Of a stretch of DNA of 56,332 nt, positions 1 through 56,332 are shown piece by piece. Source of the stretch: Escherichia phage HelliStehle_Bas95. Numbering within the stretch: the stretch's first letter is position 1; the number at the start of each line of letters is the position of its first letter. The notes below the pieces were generated by a model. The model had not been told where the DNA came from, ran no database searches, and saw only the letters and a list, made by a program, of their open reading frames with translations. Position numbers and translations under genes: made by a program. The stretch lies in the sequence record PQ850607.1; one strand, written 5' to 3'.

Positions 1-747
1 ATGACACCAGAAACCCGCGCGGGGTTTATCCTGGAGTACATCGAAGGCGACCTGACCGATCAGTTACTGGCGGCTAAGTACGGCCTGGATGATTACCAGT
101 TTAAGACCGCAGTACATATAGGAACCGGGAACATCATTAAGCCGGAACCGCTAACCCGTGGCCTCAAGCGTGGTATGCATAACAGCGTAGCTGTAACTAA
201 ACTCGCCACCGAAACACTTGACGCTGAAGACATGGCACTCAGTCCTCTACAATCGGCTGAGATTATCGAACCTAAGTCCCGTGACCTGGCGCTCTACCTT
301 AATAACGCGGAACTCAGCTTCGCCAACAACGTGCTCAGGGGAATGAACGCCACCGCCGCCGCCGCCGCCAGCTTTGAGATCTTCAATAAACAACTGGCTG
401 ATAAGAAGGCCGCCGAGTTATTGCGGTCATCTCACGTTGCCGACTACCTGGCGAGCATGAAGGGCCGCAGCTTATTCGCGCCAGTAAGGAACAAAGCGTA
501 TCTTGAGGCCGTGCTATGGCAGGTCATCGACCGTGGCTTACAGCTTAAGCAGGAAGTCGACACGCTTACCGGTATGCCAGTCGAGGGTCAATGCAAATAC
601 GATCCGAAGTCGGTCATTGCCGCAAGTGCGCTACTCTCACGCCTCAAAGGCTGGGATAACGTGGAACAAGGACAAGGCGAAGCAGAAACACAGCGCGACC
701 GCTTACGCCGACTGCAAGCAAACTTTAAACAGATTGGGAGTGAGTAA
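1..747 (+). CDS. hypothetical protein; candidate terminase small subunit (by position only)
   Basis: 248-aa ORF starting at window position 1; stop overlaps terL start at 747; SD AAGGA at 56319-56323 if sequence is circular. Confidence 0.5.
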   Translation: MTPETRAGFILEYIEGDLTDQLLAAKYGLDDYQFKTAVHIGTGNIIKPEPLTRGLKRGMHNSVAVTKLATETLDAEDMALSPLQSAEIIEPKSRDLALYLNNAELSFANNVLRGMNATAAAAASFEIFNKQLADKKAAELLRSSHVADYLASMKGRSLFAPVRNKAYLEAVLWQVIDRGLQLKQEVDTLTGMPVEGQCKYDPKSVIAASALLSRLKGWDNVEQGQGEAETQRDRLRRLQANFKQIGSE

Positions 748-2375
748 TGTCTAAACGTGACGTGTGGGAGTTTGAAACAGACGAAGATGTATGGCTACTG
801 GCCGACTATCTGGAACAGAAAGCCAACAGCGTTAACTTTACATTTGAGGATGACTCAGAGGTAGACGCATTCTTCCTTAAATGTAAGAACGAGTTCCAGT
901 TCTTCGCTGAACGGTGCTGTACCATCCGCACGAAGGATAACACCCTGGAGCCGATACGCCTCAACAAGGCTCAGAAGTATATGTGTGCTATTGCGGCATG
1001 GCAGGCCCATCACACCGGTAAAGTACGCCTCATTATTGTTAAGGGACGTCAGCAAGGGATGAGTACGGTTGTTCAGGCTCGTGCATTCTGGAAGACCATC
1101 CACACTGAAGCGTACAACGCGTTGATCATGGCACACCAGGCTAAGTCCTCCGCTGCACTATTCGATATGACCAAGCGTTACTATCAATATTGCCCAGAGG
1201 ACTTGCAGCCTTCCAAAGGTCACGATAACGGCTTCGTACTTAAGTTTGCTGAACTTGACTCACAATATAGCGTGGCCACCGCTGGTAGCTCTGCCGCTGG
1301 TCGTGGTATGACAGCATCTTATTTTCATGCGTCGGAAGCAGCCTACTTTGCAGATGGTGCCGAGATCGCATCAGGTATCATGCAGGCCATCCCTAACGCT
1401 GACGGTACCGAAGTATTCCTTGAGTCGACCGCTAACGGTGCGTCAGGCTACTTCTATAACCAGTGGATGCAGGCATCCCCGCCACGTGACACGTCGTTGA
1501 AGGATGCTGATAGCTCCGGGTTCATTCGCGTATTCGTACCGTGGTTCTGGCAACCTGAGTACGCTGAACCAGCACCTGAGAGCATGGTGTACACTGACGA
1601 GGAGAGTAAATACGCACGTTTACATGGTCTTACCCGTGATCAGATGTTCTGGCGTCGCATGAAGGTGAAGTCGCTTGATGGTGATACCCGTCGATTTAAC
1701 CGCGATTACCCTGCTACGGCTGAAGAAGCATTCCAGTCTACTGGTGACAACTTGCTGATCAGCGGTGATATGATCGCCTCAGCTCTCTACTGGGCACGCT
1801 CCGGTAAGCTGGACCCGGTAGGTGCTACCGTTATGGGCGTAGACGTTGCTGCTATGGGTGACGACCAGACTGCAATAGTCATTCGCCGTGGCCGCGTGGT
1901 GCAACATGCCGAGACGTTAAGTAAGGCCACCAACAGGGAGATTGCCAACCGTATTCACGTGCTGCGTGAGATGTACGGCGTCAACCACACGTTCATCGAT
2001 GGTACTGGTGGCTTTGGTACAGGTGTACATGACGTAATGACCGAGCGCGGAATGTCCCACGGTGTGACGATGGTTCACTTTGCAGAGAAGGCTACCGAAG
2101 ACCACAAGTACAACAACAAGCGCTCGGAGATGTGGGCGAAAATGCGCGACTGGCTACGTAACGCCGCCGCACTCCCGCCCGGTCATGACTGGGGTCGCGA
2201 CTTATGCGGCGCTACCTATCGCTTTGAAGGTGACAGGTTGAGACTGGAACCGAAGGCTGACATCAAGAAGCGTATCGGTCGCTCGCCGGATATCGGGGAT
2301 GCACTGGCGTTAACCTTCGCGTTCCCTGTGGTCGAGGGTGGCTACAACGACTCTTACGAGCCGGAGTACGCTTAA
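747..2375 (+). CDS. terL: terminase large subunit
   Basis: 542 aa; P-loop-like VKGRQQGMST near N-terminus, acidic nuclease-type C-terminal half; sits upstream of portal/scaffold/capsid. Confidence 0.85.
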   Translation: MSKRDVWEFETDEDVWLLADYLEQKANSVNFTFEDDSEVDAFFLKCKNEFQFFAERCCTIRTKDNTLEPIRLNKAQKYMCAIAAWQAHHTGKVRLIIVKGRQQGMSTVVQARAFWKTIHTEAYNALIMAHQAKSSAALFDMTKRYYQYCPEDLQPSKGHDNGFVLKFAELDSQYSVATAGSSAAGRGMTASYFHASEAAYFADGAEIASGIMQAIPNADGTEVFLESTANGASGYFYNQWMQASPPRDTSLKDADSSGFIRVFVPWFWQPEYAEPAPESMVYTDEESKYARLHGLTRDQMFWRRMKVKSLDGDTRRFNRDYPATAEEAFQSTGDNLLISGDMIASALYWARSGKLDPVGATVMGVDVAAMGDDQTAIVIRRGRVVQHAETLSKATNREIANRIHVLREMYGVNHTFIDGTGGFGTGVHDVMTERGMSHGVTMVHFAEKATEDHKYNNKRSEMWAKMRDWLRNAAALPPGHDWGRDLCGATYRFEGDRLRLEPKADIKKRIGRSPDIGDALALTFAFPVVEGGYNDSYEPEYA

Positions 2376-3910
2376 CGCTCCATACGGGCTGTACCAGAGT
2401 TAAACAACTGGCCGCAGCCCGCTTTCTCCCACGCATCACGCTGAGAAGTGTAGTCGCCTATCACCTTGCCCATCTCCTTCAAAGTTGACTCAATGTTAGC
2501 GTGCTGCCACTTCTGGCGACTCATGAAGTACCCGCGATCGCTCCAGATACGGAACGACTCGACCACGCTCACAACCTTGAAACCTATAGCTTCGTAAGCG
2601 CTACCGGTGAAGTAGTCATAGTCGGTGAACGTGTAGGTACAGGGTGTTCCTTTCAGCAGACGCGACAGGCCACCTTGCACTGTACATGACGTTGCATATC
2701 TCACCAGTTCCCCATCGTTGGCTACACCAATTGCAGCAACCAGACCGAGCGTCGGGTGTACCAGACCTTTGCGGATAGCTGCCACTCGCCCACGCTGAAC
2801 GTGGTTGTCTTCCATGAATGACATGTAGTCACTCGATGACAACTCAACAACCTTACACTTACGTGCGCCAACCTTTGGCTCACTCGACTTACCCAGCGCG
2901 TGCGCAATGATGCGTTCAATCTGCGGGCGACGCTCTGACCAATCCGTGGCCGACACAGAGATTAGACGGTAACCCTGAGCGTTGCAGAGTTCACGTTTCA
3001 TCATATGATAACCCTTGCGGTCCTTATGCCAGTACTCACCGTTAAACTCGATGGCAACCTTGCACGACTCGATGACGATGTCGAGTTCATAAGGTGCGAT
3101 GATGGACTTGACGTTGTGGGCAACTGTTACACCAAGTGACTCGATATACTCACGCACTTCAATCTCACCACGTGAAACCTGCGTTGACTGTGCACAATGA
3201 GGGCAACCGCTCTTATTCACGATGACATTGTTGACCCGAGCAACCCATTGCTTCCCGCAGTCACCGCACTCGAATTCGCTGTCACCCTTACTTTCTTTGT
3301 AGGTGAGTAGGGTGAGGTTGGAAGGTAAACGACGCTCAATCTCTTCACGTGGTATTACTCGCGCTTTCCCATTGCGACGTTGCCCACAACCTTTACAATA
3401 ACGCTGCCCTGTCATCACGCCGTGCGCGGATGTTTCACGCTCACACCCGCAATCAGCACAGGTGAACACGCTCTTACCTTCCGCTGTCCCACAGTATCTG
3501 ACAAGCTTCACGCCTTCCGGTAAGCGTGCAATAACATCAGATTCGCTAAGCGCGTTACGTTGAGCGGCGCACACCTTGCATCCGCTCCCTTTGGTTAACA
3601 GGTCTTTACACGTAGTTTCCCACTCGTGACCCTCAGTGCAACGGAAGGTACTGCGTTCACGCCGTGATCCACCGTAGGTGACCAGGGTGATACCTTCGGG
3701 CATTGCTGGTGCAGGTTTAACGAAGCGTTGACCGCGGTTACGCTCGGAGCACGCAGGGCAACCTGATGATCTGAATTGTGCGTTGGTTGTACGTGACCAA
3801 TGGTGGCCGCACTCGACGCAACGGAATTCACACACCTTGTCAAGTTTCAGGAGCACCACACCTTTCTGTAAGCGCGGGATAACGTCGGCGTGAGTTAGTT
3901 TAGCTGGCAT
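2372..3910 (-). CDS. zinc-ribbon repeat protein with PD-(D/E)xK (DUF559/Vsr-like) nuclease motif; putative free-standing homing endonuclease
   Basis: 512 aa; four tandem CxxC...HxW...CxxC ribbons, then ELDIV ... AIEFNGEYWH motif; opposite strand inserted between terL and tail-fibre genes. Confidence 0.65.
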   Translation of the reverse strand: MPAKLTHADVIPRLQKGVVLLKLDKVCEFRCVECGHHWSRTTNAQFRSSGCPACSERNRGQRFVKPAPAMPEGITLVTYGGSRRERSTFRCTEGHEWETTCKDLLTKGSGCKVCAAQRNALSESDVIARLPEGVKLVRYCGTAEGKSVFTCADCGCERETSAHGVMTGQRYCKGCGQRRNGKARVIPREEIERRLPSNLTLLTYKESKGDSEFECGDCGKQWVARVNNVIVNKSGCPHCAQSTQVSRGEIEVREYIESLGVTVAHNVKSIIAPYELDIVIESCKVAIEFNGEYWHKDRKGYHMMKRELCNAQGYRLISVSATDWSERRPQIERIIAHALGKSSEPKVGARKCKVVELSSSDYMSFMEDNHVQRGRVAAIRKGLVHPTLGLVAAIGVANDGELVRYATSCTVQGGLSRLLKGTPCTYTFTDYDYFTGSAYEAIGFKVVSVVESFRIWSDRGYFMSRQKWQHANIESTLKEMGKVIGDYTSQRDAWEKAGCGQLFNSGTARMER

Positions 3911-3974
3911 TGTTTTAGTCTCTCGATGGTGATATCAGACGATTAGCTTACTCTGTTTGTTTAACGCGCGCAAT

Positions 3975-3987
3975 GACTGTTACAGTC
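3975..3987. promoter_or_regulatory. perfect 13-bp palindrome GACTGTTACAGTC upstream of tail-fibre gene (possible operator)
   Basis: read directly; lies in 133-bp intergenic region. Confidence 0.3.
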
Positions 3988-4043
3988 ACGGGTGGTTATA
4001 TGTTAGGCTACCCGGGCATCATTAACTTAAGGAGATCTTAACA

Positions 4044-4784
4044 ATGCCCGGAATTATCTTACATGATGAGGACGTTTATCGTCTGGCTCAGTCAGTAAAC
4101 GTCAAGCAAACAGAAGGTTACGCGCCAATGGGTGGCATCCTTGCCAACAACGGCATGTACTATCAGCCAATGGTTGAAGGTAGCGTTACCGCTCAGTACG
4201 TGGTGGTCCGCGAGCAGGAGTCACAAAACTTTATTGCTCGCTCGGAGACTACCACAGGATCGGCCCTCGGCGACATCCAGTACGTTGACGGCTTTTTCCT
4301 ACAAGCCTTCGGTGAGGAACCGGGCGGCGGGTCAGCTACCGTAGCGTGGGGCGATGTTACAGGTAAGCCGGCAACCTTCCCGCCAACCACGGGCACCACT
4401 GCGGGTACAGCACTCGCTGGTACACAAACGCTTGCAACCATTCCCGGTACCGTAACCATTGCTAAAGGTGGTACTGGGGCAACTACGGCTGACGCGGCGT
4501 GGACTGCACTCGGCGGCGGTGCTGTCGGCAAACTGGCCTCCCTGCCTGCGGCAACTACTGCTGCTGCTGGTGTGGTGCGTAAAGCTGTGGCCGTTACTGA
4601 CGCTACAAGCTCGGCGTCTACGGTACCCGCAGCACTGGCACCTGACGCTGACCTGGCAACTACTGTGACGGCGGTAAACGCTATCATTACCGCACTGACC
4701 GCAGTGCGCAGCAATTCCGGCAGCAGCGTTACGCAACTTAACGCACTGTTAGCGGCACTGAGGACAGCGCTGGTTGTATCGTAA
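4044..4784 (+). CDS. tail fibre-like protein
   Basis: 246 aa; WGDVTGKPATFPP motif typical of phage side tail fibre proteins; Gly/Thr/Ala-rich repeats. Confidence 0.65.
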   Translation: MPGIILHDEDVYRLAQSVNVKQTEGYAPMGGILANNGMYYQPMVEGSVTAQYVVVREQESQNFIARSETTTGSALGDIQYVDGFFLQAFGEEPGGGSATVAWGDVTGKPATFPPTTGTTAGTALAGTQTLATIPGTVTIAKGGTGATTADAAWTALGGGAVGKLASLPAATTAAAGVVRKAVAVTDATSSASTVPAALAPDADLATTVTAVNAIITALTAVRSNSGSSVTQLNALLAALRTALVVS

Positions 4785-4790
4785 TATCAG

Positions 4791-4804
4791 GGGGCTTCGG
4801 CCCC
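4791..4804 (+). other. GC-rich RNA hairpin GGGGC(UUCG)GCCCC directly after fibre gene
   Basis: C(UUCG)G tetraloop stem-loop; same element recurs after the capsid gene. Confidence 0.5.
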
Positions 4805-4826
4805 TTATTCATGGAGAAGTGACACA

Positions 4827-5129
4827 ATGGAATATCAAATCGTCAAAGGTTATTACCACGCACAAAAGTTACCGCAGATTGGTGACGCTGTAGCACGGGC
4901 GCTGGCGGCTGGCTGGGTACCGTGGGGCACTCCTGTAATAACTCATCCCGGTTGTGTCTGGCAACCGATGGTCAAAGATATGACGCGAGTCATCACTAAA
5001 TATCAAATCGTTGAAGGTTTTATCGACGGGGCCAGGTTGCCAACACTCCACATGCCCGAAGGCTGGACGCCACACGGTGACACGGTGCACGTCGGTAACG
5101 GCTATTTGCTGCAAGCCTGCGTACAGTGA
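4827..5129 (+). CDS. hypothetical protein with internal duplication (YQIVKGYY / YQIVEGFI)
   Basis: 100-aa ORF; N-terminal motif shared with next gene. Confidence 0.5.
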   Translation: MEYQIVKGYYHAQKLPQIGDAVARALAAGWVPWGTPVITHPGCVWQPMVKDMTRVITKYQIVEGFIDGARLPTLHMPEGWTPHGDTVHVGNGYLLQACVQ

Positions 5130-5166
5130 TACTATGGCTTGTCAATAACCAAACCGGAGATTTGCA

Positions 5167-6435
5167 ATGGCAATCACAAGTTATAAGGCGGTCGTGGGCT
5201 ACTACAATAGCGCCGGGACGCCCAGCATTACTACGGCTGTTACAGGCCAGTTGTCGGACGGGTGGATCCCTATCGGTGCGCCTATCCTGACCGACGCATA
5301 CGGGCAGTGTACTCAGATGATGGCAAAGACTGACGCTACGCCAGTTATCGCTACGTCAGCTTACACCGTGGTTACGGCAGCCAACCCGCAGCCGCCGGAC
5401 GCTACCTGGGATGCTCAGGGTGAGCCGCTATGGATTGACACGACCACGTATCTCCAGGCGTACACTAAGGGCGGCGCGTATCTGCAAGGTGTAATCAATT
5501 TAGGGTCCAGTCAGGTGACAGGTACGTTACCTGTTGCTAACGGGGGCACAGGTGCTAATGACGCTGCTACAGCACGTGCAAACTTAGGTTTAGGTGCAGT
5601 AGCCACACTCAACACTATTCCTGTTGCTAACGGGGGTACCGGTGCTAATGACGCTGCTACAGCACGTGCAAACTTAGGTTTAGGTTCGACAGCTACCCTA
5701 AATATCATACCTGTTGCTAATGGTGGTACAGGTGCTAGTGATGCTGCTGGTGCAAGGAGCAATCTAGGAGCACTGAGTAATACCCCAGCAAACACAGGTA
5801 CAGGCGGTATTGGTGCGCGAGTCCAGCATGCCTCCGGGGGCGGTCTGTTTAATTTAGACATGTTTAACTGCTACTGGTACATGCAGCCAGAGGATACTAA
5901 CTTCTGGATTGCCCACGGTGTGTCATATGCAGGAGCTGGTGGCGAAGCCTCAAACTACGGTCGTGTAGCTTACGCAATAAAAATCGCAGATGGAACAATA
6001 AAATATGTCCAGTGTCGTACAGACAAAAATACCACTGTCGACGTAAACGGGTTTATCAAAGCTGCATCTCCGGTAGTTAATATTTATGCCAATGGTCGAT
6101 ATGAAACGAATGATGAATCTGAGAAGGTCAGTGTCATTCGGCAGGGTGTTGGTGAATATCTGATTACCGGTTGCCTCGGTTTAAACGCAGACGCACGCTG
6201 GGGAGGTATCGACGGCGGCTTTGAAATTCCTGTTGACCGGAACAAACAACCCAGGGTTTGGCTGGATTATGATGTTAAAGAAGATGGTTCTATTTTAGTT
6301 AAGACCTATCATAGAACCCATTCAACATCCCCAGCTTTTGCTAGAAACGAGTTGGAAGGTTTTTCTGACGGCGACCCGATCGACATTCCCGCCGATGCTT
6401 TCGTATCAGTTCGTGTCGAAATGCCTTCTGAGTAA
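5167..6435 (+). CDS. tail fibre protein with collagen-like repeats
   Basis: 422 aa; three tandem 30-aa repeats PVANGGTGANDAATARANLGLG...; globular C-terminal domain. Confidence 0.75.
   Translation: MAITSYKAVVGYYNSAGTPSITTAVTGQLSDGWIPIGAPILTDAYGQCTQMMAKTDATPVIATSAYTVVTAANPQPPDATWDAQGEPLWIDTTTYLQAYTKGGAYLQGVINLGSSQVTGTLPVANGGTGANDAATARANLGLGAVATLNTIPVANGGTGANDAATARANLGLGSTATLNIIPVANGGTGASDAAGARSNLGALSNTPANTGTGGIGARVQHASGGGLFNLDMFNCYWYMQPEDTNFWIAHGVSYAGAGGEASNYGRVAYAIKIADGTIKYVQCRTDKNTTVDVNGFIKAASPVVNIYANGRYETNDESEKVSVIRQGVGEYLITGCLGLNADARWGGIDGGFEIPVDRNKQPRVWLDYDVKEDGSILVKTYHRTHSTSPAFARNELEGFSDGDPIDIPADAFVSVRVEMPSE
5530..5799 (+). repeat. 3 x 90-bp in-frame tandem repeat (collagen-like fibre repeat)
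   Basis: CCTGTTGCTAACGGGGG unit starts at 5530, 5620, 5710; third copy diverged. Confidence 0.8.
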
Positions 6436-6557
6436 TTTAACAATGCTTCTTGATTCAATGCGCGTAGTGCCGACTATTCGGCTGAACTGTCCGCTCTCAA
6501 ATCTGGCAAGTAATCCCCAGTCCTGCTATGATGCTCTGATTAACGGAGGATGAAATC

Positions 6558-6737
6558 ATGGCAGGACGTCAAGTTACCTACACAACCCGTAGCTTAGGCG
6601 AGATTGTGAATCGCCTTGATCCTAAACGTTTAACGGAACCTGAAGTAGTTTATGTTCTGGATAACGGGAAGACGATTAAGGAGATTCCAACCTTGCCGGG
6701 CCACGATTATCGCTGGACAAAGGACATTGAAGAATGA
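6558..6737 (+). CDS. small hypothetical protein
   Basis: 59-aa ORF filling gap, ATG at 6558; below six-frame track cutoff. Confidence 0.35.
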   Translation: MAGRQVTYTTRSLGEIVNRLDPKRLTEPEVVYVLDNGKTIKEIPTLPGHDYRWTKDIEE

Positions 6738-7102
6738 CAACAATTAACCACGCAGTCGTCGTAACTCGCGGTACCGGAACGGACCAGATTGAAATTGCAA
6801 ACTACGAACTGGCCTCTATCGTCGGTGAATGTCTGCACACGGCATACCCCGGTTATCTGTGGCGTGTAAACGCTGAGATTGAAGGCGGTGTTGTGAATAT
6901 CATCTGTGGCGACGTATCGTATGAGTCAGGTTGCACTATCATGATCGCTGACCTGGCGGAACCTACGGCGGCCAAGCGTCACGTGCTGAAAGCTGGCGGC
7001 GAAATCCTCGAACGCGCTAAGCTGCACCGTGGTCGTATGCGTGAGCATGAACTGGCGGAAGCCAAACGCGATATTCGCGGCAACATCATCGGTCTGAACT
7101 GA
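6734..7102 (+). CDS. hypothetical protein
   Basis: 122-aa ORF immediately upstream of portal. Confidence 0.55.
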   Translation: MTTINHAVVVTRGTGTDQIEIANYELASIVGECLHTAYPGYLWRVNAEIEGGVVNIICGDVSYESGCTIMIADLAEPTAAKRHVLKAGGEILERAKLHRGRMREHELAEAKRDIRGNIIGLN

Positions 7103-7112
7103 GGAAGCAAAG

Positions 7113-9491
7113 ATGGCTAACGCTGAAAAAGGAATCGCAAGTTCCCTCGTTGGTCGCGCACCGGACACCCAGTCGCCTTACGGCGGCGGGGGTTCTCGCG
7201 GGATTACACAGGTGAACGACAGTCCGTACCGCGCTAACGAAACTATTCCTGGCGCGGCACTGGACATCAACCCGACTGACTTCGGTGAGATGGACTCCTT
7301 CTCGCAATTCGAGAAAGAAGGGGATGTGCTCCAGGTTGAAGAACAAACCTATGATGACGCCGCAACCGACATGTCGGGCATGAGCGAAACCGAGTGGGTA
7401 GACCTCGGTCGTCGTTGCTATGACACCGGGCGTACTTTCTATCGTCAGGGCTACCAGACGCAGCACCTGAACAACACTCGCATGTTTAAAGGTCGCCATG
7501 AGTTCGGCAGCAAGTATGACAGCGAAGCGTTCCGCAATCGGTCTAAGGTATTCCGCCCGTTAACCCGCATGGCCTCCCGTAGCTGGGAAGCAGACATTGC
7601 AACGTCACTGTTCCTGAACGATGACTACATGCACATTTCCCCACGCAACGTATCCGACGTGGATGCTGTGAAAGCTGCGGCTGTGCTGAAAGAAATCGTG
7701 AACATGCGACTGGATAAAATCTGGTACCCGATTTGTATCGGTGCAGCGCAGGACACTTTCATCAACGGTCCGGCAATAGCTAAGGTTTTCTGGTGGCATG
7801 AGACGGCCACGACTACGCGTGAAGTTGCGGTAACCGACGAGATGGGTAACATCATCGGTCTGGAGACTGTGAAGGAAGAGAAGGTTGTTCACGACGAACC
7901 TTACATCGACCTGATCCTGCCGGAAAACTTTATCTTCGACCCGACCGCAAAAGCACACGATGTGATCGGTACTGGCAATTATTTCATTCACAGAAAAATG
8001 ATGTCAGTGGATGACGTTATGGTGCGCATGAACTCCGGCGAATGGAACTTGCTGTCACCTGGTGAAATCCTGACGTGCCGCTGGGCGATGGAAGATGACG
8101 CGGTTAAGCAATCCAAACGCGGGGAAGGTAAACCGGACCCGGTGAACAACGACAACGCTGACACCCGTTACGAAGCTGTGATGGTCAACGAAGTCTTCGT
8201 GCGCCGCAACGGTATCTGGTACACCTATCACATGATGGGTACCCAGTTCCTTCTAGAAGAACCCGTCGAGTTGCCGCAGCGCTATCACCACGGTCGTCTG
8301 CCGTTCGCTTACGGTACCGCGATGATTGAATCTCACAACAACGTGCCGGATTCCAAAACCCAGTTGGGTAGCGAATTGCAGCGCGCGGTGAACGAGATCA
8401 GCAACCAGCGTATCGACAACGTGAAGTTGGCCCTGAACAAACGTTACCTCGCGCGTCGTGGCGCAACTATCGACCTGGCCGCTCTGACACGCTCAACTCC
8501 CGGCGGCGTAATCTTCACCAACGACCCGGTAAACGACCTTGTTGCACAGGAAGTCAGCGACGTTACCGCCAGCAGCTACGAAGAAGTCCAGCGCCTTACG
8601 ATGGAAATGAACGAAGCTCAGGGTACTTTCAGCGGCCAGGCTGTGGCTAACAACCGTGAGATGAACGAGACTGTCGGCGGTATGAAGTTGCTCAGCAACG
8701 CAGCGACTAAAGTCAACGACTTCGACATCCGTACCTTCGTGTTCACCTTCGTTCGCCCGGTGCTGGAATTGTTCATGCTGACCATTCAGTATTATGAGAA
8801 TGATCGGACCATCATGGCGATTGCTGCGGATAACTCGGCATACTTCCCGCGCCTCAAGCTGGAAGACCTGACCGACGACCTCATGACCAAGCAGCTTGAG
8901 ATGAAGGTTGACACTGGCATCGGCGCAACTGACCCGGTACAGCGTGTAAACACCCTCATGTACGGCGTGTCAACGGTAATGAACTTACCTGGCATGGCTG
9001 AGAATATGGATGCTAAAGCAGTCAGTAGCGCTATCTTCTCAACGCTGGGTCAGGGCGACGGTGCTAAATTCTTCCCAAATCTGGCGAAGAACTTCCAGGA
9101 GCCGCCTCCGTCTGAGCCGCCAATGGACCCGCTGGTACAGGCTGCACAGGAAGAAGCAGCAGGTCGAGTACAGGAAGCGCAGATCCGCGCAGAACTGGAA
9201 CTCACCAAGCAGCAAAACCAACTGGCCGCCGAGCGTGAAATCAAACTCCTGCAAATGGCGCTTGATTCAGAACTGCAAGGTAAGCAAGGTCAGCTTGATA
9301 TGTTGCTCGCAATGCTGGACAATGAGACTCGGTTACGGATTGCCAACGCGCAGGATAAGACTAAACGTCAGACCACAGCGTTACAGCACGGAAGCTCATT
9401 GCAACAGACGGCGATGCAGCAGGCGGCCACTATTGGCGCTCAGGTAACGCCGACTCAACAGGAAGTAATCAATGAGTCGAGAAACCAGTAA
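7113..9491 (+). CDS. portal protein (inferred)
   Basis: 792 aa; large acidic protein followed by scaffold and major capsid genes; coiled-coil Q/E-rich C-terminus. Confidence 0.65.
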   Translation: MANAEKGIASSLVGRAPDTQSPYGGGGSRGITQVNDSPYRANETIPGAALDINPTDFGEMDSFSQFEKEGDVLQVEEQTYDDAATDMSGMSETEWVDLGRRCYDTGRTFYRQGYQTQHLNNTRMFKGRHEFGSKYDSEAFRNRSKVFRPLTRMASRSWEADIATSLFLNDDYMHISPRNVSDVDAVKAAAVLKEIVNMRLDKIWYPICIGAAQDTFINGPAIAKVFWWHETATTTREVAVTDEMGNIIGLETVKEEKVVHDEPYIDLILPENFIFDPTAKAHDVIGTGNYFIHRKMMSVDDVMVRMNSGEWNLLSPGEILTCRWAMEDDAVKQSKRGEGKPDPVNNDNADTRYEAVMVNEVFVRRNGIWYTYHMMGTQFLLEEPVELPQRYHHGRLPFAYGTAMIESHNNVPDSKTQLGSELQRAVNEISNQRIDNVKLALNKRYLARRGATIDLAALTRSTPGGVIFTNDPVNDLVAQEVSDVTASSYEEVQRLTMEMNEAQGTFSGQAVANNREMNETVGGMKLLSNAATKVNDFDIRTFVFTFVRPVLELFMLTIQYYENDRTIMAIAADNSAYFPRLKLEDLTDDLMTKQLEMKVDTGIGATDPVQRVNTLMYGVSTVMNLPGMAENMDAKAVSSAIFSTLGQGDGAKFFPNLAKNFQEPPPSEPPMDPLVQAAQEEAAGRVQEAQIRAELELTKQQNQLAAEREIKLLQMALDSELQGKQGQLDMLLAMLDNETRLRIANAQDKTKRQTTALQHGSSLQQTAMQQAATIGAQVTPTQQEVINESRNQ

Positions 9492-9864
9492 GAAACGACC
9501 TACGGATGCGCGCGTGAAATACGCGCGTAACATCGATCAGGTGGACATGCGGCAAGGCGATTTAATGACAGATACCTTGCCGACTAATTTTCTTTACAGT
9601 AAGATAGCAGTCGGTGAGCAGGCAGCAGCTTTCTTCACCGAGACGATGCTGGGCGCAGATTTCGATGTGCGCCTTCGCCAGAAATTCCAGGTGGGCTTTG
9701 AGAAATTACTAAAAGCTAACCCTCAGAATCCCGGCGAAATCGCAGAAGCACAGATAGCTTGCTTGACGGTCATCGAAGTTTACAACACGATCGGCAGTCA
9801 GATTGAGGAAAAGGATTCCAGCGAGCAGCAGTTGATAAATGCACAATTGGAAGAAGAGGAATAA
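9472..9864 (+). CDS. hypothetical acidic protein
   Basis: 130-aa ORF overlapping portal stop. Confidence 0.5.
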   Translation: MSRETSKKRPTDARVKYARNIDQVDMRQGDLMTDTLPTNFLYSKIAVGEQAAAFFTETMLGADFDVRLRQKFQVGFEKLLKANPQNPGEIAEAQIACLTVIEVYNTIGSQIEEKDSSEQQLINAQLEEEE

Positions 9865-9867
9865 GTC

Positions 9868-11148
9868 ATGACTATCCAAAAGGACGCCACGACTCAACCG
9901 TACGGCAATATTACCAAACAATCTGTTGTTGCTGAGAACGAGGCCGCAGCCGCCGCAGCGGGTTACACTGACCCTGAACAAGCTGGCGCAAGCGATAATC
10001 TCGACGCTGACCAGGCTCCGCAAGAAGCTGGCAAAAGCGTGGTCGATACGGTCCGCGAGCAACAAGCAGCACAAGCGAAAGACTCCGAAGACTTCCTCGC
10101 AAACATTGCAGAACGTCGCCGCGCCCACTTACGTGAAGGTGCCGATGAGTCGCAAGATTTATATGGACTTGACATTGAGGACGAAAGTCAGGAAAATCAG
10201 GTACAGGACGTAGGAACCGAGGTTGAGCAGGAAGCTCAGGTGCAGCAGGAAGCCGCTCCAGCACAGGATTTAAATGCACCTCGTTTCTTCACCGATGCCG
10301 ACGGTAGCCAGAAAGTTGAACTTCTGGTAAACGGCAAGGTTCAAGTAGTCGATGCTTCACGCGTAATCGCGGCAGCCCAAAAGCTGGAAGCAGGAGACGA
10401 GCGGTTGCGCCAGGCCGCAGAAGAACGCCAGCGTTTAGAACGCGAACGTGCTGAACTTGAACAGTTGAGACTGGCCTCGCAACAGAATCAACAGCTATCC
10501 AATGCGGACGCTGATCCTGATCTGAAAGCGAAATTGCGACAAGGTTTTGAACGCCTTTATAATGAGGGCGACGAGAGTGCACTGGAAGAACTGGTAGATA
10601 CTCTGGCAAAGGGACGTCAACAGGCTATCCCTCAGATTGATCCTAATCAGTTAGTCGAGCAAGTTCTCGTAAAGCAAAACCATAAAGCATGGGACCATGC
10701 ACTGCAAGTTGACGCTCAGGCTTACGAGACTGATCCAGCATTTGCAGATGTGGTCGGTAACCCGGTGCTCAGTGCTAAAGCTACACAGTACGCTCGGCAG
10801 TTGGTACGTGAAACGAAAGCACGCGACAATAACATCCGCCCGTTGGATATTATGGCTCGCGCAGCAGAAATGGCACGTAACGAAGCGCGTGAACTGGCAG
10901 CAGCTTTGGGTTACACTGACCAGCAGCAGGTTACAACGCAGCAGGTAAGCTCGCGCGCGGCGGCCACGGAAGCCCGTAAGAGTCAGGTAGGAAACACCGT
11001 ATTGGGTAGCGGGACTCAGCGCGGAAACGTGCAGTCGAAACCAGCAGCAGTACCGGATGGTGGTAAGAGTCCGTCTTCTATGGACGCGAAACTTGCAGCC
11101 TTCGCAGGTCTGACGCAGGGCAGAACCGCCCCAGCAATTAAACGTTAA
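9868..11148 (+). CDS. scaffolding protein (inferred)
   Basis: 426 aa, acidic, Q/E/A-rich coiled-coil composition; directly upstream of major capsid gene. Confidence 0.6.
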   Translation: MTIQKDATTQPYGNITKQSVVAENEAAAAAAGYTDPEQAGASDNLDADQAPQEAGKSVVDTVREQQAAQAKDSEDFLANIAERRRAHLREGADESQDLYGLDIEDESQENQVQDVGTEVEQEAQVQQEAAPAQDLNAPRFFTDADGSQKVELLVNGKVQVVDASRVIAAAQKLEAGDERLRQAAEERQRLERERAELEQLRLASQQNQQLSNADADPDLKAKLRQGFERLYNEGDESALEELVDTLAKGRQQAIPQIDPNQLVEQVLVKQNHKAWDHALQVDAQAYETDPAFADVVGNPVLSAKATQYARQLVRETKARDNNIRPLDIMARAAEMARNEARELAAALGYTDQQQVTTQQVSSRAAATEARKSQVGNTVLGSGTQRGNVQSKPAAVPDGGKSPSSMDAKLAAFAGLTQGRTAPAIKR

Positions 11149-11169
11149 ATCGTAAAGGAGAGTAACACT

Positions 11170-12141
11170 ATGGCAGGTCAATTGTGGGGCGTTGAGCGTC
11201 TCGGCGGGTTCATGTACTCAGACCAACTGAGTCAGTATCTGCGTAAAGAAGTGCAGCCGATGATGCGTTTCCGCCAGTTCTGCTCGGCGAAAGAAGCGTT
11301 TACCTACGGTCGCGGTGACATCTTCCATTGGGATATTTTCACCAACGTACGCACCCAGGGTGGCCGCCTGAAAGAAGGTCAAGCTCTGCCAGAAACCAAC
11401 TTCGAAATCCGCCAGGGTTCCTTGCAGATCGACGAGTTTGGTAACTCCGTACCGTACACCAAAAAACTGGACAACCTGTCCAAAGTTCCGGTTGAGAACA
11501 TTATCCAGTCCGCTCTGAAAGATGACTGCGCTAAGACCCTCGACTATGAAGCGTACGCACAGTTCAACCAGACTCGTCTAGTAGCCGTAGCAACTGGCGG
11601 TACCTCTCCGACTTCCGTGACCATCGAAGCAGTGGCCACCGCTGGCGCTCACACCGCTACCGTGAACGACTCTGCTCTGACGCTGGACCACGTGAAAGGC
11701 ATCATCGACGAGATGAAAGAACGTAACATCCCTGGCTACGACGGCGATGACTACTTCGCTCTGGCGCGTCCGACGACTTTCCGTCCGATCCGCAACGAGA
11801 TTGAAGAACTGTCTAAGTACGTAGAAAGCGGCTGGCGTAACATTCGCCTGGGCGAAATCGGTAAGTATGAAGGTTGCCGTTTCGTTGAGCAGACTAACAT
11901 TCCGTCCAAAGGCTGGACCAATGGCAAGTCTGACGAAGCGTTCTTCTTCGGCGGCGATACCGTAACTGAAGCAGTTACCGATCCTGAACAGATTCGTGGT
12001 AAACTGCCTACCGACTACGGTCGTTCCAAAGGTGTTGCATGGTACTACATGGGCGGCTTCGGTATCGTTCACAACCAGTCTCTGGCTGACGATCCGCAGG
12101 CGCTTCAGAACCGCATCATCCGTTGGGATTCCGCATCCTAA
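11170..12141 (+). CDS. major capsid protein
   Basis: 323 aa; strong SD; follows scaffold; followed by stable hairpin and terminator as for highly expressed capsid genes. Confidence 0.75.
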   Translation: MAGQLWGVERLGGFMYSDQLSQYLRKEVQPMMRFRQFCSAKEAFTYGRGDIFHWDIFTNVRTQGGRLKEGQALPETNFEIRQGSLQIDEFGNSVPYTKKLDNLSKVPVENIIQSALKDDCAKTLDYEAYAQFNQTRLVAVATGGTSPTSVTIEAVATAGAHTATVNDSALTLDHVKGIIDEMKERNIPGYDGDDYFALARPTTFRPIRNEIEELSKYVESGWRNIRLGEIGKYEGCRFVEQTNIPSKGWTNGKSDEAFFFGGDTVTEAVTDPEQIRGKLPTDYGRSKGVAWYYMGGFGIVHNQSLADDPQALQNRIIRWDSAS

Positions 12142-12149
12142 TTGACCAC

Positions 12150-12165
12150 GGGGGCTTCGGCCCCC
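12150..12165 (+). other. GC-rich RNA hairpin GGGGGC(UUCG)GCCCCC after capsid gene
   Basis: second copy of the UUCG-tetraloop element. Confidence 0.5.
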
Positions 12166-12184
12166 AAATTTAAGGAGAAGTAAA

Positions 12185-12385
12185 ATGGCTCAGAACAAAG
12201 CATACGGTATGCCTATCAACGATAGCGCAACTGGCATCCACGAAAAAGTAACTGGCGAAGCACGTTGCGGCCTGTCCAGTCTGGAAAAGTTCAAACCGGA
12301 AGAGTATCCGCTGACCGAACAGGCGCGCTTCTCTGCGGGTGAACGTAACGAAGACGTCGGTGGCGGCTTCAAACTCGTACAGTAA
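12185..12385 (+). CDS. small hypothetical virion-module protein
   Basis: 66-aa ORF with SD GGAGAAG. Confidence 0.5.
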   Translation: MAQNKAYGMPINDSATGIHEKVTGEARCGLSSLEKFKPEEYPLTEQARFSAGERNEDVGGGFKLVQ

Positions 12386-12399
12386 TGGAGAATATCTAA

Positions 12400-12774
12400 A
12401 TGGCTTATTCTTACGATGAGACACTTCGCGTCCAGTTCGCTTTAGCAGAGTTCGCATCTCTGCCAGTAGCGATGGCCGCTGAAGGTGGTAACCGTAAACT
12501 GGAAGGCTCTGTTGTTCTCGGTTTCGTTGGCGTCGGTACCACCGCTGGTGCGCTGACTCTGAACATCGGTGACAGCACTTCCGCTACTCGCTACGGCGTG
12601 TTTGTTGCAGACACTGTGGTTGTCGGTCAGCCTATCACTGGTAAACTGACTCTGACCGAAGAAGGTTACCACATGGGCGTCAGCAACGCGGCTACTACTC
12701 CACAGACCTTCGCTATCACAAGTGTTGGTACTGGTGCGGCAACTGGCCTGAAAGCTGTAGTCGGTTACTATTAA
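12400..12774 (+). CDS. hypothetical structural protein (possible decoration/fibre-anchor); C-terminus ...KAVVGYY
   Basis: 124-aa ORF; C-terminal motif matches N-terminus of fibre gene at 5167. Confidence 0.55.
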   Translation: MAYSYDETLRVQFALAEFASLPVAMAAEGGNRKLEGSVVLGFVGVGTTAGALTLNIGDSTSATRYGVFVADTVVVGQPITGKLTLTEEGYHMGVSNAATTPQTFAITSVGTGAATGLKAVVGYY

Positions 12775-12792
12775 TCGACAACGCTCCCGATC

Positions 12793-12822
12793 GGGGTCGC
12801 CTTGTGCGGCCCCTTTTTATTA
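12793..12822 (+). terminator. rho-independent terminator
   Basis: GGGGTCGC-cttgt-GCGGCCCC stem followed by TTTTTATTAT. Confidence 0.7.
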
Positions 12823-12854
12823 TGTATCATTGGTAGACTATTGGAGGACACACT

Positions 12855-13160
12855 ATGAAACCATCGTACAATCAGGATGACGCAATGTCATGGGGCCAGC
12901 GTGCAGAGTTTGACGTTGATGCTCTGAACAGCCAAATGGATTATGGCCGCATGGGTGATTACCTGCCGCCTTCCGATGGCACCCGTGGCGCTGAAGATGA
13001 TCATCCGAATATGGAGAGCTTCGATATTCGTGACGGTTACCTGGCTAACAAAGGTCTGGAATCTTTCCGCCCACACAATGACTGCGGTACTTCGGTCAAA
13101 CCGATGTACGATCAGCAGGCTGTTTACAAAGGTTACGGAGACAAGCGTTATGACAAGTAA
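12855..13160 (+). CDS. hypothetical protein
   Basis: 101-aa ORF. Confidence 0.5.
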   Translation: MKPSYNQDDAMSWGQRAEFDVDALNSQMDYGRMGDYLPPSDGTRGAEDDHPNMESFDIRDGYLANKGLESFRPHNDCGTSVKPMYDQQAVYKGYGDKRYDK

Positions 13161-13395
13161 ATTAGACACGAATAAACCTTACGGTAAAGTGCTCGGTTTT
13201 GTACAGGGTGTTGTTGGTGCTCGCTTCTCACAGGACGGCAAACTCTTTAACGCTCAACACGAACAGGTATTCCCGGTGAAAGAGCCTGAACCGGAAGTGG
13301 TTGAAGAAGTGAAAGAGCCTGAAGTGAAAGCACCAGTGAAGGCCGGTAAAGCTAAAGCAGCGCAACTCCCACCGGGACTGCCAACTAAGGAGTAA
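13148..13395 (+). CDS. hypothetical protein (Pro/Glu/Lys-rich C-terminus)
   Basis: 82-aa ORF, ATG at 13148 overlapping upstream stop. Confidence 0.45.
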
Positions 13396-13399
13396 TACT

Positions 13400-14062
13400 A
13401 TGGCACGGACATATCTTTCAATGGCGCAGGCCGTAGCGAGTGATGCAGGCTACGCCGGAAATATTCAGTCCGTAGCCGCAGTAACTGGCGACGCCGCACG
13501 TATCGTGCGGTTTGTCAGTGAGGCTTGCGAATACGTTGAAGCTCTTTGGGGCGACTGGCGTTTCCTGTGGGGTGGCCTCTACGAAGGTATTACCCTCGCC
13601 AATGTAAAAACCATCGCACCACCTGTCGGACTGTATCGTTGGGATCAGGCCCGAATGTTTATCGGCGACTTCCATTGCTCACCGATTCCTTATCATGAGT
13701 TCCATCCGTATCGGGGTATTGACCGCGCTGGCTACGTTGAAACCGTAGTCATCATGCCGGACAACTCCTTGAACATGTATCCTCATCCAGACAAGGACAT
13801 GAACTTTACGCTGTCATGGTACAAGTCACCTATGGTCCTGGTGAACGATGAAGATGAACCGAATATGCCGGATAAATTCCGCAAGATTATCGAGTCCTAC
13901 GCGCTGTGGCTTTACGCGATGTACGACGATTCTCAGGAACTGGCCGCTAAATCCCAGGGCGAATACGAGAAGTGGTTGCGTCTTCTTGAAGCTGACCAGC
14001 GTCCGGGCGGATACCCCACCAACCAGTCCTACGGCAACCACGTCGTAATTTCTGCGGAGTAA
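13400..14062 (+). CDS. virion structural protein (possibly adaptor / tail tubular A-like, by position)
   Basis: 220 aa; position after capsid module. Confidence 0.45.
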   Translation: MARTYLSMAQAVASDAGYAGNIQSVAAVTGDAARIVRFVSEACEYVEALWGDWRFLWGGLYEGITLANVKTIAPPVGLYRWDQARMFIGDFHCSPIPYHEFHPYRGIDRAGYVETVVIMPDNSLNMYPHPDKDMNFTLSWYKSPMVLVNDEDEPNMPDKFRKIIESYALWLYAMYDDSQELAAKSQGEYEKWLRLLEADQRPGGYPTNQSYGNHVVISAE

Positions 14063-14066
14063 TAAA

Positions 14067-16328
14067 ATGGGTGAATATGATCGCTTCTCGCTGGCGGGCG
14101 GCCTGGATTCGTCCACGCCATACATCGCCCGTACACCGGGAACGCTATTACAAAGCCGTAACTTTTCACCGGACACTGACGGCGGCTACCGCCTGCGTGG
14201 CGGCTTTGAGCGGTACGATGGCCGCCTGTCTCCGTCTTCAGTATCCATCACTAACCTTCATATGACCGACGTTGTGACGGGCATTCTGTGCGGCGATACG
14301 GTGACTGGCGCTACGTCCGGTGCAATCGGCGTCGTCGGTAAAGTGGCGAACCGTGAGATTTGGGTGGACGTACAGTCCGGTGAGTTCCAGTCAGGCGAAC
14401 TGGTGGCAGGTTTCACGCTGGACTTCATCACATTCGAACCGGTGGCAACCAGCAGCTATGTCCCCAACACCGTGGACGAACCGAGCATTATCATCGTCAC
14501 ACCTCAGCCTGGATTTAATCCTGTCGTCGGCGGGAAGATTCGCGGCGACCTGACGGGGGCCACGGCTTCGGTTACCGCAGTGCTGGTATCGGCTACCAAT
14601 ATGTGGATTTATGTAATGCCGCTGGAAGGCACCATCTCCGCTGACGAACCTGTACGCGACCAGGCTGGCGGTTACGCTGATACGTCATACTCCCAAAGCG
14701 TCGAGAACATGATTGCTAACCCCGATACTCCAGCGGGTGTATGGTTTTATCTGTCCGAATTACGCCGTGCAAAAATCCAGCCTGTACCTGGCGACGGTAA
14801 CGTGATGGGCGTGTGGGAACTGGCCGATTCAGTGTACGCCTTCCGTGACCAGAAAATGTTTAAGTCCACAGCTAACGGCTGGTCTGAAGTTGACCTGGGC
14901 TTCCTCATGACCTGGACAGACCGAGCAGCAACCGTGGTGGACAACGACCTGGGAACAGGAGACGTTCTTCGCGGCGCTACATCCGGCGCTACGGGGAAAG
15001 TAGGCTTTGTGGGCTACAGCACGCAGAATCATTCTGACGGTTACTTCTCCGTGACCGATATTACCGGTACTTTCGTGCTGGGTGAAGACCTGGTGAACAC
15101 GTCCGCTGGCGACGAGGTTGTCGGCAAAGTGGGACAACTCCCTGTTGCCAATGAACTCCCAGATTTGTCGCTGGGTATGCGCTTTGTCAACCACAACTTC
15201 TTCGCTACCGTCGACACTATGGCGATGTACGCAACCACAGGTACTGGCCCGGCGTTTGCCTACAACCCTAACATCGGCTTCTGTCCAATCCTGACCGGGC
15301 GCGACGCGGAAGATCCGTACGACGTAATCGTGCACAAGGATCATTTATTCCTGGCCTATCCGAAAGCCAGCTTGCAACATAGCGTCGTCGGCAATCCTTT
15401 CGACTGGTCCGGCAGTATCGGTGCGCTGGAAGTCGGCGTGGGTAGTGACGTGACCAGTCTGGTATCATCCCCTAAATCACTCATCATCTGTACCGAGAAA
15501 GACGTGCAGTCACTGAGCGGTGAAGGTATCGATAGCTGGGTTAAAGACATCGTGACGTCACACAACGGCATTGCCCGGTACTCCGGTCAGTACCAGTCAC
15601 AGACGTTCGTGCTGTCGCGTAACGGCATTGTCGCAATCGACCGTACGGATCAGTTCGGTAACTTTAGCGATAGCGCAACAAGCGACCGTATCCGTAACCT
15701 GCTCCGTCCACGCTATGACAAGTGCGTGTGCGCGGTGGCACGTAAAGACAAAGGTGTGTACGCCGTGTATTATAACGACGGTACGTGCATCGGTATGGCG
15801 ACGTATCAGGGACAACTGATCGGCTTCTACACGTTCGACCACGGCGGCCAGATTGTACGCAATGCGGTGGCCCCCTACAGTCGTGTGTGGTTTTACACTG
15901 ACTCAGGTTTCATCTATCAGGACGACGTTGGCTTCAGTTGTGACGGCGCGCCGAAGGTGGCATCTTTCCGTACATCCTACGCAAACCAGGGTGACCCGGA
16001 CACACGCAAGCGCTTCCGTCGCTGCGACATTACCTTTAATGCTGAATCGTATGTTAACGTGTTCGTCAACTTCAGTTTCGATAAGGGTAACGGTGACGCA
16101 CAGTCGACAATCGACTACGGTCTGATCTCGTCGAACGGCGGTCGCTGGGATTCATCAAACTGGAACCAGGTGTTTTGGGATGCGTCAGAGTTCCCGACTA
16201 TCGCCACGGATATTTCTGGTGTAGGTTTTGACATCAGCACTATGGTTTACATTTCCTCCCGCATTCATCCTGAGTTTGTGGTCGAGGATATTTCCTTCGA
16301 ATGGTCAGCACGCAGGAAGGTACGATAA
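14067..16328 (+). CDS. large tail structural protein (possibly tail tubular B-like, by position and size)
   Basis: 753 aa; follows the 220-aa protein as in podovirus tail modules. Confidence 0.45.
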   Translation: MGEYDRFSLAGGLDSSTPYIARTPGTLLQSRNFSPDTDGGYRLRGGFERYDGRLSPSSVSITNLHMTDVVTGILCGDTVTGATSGAIGVVGKVANREIWVDVQSGEFQSGELVAGFTLDFITFEPVATSSYVPNTVDEPSIIIVTPQPGFNPVVGGKIRGDLTGATASVTAVLVSATNMWIYVMPLEGTISADEPVRDQAGGYADTSYSQSVENMIANPDTPAGVWFYLSELRRAKIQPVPGDGNVMGVWELADSVYAFRDQKMFKSTANGWSEVDLGFLMTWTDRAATVVDNDLGTGDVLRGATSGATGKVGFVGYSTQNHSDGYFSVTDITGTFVLGEDLVNTSAGDEVVGKVGQLPVANELPDLSLGMRFVNHNFFATVDTMAMYATTGTGPAFAYNPNIGFCPILTGRDAEDPYDVIVHKDHLFLAYPKASLQHSVVGNPFDWSGSIGALEVGVGSDVTSLVSSPKSLIICTEKDVQSLSGEGIDSWVKDIVTSHNGIARYSGQYQSQTFVLSRNGIVAIDRTDQFGNFSDSATSDRIRNLLRPRYDKCVCAVARKDKGVYAVYYNDGTCIGMATYQGQLIGFYTFDHGGQIVRNAVAPYSRVWFYTDSGFIYQDDVGFSCDGAPKVASFRTSYANQGDPDTRKRFRRCDITFNAESYVNVFVNFSFDKGNGDAQSTIDYGLISSNGGRWDSSNWNQVFWDASEFPTIATDISGVGFDISTMVYISSRIHPEFVVEDISFEWSARRKVR

Positions 16329-16987
16329 TGGCTAACACTTATTTCAACTACGCAAACCCGGTTACGCCGGGTGCAACAATTCTGTCGAGCAAATACAACG
16401 GTGACTTCCGTGCCGTCGAGCGCGCTTTCGACACGTTACCAGCACCTAACGAACTGGTCGCAAGCTATAAAAACGTGGGGACTACCGCAGGTACCGCTAC
16501 AGCATTCACGCTCAACCTTCCGGCGTTCGACGCGTCGTTCGGTTACACGATGGGGATGCAGGTCGTCGTCAAGCTGCATGTCACCAACACCGGACCGTCA
16601 ACGATTTCGGTGAACGGACTTCCAGCGAAGAACATTCTCAACCTGATTTCTGGCCTCGGTCCGCTGGACTCGGGTGACCTGCGTGCAGGCGCGATGTACT
16701 CGCTGCGTTACGACGGTACCGACTTCCAGTTGATGAACGCCACGTCGAACGTGATCGCTAAGACTGTAGCGAACGCTAATGCTGCGGCAGCCAGTGCGGC
16801 CACGGCTACTAACGCTGTCAACACCGCCATCCCGGCGTACAACAACATGCTCGCTACAGTCCTGAAGGTGGGTAGCGTTAAGTTCTTTGACCCGACGCTC
16901 GACCCCAACCTGTCGTATCCGGGCACTACCTGGGTGCAACTGGCAGGCACATCAGCAGCAGCTAAAGGGTGGAGACGTACAGCATGA
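16328..16987 (+). CDS. virion protein, paralogue 1
   Basis: N-terminus ANTYFNYANPVTPGATI... homologous to next gene. Confidence 0.55.
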   Translation: MANTYFNYANPVTPGATILSSKYNGDFRAVERAFDTLPAPNELVASYKNVGTTAGTATAFTLNLPAFDASFGYTMGMQVVVKLHVTNTGPSTISVNGLPAKNILNLISGLGPLDSGDLRAGAMYSLRYDGTDFQLMNATSNVIAKTVANANAAAASAATATNAVNTAIPAYNNMLATVLKVGSVKFFDPTLDPNLSYPGTTWVQLAGTSAAAKGWRRTA

Positions 16988-17631
16988 GCAACCTGTATTT
17001 TAACTTCACGCTCCCGGCAGTGCCGGGGGCTTTGATTGATGCGGTGATCTACAACGAAGAGATGGTAAACATCTCCGAGGCGTTTGACATCATCCCGCCG
17101 TCTACGCAGTTAATCGACGGTACTCTGATTTACTCTGCCTGCTACGGGTCGGGCAGCAATAAAGCTACGGAACTGACGTTCAGTCCAATTGGCCCTTACA
17201 TCTTCGGTGAGCAGGTGGCGCTCCGGGTGAACATTCCGAACAACTCGCTGTCCACGCTGAGCATCAATCACCGTGGCGCACGTCCGGTATGGTTTGACCA
17301 GGTGGGCGGCTCGGTCGCGGGAGACATGCAGCGCGGCGGATTCTATACCCTGATTTTTGATGGATCGCGCTTTGCGTGTCTGGAGATGTCACGCCGTGGT
17401 ATCGTTGGCGCTGAGATGTTCGCAAACGTGGCCGCCGCTGCCGCTGACAGAATGAAGGGTATGGTGTACGGTGGTACAGTAATAGGTTCGATTGAGTTTT
17501 TCGGCGTTGGCGAAACGCCTTCCGACTATTACCCGCTGACAACCTGGGACATCATGACCGACTCGGTAGATTCGTTGACCGACGGCGTGGTATCATCTAC
17601 GGACCTCGTAGCCTGGATTCGGAGATTATAA
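16984..17631 (+). CDS. virion protein, paralogue 2
   Basis: N-terminus SNLYFNFTLPAVPGALI...; ATGA overlap with paralogue 1. Confidence 0.55.
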   Translation: MSNLYFNFTLPAVPGALIDAVIYNEEMVNISEAFDIIPPSTQLIDGTLIYSACYGSGSNKATELTFSPIGPYIFGEQVALRVNIPNNSLSTLSINHRGARPVWFDQVGGSVAGDMQRGGFYTLIFDGSRFACLEMSRRGIVGAEMFANVAAAAADRMKGMVYGGTVIGSIEFFGVGETPSDYYPLTTWDIMTDSVDSLTDGVVSSTDLVAWIRRL

Positions 17632-17633
17632 AC

Positions 17634-18521
17634 ATGGCACTTGATACACAATCGGCGGTAGCCACCACTACCCCGGATCAGTTACAAACAACCACCACAC
17701 CTTCATCTACTGCGGGTGCTGAGGGTTCAAGCTCTATTCAAAGCGCTATGTCGCAGGCTGCACAACCGCAGCAGACGACCACCAATGGTAACGTTACGGC
17801 GAACAATAACGCCAACAGTGCATACAATTACCAGACTGTAGACCAGGCTTATAACAATCTGGTTGACACCAACAGTCCTATGATGCAGCAAGCAGCGGCC
17901 ACGGCTCAGCGCGAAGCGGCACGTCGCGGGTTGGGTAACTCGTCTATGGCGGTTGGTTCAGCGCAAGGTGCGGTAGCTAACACAGCGGCATCAATGGCCT
18001 CACAGATGGCGCAGCAGTCGCAGAATCAGTCGCAGTTCAACCGTGGTACCGACGTACAGGAATCACAGTATGACCGCAGCCAGACCGAGCAAGAACGCGC
18101 CCAGCAGAAAGCGGAAGAGTTCACAGGTCGTCAGATGACTGAAGCTGAACGTGCCGCACTGGTGGGTGAGTCTCAAAATCAGCAGCAGATCAATAACCAG
18201 AATCAGCAGTTCCAGCAATCCCTGTCTCAACAGCAGCAGGAATTTAACCGGAACATGGAACTCGAAAACCGTAAGATTAGCGAGCAGGCCAAACAGTTTT
18301 CAAATTCTATTCAAGCAAACGCCCGTGGCGCTTATACTGATTCGGTCAACAACCTGTTGAATAACAGTTCGGTGAACATCAACAATATCTCATCGAATGC
18401 GAACATTTCCCAGGCTGACAAGAATGCTCTAATTCAGCAGGAATTGAACAACCGTAACAATGACTTACAGTATCTGCAATCGCTGTACGGCAACGTTACA
18501 TCATGGTCTGACCGTCTGTAA
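17634..18521 (+). CDS. Gln/Asn-rich low-complexity virion protein
   Basis: 295 aa, Q/N/S/A-rich. Confidence 0.5.
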   Translation: MALDTQSAVATTTPDQLQTTTTPSSTAGAEGSSSIQSAMSQAAQPQQTTTNGNVTANNNANSAYNYQTVDQAYNNLVDTNSPMMQQAAATAQREAARRGLGNSSMAVGSAQGAVANTAASMASQMAQQSQNQSQFNRGTDVQESQYDRSQTEQERAQQKAEEFTGRQMTEAERAALVGESQNQQQINNQNQQFQQSLSQQQQEFNRNMELENRKISEQAKQFSNSIQANARGAYTDSVNNLLNNSSVNINNISSNANISQADKNALIQQELNNRNNDLQYLQSLYGNVTSWSDRL

Positions 18522-18532
18522 GGAGACGAACG

Positions 18533-18889
18533 ATGGGTTTCTTCGATAGCTTTCTCGACACCGCCAGCAGCGCTTTCAACTGGTTGGGTAACAACAAGAC
18601 AGCACTGGATTTGATTTCCGGCGCGGCGAAAGGATACGGTACCTACATGCAGTACCAGCAGAACAAGGAGGCGGCCAACCTCCAGAAGCAACAGATGAAA
18701 CAAGCACAGTCGCAGTACGATCAGTCACTGGCCTTCCAGAAGCAGCAGTACGAGGATGAGCAGCGACGAATCAAAGATAACACAGCAGCGCCAACCGCAT
18801 ACAACAACGCGTTACCTATGTCGGCTTTCGAGGCTGGCAATCTACTTTCGGGTAACATGGCTGACGCAATGAAGAAAGGAGCATTCTAA
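18533..18889 (+). CDS. hypothetical protein
   Basis: 118-aa ORF. Confidence 0.5.
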   Translation: MGFFDSFLDTASSAFNWLGNNKTALDLISGAAKGYGTYMQYQQNKEAANLQKQQMKQAQSQYDQSLAFQKQQYEDEQRRIKDNTAAPTAYNNALPMSAFEAGNLLSGNMADAMKKGAF

Positions 18890-19932
18890 TGTCATTCACA
18901 GGATTCGGTGGCGGCAAAGGGTCAATCAACTCCGGTAACCAGAACATGGCTTCCGGCAACCCTTCGTCCGCAAACTACGGCGGTGGCGGCAAGAGTAATA
19001 GCAGCTCATCCGGTAACGGTGGGAAGAACACTGGCGGAAACCTTTCGTCAAGTGCTAAAGCCAGTGACTCAGCTAAATCGTCGGCAACCAAATCGTCATC
19101 GACATCTACCGGTGGTGGAATCATGGGTGGTCTCACCAGTGCTGTACAATCTGCACGGTCAGCTCGCTCCACCACATCAACCACAGGTAAGTCGTCGATG
19201 TCCAGTAATATCGGCAACGCTGTAGCAAATGCGTTCGGTGGAAAGGATCAGTCGTCCAACTCAATGGGTACTGGCGCTTCAGGTTACGGCAACGACACCG
19301 CAGGTAGCGTGAGTAACAGCGTGGGTGCAATGAATACCGGGGAAGCCAAAGCCAAAGCCGCCAGCCAGATGAACGCGTTTAAATCCGGTTACCGTGACCA
19401 GGCTAACTCCAGCATGACGGGCGCAGCGTTCGGTGCTACCGGATCTATCGGTTCAGCTATCGGCGCTGGCATCGGTAAGGTGACAGGTACAGGTTACGCG
19501 CCGGGCAGCGACGAGGCCAATACGGCGTCGCGTGGTGCTGCATATGCTAACCAGAATGGTCTGAGTTCCACCGCGCGCGGATTAGGTTCAATGGCGGCTG
19601 GTATCCTCGGTGGTCCTGTAGGTTCGGCAATCGCCAGCCTGGCGCTGGGCGGTACGTCATATGCAATGCAGCGTAACGCCTTTCCGTCGGCCTTTGATGG
19701 TCAGCAGGATAAAGGGATCACCAGCGGTATGGCTATGAACAACGGCTCGGAAACCATGCGCGAAGGTGGTAATCAGGCAGGTGGCATCGCGGCATCCATG
19801 CAGCAAGCAGCGCAACCTGAACCCGTGGCCGCCGCACAACCAGCGCAGCAGGAACCTAACTTTGAGCACGCCAGCGATTACACTAACCAGCGTAACAGCA
19901 TGTGGAATCTCAACATGGGGAGTATCATCTAA
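18889..19932 (+). CDS. Gly/Ser/Ala-rich low-complexity virion protein (possible internal/ejection protein)
   Basis: 347 aa, extreme G/S/A/N composition. Confidence 0.5.
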   Translation: MSFTGFGGGKGSINSGNQNMASGNPSSANYGGGGKSNSSSSGNGGKNTGGNLSSSAKASDSAKSSATKSSSTSTGGGIMGGLTSAVQSARSARSTTSTTGKSSMSSNIGNAVANAFGGKDQSSNSMGTGASGYGNDTAGSVSNSVGAMNTGEAKAKAASQMNAFKSGYRDQANSSMTGAAFGATGSIGSAIGAGIGKVTGTGYAPGSDEANTASRGAAYANQNGLSSTARGLGSMAAGILGGPVGSAIASLALGGTSYAMQRNAFPSAFDGQQDKGITSGMAMNNGSETMREGGNQAGGIAASMQQAAQPEPVAAAQPAQQEPNFEHASDYTNQRNSMWNLNMGSII

Positions 19933-20450
19933 TGGGACTCAGCCAAGAATACATCCAGCGTCAACAGGCGCTGGCAGCACTGGTAACACAGTACAAAGCC
20001 GACGGCATTGATCATAACCAGGCGTGGAAGAAAGCCGAGCAAGTATACGACAGTGGTCAGTGGCAACCAGCAGTATCCGCTATCCAGAACGGTACCTGGG
20101 ATTCCGCTACGTCAGCACCACAGGCGCAAACCACGCAAACCACCCCGGCTGTAGATCCGGCAGGTAGTTACGCATCCACCGGGTCACAGTCAGTTCGCTA
20201 CCGTGGCTCGACGTCGCAGTCACGCGTCGGTAGTGATACTCGCGTACGTGGTGGTGTTGGCGATGTGGGTGAAGAAACTGCTAACATGGGTACTGCCATG
20301 CAACAGGCTGCTAACGAGGGCAAGCAAGTGGCCACTCCGGTAACCGAGCAAAACGTATCGTGGCAGGCTACACGTCAACCTACCGACCTAGCGTCAGTGC
20401 GTCAACGTGTGTTACAGTCAGTTTCCAATAACGTCAGAGGTGCACAATAA
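19932..20450 (+). CDS. hypothetical protein
   Basis: ATG at 19932 overlapping upstream stop (TAATG). Confidence 0.5.
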   Translation: MGLSQEYIQRQQALAALVTQYKADGIDHNQAWKKAEQVYDSGQWQPAVSAIQNGTWDSATSAPQAQTTQTTPAVDPAGSYASTGSQSVRYRGSTSQSRVGSDTRVRGGVGDVGEETANMGTAMQQAANEGKQVATPVTEQNVSWQATRQPTDLASVRQRVLQSVSNNVRGAQ

Positions 20451-21133
20451 TGTCAATGATGGATGCTATGAGCATGGGCGCACAGCCTGAACAACCTCAG
20501 CAGCCGCAGGGAGGCCAGCAACCGGGGCAATCTTTCATGCGCATGGGTGGCGATGACCCTGAAGAAATGCAGGCGCTTTTCACCAAAGTGATGACGCTCA
20601 TTTCTGAAGAGATTTGGGAAGGTCAGGGTGCCGACCAGGTTACCGCTCAACTGGTACAGGATGACTCCGAACCCGCTGAAGTTGTCGGCAAGTTTGTCGG
20701 ATTCTACATTCTCATGGCGATGTCAGCAGCTAAAACGAAAGGCGGCATGTTGCCCCCAATCGTACTGGTGGCCGCAGCAGGTGAGACGTCAAGCCAGCTT
20801 ACCGACATCGCGTTGATGCTCAAGCTGATCAGTCCTGAAGAAGCTGACGACGTGGCGGATGCCGGGGCGCTGATCGGTCTGGAAGTATTGCTGGCTAACG
20901 GCGGTAACCAGATGGAAGGTGACGAGTACCAGGAGTTTGCCGACATCACTAAGGCGATCATCAATGCTTCACCTGACGCTCAGGAAATGGCAGCAGACGG
21001 CGCTGAAGATGCAATCGAAGACTTCGAAGAAATGGGCGCACCTGAAGACAGCGGTGAAGAAGAAATGGTGCAAGAAGATATTGATGACGACGTTAAACCG
21101 CGGGGCATGGCCGCTGCAATGGGAGGCATGTAA
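20450..21133 (+). CDS. hypothetical acidic protein
   Basis: 227 aa, Asp/Glu-rich. Confidence 0.5.
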   Translation: MSMMDAMSMGAQPEQPQQPQGGQQPGQSFMRMGGDDPEEMQALFTKVMTLISEEIWEGQGADQVTAQLVQDDSEPAEVVGKFVGFYILMAMSAAKTKGGMLPPIVLVAAAGETSSQLTDIALMLKLISPEEADDVADAGALIGLEVLLANGGNQMEGDEYQEFADITKAIINASPDAQEMAADGAEDAIEDFEEMGAPEDSGEEEMVQEDIDDDVKPRGMAAAMGGM

Positions 21134-22116
21134 TGAGCATCGGTGAAGCACTGGCGTCAATGTTTGCGGGTGCCGCTGGCGAAGCAGCAGGTAATCGGGC
21201 GGTAGAGATCCGCGACGAAGAAAAGGCACGCATCGCTGAAGCACGCGAAATGAAAATGATGGCACTCCAGCAGAAGTACCAGACGTCCGAGCGTGAGGCC
21301 AGTCAGGCTTACGGCACCGCTGAGCGTCAGGATACTCAGGGTTGGCAGTCTGGCGAGAAGCAGAAAGACCGTGACTTCCAGTCGTCTGAACGTGCTGCGT
21401 CTCAATCCTTCCAGGCGGTACAATCGGATAAAGCGCGTGCTTACCAGGACGCTAAAGAGAAGAAAGCGCAACTGGCGGCACAACAAGAATCCGCAGCGGC
21501 GGTAGGTAGTGTTGACGATTTAGGTAACGCTATCAAACTCGACGGTACACCTTATAAATTGGGTGGCCAGTGGTTGCGCGCTAAACAGTATGCTAACGGT
21601 CGCATTGTGGCTGAACCGCTGGGTGCTACCGCTGCCGAGAAGATGGATAGACGCGTAGCGCTTGAGAATGACGACGGTGACACGCAGAAGTCTCGTGATC
21701 TCACAATCGTTAAAGAAGGTATTAAATCCGGCGACACAACAGGTGTATTCGGTTCGTTTATCAACGCAGGCAACATGGCAGGTGACCTGGCGAGTGCTAA
21801 ACTCGGTAGCGAGAAATCACGCGATGTTTACAACGCTGTAAACCGTATCAATGGTGCGTTGTTGGCACAAGGCGTGGCCGATGCGAAAGCGATGGGTGCA
21901 TCGGGCATCAACACCGCGGCAGAAGCACAGATGTACTTCAAAGGATTGCCGTCGCTTGACTTGTCAAGCCCCGAAGCAGCAATGCGTGCCATTAACCAAA
22001 TCGATGCGTATAATAAAGACTTCAAGCAAAAGCAGCGGCAAGAAGTCGGGCTACCAGCGAACCCCGTGTCTAAACAAAGTAGCGACGGGTCGTTCGGTAG
22101 CAAATACGGTTATTGA
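21133..22116 (+). CDS. hypothetical virion protein
   Basis: 327 aa. Confidence 0.5.
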   Translation: MSIGEALASMFAGAAGEAAGNRAVEIRDEEKARIAEAREMKMMALQQKYQTSEREASQAYGTAERQDTQGWQSGEKQKDRDFQSSERAASQSFQAVQSDKARAYQDAKEKKAQLAAQQESAAAVGSVDDLGNAIKLDGTPYKLGGQWLRAKQYANGRIVAEPLGATAAEKMDRRVALENDDGDTQKSRDLTIVKEGIKSGDTTGVFGSFINAGNMAGDLASAKLGSEKSRDVYNAVNRINGALLAQGVADAKAMGASGINTAAEAQMYFKGLPSLDLSSPEAAMRAINQIDAYNKDFKQKQRQEVGLPANPVSKQSSDGSFGSKYGY

Positions 22117-22122
22117 TTCAAG

Positions 22123-22142
22123 CCGCCCTACGGGGCGGTTTT
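22123..22142 (+). terminator. intra-operon terminator/attenuator hairpin
   Basis: CCGCCC-tacg-GGGCGG followed by TTTT. Confidence 0.5.
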
Positions 22143-22157
22143 CACAGGAGTACTATC

Positions 22158-24362
22158 ATGGCACGTCCTTTTTCTGAAATCGCAGCATCCCCCGAGTTTC
22201 AGGCTGAAACACCGGAGACTCAGGAAGCAATCAAACAAGACTATTTCAATAAGGTGATCCGCCCACAGGTTGAGGCCAATGGGGACGACCCTGACGAGGT
22301 TTTCAACGACTTCTCGTCAAAGTACACATTCAAACAACCTGAAGCGCCTGTGCAGCAACCTGAAGCGCCTGTGCCGCAACAACAGGTTCAACCTTCACCG
22401 GAAGAACAGCAGGCCGCAGCAACCGTTCAGAACTATCTGAACAAGCCCGCTGAAACAGGTTACACCCTGGCCTCATCAGGTAGTGAACCACAGGAAACTA
22501 ATACCGGTATCATCGGTGCTATCAAAAATGCTGTTACTGGTGGTGACGCGGCGGAAGGTAGTGCCGCAAGTTTACCTCTGGCAGGTGAAGCGCCTGAGTT
22601 CTTTGGTAACGGTGTGGACGAAGAACTGAAGAACGGCGACGCACTAGACCAAATGCTCAATTGGGCTGGCAACAGGCTCGGAGGCATCGCTACGAATATG
22701 TTTGGTGGTGACGATTCAATCATCAAACGTGCGGAGTCTCGCGGTGGTAAGGTGTCACAGGATGAGCAGGGTAATGTAATCATTACTTTCCCGTCGGGTA
22801 AATATCAGGTTAACAAACCCGGTCTGGACATCAACGACGTTGCTAAATTTACGGCACAGGCAGCCCCTGCGGTCGCTACAGGTGGAGCGGGTGCAGCATT
22901 AGGTCTCGGCGGACGAATGGTCGCGCAGGGAGCGATTCAGGGCGGTTTAAACTACGCTCAGCAAAAAGCTGTAGAAGCTGGCGACGGTCAGAATGTTGAC
23001 ATGGGTGATGTTGCACTTAACGCGACACTGGGTGGTACTGGTGAGTTACTTGGCCCGGCCCTGCGCGGTGGTCGTGAAATTTTCAAACGCGGCTTAGGTA
23101 ATGCTGACGAGGCCACGAAAGAAGCGTTGAAGATTGCCGACGAAACAGGTATCCCAATCGCCACTTCCGACATGATTGCCGCAGGTGATCTCGGTGGCGG
23201 TGTAACAAAATACGCATCTGCGGTTACAGACAAGCTCGACCCGTTTGCCGCAGGTCGCCTGCGGCAACAGGAACTGATCCCGGAAAAGACCGCCGACATT
23301 TTTGTTGACCCTGAAGTCGCCGCAAAATATACAGACGAAGCTATGATTGAAGCGCTTGATAAAGGTAGTCGCGCACGCATGGCCGACGCTGGTAAACGCT
23401 TCGAAGAAGTGAAGACAGCTATGGGTGACCAGCCGATTCCCGTCCGAAATACCTCAGCGGCTATTGACGACGTGCTGAAAGAATGGGAACGCCCTGGGAC
23501 ACTCGTCGACAAAGGTGACATTGAATACCTGAAAGACATTCAGGCGAAGCTCACAGAAGCGCCACAAGATGTGATTATGCTTCGCGAAAACCGCACGCGC
23601 CTGCGTCAGTCGTTCGGATCCGGTATGAACAAAATGCTGGGTAAAAATGACCTTCAGAAAGCAGGGCGTAAAATTTACGACGCTTTGACTAAGGACATGC
23701 ACGAAGGTGTTGAAAACACGCTGGGTGCTGATGCTTTGACAACGCTCAAATCGGCCGACAAAGACTGGGCGTCTATCAATAGCGATTTAGGTTTCCAGAA
23801 AATTGCGGCAGCCGTTAAGAAAGGCGAGGCCGACCCCGCGCGACTGCGTGAAACGTTAACATCATTCGGCACGGGCGATCTACAAGCGCTTGACCGCAAT
23901 CTCAACGCCGAAGGTCGGAATATGATCAAAGGCGCTGTACATAAAAACTTAATGGCAGCTGCAACCAACGCTGACGGAGAATTTCAACCAGGGGCAATGT
24001 TGCGTGCCATTGAGAAAAACAAGGACGTCATCAAGCAGTTCTACACTCCCGAACAGGCCAAGCAGATTGAAGGTGTGAAGAAACTTCTGTCCACTGCGCG
24101 CGGTGCTAAGGCTGCAACGACCATTGCTAACAACGGTGGCTTGATGCTTCCTATCACTGCGGCGATGGGTGTTGGTTCGGCGGGAATCGGTGGTATTGCG
24201 GCGGCTGCGGGTGGTATTGCGGCTAAACGTTTGAGTAACTCTCGCCCAATGCGAAACGCGCTGATTCGTCTGTCCACCATGAAACCCGGCAGCATGGCCT
24301 ATTACAAGACAGTGAGACAAATCAACGCGATCATCGCGAATCAAGCATCTACCGACGAGTGA
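22158..24362 (+). CDS. large virion protein (possible internal/injection protein)
   Basis: 735 aa from ATG 22158 with SD ACAGGAG; last gene of the + morphogenesis block. Confidence 0.5.
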   Translation: MARPFSEIAASPEFQAETPETQEAIKQDYFNKVIRPQVEANGDDPDEVFNDFSSKYTFKQPEAPVQQPEAPVPQQQVQPSPEEQQAAATVQNYLNKPAETGYTLASSGSEPQETNTGIIGAIKNAVTGGDAAEGSAASLPLAGEAPEFFGNGVDEELKNGDALDQMLNWAGNRLGGIATNMFGGDDSIIKRAESRGGKVSQDEQGNVIITFPSGKYQVNKPGLDINDVAKFTAQAAPAVATGGAGAALGLGGRMVAQGAIQGGLNYAQQKAVEAGDGQNVDMGDVALNATLGGTGELLGPALRGGREIFKRGLGNADEATKEALKIADETGIPIATSDMIAAGDLGGGVTKYASAVTDKLDPFAAGRLRQQELIPEKTADIFVDPEVAAKYTDEAMIEALDKGSRARMADAGKRFEEVKTAMGDQPIPVRNTSAAIDDVLKEWERPGTLVDKGDIEYLKDIQAKLTEAPQDVIMLRENRTRLRQSFGSGMNKMLGKNDLQKAGRKIYDALTKDMHEGVENTLGADALTTLKSADKDWASINSDLGFQKIAAAVKKGEADPARLRETLTSFGTGDLQALDRNLNAEGRNMIKGAVHKNLMAAATNADGEFQPGAMLRAIEKNKDVIKQFYTPEQAKQIEGVKKLLSTARGAKAATTIANNGGLMLPITAAMGVGSAGIGGIAAAAGGIAAKRLSNSRPMRNALIRLSTMKPGSMAYYKTVRQINAIIANQASTDE

Positions 24363-24964
24363 TTACGGAAAGGGGTGTTGTACAGCCCCTTAATTTCTTT
24401 AATTGCTGCGGTCACGTTCGTAAACCAGACGATTCTAGCAAAGAACACGACCCCCAACGTACACCATGAAATGAACCATGTCATCGGGTCCATAACACCG
24501 AAGAATGCTGGCGCAAACGTCAGGGTGAACGCCATACCGACATAACCTACAACATTCATGACAGCATTAAACCACGACTTTTTAAGCATCTCGGTCATAG
24601 CAAAACGCATGGCTTCTTCTGTCAACTCTCCGCGATTAGTGCGCTTGATTTTGGATACGGTAGGTGTTTTCGACATGTTCAGGACAAACCACACACCACC
24701 AGTGATCACTAAAGTACCAACACTCAGTACATCAAAGGATAAACCTGCGACGATAAGTAACAGACCTACAGTCCAGTTGAAGGTGCGGGATGTACCGAAC
24801 AATGCGCCAAACACCGCCTGTGTAGTCCGCTGACCAACGTATTTCTTCAACGTCTCCAGGTCTTCAACTTTATAGCGATTTAACGACACTACGCGTACAG
24901 CGTGCAATCTGTTGTCAGCACCGTAGTATTTAACGTTTCTGTTTTTCTTCTCTGAATATTTCAT
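24341..24964 (-). CDS. polytopic membrane protein of unknown function
   Basis: 207 aa with about 4 hydrophobic helices; 3' end overlaps the convergent 735-aa gene. Confidence 0.5.
   Translation of the reverse strand: MKYSEKKNRNVKYYGADNRLHAVRVVSLNRYKVEDLETLKKYVGQRTTQAVFGALFGTSRTFNWTVGLLLIVAGLSFDVLSVGTLVITGGVWFVLNMSKTPTVSKIKRTNRGELTEEAMRFAMTEMLKKSWFNAVMNVVGYVGMAFTLTFAPAFFGVMDPMTWFISWCTLGVVFFARIVWFTNVTAAIKEIKGLYNTPFRNHSSVDA
24370..24391 (+). terminator. terminator hairpin closing the morphogenesis block
   Basis: AAGGGG...CCCCTT stem followed by AATTTCTTT. Confidence 0.5.
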
Positions 24965-25472
24965 AATTTTCTCTCACTATTCGTGTATAGCCGCGATTGT
25001 ATTTGAACTCTGGTCCCCAGTCTGTGACACGTGCCACATTGTGGAAATTATGCATTTCGATTCTGATTTGCGATTCTTTACAGCCAAACATGGCCGCTAT
25101 CTTGTCGCACCAGCTGAGATCCGTTTCAGCAATTCTGGCGACAACCTCATCGGCCACGGTTTGTGGAGAATCGATACCGTAAAGGTCTTCTATTTCCAGC
25201 CATAACTTAGTACCTGCCAGCCGCCTGGTCACCGACCACAACCATTGTGTATGTGCTGTTTGACCCAATGCTTTACGGGGTGACATATGCCCCAGTATTT
25301 CGTGCCTGGCGACTTCTTTCAGTCTGTAGGCAGGCATCGGGAAGAACACTACAGCTTCCTCACTGTACAGCGCCACCGCCTCAACGTTATAGGGCATCGG
25401 GTGAAACGACTCACACTTCAGATAATGAACGTCACATATACCGTCAACCAACCTGTCTACATAAGCACTCAT
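24930..25472 (-). CDS. HExxH-motif protein (putative ImmA/SprT-like zinc metallopeptidase)
   Basis: 180 aa containing VARHEILGHM; strong SD AAGGAGG; overlaps downstream membrane-protein gene. Confidence 0.45.
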   Translation of the reverse strand: MSAYVDRLVDGICDVHYLKCESFHPMPYNVEAVALYSEEAVVFFPMPAYRLKEVARHEILGHMSPRKALGQTAHTQWLWSVTRRLAGTKLWLEIEDLYGIDSPQTVADEVVARIAETDLSWCDKIAAMFGCKESQIRIEMHNFHNVARVTDWGPEFKYNRGYTRIVRENYEIFREEKQKR

Positions 25473-25492
25473 AGAGCCTCCTTTTCACGTCA

Positions 25493-25528
25493 AATATACT
25501 TGACGATGTTAACGCTGTCAAGTATATT
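25493..25528. promoter_or_regulatory. overlapping divergent sigma70-type promoters embedded in a 12-bp perfect inverted repeat
   Basis: + strand TTGACG-17-TATATT (25500-25528); - strand TTGACA-17-TATATT (25493-25522); AATATACTTGAC/GTCAAGTATATT dyad around GTTAAC. Confidence 0.6.
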
Positions 25529-25557
25529 CGGAAAACCACTAAACGGAGATCACATCA

Positions 25558-25769
25558 TGAATTTACCACCGTTACCACCATCGTCACAGATATTCAGAGA
25601 AACCCTGAAAATTGTCAGTGACGCTAAGTCACGCGGAGTAACCATCGGCAGCACTGTAAACTACGGCGGGTCGACGTATGTCGTCGATAAGTTTCACGGT
25701 AGGGCGGTACGTCTTCTTAACGACACAGGTGGCGCGATTATAGTTGACGTCAGAGAGGTCAACCGATAA
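25558..25769 (+). CDS. small hypothetical protein
   Basis: 70 aa; SD ACGGAG; downstream of + promoter. Confidence 0.5.
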
Positions 25770-25810
25770 GCTGTAGTTTCTCGATGACATTCCCTGTAGA
25801 TTGATAGCGC

Positions 25811-25841
25811 GCCCTTTCCACTTTGGTTAGGGCTTTTTTTT
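25811..25841 (+). terminator. rho-independent terminator
   Basis: GCCCT...AGGGC stem followed by T8. Confidence 0.5.
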
Positions 25842-25887
25842 GTGCTATTCTCTAGTCTGGAGTTACAGGGTGCATGGAGCATTTCAT

Positions 25888-26262
25888 ATGGACATGGGAT
25901 ATTACAACATGAACAAGCAGATTAGAGTGGAAATGCTTGTCGGCATGGTGACACTTGCATGGTCAATCGTGGCGGCAGTCTTCAAACAGCCGATCATTAT
26001 CGACGAGTTATCTGGTGTTATGCCGGGCGCATATTGGGTATTCTCAGGTATCGTAATCGGAGGCGCACAAATCTTCATCTCCCGCAATCCCGACCGATGG
26101 ATGGGAACATTCAGTCACTGGTGTGTAGCGTTCTTCAGTTGTATCTTCTGGTGTTATCTCGGCATGGCCGCACAGGCTGCCGCAGTAGGAGTTCTTCCCG
26201 TCCTGATTTTCTGGTCAACCGCTGGTATCACTTTATGGGAGTTGGCTCATGTTCGAACTTAG
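25888..26262 (+). CDS. membrane protein
   Basis: about 125 aa, several hydrophobic helices; start codon uncertain. Confidence 0.45.
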   Translation: MDMGYYNMNKQIRVEMLVGMVTLAWSIVAAVFKQPIIIDELSGVMPGAYWVFSGIVIGGAQIFISRNPDRWMGTFSHWCVAFFSCIFWCYLGMAAQAAAVGVLPVLIFWSTAGITLWELAHVRT

Positions 26263-26482
26263 TTCAATTCCTGTGGATGCGCCGTTACCTTTCATTGCCA
26301 TCGCTGTGTTATTCAACCTGGTGCGCCATGCGTTGAATCTTCACCACGAACGTAAGAAGGAAGCTGCGGAAGAGGCCACGAACGAAAGGATTGTTTTGTT
26401 GTCAGCTAAACTGGCGAGGGCGGAACAGACTATCGAGCACTTGAGGGAAGAAGTGGAACGCTTAGTAAACAAAGGGGCTTAA
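26249..26482 (+). CDS. small membrane-anchored coiled-coil protein
   Basis: 77 aa; N-terminal hydrophobic helix then charged helical region. Confidence 0.45.
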   Translation: MFELSSIPVDAPLPFIAIAVLFNLVRHALNLHHERKKEAAEEATNERIVLLSAKLARAEQTIEHLREEVERLVNKGA

Positions 26483-26493
26483 CGCCCCTTTTT
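26471..26493. terminator. bidirectional terminator shared by convergent genes
   Basis: AAAGGGGC-ttaac-GCCCCTTTTT; both stop codons (TAA 26480-26482 on +, TAA at 26479-26481 on -) lie in the loop. Confidence 0.6.
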
Positions 26494-26679
26494 AATACTC
26501 GCTGCAATTTTTAACTGCACAGGTACACGGTCAGGATCGCGGTGAATACCTACATCCGACGGTGCGGAAATGCGTAGACCGACGTTACCGTTCTCGGAGT
26601 TCTCCACCGTCACGACAATATCGTTACCGATGTAAACACTCTGACCTTCACGTCTGGTAATACGAAGTCCCTTAGCCAT
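26479..26679 (-). CDS. csrA: CsrA/RsmA-family RNA-binding regulator homologue
   Basis: 66 aa MAKGLRITRREGQSVYIGNDIVVTVENSENGNVGLRISAPSDVGIHRD matches CsrA pattern L-I-T-R-R-x-G-x4-I-G-x4-V-T-V...AP..V..HR. Confidence 0.75.
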   Translation of the reverse strand: MAKGLRITRREGQSVYIGNDIVVTVENSENGNVGLRISAPSDVGIHRDPDRVPVQLKIAASIKKGR

Positions 26680-26905
26680 TGATCTCCGCCTTAGCTTTCT
26701 TAGCTTTGATGACGCGACTAATCGCCACCAGTAAAGTGATAACACCAGACACGACCGGGAGATATTCCTCCGGTACCACAGCCTGGAATAAATGTGGGGC
26801 AGTTTGCCACACGATGAGTGCTGCGTCAGGTACGGTGGTCAGTACGGTGGTCACAGCGATACCAATAGTAATACCAGCATCATGCAATGCTTTAGATTTA
26901 TCCAT
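26672..26905 (-). CDS. holin-like small membrane protein
   Basis: 77 aa, two hydrophobic helices and basic C-terminus; immediately downstream of endolysin. Confidence 0.55.
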   Translation of the reverse strand: MDKSKALHDAGITIGIAVTTVLTTVPDAALIVWQTAPHLFQAVVPEEYLPVVSGVITLLVAISRVIKAKKAKAEING

Positions 26906-26961
26906 CGTGGATACTCCTTGATTTGGCGTCCTTGCCAGGATGAGCGACCCCGACTGGCCGC

Positions 26962-27492
26962 TTAGATATTGACGCGATTAGCAACCCACCCGTAAATGAA
27001 CGAGCGATTTTTAGCGTTGCTTTCGGTAAGCTCAATATACCGTACGCACTGGAGACTGTTAAGCATTTTCAGTAATACTTTAGTGCCAACGCTACCGCGT
27101 GAACGCAGGAAGTCTGCGAGGGCATTCACTGTACGCTTACCGATAGCACCATCCACTACGAGGCCAGCGCCTGACACAGCGTTGAGTGCACGCTGGAGGA
27201 ATTTACCAGCCACCGTCGGACCCATGTTCACGCCAGTGTCCACCACTTCCGCAGCTACAGCCGGGTCAAGTTCAGCCAGTCGGTGATAGCCGGGATTGAT
27301 CACGTAGTCTTTGTAGTAGATGTCGTAGGCTGTGGTAACAGGTAAGTCCCGCATGTTACCTTTATATCCGGCAGCACGGGCAACCTTTTCAGTGATGCCG
27401 TATTTGGTAGCGCCGCCCGGATCATTCGGATGGTCTACGTATCCACCTTCAACGCGAATAATCTCGTCGATGATTTCACGGATGCTTGTCAT
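26962..27492 (-). CDS. endolysin, glycoside hydrolase family 108 with C-terminal peptidoglycan-binding domain
   Basis: EGGYVDHPNDPGGATKYGIT signature near N-terminus; 176 aa. Confidence 0.8.
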   Translation of the reverse strand: MTSIREIIDEIIRVEGGYVDHPNDPGGATKYGITEKVARAAGYKGNMRDLPVTTAYDIYYKDYVINPGYHRLAELDPAVAAEVVDTGVNMGPTVAGKFLQRALNAVSGAGLVVDGAIGKRTVNALADFLRSRGSVGTKVLLKMLNSLQCVRYIELTESNAKNRSFIYGWVANRVNI

Positions 27493-28343
27493 AGCGTTGC
27501 TCCTTTTTCAGTTACGTATGGCTCGCAAACTTCTGCGAGGATGTCAAGATACCGACTGGCCTTGTCGTACTGCAACAGGATGTCGCCGCAGTCATCAGCT
27601 TCCTTATCCTTATCGTACGGTACCACCATATCGGTGTACCGGGTACACGCGAAGTAACCTTCGTCACCCGCGTAAGAGAAGTTGGCCGCCTGCACATTCG
27701 GGAAGTCCTTCAGCGTGGAGAACACCTTGTCGTTGCCTGACAGGTTTTCCATTTTGCGGAAGGTTGCCGTAGCTTTGAAAGCACCGTACAGGTCCAGGCT
27801 GTCGCCCAGTTCCAGAGGATGCTCATCTTCCCGGTCGATGTTCAGCGTAGCTCGTACCATTTGGCAAAACGCCGTAGGCTGGAGATAACTTTCAATCGGC
27901 AGGCTGTTAAAAGCCTGACGCAATAGTTGCGTGACCTTTTCAACCACACGGGGAGAAGCGCCCACAAAAAGAGCATCTCGATCTGGGTCATACGCCACCC
28001 AGCCGTAGTCGTTAGAAGGGAGTACGTTCTCCCACATTTCCGCTTTAACTTGTTCATAAATGGCATTGGATTCATCCCGGTTAAAAGTTTTATCTTTAGT
28101 GCGGCGAGCGAACTCAGCACGCAACCACTTGTCCGGCACCTTGCGTTTCTGGTACTGGAACTGTAGGAAGGTGATGCCCTTGTGTACCCAGGTCATCTCG
28201 TCCTGCATAGGGTTAGCCGCGATGAGGCCAATGCTTTCTTCGTTCCCTGCAGTGCACGGTTTGAAGTACGCATCCTCATTCGGCTTCGACAGGTCAAGTT
28301 CCTTCTCGACCGTGAACGCGGTGACTTTAAATTTTGCCGTCAT
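27489..28343 (-). CDS. hypothetical protein (weak resemblance to recombination-associated RdgC)
   Basis: 284 aa; call is tentative. Confidence 0.45.
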   Translation of the reverse strand: MTAKFKVTAFTVEKELDLSKPNEDAYFKPCTAGNEESIGLIAANPMQDEMTWVHKGITFLQFQYQKRKVPDKWLRAEFARRTKDKTFNRDESNAIYEQVKAEMWENVLPSNDYGWVAYDPDRDALFVGASPRVVEKVTQLLRQAFNSLPIESYLQPTAFCQMVRATLNIDREDEHPLELGDSLDLYGAFKATATFRKMENLSGNDKVFSTLKDFPNVQAANFSYAGDEGYFACTRYTDMVVPYDKDKEADDCGDILLQYDKASRYLDILAEVCEPYVTEKGATL

Positions 28344-28692
28344 GTTCTTCCCACCAGATTAATTTTTCCAGGCAGTCTTTCGCCTTGTTCAAATCTTCCA
28401 GACGCTTCGCCTTGTCGCCTTTCTTGCGCAGGTATTTAACCACGCTGAACTCCAGGCTACTCAGGTTGTTCACCATTGCATATTCGAAAGGTTGAATGCC
28501 TTTCTTATAGTGCTGGCCGCCCACCTGGTTATCCCACGGATTGACACGCGGCGCGACACTGAATGAATTACCAAACACTGTACCGGTATCAGTTTTCGGT
28601 ATACCCAGGTCGACACCACTGACCGCAGGCTTCCACGGGCAGTCAACGTTGTCGTGGTTTTTACCACAGGCTGAGCAATATGATTGAGTCAT
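28327..28692 (-). CDS. DUF3310-like phage protein with N-terminal zinc ribbon
   Basis: GGQHY..GIQP.EY ... KYLRKKGDKAKRLEDLNKA pattern. Confidence 0.55.
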   Translation of the reverse strand: MTQSYCSACGKNHDNVDCPWKPAVSGVDLGIPKTDTGTVFGNSFSVAPRVNPWDNQVGGQHYKKGIQPFEYAMVNNLSSLEFSVVKYLRKKGDKAKRLEDLNKAKDCLEKLIWWEEHDGKI

Positions 28693-29255
28693 CAGAATTT
28701 CTTCCCATGTGCTTCAGCGCGAGCGCCAGGTTGATGGTCGGCACGCTTACGGTTGTAAGCAACCTTCTCCATGATGGCCCCGATGATATCCAGGTTTTCG
28801 CTTTCGGCGATGTCGAGAATGCGGATGATTGCGTCGGCCAGTTCCACTTCCAGCATGGAGCGGTTCGGCAGGTGGTCATCCATCAGGTTCTTACGTGCAC
28901 CTTCCATCGCTTCAGAGATCTCACTGTGCACCAGGCACAACAGAGTACCCATCTCACGCGGCTTATCCCACCAACCCATCTGACGATTCTGACGGTGGAT
29001 GCGACGTTGCAGGATAGCGAACGGGATACTGCGGTACAGTTCGGTGCTGGCCGACTCGACACGCTTGCAACCCATCACTTCAGACTCAACTTCCACTTTC
29101 CCATCTTCAGCTTTGATCGGATTAATACTCATCTTTTCGGAATCCTTATTAGGTTGATTGTCTTTCATGAAACTGTGACCACCATGAATCGATTGATTGC
29201 AGCCGGGTGATGCACCAACTTCGTTTACACCACAGTGTATGCAAGATCTACTCAT
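28692..29255 (-). CDS. MazG-like nucleoside triphosphate pyrophosphohydrolase
   Basis: C-terminal EMGTLLCLVHSEISEAMEGARK...ELADAIIRILDIAE; start placed at ATG 29255 with SD GGGGA. Confidence 0.6.
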   Translation of the reverse strand: MSRSCIHCGVNEVGASPGCNQSIHGGHSFMKDNQPNKDSEKMSINPIKAEDGKVEVESEVMGCKRVESASTELYRSIPFAILQRRIHRQNRQMGWWDKPREMGTLLCLVHSEISEAMEGARKNLMDDHLPNRSMLEVELADAIIRILDIAESENLDIIGAIMEKVAYNRKRADHQPGARAEAHGKKF

Positions 29256-29382
29256 CTTTTTCATTCCCCTTTTTACGACCGATTTTACCACTGCATACAG
29301 GGCATTCCTCGCCCCACTTCTTAGCACTGTAATGACCGTGCTCGCCACACTTCCGTAAATCGTTAAGCCATAAGATAGCCAT
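29248..29382 (-). CDS. small zinc-ribbon protein
   Basis: 44 aa MAILWLNDLRKCGEHGHY...CPVCSG; below six-frame track cutoff; downstream of promoter at 29416-29444. Confidence 0.4.
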   Translation of the reverse strand: MAILWLNDLRKCGEHGHYSAKKWGEECPVCSGKIGRKKGNEKDE

Positions 29383-29415
29383 TGTATTTTCCTAGCTGGT
29401 TTACTTGACGGGGCT

Positions 29416-29444
29416 AATGTACCCCGCATTGAAACTTGTGTCAA
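29416..29444 (-). promoter_or_regulatory. sigma70-type promoter TTGACA-17-TACATT
   Basis: read on - strand; GGGG...CCCC palindrome in spacer. Confidence 0.5.
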
Positions 29445-29448
29445 TTAA

Positions 29449-30039
29449 TTATTTTATTAAAAGTTTGTGCGCTTGAAAAATGTACCAAAGGTAATTCACA
29501 TTATTCCAGTCGAGACGGGAGGCCAGGCTACAATCTGATACAAGTTGACCTGAGCACATGCTTGATTCTGTCACATCACCCCATCGACTTTTATTCTTCG
29601 TGTGGATGCGCTCGTCGTGCGGCACCCCGGCAGCGTCCAGCTTGCGCAACATGGCGATCACCGGGTCAGCCAGCAGTTCCGCAACCACGCTGTCGTAATA
29701 CTGGTCCGTCAGTTTGTTCTTACGCTTCCACGTTCCGGGCGTACCCTTCGGTGCCGTGCGCTTAACTAGTGTGCCGCCGGACTGCGCGACGTAATACCGG
29801 ATAGTGTTGGACAACTTCTCTTCGTGGCCGTCCGGGTAAACCAGATGCAGCGACGAGTCACGGTTAACCTTGCCACGTAACATGAAGTCGTAAGGGTCAC
29901 GGTGGTTGATAATGAACGACGTTAAGTCTTTACCATAAACCATATGCTCCACCACCGCCTTCTGCACCACCAGGGCGGAGTGATCTTTATGCCACTCACG
30001 ATCGAATGCGTAAGCGCCTTTCAATTTCAACTTGCTCAT
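29449..30039 (-). CDS. hypothetical protein downstream of DNA polymerase
   Basis: 196-aa ORF, different frame from polymerase ORF, in-frame TGA 7 codons upstream of its ATG. Confidence 0.5.
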   Translation of the reverse strand: MSKLKLKGAYAFDREWHKDHSALVVQKAVVEHMVYGKDLTSFIINHRDPYDFMLRGKVNRDSSLHLVYPDGHEEKLSNTIRYYVAQSGGTLVKRTAPKGTPGTWKRKNKLTDQYYDSVVAELLADPVIAMLRKLDAAGVPHDERIHTKNKSRWGDVTESSMCSGQLVSDCSLASRLDWNNVNYLWYIFQAHKLLIK

Positions 30040-30169
30040 ACAGCCACCCTCTCGACGTCATAACCTTTACACTCGTGTCTATCACCAGCATGTCTGTGGA
30101 AATACGACGGTACCGATGTATGTAGTTTCATTTTCACCAAACCTTAATTACTTGACGATAGCAATATAG

Positions 30170-31711
30170 TTATTCGTACTCCGCAATATAATTGTTGCAA
30201 TCTCGAATGAACATTCGACTGTAACACGCTTCTTCAAGCTCTAACTGGGTAACCTGTTCCCACCACTTACACACGTTGTCAACATGTTCCAGATATTCCA
30301 CCGGACAGTAGTACGTGATACCGTCGGTATTACACTGAATCATCCGAAGGCCCGGAACTTTCAGTAATTGCTCAACCAACATACACAGTGAAAGCTGGCC
30401 TGATACAGTAATCGTGAGTGTGTACTGAGAATCGTAAAACGGGCTGTACGCATTGTTACTGTTGCCGTACGTACCGTTGAGGGCCAGCTTGAAAGCTCCG
30501 CCCATCATCGTCTTTTTACCTACACGCAGACGTTCGTTATACAAAAACTCGTATATCTCACAAAACTTTTCTGACAGGTGCGCAGGGTAAATCTTATTTT
30601 TGATTGCAAGGTTTGGGTAATAACTCGCAACGTCACGATCCCGCACTTTCATCTTATCGTCACTAACTATTATTTCTCTGTGTAACGATGCGTGCAATCC
30701 CCCTGTACCGAAGTCGTAATTGAAATCGTTGATACGACAATGCAAGCTGGCCGCCACAAACTTCGCACCCTCAAGGTCTGTACCCTCTGGCAAGTTGCAT
30801 AAGCGACGTGGCTTTTTAGAACCCTTCACCCACACTTTGATACGCTTCGGGTCCATCCACTTAATCATCTCAGGTGTACATACAATGTCTGAAAACGCAC
30901 CTTTAGTTTCCTTGATTGTCTGAGCGGCCAGGTAGTTCATTACCATTTGAAACGCGGGATGTTCCAGTTTGATGTAAGGTATGATGCATTCTTTCAGCGG
31001 TATCTCTTTACGAATGGTCTGACGAGGTACACGTTTACCGCCTTTCTTTTCGTAACACGGTACACCAGATTTCTCCAGTTCCGTGATGAACACCTCGGCC
31101 CCGATCTTAGTGTCATTATGGTTCATGAAGTCTTTTCCGTATTTCTCGGTAAGCTCTTCACGAAATTGAATCATGTCGTACGACGCCTTGTAAAACTCTA
31201 ATGTCGCATCAACGTCATGGTCGTTGTACGCCCACAGAATTTTCTTTTGGTCATCGTCCAGATGGGTACCGACCGGGAACGGCAGGTCTTCCACACTGTC
31301 CATACGCATTGATATCTCCAGCGCCTTCAGACTGGTAGCCTTAGCCTTGTTATCGAAGTGGTGGATCTTCAGCAGGTCAATCTGCGGTATCAGTCGAGCG
31401 TCAGCCCACATCGGGTAAGCGTTGTCACCTTTAATACGCTGCATGGCCTTCTGATAAATACCTGCTACGGATGCCCACGGATTTTCGTACAACCACTGCA
31501 AAATTTCCCAGTCAAACCACAGGTTGTTGTAACCTACCATACGCTGGTCGTTGTTACGCAGGTAGTTCATGAAATAGAAAAGTTTCTCCCTATCATCTCG
31601 ACGGTCAGATATTTCATAACGGTATCTGTTACCAGACACAGCATGAACCGCACTGAACGTGAAGATGTTGGGGTACGTTTCCAAATCGTAAACATAATCG
31701 CGAGCATCCAT
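30170..31711 (-). CDS. family B DNA polymerase (compact, exonuclease + polymerase motifs)
   Basis: YDLETYPN (Exo I), YNNLWFDWE (Exo II), DVASYYPNL (motif A), KLALNGTYGNSNN (motif B), NTDG in place of DTDS (motif C); 513 aa. Confidence 0.75.
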   Translation of the reverse strand: MDARDYVYDLETYPNIFTFSAVHAVSGNRYRYEISDRRDDREKLFYFMNYLRNNDQRMVGYNNLWFDWEILQWLYENPWASVAGIYQKAMQRIKGDNAYPMWADARLIPQIDLLKIHHFDNKAKATSLKALEISMRMDSVEDLPFPVGTHLDDDQKKILWAYNDHDVDATLEFYKASYDMIQFREELTEKYGKDFMNHNDTKIGAEVFITELEKSGVPCYEKKGGKRVPRQTIRKEIPLKECIIPYIKLEHPAFQMVMNYLAAQTIKETKGAFSDIVCTPEMIKWMDPKRIKVWVKGSKKPRRLCNLPEGTDLEGAKFVAASLHCRINDFNYDFGTGGLHASLHREIIVSDDKMKVRDRDVASYYPNLAIKNKIYPAHLSEKFCEIYEFLYNERLRVGKKTMMGGAFKLALNGTYGNSNNAYSPFYDSQYTLTITVSGQLSLCMLVEQLLKVPGLRMIQCNTDGITYYCPVEYLEHVDNVCKWWEQVTQLELEEACYSRMFIRDCNNYIAEYE

Positions 31712-31720
31712 TTTAAGTCC

Positions 31721-32401
31721 TTACATTTTCGGCAGTGGTGGTAAACCTGGTGCGTCCGGCAGCTTCGGTGGTAATGACGGTGCGCCCGGTAGCGGTGGTA
31801 ATGATGGTGTCGCCAGTGACGGTGCGGCAGTCTTCAGGATCTTCACGTTCGGACTGTCAACGTCATGCCCCAGCAGCTTCTTAGCTTTGTAGAAGAGTTC
31901 TTCCAGCATCGCCAGACCTTTGTCCGGGCTATCGGTCATCGTCGGGATACTGCGTTCTTGCTCAGCGACAAAACGGTTGGCCGCGTTAAGTGTCGAGCCG
32001 TCAAAGTTGTGACCCTTCAGCATCAGTTGCTTCTTGTCATTCGTCACCGCGTACAGATAAGCGTAGTGGCTGACGTGTGACTCGTAGTGATTCTGCCAGA
32101 TGGTAGCGTTGCACTGGTGCTGAGTCTGGCGACCGACGATGCGGGAGGCCATCATATTGGCGCCAATCAATTCGGCCCCGGAGTTTACCAGCGTCTGCAC
32201 GTTGGAGTAAATGAACTTTTTGAAAACGTCATCACCGTAGTGGTCTGTAACTTTCTCCCAGTCCTGCAACACGTAATCGTAGCGGTGTTTCTCTTCACCG
32301 AAGATTGAGATGGATGCAGCGATAACGGGAGAACCTAATACGGCGTTGGCGGTGATGAGGTGTATTGCAGCGATTCGTTGTGCCATGATTTCGGATTCCA
32401 T
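31721..32401 (-). CDS. hypothetical protein with Pro-rich C-terminal tail
   Basis: 226-aa ORF directly upstream of polymerase. Confidence 0.5.
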   Translation of the reverse strand: MESEIMAQRIAAIHLITANAVLGSPVIAASISIFGEEKHRYDYVLQDWEKVTDHYGDDVFKKFIYSNVQTLVNSGAELIGANMMASRIVGRQTQHQCNATIWQNHYESHVSHYAYLYAVTNDKKQLMLKGHNFDGSTLNAANRFVAEQERSIPTMTDSPDKGLAMLEELFYKAKKLLGHDVDSPNVKILKTAAPSLATPSLPPLPGAPSLPPKLPDAPGLPPLPKM

Positions 32402-32427
32402 AAAACGCCATCCGTGGCGTGGGATTA

Positions 32428-32742
32428 TTATAAGCAGTTGACCAGGTATGCCAGCTTGTCACCCAAATCATTCAACTTGATAGAAAGCTCTTTGGCATGA
32501 CCTGTCAGACTGGCAAGACTTTTCGTGTCAGCTACAGCGAACTCAGCGACCGAAACAGTGTTACAGTTGTTGCCGTGGAGACGACAGTGTAATACTTCGA
32601 GCAAACCTTCGATGCGGTCCTGACTCATCGCCAGGTTATTCAGATGATCCTGAAGCTCGTCGGTCATGGTCATAGGCATGGCCTTTTCGCTGTACTGTGA
32701 TTCCAAAGCTGCCTTCAGTTCTTTCTCGTTGCACATAATCAT
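32428..32742 (-). CDS. hypothetical protein
   Basis: 104-aa ORF. Confidence 0.5.
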   Translation of the reverse strand: MIMCNEKELKAALESQYSEKAMPMTMTDELQDHLNNLAMSQDRIEGLLEVLHCRLHGNNCNTVSVAEFAVADTKSLASLTGHAKELSIKLNDLGDKLAYLVNCL

Positions 32743-32781
32743 TTCCTCTTCAATGATGGCCCCTTGCGGGGCCGGGAGTGG

Positions 32782-33819
32782 TTACGCGTTGTAAGGGTGA
32801 CCGCCTGGTGCAGCAGGTGCTGCAGGTGCCGCAGGTGCTGCCGGAGGTGTCATCGGTGCTGCGGCTGCCGCAGGTTGCATCTTACCGTTAGCGACCAGGG
32901 CTTCTTCTGTCCAGCCGCTTGCGATGTACTGATCGTAAGTGTAATCAGTAGCAATCATGCGGCTCTGCGGCGTCGGTGCTACAGGCGCAGCAGGAGGTAC
33001 AGCAGGAGCGGCGGCAGGTGCAGGAGCAGCAGGAGGCATACCAGCACCCGGAGTAACCGGAGCAGCGGGAGTTGCCGGAGGCATACCAGCGCCCGGTAAA
33101 CCAGGCATCCCGCCAGCAGCCGGAGGCATACCAGGTTGTGCACTCATCGCCGGAGTAGTACCGCCCACAGGCATAGTGCTCATGCCAGTCAGTGATGCAG
33201 CAGGTTCCTGATTCAGAATGCTGGTGTAGTCAGGACCGCTCACGATCGGCGTACCGTAACCCACACGCTGAATCATGTGGAAGTTAATGTAAATGCCGGA
33301 CTGCGGTGGCGCTGAGTCGTTGCACTTGATAGAGCACAGTACGCGAACATAGTGGCCGCACGGGAAAGTGTGAGCGCCTTTAAGCTGTTGCACTTTCTTA
33401 CCGTCAGGACCAACGGTGTCGTTGTACGGAGATGGTACCGCAGACTGATCAACGTCGAACACCTGTGGCTGGAAGCCGTTCTTGAATTTGATAACCCAGC
33501 AACCTTTCCAGCCAGGCTTGTTCACGTTTTGCGGAGCGTCGCCATCTTCCATCTTCCAGTGAAAACCTACCCACTGAGTCGCCTGATATGACGCAGCGTA
33601 TTTATGCTTAGCAGCTTCCTGTTGCATCAGCGCATACAGTTCATCAAAGCGCGTGGCCGCTGGCTGGTCTTTCGGGAAGGCCACTGCGCAGAAATATTCC
33701 TCACGACCGTCCTTCAGCGCAACGCCCTGGAAGCCAGTGGTGTTAGCACGGAACGGGTCGCCGGATACCAGGATGCCAGTACCAGTCAGGAATTGATCAG
33801 CAGAGTTTTGAATAGCCAT
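32782..33819 (-). CDS. putative ssDNA-binding protein (DUF2815-like) with Pro/Ala/Gly/Met-rich linker
   Basis: 345 aa; low-complexity PAAPGMP linker and aromatic/acidic C-terminus; adjacent to Cas4-like nuclease and polymerase. Confidence 0.5.
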   Translation of the reverse strand: MAIQNSADQFLTGTGILVSGDPFRANTTGFQGVALKDGREEYFCAVAFPKDQPAATRFDELYALMQQEAAKHKYAASYQATQWVGFHWKMEDGDAPQNVNKPGWKGCWVIKFKNGFQPQVFDVDQSAVPSPYNDTVGPDGKKVQQLKGAHTFPCGHYVRVLCSIKCNDSAPPQSGIYINFHMIQRVGYGTPIVSGPDYTSILNQEPAASLTGMSTMPVGGTTPAMSAQPGMPPAAGGMPGLPGAGMPPATPAAPVTPGAGMPPAAPAPAAAPAVPPAAPVAPTPQSRMIATDYTYDQYIASGWTEEALVANGKMQPAAAAAPMTPPAAPAAPAAPAAPGGHPYNA

Positions 33820-33822
33820 TAA

Positions 33823-34998
33823 TTACTTCTCCAGTTTTGTAATAGGTTGGTTTAGTGCAATCATCATCGGGCTTTGTTCCGGGGTACCAGCTTCTTCGAT
33901 ACCACGTAGCGCCAACGTTTCGGTTTTCGGTTCGCTCAGCATCTTAGCCACGGCGTCACCGTACGTCTTCCTTATTTCTGACAGCGCCCCAATCTTACGC
34001 GGTGCTATCTTGTCCATGTCTGGTTCCATCCCGGTCACCAGCTTAATTGCTTTGGCCGCTTCCTCGACCGTGATGTTTTTCTTAGGCGCTTCCCTGGATT
34101 TTACTTTGACCATCTTCAGGTCTTTCATCACCGTGCCTTGACGCGCTAACTGTAATCCCCACTGATACGCCCCGTCAATAAAATTCTTCACCAATTTTGA
34201 TTGTTTGATGATTTTCTGAACTTCTTCCGAGGATAACAGGTTCGGGTTAAACTTCACTGGCTCAGCCATGCTCATGACATACTCAGCATTAGCGCGGCAC
34301 CGACCGATAGCTTCACACCAGATACAGTGTGGGCCAGCGGTTGCTAACTGGATTTCGTTGCTGTGGTTAGCGGTTTGATATTCTGCCGCCACACCTGCAA
34401 ATAACTCCAGTTCAGCACGCGTATACGTTGCTGTGCGTATTGCTCCCGTTGCGCCGAGGCATCGTGGCTGGATGATTTCAAAGCGTACTTCCTCCACGTT
34501 CGGGTAACGCAATACGATGTCCAGCGCATAGCACATTAGCTGGCGGTTATCTTCAGCCGACACAAACGTCCTGCCGAATTTTAGATCCGCAACAATGGCC
34601 CAGTTACTGTGTATCGCAATCGCATGTAAATCTCGGGTGCCGAAGAAGCCTGGGTGAATGTGGGTCAGGTCGACCCGATACTCCGATCTAATGTCGACCG
34701 GAACATCCAAAGCGCTACACATGTCGACTAGTTGCTTGACGCGGCCAGTGTACACGTTGCAGAACTCTGCCATTTCCTCAGTGCATTCTATCCCTGTGCG
34801 GTCATAGACTTGTCCAACAAATTGATGAACATCGTAATGACCGCGCTTGATTGCTTCTTCTGAAAAGTGGTGAGCAGTAGTCCCTTCCTGGGCTGCGTAC
34901 CCGGATTCTTCTTCCGGGCAGTTGCGGCGCATCTGGAGATAGGCTTTACAGTTCGACCACAATTCGGCACTCGATGGTCCGGTTATAAAGTGTTCCAT
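33823..34998 (-). CDS. PD-(D/E)xK nuclease, Cas4/RecB-like (DUF2800-type)
   Basis: IVADLKFG motif plus Cys cluster HCIWCEAIGRC; 391 aa. Confidence 0.65.
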   Translation of the reverse strand: MEHFITGPSSAELWSNCKAYLQMRRNCPEEESGYAAQEGTTAHHFSEEAIKRGHYDVHQFVGQVYDRTGIECTEEMAEFCNVYTGRVKQLVDMCSALDVPVDIRSEYRVDLTHIHPGFFGTRDLHAIAIHSNWAIVADLKFGRTFVSAEDNRQLMCYALDIVLRYPNVEEVRFEIIQPRCLGATGAIRTATYTRAELELFAGVAAEYQTANHSNEIQLATAGPHCIWCEAIGRCRANAEYVMSMAEPVKFNPNLLSSEEVQKIIKQSKLVKNFIDGAYQWGLQLARQGTVMKDLKMVKVKSREAPKKNITVEEAAKAIKLVTGMEPDMDKIAPRKIGALSEIRKTYGDAVAKMLSEPKTETLALRGIEEAGTPEQSPMMIALNQPITKLEK

Positions 34999-35010
34999 CG
35001 AGTGATCCCC

Positions 35011-35727
35011 TTAGATAACTGACTGGCTACGCAGGAAGTCATCGTTGGTGGCGTACTGCCAGAAGGTAAATTTATAACCCGCCTGGATGTCTTTCGCAGT
35101 CTTACCGCCAGCGATACCGAACAGGCCGTACAGTTTTTCCAGTGCATCGGCACCATGCTTGTGGGCCAGCGCCGCAGCGGTCTGTTCCATCGCTTCGTCG
35201 GTAGCACCGGACTCATCAGCGATTGTCGGGAAGTCGATCGCAACAGGCATTTGTGGTACCAGCGGCGGCAGACCTACACCAGTCAGCGGCGGTAAACCCG
35301 GTTGCGGTGCAACAGGTGCCTGTGGCGCTTCGACAGCAGGTGCCTGCGGTGCTTCAACCTCTTCAGCAGTGGCAACTTCACCACGTAGTTCAGCTTCAAC
35401 CTGTGGTACCAGCACTTCACGGTCAACACCACGCAGATATTTCCAGGTGCCGTCTGCGTTGAAGGTCTTAGCGGCAGAGTGAATACGGGAGTCCCACGGT
35501 AGACCGTTCTTATCCAGCGTGGTAGCATCCGTTTCCTGGCCGATTGACTGAGCTACTTCTTCAGCAACTTCGTCAGCCGCATCAGCGAATGACTGTTGGT
35601 TACCAGCTACCGTATCGACTACGGTCAGCGTACAGCGTTGTTCTTTACCGTAAGCGCCAGCGATGACTTCCAACAGGGAAATGATTTTGGTATTTTGTTC
35701 GACCAGCGTTTCAAAGATTCCAGACAT
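35011..35727 (-). CDS. hypothetical protein
   Basis: ATG at 35727 with SD CCTGGAG; longer annotated ORF would overrun the divergent promoter. Confidence 0.5.
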   Translation of the reverse strand: MSGIFETLVEQNTKIISLLEVIAGAYGKEQRCTLTVVDTVAGNQQSFADAADEVAEEVAQSIGQETDATTLDKNGLPWDSRIHSAAKTFNADGTWKYLRGVDREVLVPQVEAELRGEVATAEEVEAPQAPAVEAPQAPVAPQPGLPPLTGVGLPPLVPQMPVAIDFPTIADESGATDEAMEQTAAALAHKHGADALEKLYGLFGIAGGKTAKDIQAGYKFTFWQYATNDDFLRSQSVI

Positions 35728-35779
35728 TTGTATTACTCCAGGTTGATTAAAGTTTTGTTGTGTCGTGTTGACGGAATGA

Positions 35780-35832
35780 ATCATACACTCAACCAAAAAC
35801 CGATTGCAATACTTTTTTAAAAATTTTATTAT
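35780..35832. promoter_or_regulatory. back-to-back divergent promoters sharing one palindromic -35 hexamer TTGCAA
   Basis: + strand TTGCAA(35804-35809)-17-TATTAT; - strand TTGCAA-18-TATGAT (35780-35785). Confidence 0.55.
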
Positions 35833-35867
35833 CCTCCTCGTCAACACACATATAAGAGAACATCGAG

Positions 35868-38732
35868 ATGGCAAAACGTACCGCACGCCCCTATCAGGCG
35901 AAGGTTATCAATGAGTATTTCACCTGCCTACACGCAGGCTATAAGGCACCTGTGGTGATTCTCCCTACAGGCGGCGGCAAGTGCCTGGGTAAAGACACAC
36001 CCGTAATGTTAGCTGACGGAACAGTCGTTCCCGTGCAAAACATCAAGGTTGGCGATCAGTTAATGGGGCCGGATTCCAAACCGCGCAACGTGCTGTCATT
36101 AGCCCGTGGCCGCGAGGAGTTGTTCCGCGTGACTCCTGTTAAAGGCGACAGCTATGTTGTGAACCGTAGTCACATCCTCAGTGTTCGTCACACTGAGACG
36201 GGTGAAATTGTAAACCTGTCAATTGACGAGTGGTTGAGTAAGTCCAACTGGTTCCGTCATTGTCACAAAGGGTGGCGTACAGGTGTCAACTTCAGCGGCC
36301 AGGTTGATGACCCGTATCTCCCACCTTACCTGTTAGGTCTGTGGTTGGGTGACGGAACCAGCATTCACGCGGAGATAACGTCCGAAGACAGAGAGATTGC
36401 TGACTATCTTCGCAACTTCGCTAACGAAACAGGTCAGGAAATCCGCATCTGCGAACAACCAGGAAACAATTCTCACATCATAAAGATTGTGAATAACTGG
36501 TCGCGCGGTAAAACCATGACATCTTTACGCGACAATAATCTTGTAGACAACAAGCATATACCTCACGTTTACCTGACAGCATCAGCAGATCAACGTAAAC
36601 AACTGTTAGCAGGTCTGATTGATTCCGATGGTTGCGAACATCACGGAGGTTACGACTTCTGTTTCAAATCGGAAGCACTGGTTGACGATGTAGCGTACCT
36701 GTGTCGTTCACTCGGTCTGGCTGCATACGTCACTCCGTGCAAGAAGACAATCAAGTCTCGTAACTTCACGGGCAATTACTTCCGTCTGTCAGTGTCCGGC
36801 GACTGTTCAGATATTCCGGTTCTGTTACCACGTAAAAAGTGTGAACCACGTCAACAAAAGAAAAATGTTTTGAACACAGGTATCACGGTCGAGTCAATCG
36901 GTGAAGGTGACTACTACGGATTTGAGATTGACGGTGATCACTTGTTCCTGTTGGGTGACTTCACTGTCACACATAACACATTCATCTTTACTGAGATCAT
37001 CTCCATGATGGCCGCCGCAGGACACCGCTGCATAGTAATGTGTCACCGCTCGGAACTGGTGCGCCAAATTTCAATGAGTCTGGCAACACAGGAGTTGCAT
37101 CACGACTTTATATGCAGCGACAAGACTCGCGCGATCTGCGGTAACGTGCAGCAGGCAGAGTTCGGTCGCACATATTATCGTCCCGGCGCACCTATCGTTG
37201 TCGCTTCAGTACAGACAATCAACGCACGTATCAAAGAAAACCTGAAGGCTACCCCTCAGCGTAAAGCTATGCGCGAGGCCACGTTGCGGTTACTCGACAA
37301 CACCACGTTCGCCGTATTCGATGAGTCGCACCACCTCACCCGTGAGAATACTTTCGGTCGCCCTCTACAATACATGCGTGACACCACAAAGTTTTTGCTG
37401 GTGACAGCAACACCGGAACGTGCCGACGGTAAAGGTATGGGTGCTGTGTCAATGCAGGGTAGCGGGATTGCCGACGTGGTAATCAAAGGACCGGAAATGC
37501 GCTGGCTGATTGACCAGGGCAACTTATGCGACTATAAAATTTATGAGCCACCTACGGAACAGGCGGACTTTACTAAGGTGCGCGTGACGGCCAGCGGGGA
37601 CTACAACCAGCAGGACCAGGCGCGTGAAATGGACAAGGCTAAAATCACTGGCGATGTAGTGCGCCACTACCAGGAACTCATCAATGGAAAACTCACAATT
37701 GTATTTTGCTGTGACATCTCCCACGCTCAGTCTGTGGCCGACGCTTACCAACGGGCTGGCATTCCTGCCGCCGTACTCCACGGCGGAGACGACGAATCGA
37801 CGCGTTTCAAGACCCTCCAGTCTTTCGAGCGTCGTGAAATACTCGTGCTGGTTACCGTCGATCTTGTCTCAGAAGGGTTCGACTTACCAGCGATTGAAGC
37901 AGCCCAATTCTTACGACGTACAATGTCGCTATCCTGGTTCATGCAGGCGTTCGGTCGTGTCCTACGCCCGTCGCCAGGAAAAGAATATGCTGTTATTCTC
38001 GACCATGTGGGAAACTGGAGGGAGCATGGCCTTCCCGATAAGCCACGCGTCTGGTCAATGGCAGACAGAAAAGGCGGCAAGTCTTCGAGCAGCGATGATG
38101 ACACAGTTCCGGTTACCCGTTGTCGTGTCCCTGTCGACAAGTCCGGCAGGTTCACACCTGAGCAATGCGCAGTTATGTCGGCTGACGAACAATTTAACAA
38201 CGGGATTCGACCATGTGGATACATCTACGAAATTACCGAGTCACGCTGTCCTGATTGCGGCTGCCGACAGCCTCTGGCCCCACGTGGTGAACCCGTCATG
38301 GTTAAAGGTCAATTAGTGGAAGTGTCCGCTGAAGAACTGGCAAAGATGCGAGCGGGTGACGAGTCCATCAGCGACCAGGCTGCGGTGTGGCGTCAGGAGA
38401 TTCAGGAAGATTTACTCAAACTGAAGATGTCACCCGAAGAATACGTAGCCCGGATGCACGTACCAGCTATCGCTAAGAACACTCAGATCAATAACCATCG
38501 CCGCTGGCGCGCAATGCACGCTACTCGTCAACTATTACAGGACGAATGGATGGAGCACCACCAGAAAGGTGATGTGACTAAGGAAGCCGCACAACAGCTT
38601 TTCTTAAACCGCTTCGGCATCAACGTCTACTATGCGCAGGTGCTGAAACCTAAAGAGTGCTTTGAACTGATTGAGAAAATCAAAGCACACCTCGAAGAGA
38701 TTCATGCCAAAGGAGGCTTGACCTATGCGTAA
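35868..38732 (+). CDS. SF2 DNA helicase interrupted by an intein
   Basis: Walker A ILPTGGGK|(intein)|TFIF restored as GGGKT; DESHH motif II; VTATPER motif III; QAFGRVLR motif VI. Confidence 0.85.
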   Translation: MAKRTARPYQAKVINEYFTCLHAGYKAPVVILPTGGGKCLGKDTPVMLADGTVVPVQNIKVGDQLMGPDSKPRNVLSLARGREELFRVTPVKGDSYVVNRSHILSVRHTETGEIVNLSIDEWLSKSNWFRHCHKGWRTGVNFSGQVDDPYLPPYLLGLWLGDGTSIHAEITSEDREIADYLRNFANETGQEIRICEQPGNNSHIIKIVNNWSRGKTMTSLRDNNLVDNKHIPHVYLTASADQRKQLLAGLIDSDGCEHHGGYDFCFKSEALVDDVAYLCRSLGLAAYVTPCKKTIKSRNFTGNYFRLSVSGDCSDIPVLLPRKKCEPRQQKKNVLNTGITVESIGEGDYYGFEIDGDHLFLLGDFTVTHNTFIFTEIISMMAAAGHRCIVMCHRSELVRQISMSLATQELHHDFICSDKTRAICGNVQQAEFGRTYYRPGAPIVVASVQTINARIKENLKATPQRKAMREATLRLLDNTTFAVFDESHHLTRENTFGRPLQYMRDTTKFLLVTATPERADGKGMGAVSMQGSGIADVVIKGPEMRWLIDQGNLCDYKIYEPPTEQADFTKVRVTASGDYNQQDQAREMDKAKITGDVVRHYQELINGKLTIVFCCDISHAQSVADAYQRAGIPAAVLHGGDDESTRFKTLQSFERREILVLVTVDLVSEGFDLPAIEAAQFLRRTMSLSWFMQAFGRVLRPSPGKEYAVILDHVGNWREHGLPDKPRVWSMADRKGGKSSSSDDDTVPVTRCRVPVDKSGRFTPEQCAVMSADEQFNNGIRPCGYIYEITESRCPDCGCRQPLAPRGEPVMVKGQLVEVSAEELAKMRAGDESISDQAAVWRQEIQEDLLKLKMSPEEYVARMHVPAIAKNTQINNHRRWRAMHATRQLLQDEWMEHHQKGDVTKEAAQQLFLNRFGINVYYAQVLKPKECFELIEKIKAHLEEIHAKGGLTYA
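35982..36977 (+). mobile_element. intein (332 aa) with LAGLIDADG homing endonuclease domain
   Basis: Starts with Cys after GGGK, ends His-Asn before Thr; two LAGLIDADG motifs LLGLWLGDGTS and LLAGLIDSDGC. Confidence 0.85.
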
Positions 38733-38807
38733 ACTATGGGAGTGGGTGTTTGTTAGTACAGTCATCGCATGTTTCGTGATTGATTTACTTTACGGCTTAT
38801 AAATAGT

Positions 38808-38836
38808 TTGCAAGTTTCTTGTAAGCTGTGTATGCT
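38808..38836 (+). promoter_or_regulatory. sigma70-type promoter TTGCAA-17-TATGCT
   Basis: upstream of VRR-NUC gene. Confidence 0.45.
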
Positions 38837-38860
38837 CGGTTTCTCACTGGAGGAATTACC

Positions 38861-39271
38861 ATGTCACAAGCAGAGAAAAAGCTATTCGACCACAGCGCGA
38901 TGAAGATGCAGCGCGAGTACAAAGGGTTGTTGTATCGCAACAACTCCGGTGCATTACCCGACCGCAACGGTACGCTCGTTCGCTTTGGACTCGGCAATGA
39001 CTCCAAGCAACTCAACGAAGTGTGGAAGTCACCCGACTCCATCGGCGGCACGCCAATCACCATTACGCCTGAGATGGTAGGTCGCACGTTTCTTGTGTTA
39101 ACCGGATTCGAATTTAAGAAACCAGGCTGGCACATGACACCGGGGGACAAACGAGCGAAAGCCCAGCACGCCTGCATCCTCGACTGGCGACAGGCAGGTG
39201 GTATCGCAGGCTTCGTAACCGACGTTACCCATATCGACTACTACATTCAGGAATTTAAAAATGGCAAGTAA
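38861..39271 (+). CDS. VRR-NUC domain nuclease
   Basis: 136 aa; D...GFEFKK PD-(D/E)xK-type motif; SD GGAGGA. Confidence 0.55.
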   Translation: MSQAEKKLFDHSAMKMQREYKGLLYRNNSGALPDRNGTLVRFGLGNDSKQLNEVWKSPDSIGGTPITITPEMVGRTFLVLTGFEFKKPGWHMTPGDKRAKAQHACILDWRQAGGIAGFVTDVTHIDYYIQEFKNGK

Positions 39272-39455
39272 TAAAGAGTTACACCCGAACACTCAGAAGC
39301 TGGCTGAACTTATCGAAACGCACGGTCTGGAAAAAGTGATGGCCGCTACCGGATACAAGATTAGTACGCTTGTCCAGTACATGAAAGGCCATTGCGGTGT
39401 TATCCCTGACGCGCGCCTGAACATTGCTATCGTGGTATTGAACTCTAATAAATAA
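39261..39455 (+). CDS. small hypothetical protein
   Basis: 64-aa ORF. Confidence 0.45.
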   Translation: MASNKELHPNTQKLAELIETHGLEKVMAATGYKISTLVQYMKGHCGVIPDARLNIAIVVLNSNK

Positions 39456-39464
39456 GGTTATCTC

Positions 39465-41885
39465 ATGACCTATAAGCCTGAACAGGCGCAGTTGTTTTAT
39501 GCCGCGCTAACTGGAATGCAAAACCCGCCGCTTGTATGGCAGTGGTTCTGTGACTATGACAAAGACCGACGCGACCTGGCTGGCTGGGAATACGCGTATA
39601 TGAATCCGACAAAGCTGGCTGACCTTCAGGCTCGCGGCTGCGGCGTGTTCACGTCTGTCAATGGTTCGACTACAGGCGGTCGTGGTAAGAATGACATCGA
39701 CATCTTCCGCGCTGTCTTCATGGACAGTGACGGTGCTCCGTTCCCGGACCAGTGGCCTATTCCACCACACGCTATCGTCAAGCGCGACGACACGCACTTC
39801 CACGCTTACTGGTTTATCGACGGCGACTGCTCTGCTATGGAGTGGATGATCGCACAGAAGCAGATCGCTCTGCACTTCGGTAGCGACGAGTCAATGGTAA
39901 ACCCTGACCGCGTTATGCGTGTACCGGGATTCATGCACCAGAAGTCACTGAACAACCGCGTTCTCTACGAACTGGCGGAACTCCACGCTGACATGCCACG
40001 CTACAAACTGCGCGACGTTATCTCACGCTTCACGTTGACCGACGAGAAGATGATGAAGATGGGCGAGTGGGTACGCCAGCGCAGCGCTCAGTACGTGGGC
40101 GGTATGGATGATTTCGACGACAACGATCACAACTGCAAACAGTTTATCACCTACCTGAAGGAGCGCGCCGAGCAATCCATCAGCGGCCAGGGTGGTAACC
40201 ATGTGCTGTTCAAGACTGCCGCCGCCGGACGTGACTACCAACTGTCACCGCAGAAAACCTACGAGTTAATGATTGACTACTGGGACGCTAACAACGAACC
40301 GCCGTGGGGCGATGAGATGTGGCCGACCGTCCAAAACGTTTACAAGTACAGCCAGAATGGTGTCGGTGCGCGCTCTTTCGCTGCACGTATCACTGAGCAG
40401 GCCGCTATGCTGCCGGGTATGTCACTGACTCCGGTTGAGCAGGCTATCTATGTGCCGGAAGCGCCAGTCGTTGACGAGAAGCAGCAAATGGCCGAGTCAG
40501 TAGCACGCCTGGCTGCGGCAATCGAGTCCGGCGATGACAGCATGATGCAGCCTGACGACATGGTTTACAGTTCCAACCATACGCGTAACGCTATGCTGTT
40601 TATGTGGTTGCACTGCCGCAACGGTGAGTACCTTGTCGACGATGGTATCATGTACCAGTTCAACGGTAAGATTTACGAAGCTCAAGCGCCGGACTTCCTG
40701 AAGGTTAAACTGGCTACTGAGATGCAACTCAGCTTCCCTTCGGAGTCAACCATCAACGGTACCGCCAACCTCATCAAGCTGTTACTGGCACGCTCTGCTC
40801 CGTCCAAATGGCCTGAGTGGAAAGGTGATCCCGATAAGGATACATCCGGCTTGATATGCTTCAACAATGGCATTCTGGATATTAACGAGAATCTCTGGTA
40901 TGAACACACGCACTTACTGCGCATTCGTACCATTCTCCCGTTCGATTATGATCATCAGGCCACTTGCCCTACGTGGGAAAACTTCCTGCGTGACGTGTGG
41001 GGTAACAGCAAATACGAACCACTGATTGAACAGTTACAGATGTGGTTTGGCTATATGCTTATGGATGATACCAGTCAGCAGAAGATGCTCATCATGTCCG
41101 GTACCGGGGGCGCTGGTAAGTCGACCATCATGCGCACGCTTAACAAAATGGTAGGCGACTACAACTGCGCGTTCCCTAACCTGAACGGCTTAACTAAAGA
41201 TTCGCAACTGGCAGCTTTATTCGACAAGCCTGTGGCAATCCTGAACGACGTGTCTGATCCGTCACCATCTAACGCTACAGCAGTGGTTGAACGTATCAAA
41301 GGTATCGTAGGTCAGGACAAGTTAACGATTGACCGCAAGTACCTGACGTCAATCGAGGTCAGTTTCCGGTGCCGTCTGAACGTTACCTGCAACGCCTTCC
41401 CGCGTTTGTCAGAGTCATCAAACGCTATGCTTCGTCGTGGTCTGTTCTTCACAACCAAGCGTTCGTTTGTCGGCAAGGAAGACATGACGCTGGAACCGCG
41501 CATCGAAAAAGAGATGACAGGCATTATCAACTGGGCGATCACAGGTATCAAAAAGTTACAGAAGATTGGCAAGCTGGAAAACCACCCTTGCATGAATGAC
41601 GACATTGAAATCTTCCGTATGTTGACGTCGCCGCTTGAAACGTTCGTGCAGGATGCGCTGGTATACCGTGAGGATGCTTACATCACCATCTCAGATCTGT
41701 GCAAGCGTTACAAAGCATGGTCAACCCTGAACGAAGGTTCGCGCATGTTCAGTAACCAGTCATTTATAAGTAAGATCGGTGTGTTCCCTGGTTTGAGTCT
41801 GGCGAAACGTGGCCGCGACTATGTACTGGAAGGTGCTTACCTTCGACCGGATGACGAACCAGACAACGGAGTTATTTACCAGTGA
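39465..41885 (+). CDS. DNA primase / D5-type NTPase (primase-helicase)
   Basis: 806 aa; N-terminal primase-polymerase-like region (GCGVFTSVNG, FMDSDGAP), C-terminal P-loop SGTGGAGKST. Confidence 0.7.
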   Translation: MTYKPEQAQLFYAALTGMQNPPLVWQWFCDYDKDRRDLAGWEYAYMNPTKLADLQARGCGVFTSVNGSTTGGRGKNDIDIFRAVFMDSDGAPFPDQWPIPPHAIVKRDDTHFHAYWFIDGDCSAMEWMIAQKQIALHFGSDESMVNPDRVMRVPGFMHQKSLNNRVLYELAELHADMPRYKLRDVISRFTLTDEKMMKMGEWVRQRSAQYVGGMDDFDDNDHNCKQFITYLKERAEQSISGQGGNHVLFKTAAAGRDYQLSPQKTYELMIDYWDANNEPPWGDEMWPTVQNVYKYSQNGVGARSFAARITEQAAMLPGMSLTPVEQAIYVPEAPVVDEKQQMAESVARLAAAIESGDDSMMQPDDMVYSSNHTRNAMLFMWLHCRNGEYLVDDGIMYQFNGKIYEAQAPDFLKVKLATEMQLSFPSESTINGTANLIKLLLARSAPSKWPEWKGDPDKDTSGLICFNNGILDINENLWYEHTHLLRIRTILPFDYDHQATCPTWENFLRDVWGNSKYEPLIEQLQMWFGYMLMDDTSQQKMLIMSGTGGAGKSTIMRTLNKMVGDYNCAFPNLNGLTKDSQLAALFDKPVAILNDVSDPSPSNATAVVERIKGIVGQDKLTIDRKYLTSIEVSFRCRLNVTCNAFPRLSESSNAMLRRGLFFTTKRSFVGKEDMTLEPRIEKEMTGIINWAITGIKKLQKIGKLENHPCMNDDIEIFRMLTSPLETFVQDALVYREDAYITISDLCKRYKAWSTLNEGSRMFSNQSFISKIGVFPGLSLAKRGRDYVLEGAYLRPDDEPDNGVIYQ

Positions 41886-42376
41886 AACCTTTCTACGCAA
41901 GCAAGACACCAAAGGAGTTACGCGATTGCTGGGGTACGCCCCAGTGGTTGATTGATCGCCTGTCGCTGGAGTTTGATTTCGCAATCGACGCGGCGGCAGA
42001 TGAGCACAACAGAAAGTTCCCCCTGTATTTTAAGCAGGGGTTGGGCTTTAACTGGGCGGACTTCTGCCCGGAAGGTAAATGGGTATGGAACAACCCGCCG
42101 TTCTCTGACGTCGACCCGTGGGTGGATCAGTGGATACAGTGCAGCGAATCGGACCGTGGCGTGGTGTCAATCGTCAACGCACAGACGAGCAGCCGCTGGT
42201 TTCATAAGGCGCTGGAGGCTTGCTCAGAGGCCAGGTTTAGTATCGGGCGTGTGGCCTTCATTCACCCCGTTACCGGAAAGCGTGTAGCCGGAAACAACCT
42301 GGGGCAAGTGCTGTTCGTATTTGAACCGGGCAAGCTGGGTGAAAAAAGAATTGGCACTTTCAAAGGAACCAAGTAG
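41882..42376 (+). CDS. phage Dam-like DNA N6-adenine methyltransferase
   Basis: DCWGTPQWL and NPPF motifs; GTG start overlapping primase stop. Confidence 0.65.
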   Translation: MKPFYASKTPKELRDCWGTPQWLIDRLSLEFDFAIDAAADEHNRKFPLYFKQGLGFNWADFCPEGKWVWNNPPFSDVDPWVDQWIQCSESDRGVVSIVNAQTSSRWFHKALEACSEARFSIGRVAFIHPVTGKRVAGNNLGQVLFVFEPGKLGEKRIGTFKGTK

Positions 42377-42403
42377 AATGGATTACTTGACAAAGGAGGA
42401 TGT

Positions 42404-42592
42404 ATGAAAATCACACCACTGAAGGAATGGATTGAAGGTCACCGCTCGTTAACGGCTGCGGCTGAAGTGCTCGACGTTCCAAAACAAAACCTGTCGTTTG
42501 CTTTGAACAAAGTGAAGGGCGCTACGTTTGTGCTGGAGGAAGACGACGGGACACTGCGGTTGTTACGTGAGGTTGCAAAAAGGGGCGCATAA
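42404..42592 (+). CDS. small hypothetical protein
   Basis: 62 aa; SD AAGGAGGA. Confidence 0.5.
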   Translation: MKITPLKEWIEGHRSLTAAAEVLDVPKQNLSFALNKVKGATFVLEEDDGTLRLLREVAKRGA

Positions 42593-42617
42593 GCGCCCTT
42601 AGTTTTTTTTTTTTTTT
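42582..42617. terminator. strong terminator separating + replication block from - early block
   Basis: GGGCGC-ataa-GCGCCC stem followed by T15 and preceded by A5. Confidence 0.8.
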
Positions 42618-42810
42618 ATGATGCCAGGTGTATCAACACTTGAATTGCTGCAACACCCAGTCCGGTTAGTATTCCAATGAATGACCCACCGATCGCACCC
42701 AATGTACGCTCACGCCAGTTAACACTTTCGAATGTTTCAGCCAGGATGTAAGCCACTACACTGAACATCAGACACGCGAACGACGATAAAATTATGGCTA
42801 CAGAAAACAT
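42616..42810 (-). CDS. small membrane protein
   Basis: 64 aa, two hydrophobic helices. Confidence 0.5.
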   Translation of the reverse strand: MFSVAIILSSFACLMFSVVAYILAETFESVNWRERTLGAIGGSFIGILTGLGVAAIQVLIHLAS

Positions 42811-42819
42811 AATTACCTC

Positions 42820-43071
42820 TTAGTGAAACGTTAGTTTGAGTTGCTCAAAGATTACCGGATCATCAAGCTGAATCTCCAGTTCTTCATCATGCACCTGATA
42901 CTCATCGACATCACTCGCCGCCAGCACCAGTTGCACACCGTCAACCACACCCAGTATAGCAAAGACTCCCTGGCTACGGTCGCTGTTTACGATACTGAGC
43001 ATGTCGCTCAGCACTTCCCCCAGTCCGTTTGGGTCAACACAAAGGTCGATATGTTTCGCTTCATCTGACAT
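42820..43071 (-). CDS. hypothetical acidic protein
   Basis: start placed at internal ATG; uncertain. Confidence 0.4.
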   Translation of the reverse strand: MSDEAKHIDLCVDPNGLGEVLSDMLSIVNSDRSQGVFAILGVVDGVQLVLAASDVDEYQVHDEELEIQLDDPVIFEQLKLTFH

Positions 43072-43372
43072 GGCGGCTGGCCTCCTGTGCATCAACGATT
43101 GCTTCGTTTGTGGCGACAATGAGATCCACCACATGTTTTGCGAGTACGGTAAGATTCCCGTGTCGCGCTTGATTCACCACGTTGATCGCGGTGTTCTCAT
43201 CCGTCATCATTTCCACGCCGTCAATCAGGTCGACGATGAATTTGTGGCGGTCATACTCCCGGTTAAAGCTGGCGATGTCCGGGTGGTTATCAAGATGAAA
43301 GCAACACCTGTATCCTTTAGGTAAATTGGTAACGCGATCACCTACTCGCGGCCCGTCGATTAAAAGAATCAT
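43061..43372 (-). CDS. hypothetical protein
   Basis: start at MILLIDGP...; ATGA overlap with HNH gene. Confidence 0.45.
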   Translation of the reverse strand: MILLIDGPRVGDRVTNLPKGYRCCFHLDNHPDIASFNREYDRHKFIVDLIDGVEMMTDENTAINVVNQARHGNLTVLAKHVVDLIVATNEAIVDAQEASRHVR

Positions 43373-43974
43373 GCTTTGTGTTCTCCGTGGTTGGCAAATT
43401 CTCCATGTGCCAGTCGTTGAGCCTGTAACCATTCCACGGCGAGGCGTTTACCTTCTTCAGTTAAAGGGAAGTATTTAACATTCTTGCATACTCCCGCACG
43501 ATAACACTTTCCTTTATTTACAGACAAACCTTTGATACCCGTCGAACTATCAAACCGCGTTTGTCTATTCCAACTGTTCTCGTCCGGTTCAGCTTCCCGT
43601 AAATTAGAGATTCGATTATCATCACGAATCCCGTTAAGATGGTCTAACCATCCGTTAGGTGGTTCACCGTAATACATTTCCCATATAATACGGTGAACCT
43701 TCCAACACTTGCCGTCAAACGTGCATTGTCTATAACCTTTCGGATCAAGCGAACCAACCTCATCACCAGCTTTAACGCGACGAGCCGTTGGTCTTTTCCA
43801 GAACAGCTTCCCGGTAACAGGGTCGTAACGAAAATGATGCTCAAATAAATGTAGCGACAATTTGAGCCTCCTTGCGATGTGATCTGTGAATGGTAACGAC
43901 TCCAGCCGTTTCAAGTTTCTTCGCCGCCTTGCGCACATGCTCTTTGTCATAGCCGGTATAGGAGGCCAGTTCAT
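43369..43974 (-). CDS. HNH homing endonuclease with AP2-like DNA-binding domain
   Basis: GKLFWK...GYRQC..DGK.WKVHRIIWEMYYGEPP.GW.DHLNG.RDDNR.SNL; start uncertain (overlaps upstream ORF). Confidence 0.7.
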   Translation of the reverse strand: MNWPPIPAMTKSMCARRRRNLKRLESLPFTDHIARRLKLSLHLFEHHFRYDPVTGKLFWKRPTARRVKAGDEVGSLDPKGYRQCTFDGKCWKVHRIIWEMYYGEPPNGWLDHLNGIRDDNRISNLREAEPDENSWNRQTRFDSSTGIKGLSVNKGKCYRAGVCKNVKYFPLTEEGKRLAVEWLQAQRLAHGEFANHGEHKA

Positions 43975-44092
43975 CGAACGTTACAGGTGCGTCAGCCGAT
44001 GCTATACAGCATAGCAGGTAACGACCCAGGGTGTTAATGTTGTGTACGTCCAGCGCGGCGCGCTCGCCCGGCGTGAATACCTTAATTGCCAA
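43841..44092 (-). CDS. small winged-helix/HTH-like protein
   Basis: 83 aa; DELASYTGYDKEHVRKAAKKLETAGVV. Confidence 0.45.
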   Translation of the reverse strand: MAIKVFTPGERAALDVHNINTLGRYLLCCIASADAPVTFDELASYTGYDKEHVRKAAKKLETAGVVTIHRSHRKEAQIVATFI

Positions 44093-44432
44093 GATAGTAA
44101 CCCTCCACGATTTTTCTAACGTCGAGCATTTTCACGTCATCATATTTTCGCTCATCATCATAAACACCTTTGACGTTAGCGATCACGTCGTTGGCTTTCA
44201 CCAGTTTGGATTCCAGGTCAGCGGCACGCTCATAGTCATACACCTGTTGGTTTGCTAACTTCAGGTTTTGCTTTACAACTTCGTTGTCATACTGCGTGAA
44301 CTGAGTATTGGTAGCCGCGACAGGTGCGTCAGCGTTACGCAGCTTGTTAGCCAGCGACTTGACGTTATTCATCGTCATGCCTTCGGCAATCAGGACCAGT
44401 GCTTCATTAAAGGTAAGGGTGATAGTTTTCAT
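44082..44432 (-). CDS. hypothetical protein
   Basis: 116-aa ORF. Confidence 0.5.
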   Translation of the reverse strand: MKTITLTFNEALVLIAEGMTMNNVKSLANKLRNADAPVAATNTQFTQYDNEVVKQNLKLANQQVYDYERAADLESKLVKANDVIANVKGVYDDERKYDDVKMLDVRKIVEGYYLGN

Positions 44433-44695
44433 TTAATACGCTCCACTTCATATGCAAACGCAGAGTAGGTGTTGGCCGCCAGCAGTCCGGCGGTCGGTGA
44501 TGCGGGTAAACGCAGTTTCTTGAGTGCCAGGCGCACGACGAGTACGCGCAGCCAGACTACAGATTGCTCCTTGTCAGGTGTGGTTTGAGTGATACGACGG
44601 TGCCTGTCGTCGACAACGTAGTAGCCGGCGGCTTCACGTTTGATGTGGTAGGTTGCTTCTGCTTCACGCAGGATATTGATTTGGAATCTGAACAT
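44429..44695 (-). CDS. hypothetical protein
   Basis: 88-aa ORF downstream of consensus promoter. Confidence 0.5.
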   Translation of the reverse strand: MFRFQINILREAEATYHIKREAAGYYVVDDRHRRITQTTPDKEQSVVWLRVLVVRLALKKLRLPASPTAGLLAANTYSAFAYEVERIK

Positions 44696-44730
44696 GACTA
44701 TTTACCCCATTGCTCGTTAGCGATAGGGTA

Positions 44731-44759
44731 AATATAGGTTAGTTAAATCTGACTGTCAA
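44731..44759 (-). promoter_or_regulatory. near-consensus sigma70 promoter TTGACA-17-TATATT
   Basis: read on - strand. Confidence 0.6.
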
Positions 44760-44764
44760 TAGAT

Positions 44765-45460
44765 TTATTTATAGGCTTCCAGTGCTAGTCTACAAATATG
44801 TGATCTAACGCAATCATTTTCATGGAAGAGAATACCCTGAACGTCGTCAGAGTCATGGAAACGGGCCAGCGCGTCGCTCAGACCGTCTTGCATACCTTTC
44901 GGTAAATCACACTGAGTGACGTCACCGTTGACGACCACGATACAGTTTTCCCCGATACGCGTGAGGAAAGTTTTCATCTGTTTTACGGTTGTGTTCTGCG
45001 CTTCGTCGAGGATGATGAACGCGTTGTCAAAGCTGCGGCCACGCATGTAGGCGAACGGTGCAATCTCAATCTTACCGTGGTCCATGCAGTATTTGAAATG
45101 CGTCTCGCCCAAGCGTCGCTTCAGGGTTTCGGATACAGGTTTAAAATACGGATCAAACTTAGCGTTAATGTCACCCGGCAGGAAGCCCATGTCTTCATCC
45201 GCGTTGAGTACAGGGCGGGTAACGATGATTCGTTCAACGACTTTGTCAGTGAGGTACTCAGCAGCCTTACACGCCGCGATAAATGTCTTCCCGCATCCGG
45301 CAGCACCGCTGGCGAAAATAAGGGATTTGGTTCGAATGGCCTCAAGATATGACTCCTGATTTACGGTGCGCGGTTCAATCGGTGATTTATCTGCGCGGGT
45401 GACGGGGGAAGGGTTGGTGTTAAGCTCGACAACTTCAGCAGTGTTGCGTTTCTTACCCAT
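44765..45460 (-). CDS. phoH: PhoH-like ATPase
   Basis: GAAGCGKTF Walker A, IILDEAQN, GDVTQCDL; start at ATG 45460 with SD GAGGTG. Confidence 0.8.
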   Translation of the reverse strand: MGKKRNTAEVVELNTNPSPVTRADKSPIEPRTVNQESYLEAIRTKSLIFASGAAGCGKTFIAACKAAEYLTDKVVERIIVTRPVLNADEDMGFLPGDINAKFDPYFKPVSETLKRRLGETHFKYCMDHGKIEIAPFAYMRGRSFDNAFIILDEAQNTTVKQMKTFLTRIGENCIVVVNGDVTQCDLPKGMQDGLSDALARFHDSDDVQGILFHENDCVRSHICRLALEAYK

Positions 45461-45505
45461 AGAGCACCTCGTTTGAGAGGGGCGCGGGATTGCGCCCATC
45501 GTTTA

Positions 45506-45706
45506 CTACATCCAGCCAGCAATCGCCCCCGGTAACCAGGTGAAAATGCCTACGATGCGTATGACAGTTTCAGCCGTGGAGTCGGACGCGTTACCACCAC
45601 CAATATACGCCAGGCAGTGTGCAAGGTTCAAGAACCAGCCAATCCAGCCGAATATAAAGAGTCCGACGGTACTGAACGCTGCGAACAACCCGAGGTATTT
45701 ACCCAT
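45506..45706 (-). CDS. small membrane protein
   Basis: 66 aa hydrophobic. Confidence 0.5.
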   Translation of the reverse strand: MGKYLGLFAAFSTVGLFIFGWIGWFLNLAHCLAYIGGGNASDSTAETVIRIVGIFTWLPGAIAGWM

Positions 45707-45960
45707 TACTCCGTCTCCACGCTGTAACCCTGATCGCGAACGTAGTCTAAGATTTCGTTCAGACTAACGCCACCTTTGTTAATCCAGTCTTCAAAACCAC
45801 CCATAGCGTTTAGAAGCGTATCCGCACCGTATTCATCAACAATGATTTCGGCGTCCACGCAGTCGGCCAGTGCAAGACCTTCGATTGCCATTGTGATTTC
45901 GGCATAGTTTGCTACTTCAACTTTAACGCTTTGTGCTACAACCTGAATGTCGATACTCAT
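45706..45960 (-). CDS. hypothetical acidic protein
   Basis: 84-aa ORF. Confidence 0.5.
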   Translation of the reverse strand: MSIDIQVVAQSVKVEVANYAEITMAIEGLALADCVDAEIIVDEYGADTLLNAMGGFEDWINKGGVSLNEILDYVRDQGYSVETE

Positions 45961-46442
45961 GATTTATGACTCCCGCGTGGTCGCGTCACGTGACGCGTGA
46001 TGTTATGCTGTTTACACAGCTTGTAAATGCGTTCCGGGTACACCCCAATCTCACCAGCGTAATCGCTGGCGGTCATGGTTAACATCGCGTGACGCAGATG
46101 ATTAATGTCGACCTTCACGCCCTTCTCAGGACTTTTCCAGCCGTACTTCTTGCGCACTGTGTCAAGCTGGCGCGGGAGTATTCCCAGCAGTTCGGCAGCT
46201 TCAGCACGCGGCTTACGCTCGACAATCATTTTGTTCATCGGCGTGTTTGCCACTGGCACCCGGTACCGTTCGATAGGCTCCCAGTTCTGCCAGACTACCC
46301 GCAGCCTGTAACGATGGTTAACGCGCTGGACCGCCCGGTATTTCCCCTTATACGTCACGACACAATAAGGTTTACCGAGTACCGCAGACATGCGTTCAGC
46401 CTGCTTGATGGCCTCGTCCAGTGTGTCACAGGTGATTGCCAT
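45957..46442 (-). CDS. hypothetical protein (possible DNA-binding)
   Basis: 161-aa ORF. Confidence 0.5.
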   Translation of the reverse strand: MAITCDTLDEAIKQAERMSAVLGKPYCVVTYKGKYRAVQRVNHRYRLRVVWQNWEPIERYRVPVANTPMNKMIVERKPRAEAAELLGILPRQLDTVRKKYGWKSPEKGVKVDINHLRHAMLTMTASDYAGEIGVYPERIYKLCKQHNITRHVTRPRGSHKS

Positions 46443-46633
46443 TAGCGACGCGCCTTACCACGGCTATTGCCAGGGAGCGTACGGACTTCTAAAGGAATGA
46501 TGCGAACACCTTTACGGGTATAGCGCTTCGTGTACGTTACGATCTCGGTGCGCTGCGGTGGTGCCAGGTCACGCAAAGCGGCGGAGAAAGGTGTAGAGAA
46601 AGCGTTACCGAACAGCATTTTAAATAAGCTCAT
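46442..46633 (-). CDS. small basic protein
   Basis: 63 aa. Confidence 0.45.
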   Translation of the reverse strand: MSLFKMLFGNAFSTPFSAALRDLAPPQRTEIVTYTKRYTRKGVRIIPLEVRTLPGNSRGKARR

Positions 46634-46668
46634 TTTGATTTTCCTATTGTCGCGTTTGTAGAATAATG

Positions 46669-46697
46669 AATTTAGTATAGTCGTCCCTGACTGTCAA
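46669..46697 (-). promoter_or_regulatory. sigma70-type promoter TTGACA-17-TAAATT
   Basis: shares ACTTGACAGTCAG core with promoter at 44731-44759. Confidence 0.5.
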
Positions 46698-46701
46698 GTA
46701 A

Positions 46702-47331
46702 TTAATCCGCAGTAATGAAAGAATCTACATCCGGCGGCCACGTGTCTTGCGGCTGCGGCGGTAATGCAGGTTTGTTATTGAGTTTGGCGTAAGCCTTGCA
46801 CACCCACTCAACCTGGTACCGGGCATCATGCAGCGCGTTATGATACTGGATGTGCGCTGGACGCGTGCGGGGCATCTGCATACCTGCAAGCCACATGATA
46901 GTTCTGACGTCTCGCACGTTCCAGAATTTGTACGGGTATTCGTGACCAAACTTCCCAATCTGCGGCGTTGTCTGACGCATCCACCACTCGATAATCGGAA
47001 TGTCAAATACGCTACCATTAGCCCACACCTGACAATCACTCAGGTTGTATTTGACAAACCAGTCACGGAACGACCGTGATGCGTGGCGCGGATCGGACTT
47101 CCCGTTGTAGGCTTCTTCGCGTGCGGCGGCGTCCTGACCTTCCCACCACTTCAAGGTATTGATGTCAGCCAGACCATACTGTTGCGCTTTGTCTTTATCC
47201 ATGCGCTCGTAGAACTCTGCTACAATATCGCCCGTGGTGATGTCGAACGCACAGGCACCGATCGTTAACAGTGGTGCGTTAGGCGTGGTCGCCAACGTTT
47301 CACAGTCAATCATTACATGAAGGTTACTCAT
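46702..47331 (-). CDS. DnaQ-like 3'-5' exonuclease (DEDDh)
   Basis: VMIDCETLA (Exo I), FDIPIIEWW (Exo II), YHNALHDARY (Exo III). Confidence 0.7.
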   Translation of the reverse strand: MSNLHVMIDCETLATTPNAPLLTIGACAFDITTGDIVAEFYERMDKDKAQQYGLADINTLKWWEGQDAAAREEAYNGKSDPRHASRSFRDWFVKYNLSDCQVWANGSVFDIPIIEWWMRQTTPQIGKFGHEYPYKFWNVRDVRTIMWLAGMQMPRTRPAHIQYHNALHDARYQVEWVCKAYAKLNNKPALPPQPQDTWPPDVDSFITAD

Positions 47332-47558
47332 GGTTTAATCTCCATTAATGAGTCTTCGTATTCAATGTCACCAGGGCGGACATAATCGACAGCGTGACAT
47401 TGAGAATCATCACCCAGCTTGATTCTCGGCAACCACACGCCGCCTGATAACTTAGGTTCACGATAGAACGCGTAAATTTCCCCGTCGTGATCAGTTGCCA
47501 GGTGTGTAGCGTTATCCGGTACATTAACGTCATGACCAAAGTATTTTACAGTTTTCAT
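47328..47558 (-). CDS. hypothetical protein
   Basis: 76-aa ORF. Confidence 0.45.
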   Translation of the reverse strand: MKTVKYFGHDVNVPDNATHLATDHDGEIYAFYREPKLSGGVWLPRIKLGDDSQCHAVDYVRPGDIEYEDSLMEIKP

Positions 47559-48049
47559 TTATTGCTATCCTCATCCAGTACAGCAGCACACAGGCTATCA
47601 ACCTGCACCACGATCACCCGGTCTGAAAGCGCTTCGAACGCTGCGCAAACTTCAGGGTCATCATCAAAGCACATAAACTTCTCAGTGCCGTAGGTCTTCA
47701 GCAGGCGGCGCAGGGCGTCAGTTTTGAAATCAGCCGCGCTGCGGTGGTCGTCCATCGGTCGCATCTGCAACTCAATGAGCGTGCGGCTCAACTCCAGATC
47801 GTTATGCAGACGGTCCATCGTCGGCAGGTAGGCAGACTTGCCGCGCCCGGTGAGGAAGCGCACATCTTCACCATTAGCCAACAGTTGCTTGATGATAGCC
47901 AGCGTATTAGGGATCGGCTTATCACCACGGCACGCCCCGTTAAACTGCGCCCAGGCTTCGGTGTCGTTGCGTTTGTCGCCAGTCGGCATCAGGTGCGCGC
48001 GGTGGCGATTGTCGTACAAGGTGCCGTCCAAATCACAGATGTAAATCAT
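47555..48049 (-). CDS. HAD-superfamily phosphatase (nucleotidase / 3'-phosphatase-like)
   Basis: DLDGTL motif I, LTGR motif II, FDDD motif IV. Confidence 0.65.
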   Translation of the reverse strand: MIYICDLDGTLYDNRHRAHLMPTGDKRNDTEAWAQFNGACRGDKPIPNTLAIIKQLLANGEDVRFLTGRGKSAYLPTMDRLHNDLELSRTLIELQMRPMDDHRSAADFKTDALRRLLKTYGTEKFMCFDDDPEVCAAFEALSDRVIVVQVDSLCAAVLDEDSNK

Positions 48050-48384
48050 TTACGCTTACTCCACAGTTTTAAGGTTTCGGTAAAAATATACTCGGCCAGG
48101 TAGGTTAACGCTTCATGGTTGTCATATTCAACCTTAATCCCTACGTGATTTAAAACATCCCATGCTGAGTGTATAGCTTCGTGCATCACCAGCGACGGTG
48201 AAGGCTCCCTGATATACACCACGCACGGCCCTATGTGCTCAACGGTAGCGAAGGCGTTTGTTAACACATAGTCATCACCCTTGCGGTCCGGGAAGTCCTT
48301 CAGGTATTTTTCAAGGCTGAAGTAGACCCGGAGTTTTCCGGGGTATATTTTGAATTTGATGATACCGTCTACCATAGTACCCAC
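48046..48384 (-). CDS. hypothetical protein
   Basis: 112-aa ORF. Confidence 0.5.
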   Translation of the reverse strand: MGTMVDGIIKFKIYPGKLRVYFSLEKYLKDFPDRKGDDYVLTNAFATVEHIGPCVVYIREPSPSLVMHEAIHSAWDVLNHVGIKVEYDNHEALTYLAEYIFTETLKLWSKRK

Positions 48385-48569
48385 TCGTTTCTCTCTTCAC
48401 CCGGTACCAGCCAGCCTTCTTTGACCAGTTGATCACACGTTTCATCAAGACTGGCGGGGACAACCTTCGCCCCTGTCAGCGCCCAGCGGTGGCCGCCTAC
48501 TTGCTGCGGGTAGTGGTGCAGTTTCGCACCCGCTTTAAGCTCGACCGTCAGCACGTAGCCGCGCATCAT
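48369..48569 (-). CDS. hypothetical protein
   Basis: 66-aa ORF. Confidence 0.45.
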   Translation of the reverse strand: MMRGYVLTVELKAGAKLHHYPQQVGGHRWALTGAKVVPASLDETCDQLVKEGWLVPGEERNEWVLW

Positions 48570-48847
48570 GATTTGTTGATTTCCACGCCGTTGATAGTGA
48601 CGTGCAGGATAACGTTCGGTTCATCCTTACGCAACGTGTTTACGGTACGTTTCGCCAGGTCCGCGCAGTCTGCCACGTATACGCGTTGTTCACCGTTAAC
48701 ATCAACCAGACAACCTTCAACTGTGCGATCGTTACCGACAATATCAATGTTGTCGAACTTCATTTCGACAACACCGTTAGCGTGCGCTACGTTCATACCT
48801 ACAGCCATTGCCGCGTATGCAGCCGCAATCATAACAATGTATTTCAT
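48566..48847 (-). CDS. secreted protein with N-terminal signal peptide
   Basis: MKYIVMIAAAYAAMAVGMNVAHA signal-like N-terminus; 93 aa. Confidence 0.5.
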   Translation of the reverse strand: MKYIVMIAAAYAAMAVGMNVAHANGVVEMKFDNIDIVGNDRTVEGCLVDVNGEQRVYVADCADLAKRTVNTLRKDEPNVILHVTINGVEINKS

Positions 48848-48877
48848 CTCGATACCCTCTGTGTTGTTGGTGAACTA

Positions 48878-48906
48878 AATATAATTGATGGCTTCCATGC
48901 CGTCAA
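48878..48906 (-). promoter_or_regulatory. near-consensus sigma70 promoter TTGACG-17-TATATT
   Basis: TACTTGACG core as in other early promoters. Confidence 0.55.
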
Positions 48907-48915
48907 GTAAATCAT

Positions 48916-49125
48916 TTACCAACTAGCTAAACATTTATCAGTCGGTTGGCGAATAATCCAGTTACCATCAGTAAACTTAATCGTCAAAAATGTTTCGTGG
49001 CGGTTGCCTTTAATCTCCTTAACTTTTAGCGATACTTTAATGCACCAGCGCGGTTCGAAAACACGATCACCCGGATTAAGTTTGCCGTAGGTAGTCAGGC
49101 GGAAGTGTGGTTTATTTGTTGCCAT
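48916..49125 (-). CDS. hypothetical protein
   Basis: start at MATNKPHF; uncertain. Confidence 0.4.
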   Translation of the reverse strand: MATNKPHFRLTTYGKLNPGDRVFEPRWCIKVSLKVKEIKGNRHETFLTIKFTDGNWIIRQPTDKCLASW

Positions 49126-49768
49126 CAGAAGGTACCCCGCACAGTGCGTTAAGCGTGGAGACATCAAGCGCAATCTCGGTAGACTTAGGTTTCGGCTGTT
49201 CGGCTTCCGGTAAAAGCTCCACCGCTTCAGGCCACACTTTTAACAGTGCCTTGATGGTGCGTACGGGTTTGACCTGGGCGGTGATGGTGGCGCACAAGGT
49301 ATCATACTCAGCGCGCAGCTTCTTAGCCTCCCCATCCAGCGCCATCAACTCATCGCGTGCGGAGTCGAACGGGTAAACAAGTGTGCGGCCACTATTCCAG
49401 CATGGGGCGAAATGGTGGTCTACTGTTGCTCCACTGTCGCCAAAGAGCGTGGCGGCTTCGTCGTAGCGGCTCCATTTGGTACCGTCCAGCCGCAGATCGT
49501 GATAGTGGCCGCCAACGTTAACACTGAAGCTACTGGTTTCCACACGCAGATCCACGTAGCCAAAGTTTTTGACGAGTTCGTTAATGTGCTCGACGTCACG
49601 CTTTAATTCTGATATTTCCTCAACGCTTAAACCAGCTTGCTTGAGGAAATAATCACGGATACGCAGTGTCACGGCAGAGCGACGGGCGCAGATGTCTTTG
49701 TCGCGTGCGGCAATACCGGACTTGATTGCAGCGTTACAGATGATTGCGTCGATGATAGATTGTTTCAT
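49112..49768 (-). CDS. hypothetical protein
   Basis: 218-aa ORF. Confidence 0.5.
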   Translation of the reverse strand: MKQSIIDAIICNAAIKSGIAARDKDICARRSAVTLRIRDYFLKQAGLSVEEISELKRDVEHINELVKNFGYVDLRVETSSFSVNVGGHYHDLRLDGTKWSRYDEAATLFGDSGATVDHHFAPCWNSGRTLVYPFDSARDELMALDGEAKKLRAEYDTLCATITAQVKPVRTIKALLKVWPEAVELLPEAEQPKPKSTEIALDVSTLNALCGVPSDGNK

Positions 49769-49986
49769 TATTTAATACTCTCCAGGTAGTCAACGTTCCA
49801 GTTACGAAGGTGATAGATTTTGTTGGTGTCGTATTTATAGCGAGTAAGGCACTGTGCGATTTGCTCACCGGCTGATGTGGTATACACGTTCACCACGATA
49901 CAAGGGAATACCAGTTGCTCGGCCAGAGCGCCAATCATACCTTGCGCTTCCGGTTTGAGTTTTACTACGTCGCCGTCAGTTAACAT
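49768..49986 (-). CDS. hypothetical protein
   Basis: start at internal ATG 49986 (TAATG overlap). Confidence 0.45.
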   Translation of the reverse strand: MLTDGDVVKLKPEAQGMIGALAEQLVFPCIVVNVYTTSAGEQIAQCLTRYKYDTNKIYHLRNWNVDYLESIK

Positions 49987-50213
49987 TAGTCTTTCCACCA
50001 TTTCTTTTTTGATTCCAGCCAGGCGCAAGCCTCGTTGATAGTGTCGCAGTTTGACGACATCTCACCGTTGAACCGGGAGAAATACCCCTCGTAAAACTTA
50101 ACGACCGTATTCCCGTTGCGGTCTTCCCATACGGCCGAGTCGTTGCGACCGTCAAAGCTGGTCAGTTTGAAGCCGCCCGGTGTTAATGCTAATGCCTGCT
50201 CAATAGTCATCAT
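49986..50213 (-). CDS. hypothetical protein
   Basis: 75-aa ORF. Confidence 0.45.
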   Translation of the reverse strand: MMTIEQALALTPGGFKLTSFDGRNDSAVWEDRNGNTVVKFYEGYFSRFNGEMSSNCDTINEACAWLESKKKWWKD

Positions 50214-50404
50214 GATATTAATTCCCCTACTGTTACGTTGAGCGCCGCCGCCAGTGCTACCAGCGTTTGAAGGCGCGGATTGTTTGCTTTCAGTACCATG
50301 AACAGTGCGCCACGTTTCCAGCCTGCTCGCCGTTCAACCTCTGATAAACTTATGGCCTCCTTCTCGGCCAGGAGTTGCACACGTTGCTTTAAATTCACTG
50401 CCAC
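50210..50404 (-). CDS. HTH (XRE/Cro-like) transcriptional regulator
   Basis: 64 aa; ISLSEVERRAGWKRGALFMVLK helix-turn-helix pattern; GTG start. Confidence 0.5.
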   Translation of the reverse strand: MAVNLKQRVQLLAEKEAISLSEVERRAGWKRGALFMVLKANNPRLQTLVALAAALNVTVGELIS

Positions 50405-50574
50405 TTAAATTCTCCCATAATGTCGATTGCTTTGATGGGATCCCGCTCACACATTGCCACTAATACAGCGGCGGTGGCGACAATCCCGTTATGTGCTGCG
50501 TTTGTACACCCGATAAGCGCAAATACGATGACCGAGCATACAATCCATAAACAGATATTAAATGTCATCGCCAT
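50395..50574 (-). CDS. small hydrophobic peptide
   Basis: 59-aa ORF MAMTFNICLWIVCSVIVFALIG...; below six-frame track cutoff. Confidence 0.3.
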   Translation of the reverse strand: MAMTFNICLWIVCSVIVFALIGCTNAAHNGIVATAAVLVAMCERDPIKAIDIMGEFKWQ

Positions 50575-50681
50575 AACTCCACCGGAAGGTTAAAGACAAA
50601 GCGGAGAACCGCCCACACCGCCACCATTGACGCCACCCATAACACCAGGGAGACGGTGAGACCTGTGATTATTCCTTGCAT
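50565..50681 (-). CDS. small hydrophobic peptide
   Basis: 38-aa ORF MQGIITGLTVSLVLWVASMVAVWAVL...; ATGA overlap with next ORF. Confidence 0.3.
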   Translation of the reverse strand: MQGIITGLTVSLVLWVASMVAVWAVLRFVFNLPVELWR

Positions 50682-50801
50682 TACAACCGCCTTAATTGCG
50701 TGATGATGTCGTGAAAGGTGCCGTAGTCACATGTCATGATGTACAGCGTCGACAGAATAAACAGCGCGATTGACAGTTTAAGCGCCGCGCTTGCGAATAC
50801 G

Positions 50802-51173
50802 TTAAATCCAGCCATGTGTGCCCCCGCAGTGCGTCATTGCATCATAAAGGTTGGTGAAGACCTGGCCGCGTGTGTCGCCCGTGTAGGTTTCCCAGCGGCC
50901 CGTTTTGTCCAGCTTGATACCACGCTTTAACGTGTCGTGATAGACAGCATTGTTACCATATACCCGAAGCTCGTAAAGAACATTGCGCCCTTTCCGGACA
51001 GTGATCAGATAGCCGCCAAACGTGGTAGATCCGATTAACGTTAAATCGTCGAGTGTGTACACCTGGTACATCTCATCCTGCATACTACCGTACTTGCTAC
51101 GCTCAATCGGAAAGTCGGTAATGTGCGCCACGGCGGCGATGAATCTCGGCAAGTTGTTCACAGGAACCCCCAC
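50802..51173 (-). CDS. hypothetical protein
   Basis: 123-aa ORF. Confidence 0.5.
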   Translation of the reverse strand: MGVPVNNLPRFIAAVAHITDFPIERSKYGSMQDEMYQVYTLDDLTLIGSTTFGGYLITVRKGRNVLYELRVYGNNAVYHDTLKRGIKLDKTGRWETYTGDTRGQVFTNLYDAMTHCGGTHGWI

Positions 51174-51228
51174 AATGTTAAGGACAGATAGCCCAGCGTT
51201 ACGTAGAAACCGATTGTTAATGTAGTGC

Positions 51229-51552
51229 TCACTGGCTGACCTCCTTAACCATCCGGGCAGCCTCGCGCATTATCTTAGCGCGGTTGGCTACTGTGGACTT
51301 AATGCCGTGCATAGCTAACAGGCGGCGCGTCGTAGTAAACTGGTGCGGCGGGAAGATAGCCGCAAAAAAGTTATCGTCGTAACGCTCCAGGCGGTCGAGG
51401 TCCACCAGGTCAGCCACTGCCTGACGCATGGCCTTTGATACAAAGATTGACCAGTCGGTACCAGCCGGAGCCTGGCGCATTAATGCGTTGCGCCCGGTGT
51501 TTTCTGCATAGGCCAGTGCTTCTTGCGGCGTTGGGTATTTAATGTTAGTCAT
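51229..51552 (-). CDS. hypothetical protein
   Basis: 107-aa ORF. Confidence 0.5.
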
Positions 51553-51686
51553 TTTCCCAGCACTCCTTTAGTTTTCAGGTTGTGACGGTAAAACTGCATT
51601 ACGTGTTCGTTAAAGAAATTGCTCATGGTTGTCTCTCCGTTAAGGGGTTTTAATAAGGCACCCCGCGAGATGCCTGATAAAACTAC

Positions 51687-51905
51687 TTACTGCGGCGCTA
51701 CTACCCGGAAGAAATCGAAATCTTTCGGTGTAGCCTTTTTAAGTTTATCCAGTCTGGTGATAGTCATCGGTTCACAGGGCCAACTTACCGTCGCGCCTAA
51801 CTGTGGCTTGCTTGCCAGCACGCTAAACGTTTCCGGTTCCTCGTCGAAAACATAACCCAGGGTGTGACCGTTCATTACGTAATATGTAGCGTTGAAGTGT
51901 TTCAT
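51687..51905 (-). CDS. hypothetical protein
   Basis: 72-aa ORF downstream of repeated promoter/hairpin cassette. Confidence 0.5.
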   Translation of the reverse strand: MKHFNATYYVMNGHTLGYVFDEEPETFSVLASKPQLGATVSWPCEPMTITRLDKLKKATPKDFDFFRVVAPQ

Positions 51906-51917
51906 GATGTTTCTCTC

Positions 51918-51995
51918 TCTGTTTGAGGTGCGAAGCGGTATCGCCTCCCGATGAATTAAAGATACTACTAAACAGATTTAGCGTCAAGTAATTTG
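51918..51995 (-). repeat. about 78-bp promoter + leader-hairpin cassette, copy 1
   Basis: TTGACG(51981-51986)-17-TATCTT(51958-51963), then hairpin GAGGTGCGAAGCGGTATCGCCTC in leader. Confidence 0.6.
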
Positions 51996-52324
51996 TTTAA
52001 ATTAATTACCAATTTGATGTAGTCGATGGCGTCATCCAGTGTCCTGACGTGTACCGGGGGACGGTCCCGCAGATGCACAATCACGTAATTGGTGTGTCGA
52101 ATGCAGCGCGCGAACTCGTCGCCGTCCGGGTAACGCACAGACACAACCGGACCGACTTGCGATACTACGTAACCCTCGATAACCGGATTGCGCACCGGGC
52201 GCTCAGCAGGCGGTGCCAAATCTATGATCGCATCCTTAAGCCAGGCGGTGACCTCTGCGGCTGATTTGCCGTTTTCCAGGGCGTGCAGTGCATTGATAAT
52301 ATTTGCGCGTGCCGTATTACACAT
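51968..52324 (-). CDS. hypothetical protein
   Basis: 118-aa ORF. Confidence 0.5.
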   Translation of the reverse strand: MCNTARANIINALHALENGKSAAEVTAWLKDAIIDLAPPAERPVRNPVIEGYVVSQVGPVVSVRYPDGDEFARCIRHTNYVIVHLRDRPPVHVRTLDDAIDYIKLVINLNKLLDAKSV

Positions 52325-52718
52325 AATTGGTACCTTTGATTGAGCAGGTTAGAAATAGATCCATTATTGTATTAGTCCACTGTTCCCGGTCGCCTTCCTG
52401 ATCGGCCAGTTTGAACATTTCCACGTTAGGCGCTACCAGGTAGACGGCGTTCGACGTGAACGACAGGCGCACGCTGGAGTAATTGAGGCACTCATTGACA
52501 GCGTGACGCGTGTCATCGGTGCAATGTCTGGTACTCCACATGAAATCAAATTTACTATCAGGGCGGTGAACGCGTACAGCAATCTCGCCGCCTTCCATCT
52601 GTACGATCCCGTAGTGTCGCCCGGTTGACTGGTTGCGCACCCTGGCCGCTTTGATAGCCGCCGGAATGGACGAGTAGTGCCGATAACCTGGCGCACCTTT
52701 AAGCTGGTTAGCGTGCAT
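52317..52718 (-). CDS. hypothetical protein
   Basis: 133-aa ORF. Confidence 0.5.
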   Translation of the reverse strand: MHANQLKGAPGYRHYSSIPAAIKAARVRNQSTGRHYGIVQMEGGEIAVRVHRPDSKFDFMWSTRHCTDDTRHAVNECLNYSSVRLSFTSNAVYLVAPNVEMFKLADQEGDREQWTNTIMDLFLTCSIKGTNYV

Positions 52719-52826
52719 TGGTGTTAGCCTTATCGCAAAGCCATTCGATTAGCTCATAAGCCGGGGCCGTCTTAGGGATAATGCAGGCGTAATCTTCACG
52801 CAGTTTTTGATAGTGGCTTAACGTTT

Positions 52827-53081
52827 TCATTTGGTTAACTCCTTGATAGCTGCGTTAGCGTAACGCTTTGCGTCACCGTAAGCGTTGGGTGTATGGCGTG
52901 ACTCGCGGTGACCTGCAAACCACGCGTTGACTAATAGCTCTTTGACTAACTCACTGTTGAGCAGGTCAAACGCGCCGCTAGTGTAAGGATGCGTGTAAGG
53001 GTTGGCCTTATCACGCTGCGTCGGGTCGCGGTCCTTGTCCGTCATGTGGGCGTTGTTGATCCACTTCTCGAACTCTGTCAT
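52827..53081 (-). CDS. hypothetical protein
   Basis: 84-aa ORF. Confidence 0.5.
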   Translation of the reverse strand: MTEFEKWINNAHMTDKDRDPTQRDKANPYTHPYTSGAFDLLNSELVKELLVNAWFAGHRESRHTPNAYGDAKRYANAAIKELTK

Positions 53082-53237
53082 TTAAATTTACCCTCCAGTA
53101 TTTTAGCGATGACCGCATCAATCCACATGTCACGCTGCGATGGCTCATAGGTCTGGCTGAGAACCTGGCCGATAGTGGCACCGGGGGCAAACGTGGTAAT
53201 CAGGATCACCGTTTGCCCGATAAACTTTAGCTTAAGG

Positions 53238-53528
53238 TTACTGATTGTTTGCATGGTCTTTCACCCACTTGATGCGCTCAGGGTTAGTGTGCATAGCCCG
53301 ATTCTTTAAATCTATATCGAACTGAGGTACGCCGCCGAACGGGTACAATGAATCGAGTCCGGCCTCTACGAATTGCTTTTTGATTTCCCTAAGACGTACG
53401 CGGTATGGTCGTTTCATTGCTTGCGAGCATAACCCTTCGCCGCGCGTGAACTGTTTATCGTCTTCCGGTGCGCCAGCGTCAAGCCAGGTCGCATAGTCGT
53501 TATAGAATTGCTGAAGTGTTTTATTCAT
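53238..53528 (-). CDS. hypothetical protein
   Basis: 96-aa ORF. Confidence 0.5.
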   Translation of the reverse strand: MNKTLQQFYNDYATWLDAGAPEDDKQFTRGEGLCSQAMKRPYRVRLREIKKQFVEAGLDSLYPFGGVPQFDIDLKNRAMHTNPERIKWVKDHANNQ

Positions 53529-53663
53529 TTGATGAGATCCTCTATAGCTAAGTGGATACCTACCAGCCGCGCCCGGTCACGCTGGGCTTTAATGCGGCTT
53601 ACTACAGTGGCGAGGGACTCCCCGCCGTTCAGGGTGATTTTAAATATGGCCGTTACCCGGCTG

Positions 53664-53957
53664 TTATATTTTACGCAGAGCGTTAATGGCGTCATTGTAA
53701 TACCCCATCATTTCTATAATAAGGCGCTGACTCACGTCCTCGCCGGTCCAGATTAGCCAGTCGCCGGGTGACGCGTTGGCGATAAACTCCTCCCAGTAGC
53801 CCAGGTCACGCGCCGAGAGTACCTGGCGTGCGGCAAACTGGTGGCGGCAATCGAAGCCAGCGTCAAAGATTTGCTGACAGATAGCGGCCAGGGTGGGGCG
53901 TAATGCAAGTTTGCGGAAGTAGCGCGCGGCTTCAGCGTCGATAATTTGATTGGTCAT
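53664..53957 (-). CDS. hypothetical protein
   Basis: 97-aa ORF downstream of cassette copy 2. Confidence 0.5.
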   Translation of the reverse strand: MTNQIIDAEAARYFRKLALRPTLAAICQQIFDAGFDCRHQFAARQVLSARDLGYWEEFIANASPGDWLIWTGEDVSQRLIIEMMGYYNDAINALRKI

Positions 53958-53974
53958 GATATTTCTCGCTCTTA

Positions 53975-54052
53975 GTTGAGGTGGGAAGCCGTATTGCCTC
54001 CCGATGAATTAAAGATACTACTAATTAGAGTTAGCGTCAAGTAATTTGTTTA
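53975..54052 (-). repeat. about 78-bp promoter + leader-hairpin cassette, copy 2
   Basis: TTGACG(54035-54040)-17-TATCTT(54012-54017), then hairpin GAGGTGGGAAGCCGTATTGCCTC. Confidence 0.6.
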
Positions 54053-54373
54053 TGAGTTTGCGTGATAGATTTCGGGTAATGCATCATAACGCGTATTGTG
54101 GTCAATAGCCGCGAAGCATTCACTAGGCCCCGAAAGGTTGTGATACTCGGTACCGTCCAGCAATGTGACGCTCCACACGTTACCCAGACAACGGATGTGA
54201 ATGTCGCCCAGCTTATAATCGCCAGAGTCACACTTAACGAAACCGCGCGAGGTTAACATGTGGTTGATTGCGTAAGCGAGTAGCGAATCATAGTTAACGT
54301 CAATCATCCCGTTATACTGGTATTCAAGATACATGCGCCAGGATGGTAATGCCGTGCGATTGTGAATGAACAT
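54050..54373 (-). CDS. hypothetical protein
   Basis: 107-aa ORF. Confidence 0.5.
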   Translation of the reverse strand: MFIHNRTALPSWRMYLEYQYNGMIDVNYDSLLAYAINHMLTSRGFVKCDSGDYKLGDIHIRCLGNVWSVTLLDGTEYHNLSGPSECFAAIDHNTRYDALPEIYHANS

Positions 54374-54519
54374 ACCAATCCTTAACGCCGAGGAATGTTT
54401 CCACCTGGTCGCGCTCTACTGGTCCGCGAGCGGCATAGTTTGCGAAGTCTGCCTGATGACCTTTGTGGTTGATATACGATTTGAACATGTTTATTGCCTC
54501 TTTAAGTTAGATTAGTTGC

Positions 54520-54774
54520 TTACTTATGCTTAGGTTGCCAGTGTTTTAAGAGCACCTCCTTATCTTCAGGGTAATTTAACGAAGCACTCGCCGAAAATGT
54601 GCTCATGGTTGTGTAAACCTTACCGCCTACCATAAAACTTTCACTGCGTTGATGCGGTACCTCGACACGGCGACCGGAAGGTAGTACGCCTACAAAGGTA
54701 TCTCCGACTATTGACGACTTACCAAGCTGTAACCCACCCGGACAAACGTTATTGAACACGTCGTAAGGTCTCAT
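54520..54774 (-). CDS. hypothetical protein
   Basis: 84-aa ORF. Confidence 0.5.
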   Translation of the reverse strand: MRPYDVFNNVCPGGLQLGKSSIVGDTFVGVLPSGRRVEVPHQRSESFMVGGKVYTTMSTFSASASLNYPEDKEVLLKHWQPKHK

Positions 54775-55814
54775 AATTTAATCTCCCGTTTAAAGTTATC
54801 AGCTTTATTAGCGTTACTGGCATTGCGCATCAACATATAAGCCTGCATGGCCTCGCGGATCACGTGGCGGATGTGCTGCAGTATATCGAAGTGTCCCCCG
54901 GTTAAGCCTGGAGTGGTCAAAGCAATATTATTAATCCACGCCATATCTTCAGGGTATTCCATCACATCCTTACCCGTCTTGAGTCTGCCGCCAACACCAA
55001 CACCCTTGGCGTCCGTGTAGCGCAGGCTCCAGTCTTTGCGACCCTGGAGGCAAGGCAACTTATCATAAAGGTAAGCTACCGCAGGCGCTGGCGGCTCATT
55101 AACCCACATAAAAGCCATAGTGTCATGATGGTAGACGCTGGCCCGTGCCTGGCGGTAACGCTCAGACGCTGAATCAACGCACTTAACACAGCCGCCGTTG
55201 GACGTGTAGCGTTGAGTGGATGCGCAACGTTTGCAGGGTGTCGACTCGTAGAACTTTAAGCCCTGCTCTAAAGCCTGGCCTCGCGGCGACTCAACGCTTG
55301 GCCCTTTAATGCACATCACACAGCCGCCGTTAGAGGTGAAGCGCTCCGTAGTCCCACACTTACCACAAGGTGAACCGTCGTACCTTTTGAGGCCATTGGC
55401 TTTAGCTAACTGGCGGGGAGTCGGTGTACGGTCAAGCGGCTTTAAGCTGGCAATATGACATTGCTGACATTTTGTGGTTGTCACCAGTCTTGTGGTTGAA
55501 CCACATTTAACGCACGGCTGCCCTTCATATGTTTTAGCACCCGACGCTTTAGCTGCGATGCGTGCATCTACTATCGGCGACGGTCGACCGCCTCCACATC
55601 CTTTGCGCTGACACTCAACACAGGAACCGTTAGCTGTGTAACGTTCAGATCGCACACCTTCAAAACATTGTATACAAGGGCGTCCCCAGTAACGAGGGTT
55701 GCGCTCGGCGCGCGCTTCTCTTCTTGAGTCGGCTGGCGGTTGCCGCTTCCCTTTCTCCTCAGGTACGTTCTCATCCATCCAGGCGAAAACTTCGTTCATG
55801 TCTAACTCTTCCAT
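54771..55814 (-). CDS. early protein with five tandem zinc-ribbon repeats
   Basis: 347 aa; repeats of Y-x-G-x-PC-x-KCG-(S/T)-T-x-R-(Y/F)-T-S-N-G-x-C-V-x-C; first gene after the leftward early promoter. Confidence 0.6.
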   Translation of the reverse strand: MEELDMNEVFAWMDENVPEEKGKRQPPADSRREARAERNPRYWGRPCIQCFEGVRSERYTANGSCVECQRKGCGGGRPSPIVDARIAAKASGAKTYEGQPCVKCGSTTRLVTTTKCQQCHIASLKPLDRTPTPRQLAKANGLKRYDGSPCGKCGTTERFTSNGGCVMCIKGPSVESPRGQALEQGLKFYESTPCKRCASTQRYTSNGGCVKCVDSASERYRQARASVYHHDTMAFMWVNEPPAPAVAYLYDKLPCLQGRKDWSLRYTDAKGVGVGGRLKTGKDVMEYPEDMAWINNIALTTPGLTGGHFDILQHIRHVIREAMQAYMLMRNASNANKADNFKREIKL

Positions 55815-55846
55815 TGGTATACCTCCAGTTGTTTAGTTGAGATTGC

Positions 55847-55875
55847 AGTTTACTACAGGTTAGATAGCAGGTCAA
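55847..55875 (-). promoter_or_regulatory. leftward early promoter TTGACC-17-TAAACT
   Basis: read on - strand; AT-rich upstream region; about 26-nt leader with SD GGAGGT. Confidence 0.45.
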
Positions 55876-55881
55876 CTAACC

Positions 55882-56055
55882 AAACTCGTAGCCCTCCTAA
55901 AATATTCAAAAACTTTCTTAGAAATTTTGTAGAACACTAACTAAGTAATACTTATATATCTAACTTAATATACTATAATCTATTGCTTGCGATAATATAT
56001 ATCTAACTTAATGTACTATTCAGCAGCTTAAATATTTTGGGTGGGCTACGAGTTT
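55882..56055. repeat. control-region repeats: 13-bp inverted repeat pair flanking two 24-bp direct repeats
   Basis: AAACTCGTAGCCC (55882-55894) / GGGCTACGAGTTT (56043-56055); TATATATCTAACTTAAT(A/G)TACTAT at 55953-55976 and 55996-56019; CTAACTAAGTAA at 55937 and 56141. Confidence 0.6.
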
Positions 56056-56267
56056 AATACTTTAACGTTAGGTCTAACCTATACGTGGGTCTTCTTCTCT
56101 TCCTTCCAAATATTTTCAGGGTGCTAACACCCGTGGCCCCCTAACTAAGTAAAGCAGCCGTTAGCATCTAACTAAGCTCAAAGTTTAGCCAATTCCTGTA
56201 GCGCTATGCGAAATCTAAGAAAGCAGCAGGGTAAGACATCTGGCCTTTTTACGCAGACGCGCGATAT

Positions 56268-56311
56268 TTGTGTGACACGCATCACACTGTTATGATGTGC
56301 AGGTGATCACA
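56268..56311 (+). promoter_or_regulatory. candidate rightward promoter for gene 1, overlapped by two CRP-like sites
   Basis: TTGTGT-17-TATGAT (56268-56296); TGTGA-N6-TCACA at 56271-56286 (perfect half-sites) and TGTGC-N6-TCACA at 56296-56311. Confidence 0.4.
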
Positions 56312-56332
56312 AACACCTAAAGGAATGACGTC

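What the first reader, a model, noticed from the sequence alone, without database searches (positions are those of the whole stretch)
29449..31711. Compact family B DNA polymerase with NTDG motif C, followed by a separate ORF
The 513-aa polymerase has exonuclease motifs and motifs A and B, but motif C reads QCNTDG rather than the usual YxDTDS, and the ORF stops about 45 residues later where a thumb domain is expected. A separate 196-aa ORF follows after a 127-bp gap in a different frame, with an in-frame stop 7 codons upstream of its ATG. Either the polymerase is unusually minimal, or thumb function is supplied in trans by the downstream protein, or the gene is split or decayed.
Basis: partly seen in the sequence, partly recalled or inferred. 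Interest (0 to 1): 0.5.

Follow-up and report, generated by a model that had tools for sequence, protein, structure and literature searches.

The report
Phage polymerase split by endonuclease relic
A phage family B DNA polymerase gene was cut into two separate genes by a selfish homing-endonuclease gene that has since been almost entirely deleted, leaving a 130-base scar; gene splitting of this kind is already known in phages, and this is an unusually clear example of the stage after the endonuclease is lost.

Summary
On the minus strand, a 513-aa ORF (30170-31711) and a 196-aa ORF (29449-30039) lie 130 nt apart in different frames. Together they are colinear with one 704-735-aa family B DNA polymerase in the nearest phages (Escherichia phages PTXU04 and Pondi, genus Xuquatrovirus).

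The break falls in the hairpin loop just after the NxY (KxY-equivalent) strand, at the palm/thumb border. ORF2 therefore supplies the last palm strand and the thumb in trans.

In 29 other split relatives examined, the same site holds a free-standing homing-endonuclease-type ORF (GIY-YIG, T5orf172, HNH_3, or one with no Pfam match). The window's gap is a deletion relic of such a cassette. It consists of 27 nt of leader identical to a GIY-YIG-bearing relative, followed by the last 34 codons of a GIY-YIG gene. The relic's stop overlaps ORF2's ATG, and its VERV codons form ORF2's Shine-Dalgarno sequence.

Both halves keep all 85 family-invariant residues, and pairwise dN/dS is 0.02-0.30. NTDG in motif C is a family-wide invariant unrelated to the split.

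Verdict: this is a "genes-in-pieces" polymerase, a new member of a known kind. That the two subunits assemble into an active enzyme is inferred, not shown.

The parts
30170..31711 (-). pol-N: 513-aa N-terminal part of a family B DNA polymerase. It carries Exo I YDLETYPN (aa 8-15), Exo II NNLWFD (aa 62-67), Exo III YNDHD (aa 162-166), motif A DVASYYPN (aa 360-367), motif B KLALNGTYG (aa 408-416), motif C QCNTDG (aa 459-464; nt 30320-30337) and the NNYIAEY strand (aa 506-512). It ends in E513 and TAA.
   Evidence: ORF; motif coordinates; PHROG 1252 E 1.8e-152; 77% aa identity to the N part of the single-ORF PTXU04 and Pondi polymerases; fold of the fused homologue.
30143..30169 (-). 27-nt leader (CTATATTGCTATCGTCAAGTAATTAAG) directly after the pol-N stop. 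It is identical to the start of the 58-nt leader that precedes the GIY-YIG gene in relative L006. The deletion junction lies at its 3' end.
   Evidence: blastn; leader comparison.
30036..30142 (-). Relic of a GIY-YIG homing endonuclease gene: the last ~34 codons (LVKMKLHTSVPSYFHRHAGDRHECKGYDVERVAV*). The catalytic domain, start codon and ribosome-binding site are missing (~576 nt absent relative to L006). Its TGA overlaps the ATG of pol-C (ATGA).
   Evidence: Frame translation compared with the C-termini of the L006, L007 and L008 GIY-YIG proteins. tblastn of those proteins against the window hits only 30039-30233, E 8e-8 to 9e-12. The relic clusters with the GIY-YIG group by blastp.
30047..30053 (-). 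Shine-Dalgarno-like GAGAGGG, 7 nt upstream of the pol-C ATG. It lies inside the relic's V-E-R-V codons. GAGAGGG is the same in L006; L008/L012 carry GAGCGAG at the equivalent position.
   Evidence: Sequence. Its function as a ribosome-binding site is inferred.
29449..30039 (-). pol-C: 196-aa C-terminal part. It supplies the last palm beta-strand (KGAY, aa 7-10) and the thumb-position domain.

Best explanation
This is a 'genes-in-pieces' family B DNA polymerase. A free-standing GIY-YIG homing endonuclease gene (HEG) cassette once occupied the loop-coding sequence between the NxY (KxY-equivalent) beta-strand and the following KGAY strand, at the palm/thumb border. Its presence divides the gene into pol-N (exonuclease, palm, fingers) and pol-C (last palm strand plus thumb). 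In this genome a deletion of roughly 576 nt later removed the HEG's ribosome-binding site, start codon and catalytic domain. What remains is 27 nt of leader plus the last 34 codons. That 3' stub carries the Shine-Dalgarno sequence and the ATGA stop/start overlap that pol-C needs for translation. Shown: the colinearity, the position of the split, the homology of the gap to the HEG cassette, the conservation of both halves, and the recurrence of HEGs at this site. Inferred: both halves are translated from one mRNA, pol-C from its own ribosome-binding site (possibly coupled to the 34-codon relic ORF); they assemble non-covalently by pairing pol-C's N-terminal strand with pol-N's C-terminal strand into an active two-subunit polymerase; and the HEG 3' end was retained because deleting it would remove pol-C's translation start.
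For: (1) Colinear halves. PHROG 1252 matches ORF1 at 52-507 and ORF2 at 512-648. PTXU04 and Pondi encode one ORF of 721/735 aa in the same synteny.
(2) Nature of the gap. The fused genes have a 48-nt linker (SEGYYNPEKPDSRYKR), while the window has 154 nt containing a stop, a Shine-Dalgarno sequence and an ATG.
(3) HEG at the site in relatives. The closest split relative, L006 (pol-N 91% aa identical, same neighbours), has a 217-aa GIY-YIG gene exactly there, matching PF01541 and TIGR01453.
(4) Relic. The gap equals the L006 leader (27/27 nt) plus the GIY-YIG C-terminus.
(5) Survey. Of 101 classifiable loci from IMG/VR and metagenomes, 84 are fused and 17 split. With 12 further split loci from phage records and assemblies, all 29 split relatives break in the same loop and carry an intervening ORF (inserts of 557-879 nt in the 22 loci where it was measured). 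Among the 21 loci whose intervening ORFs were compared, these fall into four unrelated families. The window alone has a short gap.
(6) Viable phages. Cultured lytic phages carry the split (Jedunavirus KpV79 and FZ14, Yokohamavirus PVN06, Yersinia fEV-1), so a two-piece enzyme is compatible with replication.
(7) Conservation. All 85 of 85 invariant and 108 of 116 near-invariant family columns are kept, and dN/dS is 0.017-0.30 for both halves.
(9) Docking segment. pol-C modelled alone has a disordered N-terminal 20 residues (pLDDT 46-58). The same segment is well ordered in the fused model (~88-90). This fits a strand that needs pol-N to fold.
(10) Precedent. The split gp43A/B of Aeromonas phage 25 co-purify and are active, and split NrdA of phage Aeh1 is functional (PMC2988022).
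Confidence: 0.8

Rival explanations
1. The polymerase is a pseudogene in decay. The insertion and deletion inactivated it, and the phage is defective or relies on another polymerase.
For: The HEG has visibly decayed, so the locus has suffered deletions. No identical scar was found elsewhere. Eight of 116 near-invariant positions differ, two of them at the junction.
Against: Both ORFs are intact and keep 85 of 85 invariant residues, including every catalytic motif. dN/dS is 0.017-0.30. The Shine-Dalgarno sequence and ATG for pol-C are preserved. The same two-piece layout occurs in cultured lytic phages.
Confidence: 0.07
2. A single polypeptide is still made through RNA splicing, a split intein, translational bypassing or frameshifting across the 130-nt gap.
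For: Phage DNA polymerase genes elsewhere carry group I introns and inteins (own knowledge). T4 gene 60 bypasses 50 nt next to an HEG insertion (own knowledge; the mobA insertion into gene 60 is mentioned in PMC2988022).
Against: There is no Rfam hit in the window region at E<=1 or in 11 HEG-bearing loci. The gap RNA folds no better than shuffled sequence, z 0.15. At 130-154 nt it is smaller than the smallest group I introns I know of (~200 nt; own knowledge). No extra intein residues are present, since pol-N ends and pol-C begins within the loop of the fused protein. The ORF1 frame meets a second stop 11 codons after the TAA, and no in-frame GAA landing codon exists before KGAY (sequence). 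In relatives the three ORFs overlap stop-to-start, which is typical of independent or coupled translation.
Confidence: 0.03
3. The split is a sequencing or assembly artefact (a frameshift or chimeric join).
For: The provenance of the window is unknown, and one relative from a polished long-read assembly (L131) does show a polymerase fragmented by frameshifts.
Against: The difference from the fused alleles is a structured net insertion of ~106 nt. Its two parts match, in order and in frame, the leader and the 3' end of a GIY-YIG cassette found at the same site in independent assemblies. The pol-N tail and pol-C head are identical to those of split relatives L006 and L011.
Confidence: 0.02
4. 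The gene was already split by another event, and HEGs only later colonised the intercistronic space. On this reading the HEG did not cause the split, although the window's gap is still an HEG relic.
For: L006 (GIY-YIG), L011 (T5orf172) and the window share an identical pol-N tail (RMFIRDCNNYIAEYE*) and pol-C head (MSKLKLKGAYAF), so HEGs have been exchanged within an existing split. The same ambiguity was raised for phage 25 versus phage 44RR gene 43 (PMC2988022).
Against: Most close relatives (>=68% identity) are fused, about 60 of 65. Every one of the 29 other split alleles examined contains an HEG-type ORF. No HEG-free split allele without HEG remnants was seen.
Confidence: 0.08

Closest known systems
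Split gene 43 (PolB; 43A/43B) of T4-related Aeromonas phages 25 and 44RR (Petrov, Ratnayaka and Karam 2010, as summarised in PMC2988022)
   Same: A phage family B replicative polymerase is divided into two cistrons. One relative carries a GIY-YIG (seg-type) HEG at the split, and another has only a short intercistronic untranslated sequence. The two subunits co-purify and are active in phage 25.
   Different: The polymerase clade is different (no Pfam or NCBIfam match; NTDG motif C), as are the phage group (Xuquatrovirus-like) and the split position (palm/thumb border here). In this window the short spacer can be shown to be an HEG relic, whereas for 44RR the order of events was left open.
Genes-in-pieces ribonucleotide reductase NrdA of Aeromonas phage Aeh1, split by mobE (Friedrich et al. 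2007, PMC1851037, cited in PMC2988022)
   Same: A free-standing HEG is inserted inside an essential gene without an intron or intein, and the two polypeptides reassemble into a functional enzyme.
   Different: The enzyme and the HEG family (HNH) differ, and the HEG is still intact in Aeh1.
Split polymerase alleles of Jedunavirus, Yokohamavirus and Yersinia phage fEV-1 (GenBank annotation: 'DNA polymerase | endonuclease | DNA polymerase')
   Same: They belong to the same polymerase family (41-47% aa identity) and share the same split site and the same pol-N/pol-C sizes.
   Different: They retain a complete HEG (T5orf172, HNH_3 or unclassified). The window has only a 107-nt stub.
HEG islands and interchangeable HEGs next to phage essential genes (Barth et al. 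2023, PMC10448857)
   Same: Different HEG classes occupy the same location beside or within DNA polymerase genes of related phages. Sequence identity is mosaic around the HEG.
   Different: That work describes neighbourhoods and predicted splicing junctions. It does not describe a relic-bearing, HEG-free split polymerase.
Split archaeal PolB of Methanothermobacter thermautotrophicus (Kelman et al. 1999; reference seen, details from my own knowledge)
   Same: A family B polymerase made of a large N-terminal and a small C-terminal polypeptide, active as a complex.
   Different: The archaeal genes are unlinked, no HEG relic is known, and the exact split position was not compared here.

Membership tests
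Family B DNA polymerase | 3'-5' exonuclease motifs Exo I (DxE), Exo II (Nx2-3[FY]D) and Exo III (Yx3D) | tested here: met
   D9/E11, N62..F66-D67 and Y162..D166 in ORF1. All are invariant in 42 relatives. PF10108 (DNA_pol_B_exo2) is recorded for some relatives.
Family B DNA polymerase | Motif A DxxSLYPS and motif B KxxxNSxYG | tested here: met
   DVASYYPN (aa 360-367) and KLALNGTYG (aa 408-416). Motif B aligns to that of Sulfolobus PolB1, and motifs A and B to those of a 774-aa PDB PolB chain (8s84), in the profile search.
Family B DNA polymerase | Motif C YxDTDS with two aspartates | tested here: not met
   The motif reads QCNTDG. The first Asp is Asn, invariant across 42 family members; the second Asp is kept. 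By my recollection (not tested here) the second Asp is the catalytic metal ligand. The KxY motif likewise reads NxY (N506, Y508 invariant). This is a clade-level variant of the consensus, not a defect specific to the split.
Family B DNA polymerase | PolB fold (exonuclease + palm + fingers + thumb) | tested here: met
Family B DNA polymerase | Match to curated family models (Pfam PF00136/PF03104, NCBIfam) | tested here: not met
   Pfam has no polymerase-family match (one sub-threshold ACT_5 hit, E 0.17) and NCBIfam has none, for either ORF; NCBIfam also has none for the fused PTXU04 protein. Only PHROGs match. PDB profile hits are weak (E 1e-3 to 0.7), and all but one are PolB.
Genes-in-pieces (HEG-split gene) | A contiguous orthologue in close relatives, with the split halves colinear to it | tested here: met
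   (about 60 of 65 close homologues are fused).
Genes-in-pieces (HEG-split gene) | A free-standing HEG at the split point, with no intron and no intein | tested here: met
   An HEG-type ORF is present in 29 split relatives. A relic of a GIY-YIG HEG is present in the window. Rfam searches were negative. No intein residues are present.
Genes-in-pieces (HEG-split gene) | The two polypeptides assemble into an active enzyme | not testable with these tools
   Only indirect evidence is available: conservation, viable cultured phages with the same split, and order or disorder of the junction strand in the models.
GIY-YIG homing endonuclease (functional gene) | N-terminal GIY-YIG catalytic domain with its own start codon | tested here: not met
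   Only the C-terminal 34 codons remain. No other GIY-YIG copy is detectable in the window by tblastn. It is a relic, not a gene.
Fractured gene with split intein (Dassa et al. 2009, PMC2677866) | Split-intein halves at the end of the N-gene and the start of the C-gene | tested here: not met
   pol-N ends 1 residue after YIAEY and pol-C starts 6 residues before KGAY. There is no extra sequence relative to the fused proteins.
Translational bypass (T4 gene 60 type) | Matched take-off and landing codons flanking the gap, with a stop after the take-off codon and a 5' stem-loop | tested here: not met
   A stop follows GAA, but no in-frame GAA landing site precedes KGAY, and the gap has no significant structure.

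The most novel reading that the evidence does not exclude
The window captures the end stage of a homing-endonuclease life cycle inside an essential gene. The HEG has been lost, but the split it accompanies has become fixed as a stable two-subunit replicative polymerase. The HEG's last codons have been taken over as the ribosome-binding and translational-coupling element for the thumb subunit. If so, short 'intercistronic untranslated sequences' in other split phage polymerases (for example 44RR gene 43) may also be HEG relics, and HEG invasion followed by loss would be a general route from single-chain to multi-subunit polymerases.
Probability: 0.55. Interest if true: 0.45.

Novelty: new member of a known kind. 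Interest (0 to 1): 0.35.

Why it matters
The window adds a clean, sequence-level example of how a selfish endonuclease can permanently change the subunit structure of an essential replication enzyme. Fused, HEG-occupied (at least four ORF families) and HEG-relic alleles of one polymerase coexist among related phages. For T4-related phages 25 and 44RR it was left open whether a short spacer precedes or follows HEG occupancy. Here the spacer demonstrably follows it.

The finding also identifies a natural, tolerated split point at the palm/thumb border, in the loop after the KxY strand of a PolB. That could guide engineered split polymerases.

It also flags a large phage PolB clade that no Pfam or NCBIfam model covers. 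In the searches here it comprised 530 clusters at 50% identity and was found in 368 phage records. Its NTDG and NxY signature motifs have no characterisation that I know of or that my searches, which were not aimed at this question, turned up.

For annotation, both ORFs should be named as DNA polymerase subunits, not as 'DNA polymerase' plus 'hypothetical protein'.

Tried and rejected
- Pfam and NCBIfam on both ORFs gave no polymerase match.
- The gap was tested as a structured RNA or intron. The fold z-score was 0.15. Rfam was empty for the window region and for 11 HEG-bearing loci.
- The gap is not a repeated element. It occurs once in the window.
- No convincing internal sigma-70 promoter or terminator lies between the ORFs. 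The only strong promoter-like site lies downstream of ORF2.
- The exact scar junction was searched in IMG/VR and JGI metagenomes, with 0 hits.
- A second recurrent split site was considered, because phrog_18505 and several ~300-aa hits suggested one. The one case checked (L131) is a frameshift-fragmented polymerase in a polished long-read assembly that is fused at the site studied here, so no claim is made.
- The literature searches (for Jedunavirus/homing endonuclease/DNA polymerase, and for 'split DNA polymerase'/'genes-in-pieces') found no paper describing this polymerase family's split. Only GenBank annotations show it.
Full report
**1. What is in the sequence**

ORF1 is 30170..31711 (513 aa) and ORF2 is 29449..30039 (196 aa). 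They are separated by 130 nt (30040..30169), not 127. ORF2 is in the +1 frame relative to ORF1, and a TGA lies seven codons upstream of its ATG.

ORF1 carries the expected motifs:
- Exo I: YDLETYPN
- Exo II: NNLWFD
- Exo III: YNDHD
- Motif A: DVASYYPN
- Motif B: KLALNGTYG
- Motif C: QCNTDG, at aa 459-464, 49 residues before the stop

**2. The two ORFs are halves of one polymerase**

Pfam and NCBIfam give no polymerase match. PHROG 1252, 'DNA polymerase' (663 positions), matches ORF1 over profile positions 52-507 (E 1.8e-152) and ORF2 over positions 512-648 (E 3.6e-25). A separate PHROG of stand-alone ~192-aa proteins matches ORF2 end to end.

The nearest sequenced phages are Escherichia phages PTXU04 and Pondi (genus Xuquatrovirus, ~79% nt identity). 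They encode the polymerase as one ORF of 721 or 735 aa in the same gene order.

In alignment, the fused proteins read ...YIAEY-SEGYYNPEKPDSRYKR-KGAY..., a 48-nt linker. The window reads ...YIAEYE*, then 130 nt, then MSKLKL-KGAY..., which is 154 nt in total. The difference is a net insertion of about 106 nt that brings a stop, a Shine-Dalgarno sequence and a start codon. It is not a frameshift.

**3. Which polymerase, and where the break is**

A 42-sequence alignment of fused relatives has N-T-D-G invariant. The unusual motif C is therefore a property of the clade and has nothing to do with the split. The KxY motif is likewise NxY throughout.

A profile search of PDB sequences finds almost only PolBs, all weakly (E 1e-3 and upward). 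It aligns KLALNGxYG with motif B, NTDG with DTDS, and NNYIAEY..G..KRKGAY..REWHKD with [24 protein letters not shown].

In the model the split site is the loop 513-525, between strands 507-512 and 526-529. The break is therefore in the hairpin that follows the KxY strand, at the palm/thumb border. ORF2 contributes the last palm strand and everything that occupies the thumb position.

**4. Why the gene is split**

ORF2 homologues in the large protein collection are mostly stand-alone proteins of about 190 aa. Of 150 cluster representatives, about 65 are fused and about 24 start exactly at the split point (my count by eye).

In cultured phages of Jedunavirus (KpV79, FZ14) and Yokohamavirus (PVN06), and in Yersinia phage fEV-1, the polymerase is annotated or called as an N part, then an endonuclease-like ORF, then a C part.

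The window's closest split relative is L006 (pol-N 91% aa identical, same neighbours). It has a 217-aa GIY-YIG gene exactly at the site, matching PF01541 and TIGR01453 'group I intron endonuclease'. Another close relative, L011 (pol-C 93% identical), has a T5orf172 gene there instead.

I classified 101 loci fetched from IMG/VR and metagenomes:
- 84 are fused.
- 17 are split.

Adding 12 split loci from phage records and other assemblies gives 29 split relatives.
- Every one of the 23 whose junctions were aligned breaks in the same loop: pol-N ends 2-5 residues after NNYIxxY and pol-C starts 3-6 residues before KGAY in the 16 examined at residue level.
- Every one carries an intervening ORF; the insert measured 557-879 nt in 22 of them.
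- Among the 21 whose intervening ORFs were compared, they fall into four unrelated families: GIY-YIG, T5orf172/MUG113 with treble-clef zinc fingers, HNH_3, and one with no Pfam match.
- Two of the four additional loci carry HNH_3; the other two ORFs have no Pfam match.

The window is the only locus with a short gap.

**5. The gap is a homing-endonuclease relic**

The first 27 nt after the ORF1 stop are identical to the leader that precedes the GIY-YIG gene in L006. The remaining 103 nt, read in the third frame, encode LVKMKLHTSVPSYFHRHAGDRHECKGYDVERVAV*.

This aligns with the C-termini of the GIY-YIG proteins of L006, L007, L008 and L012, for example ...LKSMTLHTSVISCFNRHSGDKHLCKGYSVERVAL*. tblastn gives E 8e-8 to 9e-12.

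About 576 nt present in L006 are missing. These covered the ribosome-binding site, the start codon, the catalytic domain and most of the DNA-binding region. The relic's TGA overlaps ORF2's ATG (ATGA), as in the intact cassettes of L006, L008 and L012. The GAGAGGG that serves as the Shine-Dalgarno sequence for ORF2 lies in the V-E-R-V codons of the relic, as in L006.

At the DNA level the relic is only 64-69% identical to the known alleles. The ancestral HEG was therefore a distinct variant. No other GIY-YIG copy is present in the window.

**6. Is the split enzyme functional?**

Direct evidence is lacking. The indirect evidence is as follows.
- The window's ORF1+ORF2 keep 85 of 85 invariant and 108 of 116 near-invariant columns of the fused-family alignment.
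- Pairwise dN/dS against five relatives is 0.017-0.30 for both halves.
- The same two-piece architecture is carried by lytic phages that are propagated in the laboratory.
- The junction strand of ORF2 is disordered when modelled alone but ordered in the fused model. This fits assembly by strand complementation.
- There is experimental precedent in the gp43A/B pair of Aeromonas phage 25 and the split NrdA of phage Aeh1 (PMC2988022).

I therefore consider a two-subunit polymerase the most likely state (about 0.8) and a decaying pseudogene unlikely (about 0.07).

**7. Alternatives excluded**

- Intron: Rfam finds nothing, the gap RNA is not unusually structured, and 130-154 nt is smaller than the smallest group I introns I know of.
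- Split intein: no extra residues are present.
- Readthrough or bypass: a second stop follows in frame, and there is no matching landing codon.
- Assembly error: the insertion is homologous, in order and in frame, to a cassette seen in independent assemblies.
- Order of events: whether an HEG caused the first split, or entered an already split gene, stays open. L006, L011 and the window share identical pol-N tails and pol-C heads but carry different HEGs, which shows that HEGs are swapped within a split allele. However, no HEG-free split lacking HEG remnants was seen, and about 60 of 65 close homologues are fused.

**8. Relation to what is known**

Free-standing HEGs that split essential phage genes are established. 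Examples are nrdA in Aeh1, gene 60 in T4, and gene 43 in Aeromonas phages 25 and 44RR (PMC2988022). HEG interchangeability beside polymerase genes, and mosaic identity around HEGs, have also been described (PMC10448857).

The window shows such mosaicism. Positions 29820-29910 are 96-97% identical to PTXU04 and Pondi, while the adjacent pol-N is 60-72% identical.

What is new here is limited:
- a different, uncurated PolB clade;
- a split at the palm/thumb border that at least four HEG-type ORF families use;
- an allele in which the HEG has been reduced to a stub that still provides the downstream subunit's translation start.

In phage 44RR the comparable short spacer could not be ordered relative to HEG invasion. 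Here the spacer is demonstrably a relic.

**9. Verdict**

This is a real feature. The cause is HEG insertion followed by HEG decay. The NTDG motif is a clade trait. It is a new member of a known kind, of moderate to low interest (0.35).

Noticed in passing
window 43369-43974 (-): A 201-aa ORF with an HNH_3 domain (E 9e-14), 30-35% identical to the HNH_3 endonucleases that split the polymerase in other phages (L005, L018, L019, L026, L037). It is likely another free-standing homing endonuclease in this genome.
   Followed up: partly
window 2372-3910 (-): A 512-aa ORF with three or more DUF4379 treble-clef zinc-finger repeats, like the T5orf172-type HEGs at the polymerase site, plus a Vsr/MTES_1575-like nuclease region (below the Pfam cut-off). 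It may be an HEG of a different nuclease class.
   Followed up: partly
window 29820-29910 versus 30180-30450: Nucleotide identity is mosaic around the split. The 5' part of pol-C is 96-97% identical to PTXU04 and Pondi, while the adjacent end of pol-N is only 60-72% identical to them and instead is 80-96% identical to L006 and L011. This looks like a recombination boundary at the HEG site, possibly a co-conversion tract.
   Followed up: partly
L006 4292-5001, L011 361-1206 and window 30040-30169: Three alleles have identical pol-N tails (RMFIRDCNNYIAEYE*) and pol-C heads (MSKLKLKGAYAF) but different contents: an intact GIY-YIG gene, an intact T5orf172 gene, and a GIY-YIG relic. This shows HEG replacement within an already split gene.
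   Followed up: partly
window 30320-30337 and 30176-30196; alignment A4: The whole polymerase clade has invariant NTDG in place of DTDS and NxY in place of KxY. It comprised 530 clusters at 50% identity and was found in 368 phage records, including Rheinheimera, Vibrio, Klebsiella and Flavobacterium phages. No Pfam or NCBIfam model matched it in the searches here.
   Followed up: partly
L125 (JGI 3300043492, contig Ga0480323_0000001, 3.27 Mb) 1443-4073: A split copy of this polymerase (488 aa, then a 176-aa ORF, then 190 aa) lies inside a 3.27-Mb contig, next to a response regulator and CHAP/DPBB genes. It may be a prophage or a chimeric bin.
   Followed up: no
L131 (ENA ERZ28548094) 2645-4412: In a polished long-read assembly the polymerase is broken into fragments covering ORF1 residues 135-376 and 432-513, the latter fused to pol-C. 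These are probably indel errors. Some ~300-aa 'homologues' in protein databases are artefacts of this kind rather than a second split site.
   Followed up: yes
window 32782-33819 (-) and 31721-32401 (-): The ORF at the position of PTXU04's Gp2.5-like ssDNA-binding protein has a long Pro/Ala-rich low-complexity stretch (about 100 residues of PAAP/GMPP-type repeats). The 226-aa ORF directly upstream of the polymerase ends in PSLPP/PGLPP repeats. Neither has an evident function.
   Followed up: no

What the first reader, a model, noticed from the sequence alone, without database searches (positions are those of the whole stretch)
35982..36977. LAGLIDADG intein inserted in the P-loop of the SF2 helicase
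The helicase reads ILPTGGGK, then a 332-aa insert beginning with Cys and ending His-Asn, then Thr-FIF. Removing the insert recreates a canonical Walker A GGGKT. The insert carries two LAGLIDADG motifs (LLGLWLGDGTS, LLAGLIDSDGC). This is a self-splicing, potentially mobile element in an essential replication gene, and helicase activity should depend on protein splicing.
Basis: partly seen in the sequence, partly recalled or inferred. Interest (0 to 1): 0.65.

Follow-up and report, generated by a model that had tools for sequence, protein, structure and literature searches.

The report
Homing intein splitting phage helicase P-loop
A coliphage helicase gene, needed for infection in a close relative, is interrupted inside its ATP-binding loop by a 332-residue self-splicing intein with a homing endonuclease; this is a real and tidy example of an already well-known kind of mobile element.

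Summary
Window 35982-36977 encodes a 332-aa insert (Cys1 ... His-Asn | Thr+1) between the Lys and Thr of the Walker A motif of a 954-aa SF2 helicase (ORF 35868-38732).

- **It is a PI-SceI-type intein.** Pfam, sequence matches to solved structures and a high-confidence AlphaFold model all identify a Hint domain plus a double-motif LAGLIDADG endonuclease. All splicing residues and the PI-SceI endonuclease catalytic residues are present.
- **An empty site exists.** The two closest phages, Escherichia phages PTXU04 and Pondi, carry a 622-aa helicase (954 minus 332) with an uninterrupted GAGKT.
- **The flanks look imported.** A 121-nt tract around the insertion point is 38% diverged from PTXU04, against about 3% on either side. 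That fits co-conversion during homing.
- **The clade is large.** Same-site relatives (40-60% identity) occur in hundreds of phage, giant-virus and metagenome P-loop NTPases, always as GK|C...THN|T/S.
- **The host gene matters.** The PTXU04 ortholog gp41 is a "Fit" gene in a published knockdown screen, so splicing is very probably obligatory.

It is a new, divergent member of the classic P-loop intein class. Splicing and endonuclease activity are inferred, not shown.

The parts
35868..38732 (+). Helicase precursor ORF (954 aa plus stop): SF2 helicase interrupted by the intein
   Evidence: ORF list. Pfam ResIII, DEAD and Helicase_C lie on the extein parts, Hint and LAGLIDADG on the insert.
35868..35981 (+). 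N-extein (38 aa), ending in the first part of Walker A, LPTGGGK
   Evidence: Co-linear with residues 1-38 of PTXU04 and Pondi gp41.
35982..36977 (+). Intein, 332 aa: Hint splicing domain with an embedded double-motif LAGLIDADG homing endonuclease
   Evidence: translation; Pfam; PI-SceI E=8e-24; AF2 pLDDT 96.5; PI-SceI TM 0.80, E=2e-26. Absent from PTXU04 and Pondi.
35982..36020 (+). Intein block A (CLGKDTPVMLADG) with the Cys1 nucleophile
   Evidence: Aligns to PI-SceI residues 1-13. Cys1 is invariant in 59 family members and in 80/80 viral loci.
36144..36185 (+). Intein block B (GDSYVVNRSHILSV): Asn61, Ser63, His64
   Evidence: His64 is invariant in the family. N-x-S-H is invariant in the same-site relatives. 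From my recollection of the PI-SceI sequence, this corresponds to PI-SceI Asn76/Thr78/His79.
36330..36362 (+). LAGLIDADG motif 1 (block C, LLGLWLGDGTS) with catalytic Asp124
   Evidence: Aligns to PI-SceI YLLGLWIGDG, Asp218. Asp124 is conserved in at least 90% of the family.
36549..36563 (+). NKHIP element with Lys191, the equivalent of PI-SceI active-site Lys301
   Evidence: Aligns to PI-SceI V-K301-N-I-P. Invariant in the same-site relatives and at least 90% conserved in the family.
36603..36635 (+). LAGLIDADG motif 2 (block E, LLAGLIDSDGC) with catalytic Asp216
   Evidence: Aligns to PI-SceI FLAGLIDSDG, Asp326. At least 90% conserved. Pfam LAGLIDADG_3 and Hom_end.
36906..36977 (+). Intein blocks F and G (GDYYGFEIDGDHLFLLGD / FTVTHN) with His331 and Asn332
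   Evidence: Aligns to the PI-SceI C-terminus ...DYYGITL..DHQFLLANQVVVHN. His331 and Asn332 are invariant. HN is present in 80/80 viral loci.
36978..38729 (+). C-extein (584 aa), starting with Thr+1, which completes Walker A (GGGK-T). Carries helicase motif II FDESHH (37317-37334), motif III VTATP (37401-37415) and motif VI QAFGRVLR (37944-37967)
   Evidence: The joined exteins are 92% identical in protein sequence to PTXU04 and Pondi gp41 over all 622 residues without gaps.
35954..35981 (+). Upstream part of the diverged (co-converted) extein tract
   Evidence: Mismatch map and statistics.
36978..37070 (+). Downstream part of the diverged (co-converted) extein tract
   Evidence: The whole tract has 46/121 nt mismatches to PTXU04, against 6/209 in the adjacent flanks (Fisher p=4e-17). 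It is the most divergent 121-nt stretch of the gene.

Best explanation
Window 35982-36977 is a canonical class-1 intein of the PI-SceI (yeast VMA1) type. It has a Hint splicing domain with a monomeric double-LAGLIDADG homing endonuclease embedded in it. It sits in frame between the invariant Lys and Thr of the Walker A (P-loop) motif of the phage's SF2 replication helicase.

**Inferred mechanism.** The gene is translated as a 954-aa precursor whose ATP-binding loop is split, so the precursor should be inactive. The standard four splicing steps then follow: (1) N-S acyl shift at Cys1; (2) trans-esterification to Thr+1; (3) cyclisation of Asn332, assisted by His331; (4) O-N shift. These release the 332-aa intein and ligate a 622-aa helicase with an intact GGGKT.

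**Inferred mobility.** At the DNA level the free intein's endonuclease cuts intein-less helicase alleles at the P-loop-coding site during co-infection. Repair from the intein-bearing copy copies in the intein together with adjacent extein sequence.

**Inferred history.** The element entered this phage lineage by such an event from a much more diverged helicase allele, leaving a roughly 120-nt co-conversion scar.

**Shown versus inferred.** Shown: identity, architecture, the residue set, the empty site in close relatives, the diverged flank and the family distribution. Inferred: that splicing occurs, that the endonuclease is active and what it targets.
For: 1. **Continuous ORF.** Cys1 ... His-Asn | Thr+1 at the stated coordinates.
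2. **Domain matches.** Pfam Hom_end_hint 1e-19, LAGLIDADG_3 and Hom_end. PI-SceI by sequence at E=8e-24, covering the N-terminal Hint part (residues 1-51) and residues 104-332 to the C-terminus.
3. **Fold.** AF2 model pLDDT 96.5, pTM 0.93. Foldseek top hits are PI-SceI (E=2e-26, TM 0.80), then the Tli and Pho VMA inteins, PI-PfuI and I-DmoI.
4. **Catalytic set.** C1, H64, D124, K191, D216, H331, N332 and T+1 are all present, and all are invariant or at least 90% conserved in 59 family members.
5. **Empty site.** PTXU04 and Pondi gp41 are 622 aa with uninterrupted STGAGKTF. They are co-linear with the joined exteins and 92% identical in protein sequence. Genome-wide BLAST breaks exactly here.
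6. **Diverged tract.** It spans nt 87-207 of the spliced gene. 31 of 41 codons differ, 19 of them synonymously, against 2/28 and 3/41 in the adjacent stretches. Fisher p=4e-17. It is the most divergent stretch in the gene, while PTXU04 and Pondi are 93-100% identical to each other there.
7. **Same-site relatives.** Helicases of Vibrio, Klebsiella and Salmonella phages carry the intein at the same site, with intein identity of 50-60% but extein identity of only 21-39%. All 80 IMG/VR loci read GK|C...THN|T/S.
8. **Host gene needed.** PTXU04 gp41 is a 'Fit' gene (PMC11879866 supplement).
9. **Known site class.** The K|T position is described as the 'classic' P-loop intein site (PMC5050341).
Against: - No experiment here shows splicing or DNA cleavage.
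- No relative closer than about 60% identity was found. The donor is therefore unidentified, and selection on this particular allele (dN/dS) cannot be measured.
- The helicase gene has other diverged patches (nt ~286-600 and others). Ordinary phage mosaic recombination could therefore have delivered the intein together with its flank, without the intein's own endonuclease acting.
- Block B has Asn/Ser where most inteins have Thr. PI-SceI, which splices, has the same Asn.
- The intein lacks about 120 residues of PI-SceI's DNA-recognition region (332 versus 454 aa), so the target-binding details may differ.
Confidence: 0.93

Rival explanations
1. It is a splicing-competent intein whose homing endonuclease is no longer active, or has no available target. 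On this view it is a fixed, vertically inherited passenger that arrived by ordinary homologous or mosaic recombination rather than by endonuclease-driven homing.
For: The helicase gene is mosaic elsewhere too (diverged patches at nt ~286-600, 840-1100 and 1560-1720). No near-identical intein was found in four large collections. The empty sites of PTXU04 and Pondi differ from this phage's own flanks at many positions, so they may not be cleavable.
Against: The endonuclease catalytic residues (Asp124, Lys191, Asp216) and both LAGLIDADG helices are intact and model with high confidence. The divergence maximum of the whole gene is centred on the insertion point, as expected from break-initiated co-conversion.
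Confidence: 0.3
2. The 332 aa are a stable accessory domain of the helicase that is not removed. For example, a Hint or LAGLIDADG-derived DNA-binding module could have been recruited by the enzyme.
For: Domesticated Hint and LAGLIDADG domains do exist in other proteins (general knowledge). Nothing in the present data points this way.
Against: The insert splits GK|T of Walker A, which would disrupt nucleotide binding if retained. The closest orthologs (92% protein identity) lack it exactly. The complete splicing residue set is conserved. Hundreds of relatives in unrelated NTPases keep the same GK|C...HN|T/S boundaries.
Confidence: 0.01
3. It is an assembly or sequence artefact, or a separate free-standing homing endonuclease gene or intron that merely appears fused in frame.
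For: None found. Considered because free-standing endonucleases and introns are common in phage replication genes.
Against: The single ORF has no internal stop or frameshift. The insert is an exact multiple of three, 996 nt. The Hint domain halves flank the endonuclease as in true inteins. There is no Rfam intron hit anywhere in the window. The same architecture recurs in independent phage genomes.
Confidence: 0.01

Closest known systems
PI-SceI (Saccharomyces cerevisiae VMA1 intein; PDB 1vde, 1ef0, 1lws)
   Same: Best sequence match (E=8e-24) and best structural match (TM 0.80). Same bipartite architecture of a Hint domain plus a double-LAGLIDADG endonuclease. Same catalytic residues: Cys1, Asn/His in block B, Asp218, Lys301 and Asp326 equivalents, and His-Asn at the end.
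   Different: About 22% identity over the structural alignment. It is 122 residues shorter, mostly in the region corresponding to PI-SceI's DNA-recognition insert (query 52-103 versus PI-SceI 52-197). The +1 nucleophile is Thr rather than Cys. The host is a phage SF2 helicase P-loop rather than a V-ATPase subunit.
'Classic' P-loop (Lys|Thr) inteins of phage and cellular ATPases, for example mycobacteriophage TerL1-a, DnaB-b, MCM-a and RFC-a (Kelley 2016, PMC5050341; Novikova 2016, PMC4760082)
   Same: Identical insertion position between the invariant Walker A Lys and the Thr/Ser that serves as the +1 nucleophile. The host is a replication-type ATPase.
   Different: The host protein is a different family: an SF2 ResIII/Helicase_C helicase of a Xuquatrovirus-like coliphage. 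I did not align those specific inteins here, so the degree of sequence relatedness is untested.
Same-site inteins in helicases of Vibrio phages 393E50-1, 489E54-1, 1.009.O and PS65A.1, Klebsiella Jedunavirus (JD001, MEW1, pKp383) and Salmonella Cornellvirus and related phages (FSL SP-031 and others)
   Same: Same clade (47-60% identity over the full length). Same junctions, TG(G/A)GK|C...FTVTHN|T. In the Vibrio phages 393E50-1 and 1.009.O the gene neighbourhood is also the same, with a DUF2800 gene, a hypothetical gene and then the helicase.
   Different: The exteins are only 21-39% identical. None is close enough to be the donor. The records annotate these genes simply as 'helicase', 'homing endonuclease', 'terminase' or 'hypothetical', not as intein-containing.
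P-loop-to-P-loop intein spread among non-homologous proteins (Anaeramoeba cluster 1 inteins, PMC10710043)
   Same: Relatives of this intein occur in ResIII, DEAD and SNF2 helicases, DnaB, AAA ATPases, thymidine and dTMP kinases, PhoH and KaiC-like proteins, nearly always at xGK|C. The described pattern is the same.
   Different: That study concerns a eukaryote. Here the pattern is seen across phage, giant-virus and metagenome sequences, and only by junction tabulation. No phylogeny was built.

Membership tests
Intein (canonical class 1) | In-frame insertion within a host protein, precisely absent from orthologs, whose removal restores a conserved host motif | tested here: met
   954 versus 622 aa. 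PTXU04 and Pondi read STGAGKTF uninterrupted. The joined exteins are co-linear with them and 92% identical.
Intein (canonical class 1) | Block A with an N-terminal Cys or Ser nucleophile | tested here: met
   Cys1 in CLGKDTPVMLADG. Invariant in the family.
Intein (canonical class 1) | Block B with a conserved His (TxxH-type motif) | tested here: met
   VVNRSHIL. His64 is invariant. The Thr position is Ser63, and Asn61 stands where, from my recollection of the PI-SceI sequence, PI-SceI has Asn76.
Intein (canonical class 1) | Blocks F and G ending in His-Asn, followed by a +1 Cys, Ser or Thr | tested here: met
   ...DYYGFEIDGDHLFLLGDFTVTHN|T. HN is invariant. The +1 residue is T or S in 80/80 viral loci.
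Intein (canonical class 1) | Hint fold | tested here: met
   AF2 model pLDDT 96.5. Foldseek matches PI-SceI, the Tli and Pho VMA inteins, PI-PfuI and Prp8 inteins. Pfam Hom_end_hint.
Intein (canonical class 1) | Autocatalytic protein splicing that yields ligated exteins | not testable with these tools
   Needs expression followed by SDS-PAGE and mass spectrometry. Indirect support only: the host gene ortholog is a 'Fit' gene in PTXU04, and Walker A is split in the precursor.
LAGLIDADG homing endonuclease (monomeric, double-motif) | Two LAGLIDADG helices, each ending in a catalytic acidic residue | tested here: met
   LLGLWLGD124G and LLAGLIDSD216G align to PI-SceI Asp218 and Asp326. At least 90% conserved.
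LAGLIDADG homing endonuclease (monomeric, double-motif) | Pseudo-dimeric alpha-beta-beta-alpha-beta-beta-alpha core fold | tested here: met
   Foldseek matches to I-DmoI and I-Tsp061I over about 180 residues (E~1e-6), and to the PI-SceI endonuclease domain. Pfam LAGLIDADG_3 and Hom_end.
LAGLIDADG homing endonuclease (monomeric, double-motif) | Site-specific cleavage of the intein-less allele, and homing | not testable with these tools
   Only indirect evidence: the diverged tract centred on the insertion site, and inteins more conserved than their exteins across hosts.
SF2 helicase (host protein) | Walker A (motif I), motif II DExH, motif III and motif VI, with ResIII and Helicase_C domains | tested here: met
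   GGGK|T is restored on excision. FDESHH, VTATP and QAFGRVLR are present. Pfam ResIII 2e-11 and Helicase_C 8e-13. Weak sub-threshold similarity to RadD, XPB and RecQ models.
Bacterial intein-like (BIL) or Hedgehog-type Hint domain (considered) | A Hint domain without the canonical C-terminal His-Asn plus +1 nucleophile, without a homing endonuclease, and located in variable regions of non-conserved proteins | tested here: not met
   This element has HN|T, an embedded endonuclease, and sits in the most conserved motif of the host. It is therefore not filed here.

The most novel reading that the evidence does not exclude
The intein is a recent and still mobile invader of the Xuquatrovirus-like coliphage lineage. 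Intein-plus (this phage) and intein-minus (PTXU04, Pondi) alleles of a required helicase gene both exist in culturable E. coli phages. This pair could therefore serve as a tractable system to watch intein homing, co-conversion and possible marker exclusion in real time during phage co-infection. The P-loop intein might additionally act as a conditional (for example redox- or metal-sensitive) switch on replication.
Probability: 0.25. Interest if true: 0.45.

Novelty: new member of a known kind. Interest (0 to 1): 0.27.

Why it matters
**For annotation.** The gene should be described as an intein-containing helicase precursor with a 622-aa mature product, not as a 954-aa helicase or a 'homing endonuclease'. 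Many same-site relatives in public phage records are mislabelled or labelled only 'hypothetical'.

**For biology.** The phage's replication very probably depends on protein splicing. The sharp co-conversion scar beside an exact empty site in sister phages is a clean natural record of intein acquisition.

**For experiments.** The host is E. coli and the intein-less relatives are isolated phages with gene-fitness data. That makes this a convenient system for testing intein homing between phages.

It does not change current understanding of inteins.

Tried and rejected
- **MAFFT misplacement.** The MAFFT protein alignment of the precursor with the intein-less orthologs put the 38-aa N-extein inside the intein. 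I replaced it with an ungapped comparison of the computationally spliced gene.
- **Donor search.** I looked for a donor or near-identical intein in four collections:
  - GenBank phages: best 59.5%.
  - The 5.8-billion protein database: best 54%.
  - IMG/VR: best 55%.
  - JGI and ENA metagenome contigs: best 56%.

  No donor was found. The exact precursor sequence is not in the 15-billion protein collection.
- **Flank resemblance.** I asked whether the diverged flank looks more like the flanks of intein-bearing relatives than like PTXU04. By eye, on the roughly 10 residues each side listed, the matches are about equal, so I make no claim.
- **Composition.** The intein is 48.3% GC, against 52.8% for the exteins and 51.5% for the window. 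That is only a mild shift and not decisive.
- **Other copies and RNA elements.** An Rfam scan of the whole window found no intron or other RNA family. tblastn of the intein against the window found no second intein.
- **Parsing failure.** A regular expression meant to delimit the second intein in Vibrio phage PS65A.1 picked the wrong start. Its boundaries are taken from the alignment only.
- **Rejected readings.** I considered and rejected a stable accessory domain, a BIL/Hedgehog Hint domain, a free-standing endonuclease or intron, and an assembly artefact (see rival explanations and the membership test).
Full report
**Observation.**
The + strand ORF 35868..38732 encodes 954 aa. It reads MAKRT...APVVILPTGGGK, then CLGKDTPVMLADG...GDFTVTHN, then TFIFTEIISMM.... 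Translating 35982-36977 gives 332 codons without a stop, starting with Cys and ending His-Asn. The description is therefore exact.

**What the insert is.**
- *Domain matches.* Pfam places Hom_end_hint (E=1e-19), LAGLIDADG_3 and Hom_end on the insert. It places ResIII, DEAD and Helicase_C on the flanking parts. NCBIfam gives only sub-threshold similarity of the exteins to RadD, XPB, RecQ and restriction-enzyme helicases, which is consistent with a generic SF2 helicase.
- *Solved structures.* Against the PDB by sequence, the best matches are all PI-SceI, the yeast VMA1 intein (E=8e-24). The alignment covers the N-terminal Hint part and then runs from the first LAGLIDADG motif to the C-terminal His-Asn.
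- *Catalytic residues.* In that alignment, PI-SceI endonuclease residues Asp218, Lys301 and Asp326 correspond to Asp124, Lys191 and Asp216 of this intein. Block B is N61-R-S63-H64. From my recollection of the PI-SceI sequence, this matches PI-SceI N76-A-T78-H79.
- *Family conservation.* In an alignment with 58 database relatives, C1, H64, H331 and N332 are invariant. D124, K191 and D216 are at least 90% conserved.
- *Fold.* An AlphaFold2 model built from that alignment is very confident (mean pLDDT 96.5, pTM 0.93). Its best structural matches are:
  - PI-SceI (E=2e-26, TM 0.80);
  - the Thermococcus and Pyrococcus VMA inteins and PI-PfuI;
  - for the central domain alone, I-DmoI and I-Tsp061I.

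All sequence and fold criteria for a canonical intein with a double-motif LAGLIDADG endonuclease are met.

**Genome context and the empty site.**
- *Closest phages.* The window is nearly a whole phage genome, co-linear with Escherichia phage PTXU04 (genus Xuquatrovirus) and phage Pondi. Local identity ranges from 67 to 96% (most long segments 75-93%), and several regions are replaced.
- *Likely source.* The BASEL-completion paper describes a third relative, HelliStehle (Bas95). It is co-linear with PTXU04 at 58% global identity, and its genome is oriented from the small terminase gene. This fits the window, and the paper does not mention an intein (PMC11990801). The identification is plausible but unverified.
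- *Empty site.* In PTXU04 and Pondi the helicase gene is 1869 nt (622 aa), exactly 954 minus 332. After removing 35982-36977 computationally, the window's gene is also 1869 nt. It aligns to both without gaps at 88-89% nucleotide and 92% protein identity. Their sequence reads STGAGKTFCF where the window reads PTGGGK|TFIF.
- *BLAST break.* Whole-genome BLAST against PTXU04 breaks at 35954-37006.

The opposite is found.

**Trace of acquisition.**
Extein identity to PTXU04 and Pondi falls to about 52% in a narrow interval centred on the insertion point. In the same interval PTXU04 and Pondi are 93-100% identical to each other.
- *Bounds.* The diverged tract runs from nt 87 to 207 of the spliced gene. 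In window coordinates this is 35954-35981 and 36978-37070.
- *Density.* It holds 46 mismatches in 121 nt, against 6 in the 209 adjacent nt (Fisher p=4e-17). It is the most divergent 121-nt stretch of the gene.
- *Codons.* 31 of 41 codons differ, 19 of them synonymously. The tract is therefore a piece of a much more distant allele, not locally accelerated protein evolution.

This is what co-conversion of flanking exteins during endonuclease-initiated homing produces. The caveat is that the gene has other diverged patches. Ordinary mosaic recombination bringing in the intein with its flanks cannot be excluded.

**The family.**
- *Phage records.* tblastn of the intein against GenBank phages finds 653 records. 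The best are helicases of Vibrio phages (59.5%), Klebsiella Jedunavirus (51-53%) and Salmonella Cornellvirus and related phages (47%).
- *Inspected loci.* In five of these the intein sits at the same place, TG(G/A)GK|C...FTVTHN|T. In two Vibrio phages it sits in the same DUF2800 / hypothetical / helicase module.
- *Intein versus extein.* Intein identity (50-60%) exceeds extein identity (21-39%) in every case, as expected for an element that moves between host genes.
- *Other NTPases.* In the large protein database, 559 relatives (E<=1e-10) occur in ResIII, DEAD and SNF2 helicases, DnaB, AAA ATPases, thymidine and dTMP kinases, PhoH and KaiC-like proteins. They are nearly always inserted after xGK.
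- *Viral and metagenome loci.* All 80 retained IMG/VR loci read GK|C...HN|T/S, including giant-virus MAGs. A metagenome scan adds hundreds more.
- *No close relative.* Nothing exceeds about 60% identity, and the exact precursor is not in the 15-billion-protein collection. This allele is new and its donor lineage is unsampled.

**Comparison with the literature.**
- Novikova et al. document enrichment of inteins in P-loops of replication ATPases, including SF2 helicases (PMC4760082).
- Transfer of related inteins between P-loops of non-homologous proteins has been described (PMC10710043).

The present element is thus a new member of a well-characterised kind.

**Function of the host gene.**
In a transcriptome-wide dCas13d knockdown screen, the PTXU04 ortholog gp41 is one of only 17 'Fit' genes. 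It is annotated there as the replicative DNA helicase (PMC11879866 supplementary files 1 and 16). The intein separates Lys and Thr of Walker A. The inference is that the precursor cannot bind or hydrolyse ATP properly, and that splicing is required for phage replication. This is an inference from established P-loop biochemistry and from the ortholog's phenotype, not a result obtained here.

**Verdict.**
Confidence that this is a bona fide, splicing-competent intein with an embedded LAGLIDADG endonuclease is about 0.93. Confidence that the endonuclease is currently active and can home into PTXU04-type alleles is much lower, roughly 0.25 to 0.6 depending on the target. Novelty is 'new member of a known kind', and interest is modest.

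Noticed in passing
window 29449-30039 and 30170-31711 (- strand), spacer 30040-30169: The DNA polymerase is encoded as two separate ORFs of 513 aa and 196 aa, in different frames. A ~130-nt spacer with stops in all frames separates them. PTXU04 has one continuous 721-aa gene (gp35). The second ORF has its own Shine-Dalgarno-like GAGAGGGTGG and ATG. The spacer has no significant RNA structure (z=-0.97) and no Rfam hit. This may be a genuinely split polymerase or the remnant of a mobile-element insertion.
   Followed up: partly
window 2372-3910 (- strand), within the 2376-6523 region absent from PTXU04: A 512-aa ORF lies on the opposite strand between the large terminase gene and the tail-fibre genes. 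It carries DUF4379 treble-clef zinc-finger repeats and a sub-threshold REase_MTES_1575 nuclease domain. PTXU04 has no counterpart here. It may be a mobile nuclease or a defence/anti-defence gene.
   Followed up: partly
L007 (Vibrio phage PS65A.1, MW824434) helicase, alignment A3 columns ~535-680: This 1043-aa helicase carries the same P-loop intein plus a second, smaller intein-like insert in motif II (…QDE|CFPAGTLITM…VVHN|CHH…). It is a two-intein phage SF2 helicase annotated only as 'hypothetical protein'.
   Followed up: no
window ~37150-37470, ~37710-37970 and ~38430-38590 (spliced-gene nt ~286-600, 840-1100, 1560-1720): Further patches of the helicase C-extein are 70-85% identical to PTXU04. 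In the last patch the window is nearly identical to Pondi instead. This shows mosaic recombination among Xuquatrovirus-like helicase alleles, independent of the intein junction.
   Followed up: partly
whole window (1-56332): The window is essentially a complete genome co-linear with PTXU04, starting at the small terminase gene. Its last ~157 nt match PTXU04 positions 89-245. Large replaced blocks lie at 2376-6523, 14123-15816, 18662-20402, 21417-25778 and 54060-56175. It plausibly corresponds to the BASEL phage HelliStehle (Bas95), described as 58% identical to PTXU04.
   Followed up: partly
L029, L033, L034, L038-L041 and many other IMG/VR loci (GVMAG contigs): The same intein clade (41-47% identity) is abundant in giant-virus metagenome-assembled genomes. 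It sits in a protein with the P-loop context ILEVPCG(R/K/A)GK|C...THN|TVMALKII. I did not identify the host protein.
   Followed up: no
window 38828-39271 (+ strand): The small ORF immediately downstream of the helicase is the ortholog of PTXU04 gp42. The CRISPRi-ART re-annotation lists gp42 as an 'endonuclease' with Semi-Fit status. Its relation to the helicase is unexamined.
   Followed up: no
GenBank phage records listed (e.g. NC_020204 JD001, ON809761 SeF1, MG592395): Intein-containing helicase genes carry inconsistent annotations: 'terminase large subunit', 'DarB-like antirestriction', 'homing endonuclease' or 'hypothetical protein'. The intein is generally not annotated.
   Followed up: no

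What the first reader, a model, noticed from the sequence alone, without database searches (positions are those of the whole stretch)
50395..50681. Pair of overlapping small hydrophobic peptide genes missed by the ORF track
Two ORFs of 59 and 38 codons with ATGA overlaps encode mostly hydrophobic peptides immediately upstream of the HTH regulator gene. Small membrane peptides in early regions are often host-inhibitory (division, transport or defence blockers).
Basis: seen in the sequence. Interest (0 to 1): 0.25.

Follow-up and report, generated by a model that had tools for sequence, protein, structure and literature searches.

The report
Phage mini-lipoprotein and membrane-peptide genes
The two tiny overlapping reading frames are real, conserved genes of an E. 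coli podophage: one encodes a 38-residue membrane-spanning peptide and the other the precursor of a very small exported lipoprotein from a previously undescribed family, both probably dispensable accessory factors that act on the host cell envelope.

Summary
The window is a Xuquatrovirus-like E. coli podophage, about 82% nt identity to PTXU04 and Pondi. Both ORFs lie on the minus strand in a train of overlapping small genes: 123 aa > 44 aa > 38 aa > 57/59 aa > HTH. Both are genuine genes, with dN/dS of 0.10-0.22 (38 aa) and 0.08-0.11 (57 aa). They keep their synteny in a dozen or more metagenomic relatives, and the 38-aa gene is annotated as PTXU04 gp72.

The larger gene most likely starts at its second ATG (57 aa, a true ATGA overlap). 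It is not a membrane-embedded peptide but a prolipoprotein:
- The lipobox L-I-G-C is invariant.
- Substitutions and all indels concentrate in the signal peptide.
- Two distant homologues, found by an exhaustive HMM search, carry canonical lipoprotein signals.
- Those homologues sit among tail-fibre genes.

PTXU04 and Pondi carry an unrelated canonical lipoprotein in the same slot. An identical mature lipoprotein occurs with at least four different fibre tips, so it is not matched to the variable fibre.

The function is untested. An Llp/Cor-like envelope or exclusion role is the best guess. Knockdown of the PTXU04 gene in the same slot (gp71) and of the 38-aa homologue (gp72) was scored "Not Fit". 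This is a new small family of a known kind, of modest interest.

The parts
50395..50568 (-). p57: 57-codon prolipoprotein gene. The mechanical 59-codon ORF extends to 50574. The stop codon is at 50397-50395.
   Evidence: ORF list. Homologues are mostly called as 57 aa on related contigs. dN/dS is 0.08-0.11. Distant homologues P0005 and P0006 were found at E 2.5e-7 and 4.4e-6 against 1.84 billion proteins.
50509..50568 (-). Signal peptide of p57, codons 1-20 (MTFNICLWIVCSVIVFALIG). The h-region is 18 residues and there is no K/R in the window copy.
   Evidence: Hydropathy maximum 3.07 over residues 5-19. 11 of 20 columns are variable and all length variation (52, 53 or 57 aa) falls here across 29 variants.
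50506..50517 (-). Lipobox L-I-G-C, codons 18-21. Cys21 is the predicted lipidation and cleavage site, and the +2 residue is Thr.
   Evidence: Translates to LIGC. It fits the PROSITE PS51257 core pattern. The Cys is invariant in all homologues, including the distant ones.
50398..50508 (-). Mature p57 lipopeptide, 37 residues (CTNAAHNGIVATAAVLVAMCERDPIKAIDIMGEFKWQ), predicted to form two helices.
   Evidence: Only 8 of 37 columns are variable. C21, H26, N27, C40, D43, I48, D49, I50 and G52 are invariant out to 42-48% identity. AlphaFold2 places helices at 24-40 and 44-55, at low confidence (pLDDT 65).
50577..50583 (-). Shine-Dalgarno sequence GGTGGAG for p57, lying inside the last codons of p38 and 8 nt upstream of ATG 50568.
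   Evidence: Read from the sequence. It is conserved in all relatives that carry p57.
50565..50681 (-). p38: 38-codon single-span membrane peptide gene (MQGIITGLTVSLVLWVASMVAVWAVLRFVFNLPVELWR). Its stop overlaps the p57 start as ATGA.
   Evidence: ORF list. Hydropathy is 2.29 over residues 8-26. It is present in every Xuquatrovirus-type locus examined, including Pondi and PTXU04 gp72. dN/dS is 0.10-0.22. 21 columns are invariant.
50681..50815 (-). p44: third small hydrophobic ORF, occupying a hypervariable slot. Its stop overlaps the p38 start as TAATG.
   Evidence: dN/dS is 0.14-0.16. In relatives the slot holds a 52-aa homologue (32% identity, E 3e-7), one of two different 38-aa forms, a fusion to p38, or nothing.
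50210..50404 (-). Downstream Cro/C1-type HTH gene (64 aa, GTG start) that overlaps the p57 3' end by 10 nt. It is context, not part of the pair.
   Evidence: Pfam HTH_26 and HTH_3 at E about 5e-6. PHROG 8. The start aligns with the ATG of the Pondi and PTXU04 genes.

Best explanation
The finding is part of a tightly packed, translationally coupled minus-strand operon in a Xuquatrovirus-like E. coli podophage. The operon carries a small cluster of accessory genes for envelope-targeted micro-proteins.

p38 is a single-span inner-membrane peptide. It has a hydrophobic run of about 26 residues and a short C-tail carrying R27 and R38, so an N-out/C-in topology is inferred. A conserved Ser/Ala/Trp face suggests helix-helix binding to a membrane partner.

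p57 is a prolipoprotein. [quoted passage not shown] The mature product would be a 36-37-residue lipidated helical hairpin.

Shown here: both are protein-coding genes under purifying selection. p57 has lipoprotein sequence features. The p57 family is found either in this early-region slot or among tail-fibre genes. The slot holds an unrelated lipoprotein in PTXU04 and Pondi.

Inferred, at about 0.3 probability: p57 remodels or blocks a conserved envelope component of the infected cell in the manner of the superinfection-exclusion lipoproteins Llp and Cor. It would act on a step common to the genus, such as a secondary receptor or genome ejection, rather than on the variable glycan receptor. p38 would act separately on an inner-membrane target.
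For: Identity of the phage: the region matches PTXU04 and Pondi.

Coding status:
- Third-position substitution bias, and dN/dS of 0.08-0.22.
- Conserved synteny 119/123 aa > slot 1 > p38 > p57 > HTH on more than 12 independent metagenomic contigs.
- SD motifs and overlaps of ATGA, TAATG and 10 nt.

Lipoprotein status:
- PS51257 core pattern with Cys at residue 21.
- Across 29 variants, 11 of 20 signal-peptide columns vary and all indels lie there, against 8 of 37 mature columns. The lipobox L[IM]GC is invariant and the +2 residue is always T/A/S.
- The variant P0004 keeps only a 13-residue h-region, too short for a stable transmembrane helix.
- The distant homologues P0005 (MKYLILLIVLVSGC...) and P0006 (MRQLLLVAVLTLTSC...) have textbook lipoprotein signals, and their Cys aligns with Cys21.

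Accessory and envelope role:
- In PTXU04-like contigs L013 and L014, the homologues sit between tail-fibre genes, one with an ATGA overlap to a GDSL-esterase fibre.
- PTXU04 and Pondi hold an unrelated canonical lipoprotein, MSKSIIAIILATLLAGC..., in the same slot.
- PTXU04 gp71 and gp72 were scored 'Not Fit' in the CRISPRi-ART screen (PMC11879866).
- Small lipoproteins encoded next to receptor-binding genes are the known signature of Llp/Cor-type exclusion factors (PMC9586334).
Against: - The window copy has no Lys or Arg in the n-region. Only 7 of 29 variants carry R/K at residue 2, so it fails the auxiliary PROSITE rule.
- No lipidation, export or expression data exist.
- The AlphaFold model is low confidence (pLDDT 65).
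- There is no significant sequence similarity to Llp, Cor or any Pfam, NCBIfam or PHROG family.
- The mature part has one free Cys, whereas Llp and Cor share an intramolecular disulphide.
- An identical mature p57 occurs in phages whose fibre C-termini are unrelated. The co-variation with the receptor-binding protein that typifies Llp and Cor is therefore absent.
- A relative of the genus depends on O-antigen (10.1101/2024.09.12.612763), which a periplasmic lipoprotein cannot mask.
- A location among fibre genes may only reflect a common insertion hot-spot for accessory genes.
- Nothing links p38 to any specific target.
Confidence: 0.6

Rival explanations
1. Both products are integral inner-membrane peptides, with p57 as a two-helix hairpin. 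Early in infection they inhibit a host function such as division, transport or a defence system.
For: Both are very hydrophobic, and p57 has a second invariant hydrophobic stretch, IVATAAVLVAM, with hydropathy 2.66 over 11 residues. The window signal region has no positive charge. The genes sit in a train of small genes typical of early, host-takeover regions. For p38 this reading is not contradicted at all.
Against: For p57, the lipobox Cys is invariant while the first hydrophobic segment tolerates deletions of 4-5 residues and many substitutions. The second segment is only 12-13 residues, and in the distant homologues it is far less hydrophobic (LVVTSTAIAVGV, FTALMSLAAI), while their N-termini are canonical lipoprotein signals. 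No toxicity data exist. PTXU04 gp72 is not among the genes reported as toxic, and it was scored 'Not Fit'.
Confidence: 0.2
2. p57 is a receptor-masking exclusion lipoprotein matched to its phage's own tail fibre, a strict Llp/Cor analogue. It was carried into the early region from the fibre module.
For: The homologues P0005 and P0006 are embedded between fibre genes in PTXU04-like contigs, and they differ from each other (37% identity) as the neighbouring fibres do. Llp lies next to pb5, and exclusion lipoproteins lie downstream of gpJ loci in siphophages (PMC9586334).
Against: This was tested directly. The same p57 protein (P0046, whose mature part is identical to the window's) is encoded on the records that give L021, L026 and L029. 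Their distal fibres (439, 459 and 690 aa) share only the N-terminal 110-220 residues with the window fibre (422 aa). The fibres of this group look glycan-directed, with esterase, pectate-lyase and S74-chaperone domains and O-antigen dependence of a relative. A periplasmic lipoprotein cannot mask a glycan.
Confidence: 0.08
3. p57, and the unrelated lipoprotein in PTXU04 and Pondi, is the outer-membrane spanin subunit or another lysis accessory of a phage in which no spanin has been annotated.
For: p57 is the only credible lipoprotein ORF in the window. No spanin is annotated in PTXU04. The mature part has a single free Cys, as lambda Rz1 uses for dimerisation (from knowledge). There are weak PHROG matches of the homologues to Rz-like spanins, at E 0.05-0.5 and over signal peptides only. 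T4 spanin genes also lie far from the holin and endolysin genes (from knowledge).
Against: There is no inner-membrane spanin partner. p38 leaves at most about 8 residues outside the membrane, and the mature p57 is 37 residues, helical and hydrophobic with one Pro, so together they could not bridge the periplasm. The lysis cassette (endolysin 26962-27492, holin 26672-26905) is 23 kb away. The homologues sit among fibre genes, not lysis genes.
Confidence: 0.06
4. The ORFs are chance reading frames, or the real gene is the antisense plus-strand ORF 50420..50593 (57 aa).
For: Short ORFs are common by chance. The antisense ORF shares its wobble positions with p57, so third-position bias alone does not separate the two, and it stays open in close relatives.
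Against: The sense frame has the better synonymous to non-synonymous ratio in every pair. The antisense frame is broken by stops in L013. All neighbouring genes are on the minus strand with coupled starts. Distant protein homologues exist only for the sense frame. No Rfam RNA family matches the region.
Confidence: 0.03

Closest known systems
T5 Llp, the lytic-conversion and superinfection-exclusion lipoprotein that acts on FhuA
   Same: [quoted passage not shown] The p57 homologues in L013 and L014 share that position.
   Different: There is no detectable sequence similarity. Mature p57 is about 37 residues and predicted helical, with one free Cys instead of an intramolecular disulphide. In the window it lies in the early-gene arm. 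It does not co-vary with the fibre. Its target is unknown.
Cor exclusion lipoproteins of T1, phi80, N15 and HK022 (PHROG 1119)
   Same: They are small lipoproteins encoded in or next to the tail-fibre region and are accessory.
   Different: p57 gives no match to PHROG 1119. P0005 matches only at E 0.25, over residues 1-36 of 51. Cor proteins act on FhuA for siphophages, whereas this is an O-antigen-associated podophage group.
PTXU04 gp72 (PTXU04_00072) and gp71 (PTXU04_00071), and Pondi_00032
   Same: gp72 is the direct homologue of p38 (84% identity). gp71 and Pondi_00032 occupy exactly the p57 slot between p38 and the HTH gene, and they are canonical lipoproteins. Both PTXU04 genes scored 'Not Fit' in CRISPRi-ART.
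   Different: gp71 is unrelated in sequence to p57. Its mature part is hydrophilic and looks disordered, it has its own SD, it sits about 60 nt from p38, and it is followed by a GGGGCTTCGGCCCC hairpin.
Lambda Rz1 and other outer-membrane spanin subunits
   Same: They are tiny lipoproteins (Rz1 is 40 residues when mature) with a free periplasmic Cys, and they are dispensable under standard plating conditions.
   Different: p57 is not proline-rich, is not embedded in or adjacent to an inner-membrane spanin gene, and is not near the lysis genes.
Small single-span membrane proteins that regulate larger membrane proteins, such as T4 Imm, and E. coli AcrZ, MgrB, SgrT and Blr (from knowledge)
   Same: p38 is in the same size class, has one hydrophobic helix with a conserved small-residue and aromatic face, and is encoded in an accessory region.
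   Different: There is no sequence relationship, and no partner or phenotype is known for p38.

Membership tests
Bacterial-type lipoprotein precursor (PROSITE PS51257 / SPase II substrate) | Lipobox [LVI][ASTVI][GAS]-C with the core pattern {DERK}6-[LIVMFWSTAG]2-[LIVMFYSTAGCQ]-[AGS]-C | tested here: met
   FALIGC ends at Cys21. It is invariant as L[IM]GC in 29 variants, and the Cys is kept in the distant homologues.
Bacterial-type lipoprotein precursor (PROSITE PS51257 / SPase II substrate) | Cys between residues 15 and 35, preceded by a hydrophobic h-region | tested here: met
   Cys is at residue 21 (23 in the 59-codon reading), and the h-region covers residues 3-20.
Bacterial-type lipoprotein precursor (PROSITE PS51257 / SPase II substrate) | At least one Lys or Arg in the first seven residues | tested here: not met
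   The window copy starts MTFNICL. Residue 2 is R/K in 7 of 29 variants, and both distant homologues start MK or MR. From knowledge, a long h-region can compensate for a missing charge.
Bacterial-type lipoprotein precursor (PROSITE PS51257 / SPase II substrate) | Acylation and globomycin-sensitive cleavage | not testable with these tools
   This needs palmitate labelling, globomycin treatment or mass spectrometry.
Llp/Cor superinfection-exclusion lipoproteins | Sequence membership (Cor = PHROG 1119; Llp has about 20% identity to Cor) | tested here: not met
   p57 gives no PHROG hit better than E 0.055, and that hit is to an unnamed family. P0005 against Cor gives E 0.25. tblastn of p57 against 50,697 phage records finds nothing below E 5.
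Llp/Cor superinfection-exclusion lipoproteins | Intramolecular disulphide in the mature protein | tested here: not met
   The mature p57 has only one Cys (C40) besides the lipidated Cys21. The defining feature is taken from PMC9586334.
Llp/Cor superinfection-exclusion lipoproteins | Gene adjacent to the receptor-binding or tail-fibre gene | tested here: inconclusive
   This is met for the homologues in L013 and L014. It is not met in the window and its clade, where the gene lies about 45 kb from the fibre genes, next to the HTH gene.
Llp/Cor superinfection-exclusion lipoproteins | Allelic co-variation with the receptor-binding domain | tested here: not met
   An identical mature p57 occurs with four unrelated fibre C-termini.
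Llp/Cor superinfection-exclusion lipoproteins | Blocks adsorption or infection when expressed | not testable with these tools
   This needs plating and adsorption assays.
Outer-membrane spanin subunit (Rz1-like) | Lipoprotein gene embedded in, overlapping or next to an inner-membrane spanin gene (N-terminal TM plus a long periplasmic coiled coil) | tested here: not met
   The upstream neighbour p38 is 38 aa with no periplasmic domain, and the downstream neighbour is an HTH protein.
Outer-membrane spanin subunit (Rz1-like) | Part of, or co-regulated with, the lysis genes | tested here: not met
   The endolysin and holin genes lie at 26.7-27.5 kb.
Holin (considered for p38 and p44) | One or more TM domains plus a charged hydrophilic C-terminus, next to the endolysin gene | tested here: not met
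   p38 has one TM, but its tail is only 8 residues with net charge 0. The annotated 2-TMD holin homologue lies elsewhere, at 26672-26905 with 97% identity to PTXU04 gp29.

The most novel reading that the evidence does not exclude
The p57 family and the unrelated PTXU04/Pondi lipoprotein are interchangeable cassettes of a new class of outer-membrane lipoprotein exclusion factor in O-antigen-dependent podophages. Such a factor would block a conserved post-adsorption step, either a secondary receptor or formation of the ejection channel, rather than the primary receptor. The universally conserved p38 peptide would be the inner-membrane half of the same barrier.
Probability: 0.15. Interest if true: 0.55.

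Novelty: new member of a known kind. Interest (0 to 1): 0.3.

Why it matters
The result adds two, arguably three, real micro-protein genes to a poorly understood phage genus in which most genes have no assigned function. It corrects one start codon.

It also defines a previously undescribed family of very small phage lipoproteins. The family forms about three 50%-identity clusters, has dozens of metagenomic variants, and has no Pfam, PHROG or NCBIfam model. Its genes move between the tail-fibre module and the early region.

If the products prove to be exclusion or envelope-remodelling factors, they would extend the Llp/Cor principle from siphophages that use outer-membrane protein receptors to glycan-dependent podophages. 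They could also help identify the unknown secondary receptor or entry route of Xuquatroviruses. In practice, the case shows that annotation pipelines miss conserved genes of 38-57 codons: the homologues of p38 and p44 are unannotated in Pondi.

Tried and rejected
1. Family searches of p57, p38 and p44 against PHROGs, Pfam and NCBIfam found nothing significant. The weak hits are signal-peptide or hydrophobic matches.

2. The k-mer protein search cannot take a 38-aa query. A concatenated p44+p38 query found nothing. PTXU04 gp72 is in the collection, so the search itself lacked sensitivity for these peptides.

3. tblastn of p57 against phages and plasmids, and blastn of the cluster against 5,426 E. 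coli genomes, gave no hits beyond PTXU04 and Pondi for p38. There is no evidence of a prophage or plasmid origin.

4. An IMG/VR scan with the HTH protein returned only PTXU04 itself.

5. The promoter and terminator scan found no more sites than expected by chance, so no operon boundaries could be called.

6. The AlphaFold2 model of p57 has pLDDT 65. I judged this too low for a meaningful fold search, so none was run.

7. I considered that a missing n-region charge co-varies with a longer h-region. I dropped the idea after finding K2 and R2 variants with the full-length h-region.

8. Cluster member P0023 (867 aa) is an unrelated, mis-clustered protein.

9. I could not determine whether L013/L014-type phages also carry the gp71-type lipoprotein in their early slot. 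That slot lies about 12 kb from the fibre-module gene, beyond the 10-kb flank limit.

Full report
**What is in the sequence**

Both ORFs lie on the minus strand: 50395..50574 (59 codons) and 50565..50681 (38 codons). They belong to an uninterrupted train of minus-strand genes:
- 123 aa (50802..51173)
- 44 aa (50681..50815)
- 38 aa
- 57/59 aa
- a 64-aa Cro/C1-type HTH protein (50210..50404; Pfam HTH_26/HTH_3, E about 5e-6)
- 75 aa (49986..50213)

The junctions are a 14-nt overlap, TAATG, ATGA, a 10-nt overlap with a GTG start, and ATGA. That start is the better one. A GGTGGAG Shine-Dalgarno motif lies 8 nt upstream of it but only 2 nt upstream of the first ATG. The first ATG is GTG in relatives such as L003 and L009. 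Gene callers on related contigs mostly report 57 aa. I call the products p38 and p57, and the extra upstream ORF p44.

**Where the window comes from**

The region and the structural genes match Escherichia phages PTXU04 and Pondi (genus Xuquatrovirus) at about 80-88% nt identity, and match nothing else in 50,697 phage records. PTXU04 is a 61.6-kb podovirus with a non-permuted genome (PMC6563267). A relative of the genus depends on O-antigen (10.1101/2024.09.12.612763). The lysis genes of the window (endolysin 26962-27492, holin 26672-26905) are 23 kb away. Nothing similar to the cluster occurs in 5,426 complete E. coli genomes, and p57 has no match in PLSDB plasmids.

**Are they genes?**

Yes. 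p38 is present in Pondi (unannotated) and in PTXU04 (annotated as gp72) at 84% identity. p57 has close homologues on many metagenomic contigs, always in the order 119/123 aa > slot 1 > p38 > p57 > HTH.

Substitutions fall mainly on third codon positions:
- p38, window against Pondi: 6/3/17, chi-square p = 0.002
- p57, window against L003: 3/1/15, p = 0.0001

NG86 dN/dS is 0.10-0.22 for p38, 0.08-0.11 for p57 and 0.14-0.16 for p44.

One caveat concerns the plus-strand antisense ORF 50420..50593. It shares its wobble positions with p57 and stays open in close relatives. However, it has the worse synonymous to non-synonymous ratio in every pair and is broken by stops in L013. No Rfam family matches the region.

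**What p57 is**

An exhaustive profile search of 1.84 billion representative proteins found only three 50%-identity clusters: the window's own cluster, P0005 (51 aa, E 2.5e-7) and P0006 (53 aa, E 4.4e-6). Both distant members begin with textbook lipoprotein signals, MKYLILLIVLVSG|C and MRQLLLVAVLTLTS|C. Their Cys aligns with Cys21 of p57, which sits in a lipobox L-I-G-C that fits the PROSITE PS51257 core pattern.

Across 29 distinct close variants:
- 11 of 20 signal-region columns vary, and every length difference (52, 53 or 57 aa) lies there.
- Only 8 of 37 mature columns vary.
- The lipobox is invariant.
- The +2 residue is always T, A or S, never Asp.

One variant, P0004, retains only a 13-residue hydrophobic core, too short for a stable membrane anchor. 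This is the pattern of a cleaved signal peptide, not of a transmembrane helix.

C21, H26, N27, C40, D43, I48-D49-I50 and G52 are invariant across all three clusters. AlphaFold2 suggests two helices in the mature part (24-40 and 44-55), but at pLDDT 65, so I did not run fold searches.

One weakness remains. The window copy has no Lys or Arg in the n-region, and residue 2 is R/K in only 7 of 29 variants. Export and lipidation are therefore inferred, not shown. Sorting to the outer membrane follows from the E. coli +2 rule, which I take from established knowledge.

**Genomic behaviour of the family**

L013 and L014 are PTXU04-like, with 99.5% identical terminase. There the p57 homologue lies inside the hypervariable tail-fibre module:
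- In L013 it sits between a GDSL-esterase fibre (ATGA overlap) and the next fibre gene.
- In L014 it sits directly upstream of a 690-aa fibre, after a GGGGCTTCGGCCCC hairpin.

In the window clade the gene sits in the early-region slot. In PTXU04 and Pondi that same slot holds an unrelated, canonical lipoprotein: MSKSIIAIILATLLAG|C followed by a hydrophilic tail, called 'phage lipoprotein' by HHpred in PMC11879866.

A genome-wide lipobox scan finds p57 as the only credible lipoprotein ORF in the window.

Slot 1, upstream of p38, is hypervariable. It holds p44, a 52-aa homologue, one of two different 38-aa forms, a fusion to p38, or nothing. p38 itself is retained everywhere, with 21 invariant columns. 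A more distant phage (L015, HTH 64% identical) lacks the cluster.

**Testing the Llp/Cor idea**

Small lipoproteins encoded next to receptor-binding genes are the hallmark of exclusion factors such as T5 Llp and the Cor proteins (PMC9586334). The position of the homologues in the fibre module fits that.

I tested the corollary that the lipoprotein should co-vary with the receptor-binding domain. An exact-match look-up of the window's conserved 122-aa gene gave ten window-clade contigs with different fibre modules. Their distal fibres share only the N-terminal anchor of about 110-220 residues with the window fibre. The p57 variant P0046, whose mature part is identical to the window's, is encoded on three of those same records, those of L021, L026 and L029. 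An identical mature p57 therefore accompanies at least four unrelated fibre tips.

p57 is not a fibre-matched receptor mask. If it is an exclusion factor, its target must be common to the genus. It also fails the sequence and disulphide criteria for Llp/Cor membership.

A spanin role is unlikely. There is no partner with a periplasmic domain, the mature part is not proline-rich, and the gene is not near the lysis genes.

**Functional data from the literature**

In the transcriptome-wide CRISPRi-ART screen of PTXU04, gp72 (the p38 homologue) scored -1.36 and gp71 (the lipoprotein in the same slot) scored -1.11. Both were classed 'Not Fit', and neither is among the genes reported as toxic (PMC11879866). 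This fits dispensable accessory genes. The screen also scored the holin as 'Not Fit' and admits false negatives, so the result is weak evidence.

**Verdict**

However, the larger one is best explained as a tiny exported lipoprotein of a new, genus-restricted family, not as a membrane peptide. No inhibitory activity has been shown.

My best mechanistic guess for p57, at about 0.3, is an outer-membrane lipoprotein acting on a conserved envelope target in an exclusion-like manner. p38 is a conserved single-span peptide with an unknown membrane partner.

This is a new member of a known kind. It is useful for annotation and as a lead to Xuquatrovirus entry biology, but it would not surprise a specialist.

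Noticed in passing
window 50681..50815 (-): A third small hydrophobic ORF (p44, one TM) is coupled to p38 by TAATG. It is unannotated in PTXU04 and Pondi. The slot is hypervariable in relatives: a 52-aa homologue, two different 38-aa forms, a fusion with p38, or nothing. Only the first 3-4 codons (M-A/V-G-F), part of which overlaps the end of the upstream gene, are conserved.
   Followed up: yes
window 2372..3910 (-): A 512-aa minus-strand ORF lies between the terminase and the plus-strand tail-fibre genes. It has a DUF4379 treble-clef zinc finger (E 3e-14) and weak, sub-threshold matches to MTES_1575 and Vsr-like nuclease domains. It had no match among the PTXU04, L013 and L014 proteins compared. 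It is probably a mobile or homing nuclease.
   Followed up: partly
window 4792..4803 and 12152..12163 (+); L001 3312-3323 (-), L002 2750-2761 (-), L014 3968-3979 (+): An identical GGGCTTCGGCCC (UUCG-loop) hairpin follows the first fibre gene and the major capsid gene: 2 copies against 0.14 expected by chance. The same hairpin follows the slot lipoprotein gene of PTXU04 and Pondi, and precedes the fibre-module lipoprotein gene in L014. It may be a terminator or RNA-stability element, or a boundary at which cassettes are exchanged.
   Followed up: partly
window 4044..6435 (+); loci L020-L029: The tail-fibre module is extremely mosaic. Phages with an identical 122-aa neighbouring gene carry at least ten different fibre sets, with S74 chaperone, pectate-lyase, GDSL-esterase and Phage_tail_C_2 tips. 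The window's fibre region (5542-6725) is 84-86% nt identical to tail-fibre genes of Kuravirus/Gordonclarkvirinae phages, which suggests exchange between families.
   Followed up: partly
window 48566..48847 (-); L003 6822..7094: The early arm encodes a second envelope-directed small protein. In the window it is a 93-aa protein with an N-terminal hydrophobic, signal-peptide-like segment (MKYIVMIAAAYAAMAVGMNVAHA...), judged by eye. At what looks like the corresponding position, L003 has a 90-aa canonical lipoprotein (MKYIIAALAGLALTGC...).
   Followed up: no
window 50420..50593 (+): An antisense 57-codon ORF opposite p57 shares its wobble positions and stays open in close relatives. This is a trap for codon-position tests. 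It is broken by stops in L013.
   Followed up: yes
L002 2548..2799 (PTXU04_00070) and window 50210..50404: The annotated PTXU04 HTH gene is probably called too long at its 5' end. The conserved start, 64 aa and MAINLK, matches Pondi and the window's GTG start. The extra codons overlap the end of the lipoprotein gene.
   Followed up: partly
window 25888..26479 (+) (PTXU04 gp26 and gp27 homologues): At the end of the late operon, facing the holin and endolysin genes, lie a 124-aa protein with several hydrophobic, apparently membrane-spanning segments and a 77-aa protein with an N-terminal hydrophobic segment and a charged, coiled-coil-like tail (both read by eye). They are unannotated as lysis genes but could be lysis regulators. 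No spanin pair is evident in this genus.
   Followed up: no
L019 2919..3437: One relative has an HNH_3 endonuclease gene inserted two genes downstream of the HTH gene, which shows ongoing invasion of the early arm by mobile genes.
   Followed up: no

What the first reader, a model, noticed from the sequence alone, without database searches (positions are those of the whole stretch)
51918..54052. Duplicated 78-bp promoter plus leader-hairpin cassette
Two copies about 2.06 kb apart (51918-51995 and 53975-54052) are nearly identical across the promoter (TTGACG-17-TATCTT), a CCCGATGAATTAAAGATACTACTAA segment and a conserved stem-loop (GAGGTG...CGCCTC) that falls in the 5' leader just upstream of the SD. 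Base differences inside the hairpin preserve pairing. The structure could be an RNase III site, attenuator or riboregulator controlling two early genes, and the duplication suggests modular promoter mobility.
Basis: seen in the sequence. Interest (0 to 1): 0.5.

Follow-up and report, generated by a model that had tools for sequence, protein, structure and literature searches.

The report
Duplicated portable early promoter–leader cassette
Two copies of a roughly 95-bp unit, made of a host-type promoter and a short hairpin at the very start of the transcript, head two early operons of this E. coli phage; its core is also found in unrelated phages and in the CUP promoter repeats of IncN plasmids, so it looks like a shared, exchangeable expression module and not a special riboregulator.

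Summary
The repeat is real: 51923-51999 and 53976-54052 are 92% identical over 77 nt, and similarity continues with one indel to both ATGs. There are exactly two copies in the genome. The genes lie on the minus strand. Read there, each copy is AATTAC-TTGACG-17-TATCTT-TAATTC-A(+1)TC-GGGAGGC/GCUUCCC hairpin, then a purine-rich weak SD and ATG.

The differences between the copies are not compensatory.

The hairpin has 7 bp and no U-tract, so it does not fit an RNase III site or an attenuator.

The core TAATTC-ATCGGGAGGCAATACCGC sits at the same distance from a -10 box in Dhillonviruses, jumbo phages, Vibrio and Aeromonas phages, and in 827 mostly conjugative plasmids; those inspected are IncN CUP promoters. 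It also resembles T7 A1.

The stem is 92% paired across 24 variants, with two compensatory changes, but the 5' half is more conserved than the 3' arm.

In relatives, the gene slot just downstream of each copy varies, and PTXU04 and Pondi lack copy 2.

Best reading: a portable strong sigma-70 early promoter with a conserved initial transcribed region that forms a 5'-terminal hairpin, lying at recombination-prone module borders. I score it as a new member of a known kind, of moderate interest.

The parts
51903..51999 (-). Cassette copy 1, full unit: A/T-rich upstream AAACAAATTAC, promoter, leader, through the ATG
   Evidence: Orthologous to the single copy of PTXU04 (L001 3047-3090) and Pondi (L002 3706-3749).
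51982..51987 (-). Copy 1, -35 hexamer TTGACG
   Evidence: The 17-nt spacer was counted in the sequence.
51959..51964 (-). Copy 1, -10 hexamer TATCTT
51952..51952 (-). Copy 1, predicted transcription start: the A of CATC, 7 nt after the -10 hexamer
   Evidence: Inferred, not mapped. In all promoter-bearing instances inspected in every lineage, the core starts 6-7 nt after a -10 hexamer.
51930..51949 (-). Copy 1, leader hairpin GGGAGGCG-AUAC-CGCUUCGC (+4 to +23), -9.0 kcal/mol
   Evidence: model hit 51924-51955
51687..51905 (-). 72-aa ORF (MKHFNATYY...) driven by copy 1; phrog_11458, function unknown
   Evidence: In NODE-206 another gene lies between the cassette and this ORF.
53955..54052 (-). 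Cassette copy 2, full unit, starting directly after the TAA (54050-54052) of the upstream 107-aa ORF
   Evidence: Absent at this position in PTXU04 and Pondi; present in NODE-206.
54035..54040 (-). Copy 2, -35 hexamer TTGACG
54012..54017 (-). Copy 2, -10 hexamer TATCTT
54005..54005 (-). Copy 2, predicted transcription start
   Evidence: Inferred in the same way as for copy 1.
53983..54002 (-). Copy 2, leader hairpin GGGAGGC-AAUACG-GCUUCCC, -11.1 kcal/mol
   Evidence: model hit 53977-54008
53664..53957 (-). 97-aa ORF (MTNQII...), first gene of the operon headed by copy 2
   Evidence: no family match
51968..53957 (-). Block of eight small ORFs (97, 56, 96, 58, 84, 40, 133 and 118 aa) bracketed by the two direct repeats. 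The last ORF's 3' end overlaps the -35 hexamer and spacer of copy 1 (stop TAG at 51968-51970).

Best explanation
Each copy is a compact, portable early expression module read by the host sigma-70 RNA polymerase. It consists of an A/T-rich upstream stretch, TTGACG-17-TATCTT and an A/T-rich discriminator. These are followed by a strongly conserved initial transcribed region, AUCGGGAGGC(A/G)AUAC(C/G)GC.... With its 3' complement this region folds into a 7-bp hairpin that starts 3 nt from the predicted 5' end.

The purine-rich GGGAGG at +4 to +9 is proposed to favour promoter escape. The 5'-terminal hairpin is proposed to protect the transcript's 5' end from 5'-end-dependent decay (RppH, RNase E) and to make expression independent of whichever small gene follows.

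The two copies divide the right-arm early region into separate transcription units: copy 2 heads an eight-gene block and copy 1 heads the next block.

Because the unit is repeated and shared between genomes, it also acts as a patch of homology at which genes are gained, lost and swapped. This is what is described for IncN CUP repeats and T4-type PeSLs.

Shown: the repeat, the fold, the fixed promoter-to-core geometry across lineages, and the mosaic junctions.
Inferred: the start site, promoter strength, any stabilising or escape effect, and recombination at the cassette.
For: - Repeat and uniqueness.
- Promoter hexamers with a 17-nt spacer.
- In all promoter-bearing instances inspected, the core ATCGGGAGGCAATACCGC starts 6-7 nt after a -10 hexamer with a -35 hexamer 17-18 nt upstream, while the spacers are unrelated. 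This holds in Xuquatrovirus, Dhillonvirus, Eneladus/Mimas jumbo phages, Vibrio phage 1.187.O, ABPH49, Aeromonas PCAh2, a 153-kb UViG, and IncN1/IncN2 plasmids.
- The plasmid copies precede leading-region genes such as ccgD and lie beside ardR and ardB. They match the CUP promoters, which are described as ArdK-controlled promoters (PMC5371602, PMC6289460).
- Hairpin on the mRNA strand. Across 24 variants, 92.3% of cells are paired against 48-63% for slid partners, with two compensatory changes. NODE-206 copy 2 has a C-to-U change that keeps G.U pairing.
- Phage McMelon has a second copy of the hairpin without a promoter, and its stem is perfect.
- GG/GA near +6 and high purine content favour promoter escape (PMC5961368). 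T7 A1 shares TATTGACTT, GATACTTA and ATCG-GAGG with the IncN1 form.
- A base-paired 5' end slows RNase E (review PMC3997798, citing Emory 1992 and Bouvet & Belasco 1992).
- Mosaic junctions and variable downstream slots.
- No RNA polymerase family matched any of the seven large ORFs scanned, including the 749-954-aa ones, so the phage probably depends on host RNAP.
Against: - No start site has been mapped for this phage.
- The consensus promoter scan alone is not significant: 16 sites found against 13 expected.
- Three unpaired 5' nucleotides are at the upper limit for protection from RppH and RNase E.
- The A4:U17 pair is broken in 9 of 24 variants, and the 3' arm is less conserved than the 5' arm and loop. 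Structure alone therefore does not explain the sequence conservation.
- Covariation support is weak: 14 of 500 shuffles reach the observed value. The sample was also collected with seeds from the 5' half.
- Recombination at the cassette is inferred from comparisons and was not observed.
Confidence: 0.6

Rival explanations
1. The conserved block is essentially a DNA or initial-transcription element, that is, a discriminator plus initial transcribed sequence tuned for open-complex behaviour and fast escape, as in T7 A1. The RNA hairpin is incidental. (This overlaps with the best explanation and differs only in denying the hairpin a role.)
For: - The 5' half and loop are invariant or nearly invariant, while the 3' arm varies: GCUUCCC, GCCUCCC, GCCGCCC, GCUGCCC, GCCACCC, GCCAACC, GCAACCC.
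- The A4:U17 pair is unpaired in 9 of 24 variants.
- The distance to the -10 hexamer is rigidly fixed.
- T7 A1 shares the first 9 transcribed nucleotides in 8 of 9 positions.
- GG/GA near +6 favours escape (PMC5961368).
- IncN leaders can pair the same 5' segment with other downstream partners (sequences).
Against: - A promoter-less intercistronic copy in McMelon keeps a perfect 7-bp stem.
- Two compensatory changes occur: C3-G18 in Aeromonas PCAh2 and A5-U16 in XbC2. One-sided changes are G-C/G.U.
- Pairing is 92% in register against 48-63% when partners are slid.
Confidence: 0.2
2. The +1 to +23 segment is a sequence-specific binding site for a trans-acting factor. Candidates are a DNA operator or roadblock just downstream of the start site, an RNA-binding protein, or the 30S subunit binding the SD-like GGGAGG as a 5' stabiliser or standby site.
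For: - Sequence, and not only structure, is conserved, including the loop AAUAC, across very different mobile elements.
- In 5,426 E. coli genomes, 891 of 898 matching places are on plasmids.
- GGGAGG is a strong SD-like sequence. It is followed in Xuquatroviruses by anti-SD-like CCCACCUC.
Against: - No regulator is known to be shared by these phages and plasmids.
- The known CUP regulator ArdK binds direct repeats at the -35 box, not downstream (PMC9723621).
- GGGAGG is sequestered in the stem with predicted pairing probability near 1.
- No start codon follows it at SD spacing (sequence).
Confidence: 0.12
3. One reading: the hairpin is an RNase III processing site, a transcription attenuator, or a riboregulator that gates translation of the two downstream genes.
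For: A stable hairpin lies in the 5' leader of both genes.
Against: - The stem has only 7 bp and no extended duplex, whereas RNase III substrates need about 20 bp (established knowledge).
- No U-tract follows the hairpin, and the terminator scan lists nothing there.
- The SD and AUG lie outside the hairpin and are mostly unpaired.
- There is no Rfam match.
- The same hairpin precedes unrelated genes at variable distances.
Confidence: 0.04

Closest known systems
CUP (conserved upstream) promoter repeats of IncN plasmids (pKM101/R46; Delver & Belogurov 1997, as described in PMC5371602, PMC6289460, PMC3490853)
   Same: - The core TAATTC-ATCGGGAGGCAATACCGC is identical at 24 of 25 positions for each window copy.
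- It sits at the same distance from a near-consensus sigma-70 promoter.
- It occurs in several copies per replicon, in front of small genes that are expressed first on entry.
- The repeats are documented substrates for deletion and inversion by recombination (PMC5371602, PMC3490853).
   Different: - Similarity is limited to about -7 to +18. The longer conserved upstream part of CUP, the hexamers (TTGACT/GATACT or GATAAT) and the spacers all differ.
- Whether the phage copies carry ArdK operator repeats at the -35 box was not tested.
- The plasmid 3' arm has G or A at position 17, which gives a mismatch in the stem.
- There are two copies here, against 3-14 per plasmid.
PeSL (promoter-early stem-loop) cassettes of T4-type phages (Arbiol et al. 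2010, PMC2839356; Comeau et al. 2014, PMC4122927)
   Same: - These are short repeated cassettes with a strong sigma-70-like early promoter, an A/T-rich upstream region and a stem-loop.
- They flank small ORFans in a hyperplastic early region.
- They are associated with insertion, deletion and replacement of neighbouring genes.
   Different: - In PeSLs the G/C-rich stem-loop lies upstream of the promoter and acts as a terminator for incoming transcription.
- Here the stem-loop is downstream of the start site, has no U-tract, and becomes the 5' end of the transcript.
- There is no sequence similarity.
- Mini-circle formation was not tested.
Phage T7 early promoter A1
   Same: - It is a strong E. 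coli RNAP early promoter near a genome end.
- The initial transcript AUCGAGAGG matches AUCGGGAGG here.
- The IncN1 form of the cassette also shares TATTGACTT and GATACTTA with A1.
   Different: - The hexamers in the window are TTGACG/TATCTT.
- A1 has a 7-nt discriminator instead of 6 nt.
- A1 lacks the GGGAGGC/GCYUCCC hairpin.
- The resemblance may be convergence on an efficient escape sequence.
5'-terminal stabilising stem-loops (ompA and papA 5' UTRs; T7 gene 10 leader GGGAGACCACAACGGUUUCCC)
   Same: - A hairpin lies within a few nucleotides of the 5' end.
- The T7 g10 hairpin has a very similar design (GGGAG..C / G..UUCCC with a G.U pair at the same place) and a similar energy: -12.2 against -9 to -14 kcal/mol.
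- The T7 g10 sequence and its stabilising role are from memory. The role of the 5' end in decay is taken from PMC3997798.
   Different: - The T7 g10 leader is made by T7 RNAP from a class III promoter.
- Stabilisation has not been tested for this element.
- Three unpaired 5' nucleotides are borderline for protection.

Membership tests
IncN CUP promoter repeat | Promoter-proximal consensus (discriminator plus first ~18 transcribed nt) TAATTCATCGGGAGGCAATACCGC at a fixed distance from the -10 box | tested here: met
   Copy 1 and copy 2 each match at 24 of 25 positions. The geometry is identical to L010, L011, L013 and L018.
IncN CUP promoter repeat | ArdK operator (direct repeats flanking or overlapping the -35 box) and regulation by ArdK | not tested
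   The upstream sequence differs from the plasmid form (AAATTACTTGACGCTAA against CTTGTATTGACTTYAAAGG). The phage copies were not compared with the pKM101 ArdK operator, and the window was not searched for an ardK homologue. The operator position is taken from PMC9723621.
IncN CUP promoter repeat | Extended conserved repeat upstream of the promoter, present in several copies heading leading-region operons | tested here: not met
   BLAST similarity covers only query positions 6-30/35 of the 42-nt query. There are two copies only.
PeSL cassette (T4-type phages) | Strong sigma-70-like early promoter with an A/T-rich upstream region, repeated in a hyperplastic region next to ORFans | tested here: met
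PeSL cassette (T4-type phages) | Stem-loop located upstream of the promoter and acting as a terminator | tested here: not met
   The hairpin lies at +4 to +23, downstream of the promoter, with no U-tract. The PeSL layout is from PMC2839356.
PeSL cassette (T4-type phages) | Recombination between copies, giving indels and mini-circles | not testable with these tools
   There is comparative evidence only. The gene slots adjacent to the cassettes vary between the window, NODE-206, PTXU04 and Pondi. McMelon has a gene flanked by two hairpin copies.
5'-terminal mRNA-stabilising hairpin | Stable stem-loop within about 2-4 nt of the primary 5' end | tested here: inconclusive
   The hairpin is predicted with probability near 1 and starts 3 nt after the inferred +1. 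The start site itself is inferred from promoter geometry and has not been mapped.
5'-terminal mRNA-stabilising hairpin | Removal of the hairpin shortens mRNA half-life in an RNase E/RppH-dependent way | not testable with these tools
   This needs experiments.
RNase III processing site | Extended double-stranded stem of about two helical turns | tested here: not met
   The stem has 7 bp at most. No longer duplex appears in the minimum-free-energy or centroid structures.
Intrinsic terminator / attenuator | G+C-rich hairpin followed directly by a U-tract | tested here: not met
   The hairpin is followed by ACCUCAA. The terminator scan lists no site there.
Any Rfam family | Match to a curated covariance model | tested here: not met
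   Only two chance-level hits (E 6.5 and 8.6), both elsewhere in the 2.6-kb region.

The most novel reading that the evidence does not exclude
The first ~23 transcribed nucleotides (AUCGGGAGGCAAUACCGCYUCCC) could be a sequence-specific module. It would be exchanged horizontally among lytic phages of at least six lineages and IncN conjugative plasmids, marking the very first transcripts made when foreign DNA enters an enterobacterial cell. It would work through a specific partner that has not been identified, such as a host RNA or DNA-binding factor, the ribosome, or a defence or anti-defence component, and not merely through generic 5' structure or promoter escape.
Probability: 0.12. Interest if true: 0.75.

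Novelty: new member of a known kind. Interest (0 to 1): 0.45.

Why it matters
- **Annotation.** It defines two early transcription units and their probable start sites in a poorly annotated phage genus (Xuquatrovirus). It also marks the positions where small early genes are being swapped.
- **Spread.** A ~25-nt promoter-proximal block known from IncN plasmid CUP repeats also heads early genes in several unrelated phage groups. I found no paper in the searchable library that prints this sequence. This suggests either exchange of regulatory parts between phages and conjugative plasmids, or strong convergent selection on the first transcribed nucleotides of entry genes. Both options can be tested.
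- **Practical use.** It is a compact natural "promoter plus 5' insulator hairpin" part.

Tried and rejected
- **Rfam scan of 51700-54300 at E up to 10:** nothing relevant.
no better than shuffles on the + strand. On the mRNA strand it has a C.A mismatch and -4.3 kcal/mol.
- **RNase III site or terminator:** the stem is too short and there is no U-tract.
- **N4-type virion-RNAP hairpin promoter.** I considered this because PTXU04's capsid is annotated as N4-like. I rejected it because no RNAP family matches the large ORFs scanned, and because the same element occurs behind sigma-70 promoters in siphoviruses and plasmids.
- **boxA-like CGCTCTTAA right after the hairpin** (Kaldavass, L007): absent from the window copies (ACCTCAA), so it is not a general feature.
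- **Upstream mini-ORF using GGGAGG as its SD:** no start codon at the right spacing.
- **More copies in the window:** fuzzy regex and the covariance model give none. The 12.7-bit hit at 26788-26818 lies in coding sequence and has no promoter.
- **Genome-contig hits in non-enterobacterial MAGs** (L014-L017, L019, L020, L024, L025): no promoter context, so they are chance matches of a 19-mer.
- **The hit in Kayfunavirus RDN8.1:** it lies inside a coding sequence, so I treated it as chance.
- **Function of the flanking ORFs:** Pfam gives nothing and PHROGs gives only families of unknown function.
- **Donor of the block 54053-56200:** no nucleotide match in the phage collection.
- **Literature search for the core sequence:** no paper found. 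The 1993 and 1997 CUP papers are not held in the library.
Full report
**1. Observation**

The two segments exist. The repeat finder gives 51923-51999 and 53976-54052: 77 nt without gaps, 92% identical, 2053 nt apart. A 45-nt degenerate pattern of the unit matches exactly twice, with none expected in 100 shuffles. A covariance model of the leader scores the two sites at 45.2 and 40.5 bits, and the next best site in the window at 12.7 bits.

All ORFs in this region are on the minus strand, so the unit must be read there:

- AAACAAATTAC, then TTGACG (-35; 51987-51982 and 54040-54035)
- a 17-nt spacer, then TATCTT (-10; 51964-51959 and 54017-54012)
- TAATTC, then ATC
- GGGAGGC(G/A)AUAC(C/G)GCUUC(G/C)C, then ACCUCAA
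- a purine-rich weak SD, then ATG (51905 and 53957)

Similarity continues with one indel to both ATGs, so the whole units are 51903-51999 and 53955-54052.

**2. The hairpin**

That strand folds no better than shuffled sequence (z about -0.2). On the mRNA strand the same pairing has a C.A mismatch and only -4.3 kcal/mol.

The favoured structure on the mRNA strand pairs GGGAGGC with GCUUC(G/C)C. The hairpin alone has -9.0 kcal/mol in copy 1 and -11.1 in copy 2. The leader z-scores are -1.9 and -2.7.

The three differences between the copies inside the hairpin are not compensatory. Copy 1 has an extra G8-C13 pair and a G2.G19 mismatch, and copy 2 has the reverse. A five-pair core is common to both.

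The stem is too short for RNase III. It is followed by ACCUCAA and not by a U-tract, and the terminator scan lists nothing there. The SD and AUG lie 20-25 nt downstream and are mostly unpaired. Rfam has no match.

**3. Genome context**

The window is related at about 84% identity to the Xuquatroviruses PTXU04 and Pondi, which are E. coli phages of 60-62 kb. The metagenome contig ERZ808028 NODE-206 (59.5 kb, 80-95% identical) shows that the window's two ends are contiguous, so the window is a whole, circularly permuted genome.

None of the seven large ORFs scanned, including the 749-954-aa ones, matches an RNA polymerase family; they match DNA transfer protein, helicase, portal, amidase, primase, DNA polymerase and HNH endonuclease. 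Transcription by host RNAP is therefore the expectation.

Other minus-strand promoter-like sites in the early arm (44759, 46697, 48906) share the ATTAC-TTGAC context but not the leader. The ORFs behind the cassettes have no known function.

**4. Comparative anatomy within the genus**

PTXU04 and Pondi each have one copy, orthologous to copy 1. At the copy-2 position they have GGGGCCATCG(T/C)GCCCC plus an SD instead. NODE-206 has both copies at the same two positions, so the duplication is older than the split between the window phage and NODE-206.

Homology to PTXU04 and Pondi runs from 51884 to about 53967. It breaks at the start codon behind copy 1 and immediately upstream of copy 2, and 54053-56200 has no nucleotide match in the phage collection.

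The slot directly behind each copy is variable.

| Genome | Behind copy 1 | Behind copy 2 |
|---|---|---|
| NODE-206 | MTTITTK gene, then MKHFNATYY gene | extra ~70-aa gene, then MSNQIID |
| Window | MKHFNATYY gene only, fused at the ATG | MTNQIID directly |
| PTXU04, Pondi | MQTIITK gene only | no cassette at this position |

The discriminator variant AAATCACT occurs at position 1 in PTXU04 and at position 2 in NODE-206, so cassette variants do not follow position strictly.

**5. The core is shared far beyond this genus**

BLAST with the leader finds the block CATCGGGAGGCAATACCGC(Y)TCCC in several groups:

- many Dhillonviruses
- the Eneladus/Mimas jumbo phages (Serratia BF, Erwinia Kaldavass and pEa_SNUABM phages, Xanthomonas XbC2)
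- Vibrio phage 1.187.O
- phage ABPH49
- Aeromonas phage PCAh2
- a 153-kb viral contig

It also occurs in 202 of 5,426 complete E. coli genomes, where 891 of 898 places are on plasmids. It is present in 827 PLSDB plasmids at 3,156 places, and 777 of these plasmids are conjugative. The plasmid copies precede leading-region genes such as ccgD and an LPD29-domain gene, next to ardR and ardB. This identifies them as the CUP repeats of IncN plasmids, which are ArdK-controlled promoters of the leading region (PMC5371602, PMC6289460, PMC3490853).

In all promoter-bearing instances inspected, the block begins 6-7 nt after a -10 hexamer, with a -35 hexamer 17-18 nt further upstream, while the spacers are unrelated. 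That geometry places +1 at the A of CATC. It is the main evidence that these are promoters, because the consensus scan alone is not significant (16 found against 13 expected).

Hits in non-enterobacterial MAGs lack any promoter and are chance matches. ArdK binds direct repeats at the -35 box (PMC9723621), so the shared downstream block is not the ArdK operator.

The IncN1 form (TATTGACTT...GATACTTA...ATCGGGAGG) closely resembles T7 promoter A1 (TATTGACTT...GATACTTA...ATCGAGAGG).

**6. Structure or sequence?**

On 24 distinct variants the 7-bp stem is paired in 92.3% of cells, against 48-63% when the partners are slid. There are two compensatory changes: C3-G18 in Aeromonas PCAh2 and A5-U16 in XbC2. 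One-sided changes are G-C/G.U. Only 14 of 500 shuffles reach the observed covariation.

The A4:U17 pair is broken in 9 of 24 variants (IncN plasmids, Ioannina, L012, Vibrio, Aeromonas). The 5' arm and loop are nearly invariant, while the 3' arm takes at least seven forms. The sample was collected with seeds in the 5' half, which inflates this asymmetry. It is nevertheless also seen among paralogous copies within single plasmids.

Dhillonvirus McMelon carries a second copy 324 nt downstream of the first. It has the hairpin and the AACCAC discriminator but no -35 or -10 box. The two copies flank a 111-aa gene that is not at this position in Sponge or slur05, where the first hairpin is followed directly by the MKAYEYCKN gene. 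Both sequence and structure therefore appear to be under selection.

**7. Mechanism**

My best reading is a portable strong sigma-70 early promoter whose conserved initial transcribed region serves two purposes.

- The purine-rich GGGAGG at +4 to +9 fits the reported preference for GG/GA near +6, and for purines generally, in fast promoter escape (PMC5961368).
- The hairpin that starts 3 nt from the 5' end should hinder 5'-end-dependent decay, because a base-paired 5' end slows RNase E (PMC3997798 and references therein). It would also buffer expression against whatever gene follows.

A hairpin of very similar design heads T7 gene 10 mRNA (from memory; its energy was computed).

The repeated unit also lies exactly where genes are gained, lost or replaced. 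This matches what is documented for CUP repeats (PMC5371602, PMC3490853) and PeSLs (PMC2839356). PeSLs differ in having the stem-loop upstream of the promoter as a terminator.

The start site, the promoter strength, the stabilising and escape effects, and recombination at the cassette are all inferences.

**8. Verdict**

The RNase III, attenuator and riboregulator ideas are not supported, and the promoter-mobility idea is supported.

The element is a phage member of a known kind: a repeated early promoter cassette whose core is shared with IncN CUP promoters. The cross-element distribution of the core is the most interesting part, and I did not find it described in the searchable literature.

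Noticed in passing
window 55850-56330: The non-coding right-end region is dense in repeats. A 24-nt direct repeat TATATATCTAACTTAATATACTAT occurs twice (55953-55976 and 55996-56019). There is a 56-nt imperfect inverted repeat (55854-55909 / 56028-56083, 73% complementary). A 22-nt repeat ending in CTAACTAAG occurs at 56128-56176. A promoter-like site is at 55875-55847. This could be an origin, a regulatory region or the first early promoter cluster.
   Followed up: no
window 1-1756 and 54427-56332 vs L040: In metagenome contig ERZ808028 NODE-206 the window's last and first bases are adjacent. The window is therefore a complete, circularly permuted genome of 56.3 kb, about 5 kb shorter than PTXU04. 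The 2197-aa PTXU04_00025 has no ORF of comparable length in the window; the largest virion-type ORF there is 749 aa (22113-24362).
   Followed up: partly
L030 (phage McMelon) 24398-24753, minus strand: There are two copies of the leader hairpin 324 nt apart. The first has a promoter. The second has only the AACCAC discriminator and the hairpin. They flank an extra 111-aa gene (CDS0030) that is not at this position in Sponge or slur05, which looks like a gene insertion bounded by the element.
   Followed up: partly
L001 6610-6650 and L002 6825-6860, minus strand: At the position of cassette copy 2, PTXU04 and Pondi have a G/C hairpin GGGGCCATCG(T/C)GCCCC followed by a CAGGAGA SD. It resembles the polyG/polyC stem-loops of PeSLs.
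   Followed up: no
L006, L007, L026, L005 (jumbo phages), just after the hairpin: The hairpin is followed by (C)GCTCTTAATCAGGAG in Kaldavass and L007, ACTCTTAATCAGGAG in XbC2, and TTCTTAATCAGGAG in BF. CGCTCTTAA is identical to the lambda nutL boxA as I remember it. The window copies have no equivalent.
   Followed up: no
window 44731-44759, 46669-46697, 48878-48906, minus strand: Three further near-consensus promoters (10-11 of 12 matches) share the (A)TTAC-TTGAC upstream context with the cassette but have different leaders. The leader at 44730-44700 has its own inverted repeat TACCC...GGGGTA overlapping the SD region.
   Followed up: no
window 5530-5799: Three tandem 90-bp repeats (86% and 61% identity to the first) lie in a + strand ORF. 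The repeat is in frame (30 codons). It may be a tail-fibre repeat domain.
   Followed up: no
window 55176-55643: Three diverged 36-nt repeats (AACGCACTTAACACAGCCGCCGTTGGACGTGTAGCG and variants) lie inside the 347-aa minus-strand ORF 54771-55814. They suggest an internally repeated protein of unknown function, and Pfam has no match.
   Followed up: no
window 2372-3910, minus strand: A 512-aa HNH/homing endonuclease ORF (phrog_559, E 5e-78) lies antisense, directly after the 542-aa + strand ORF 747-2375 and overlapping its last 4 nt. This suggests a mobile endonuclease insertion.
   Followed up: no
window 51687-51905: The 72-aa gene behind copy 1 (phrog_11458) has a weak nucleotide match to a hypothetical gene of the T4-like Yersinia phage JC221 (75% over 88 nt). 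It may be an ORFan shared between unrelated phage groups.
   Followed up: no
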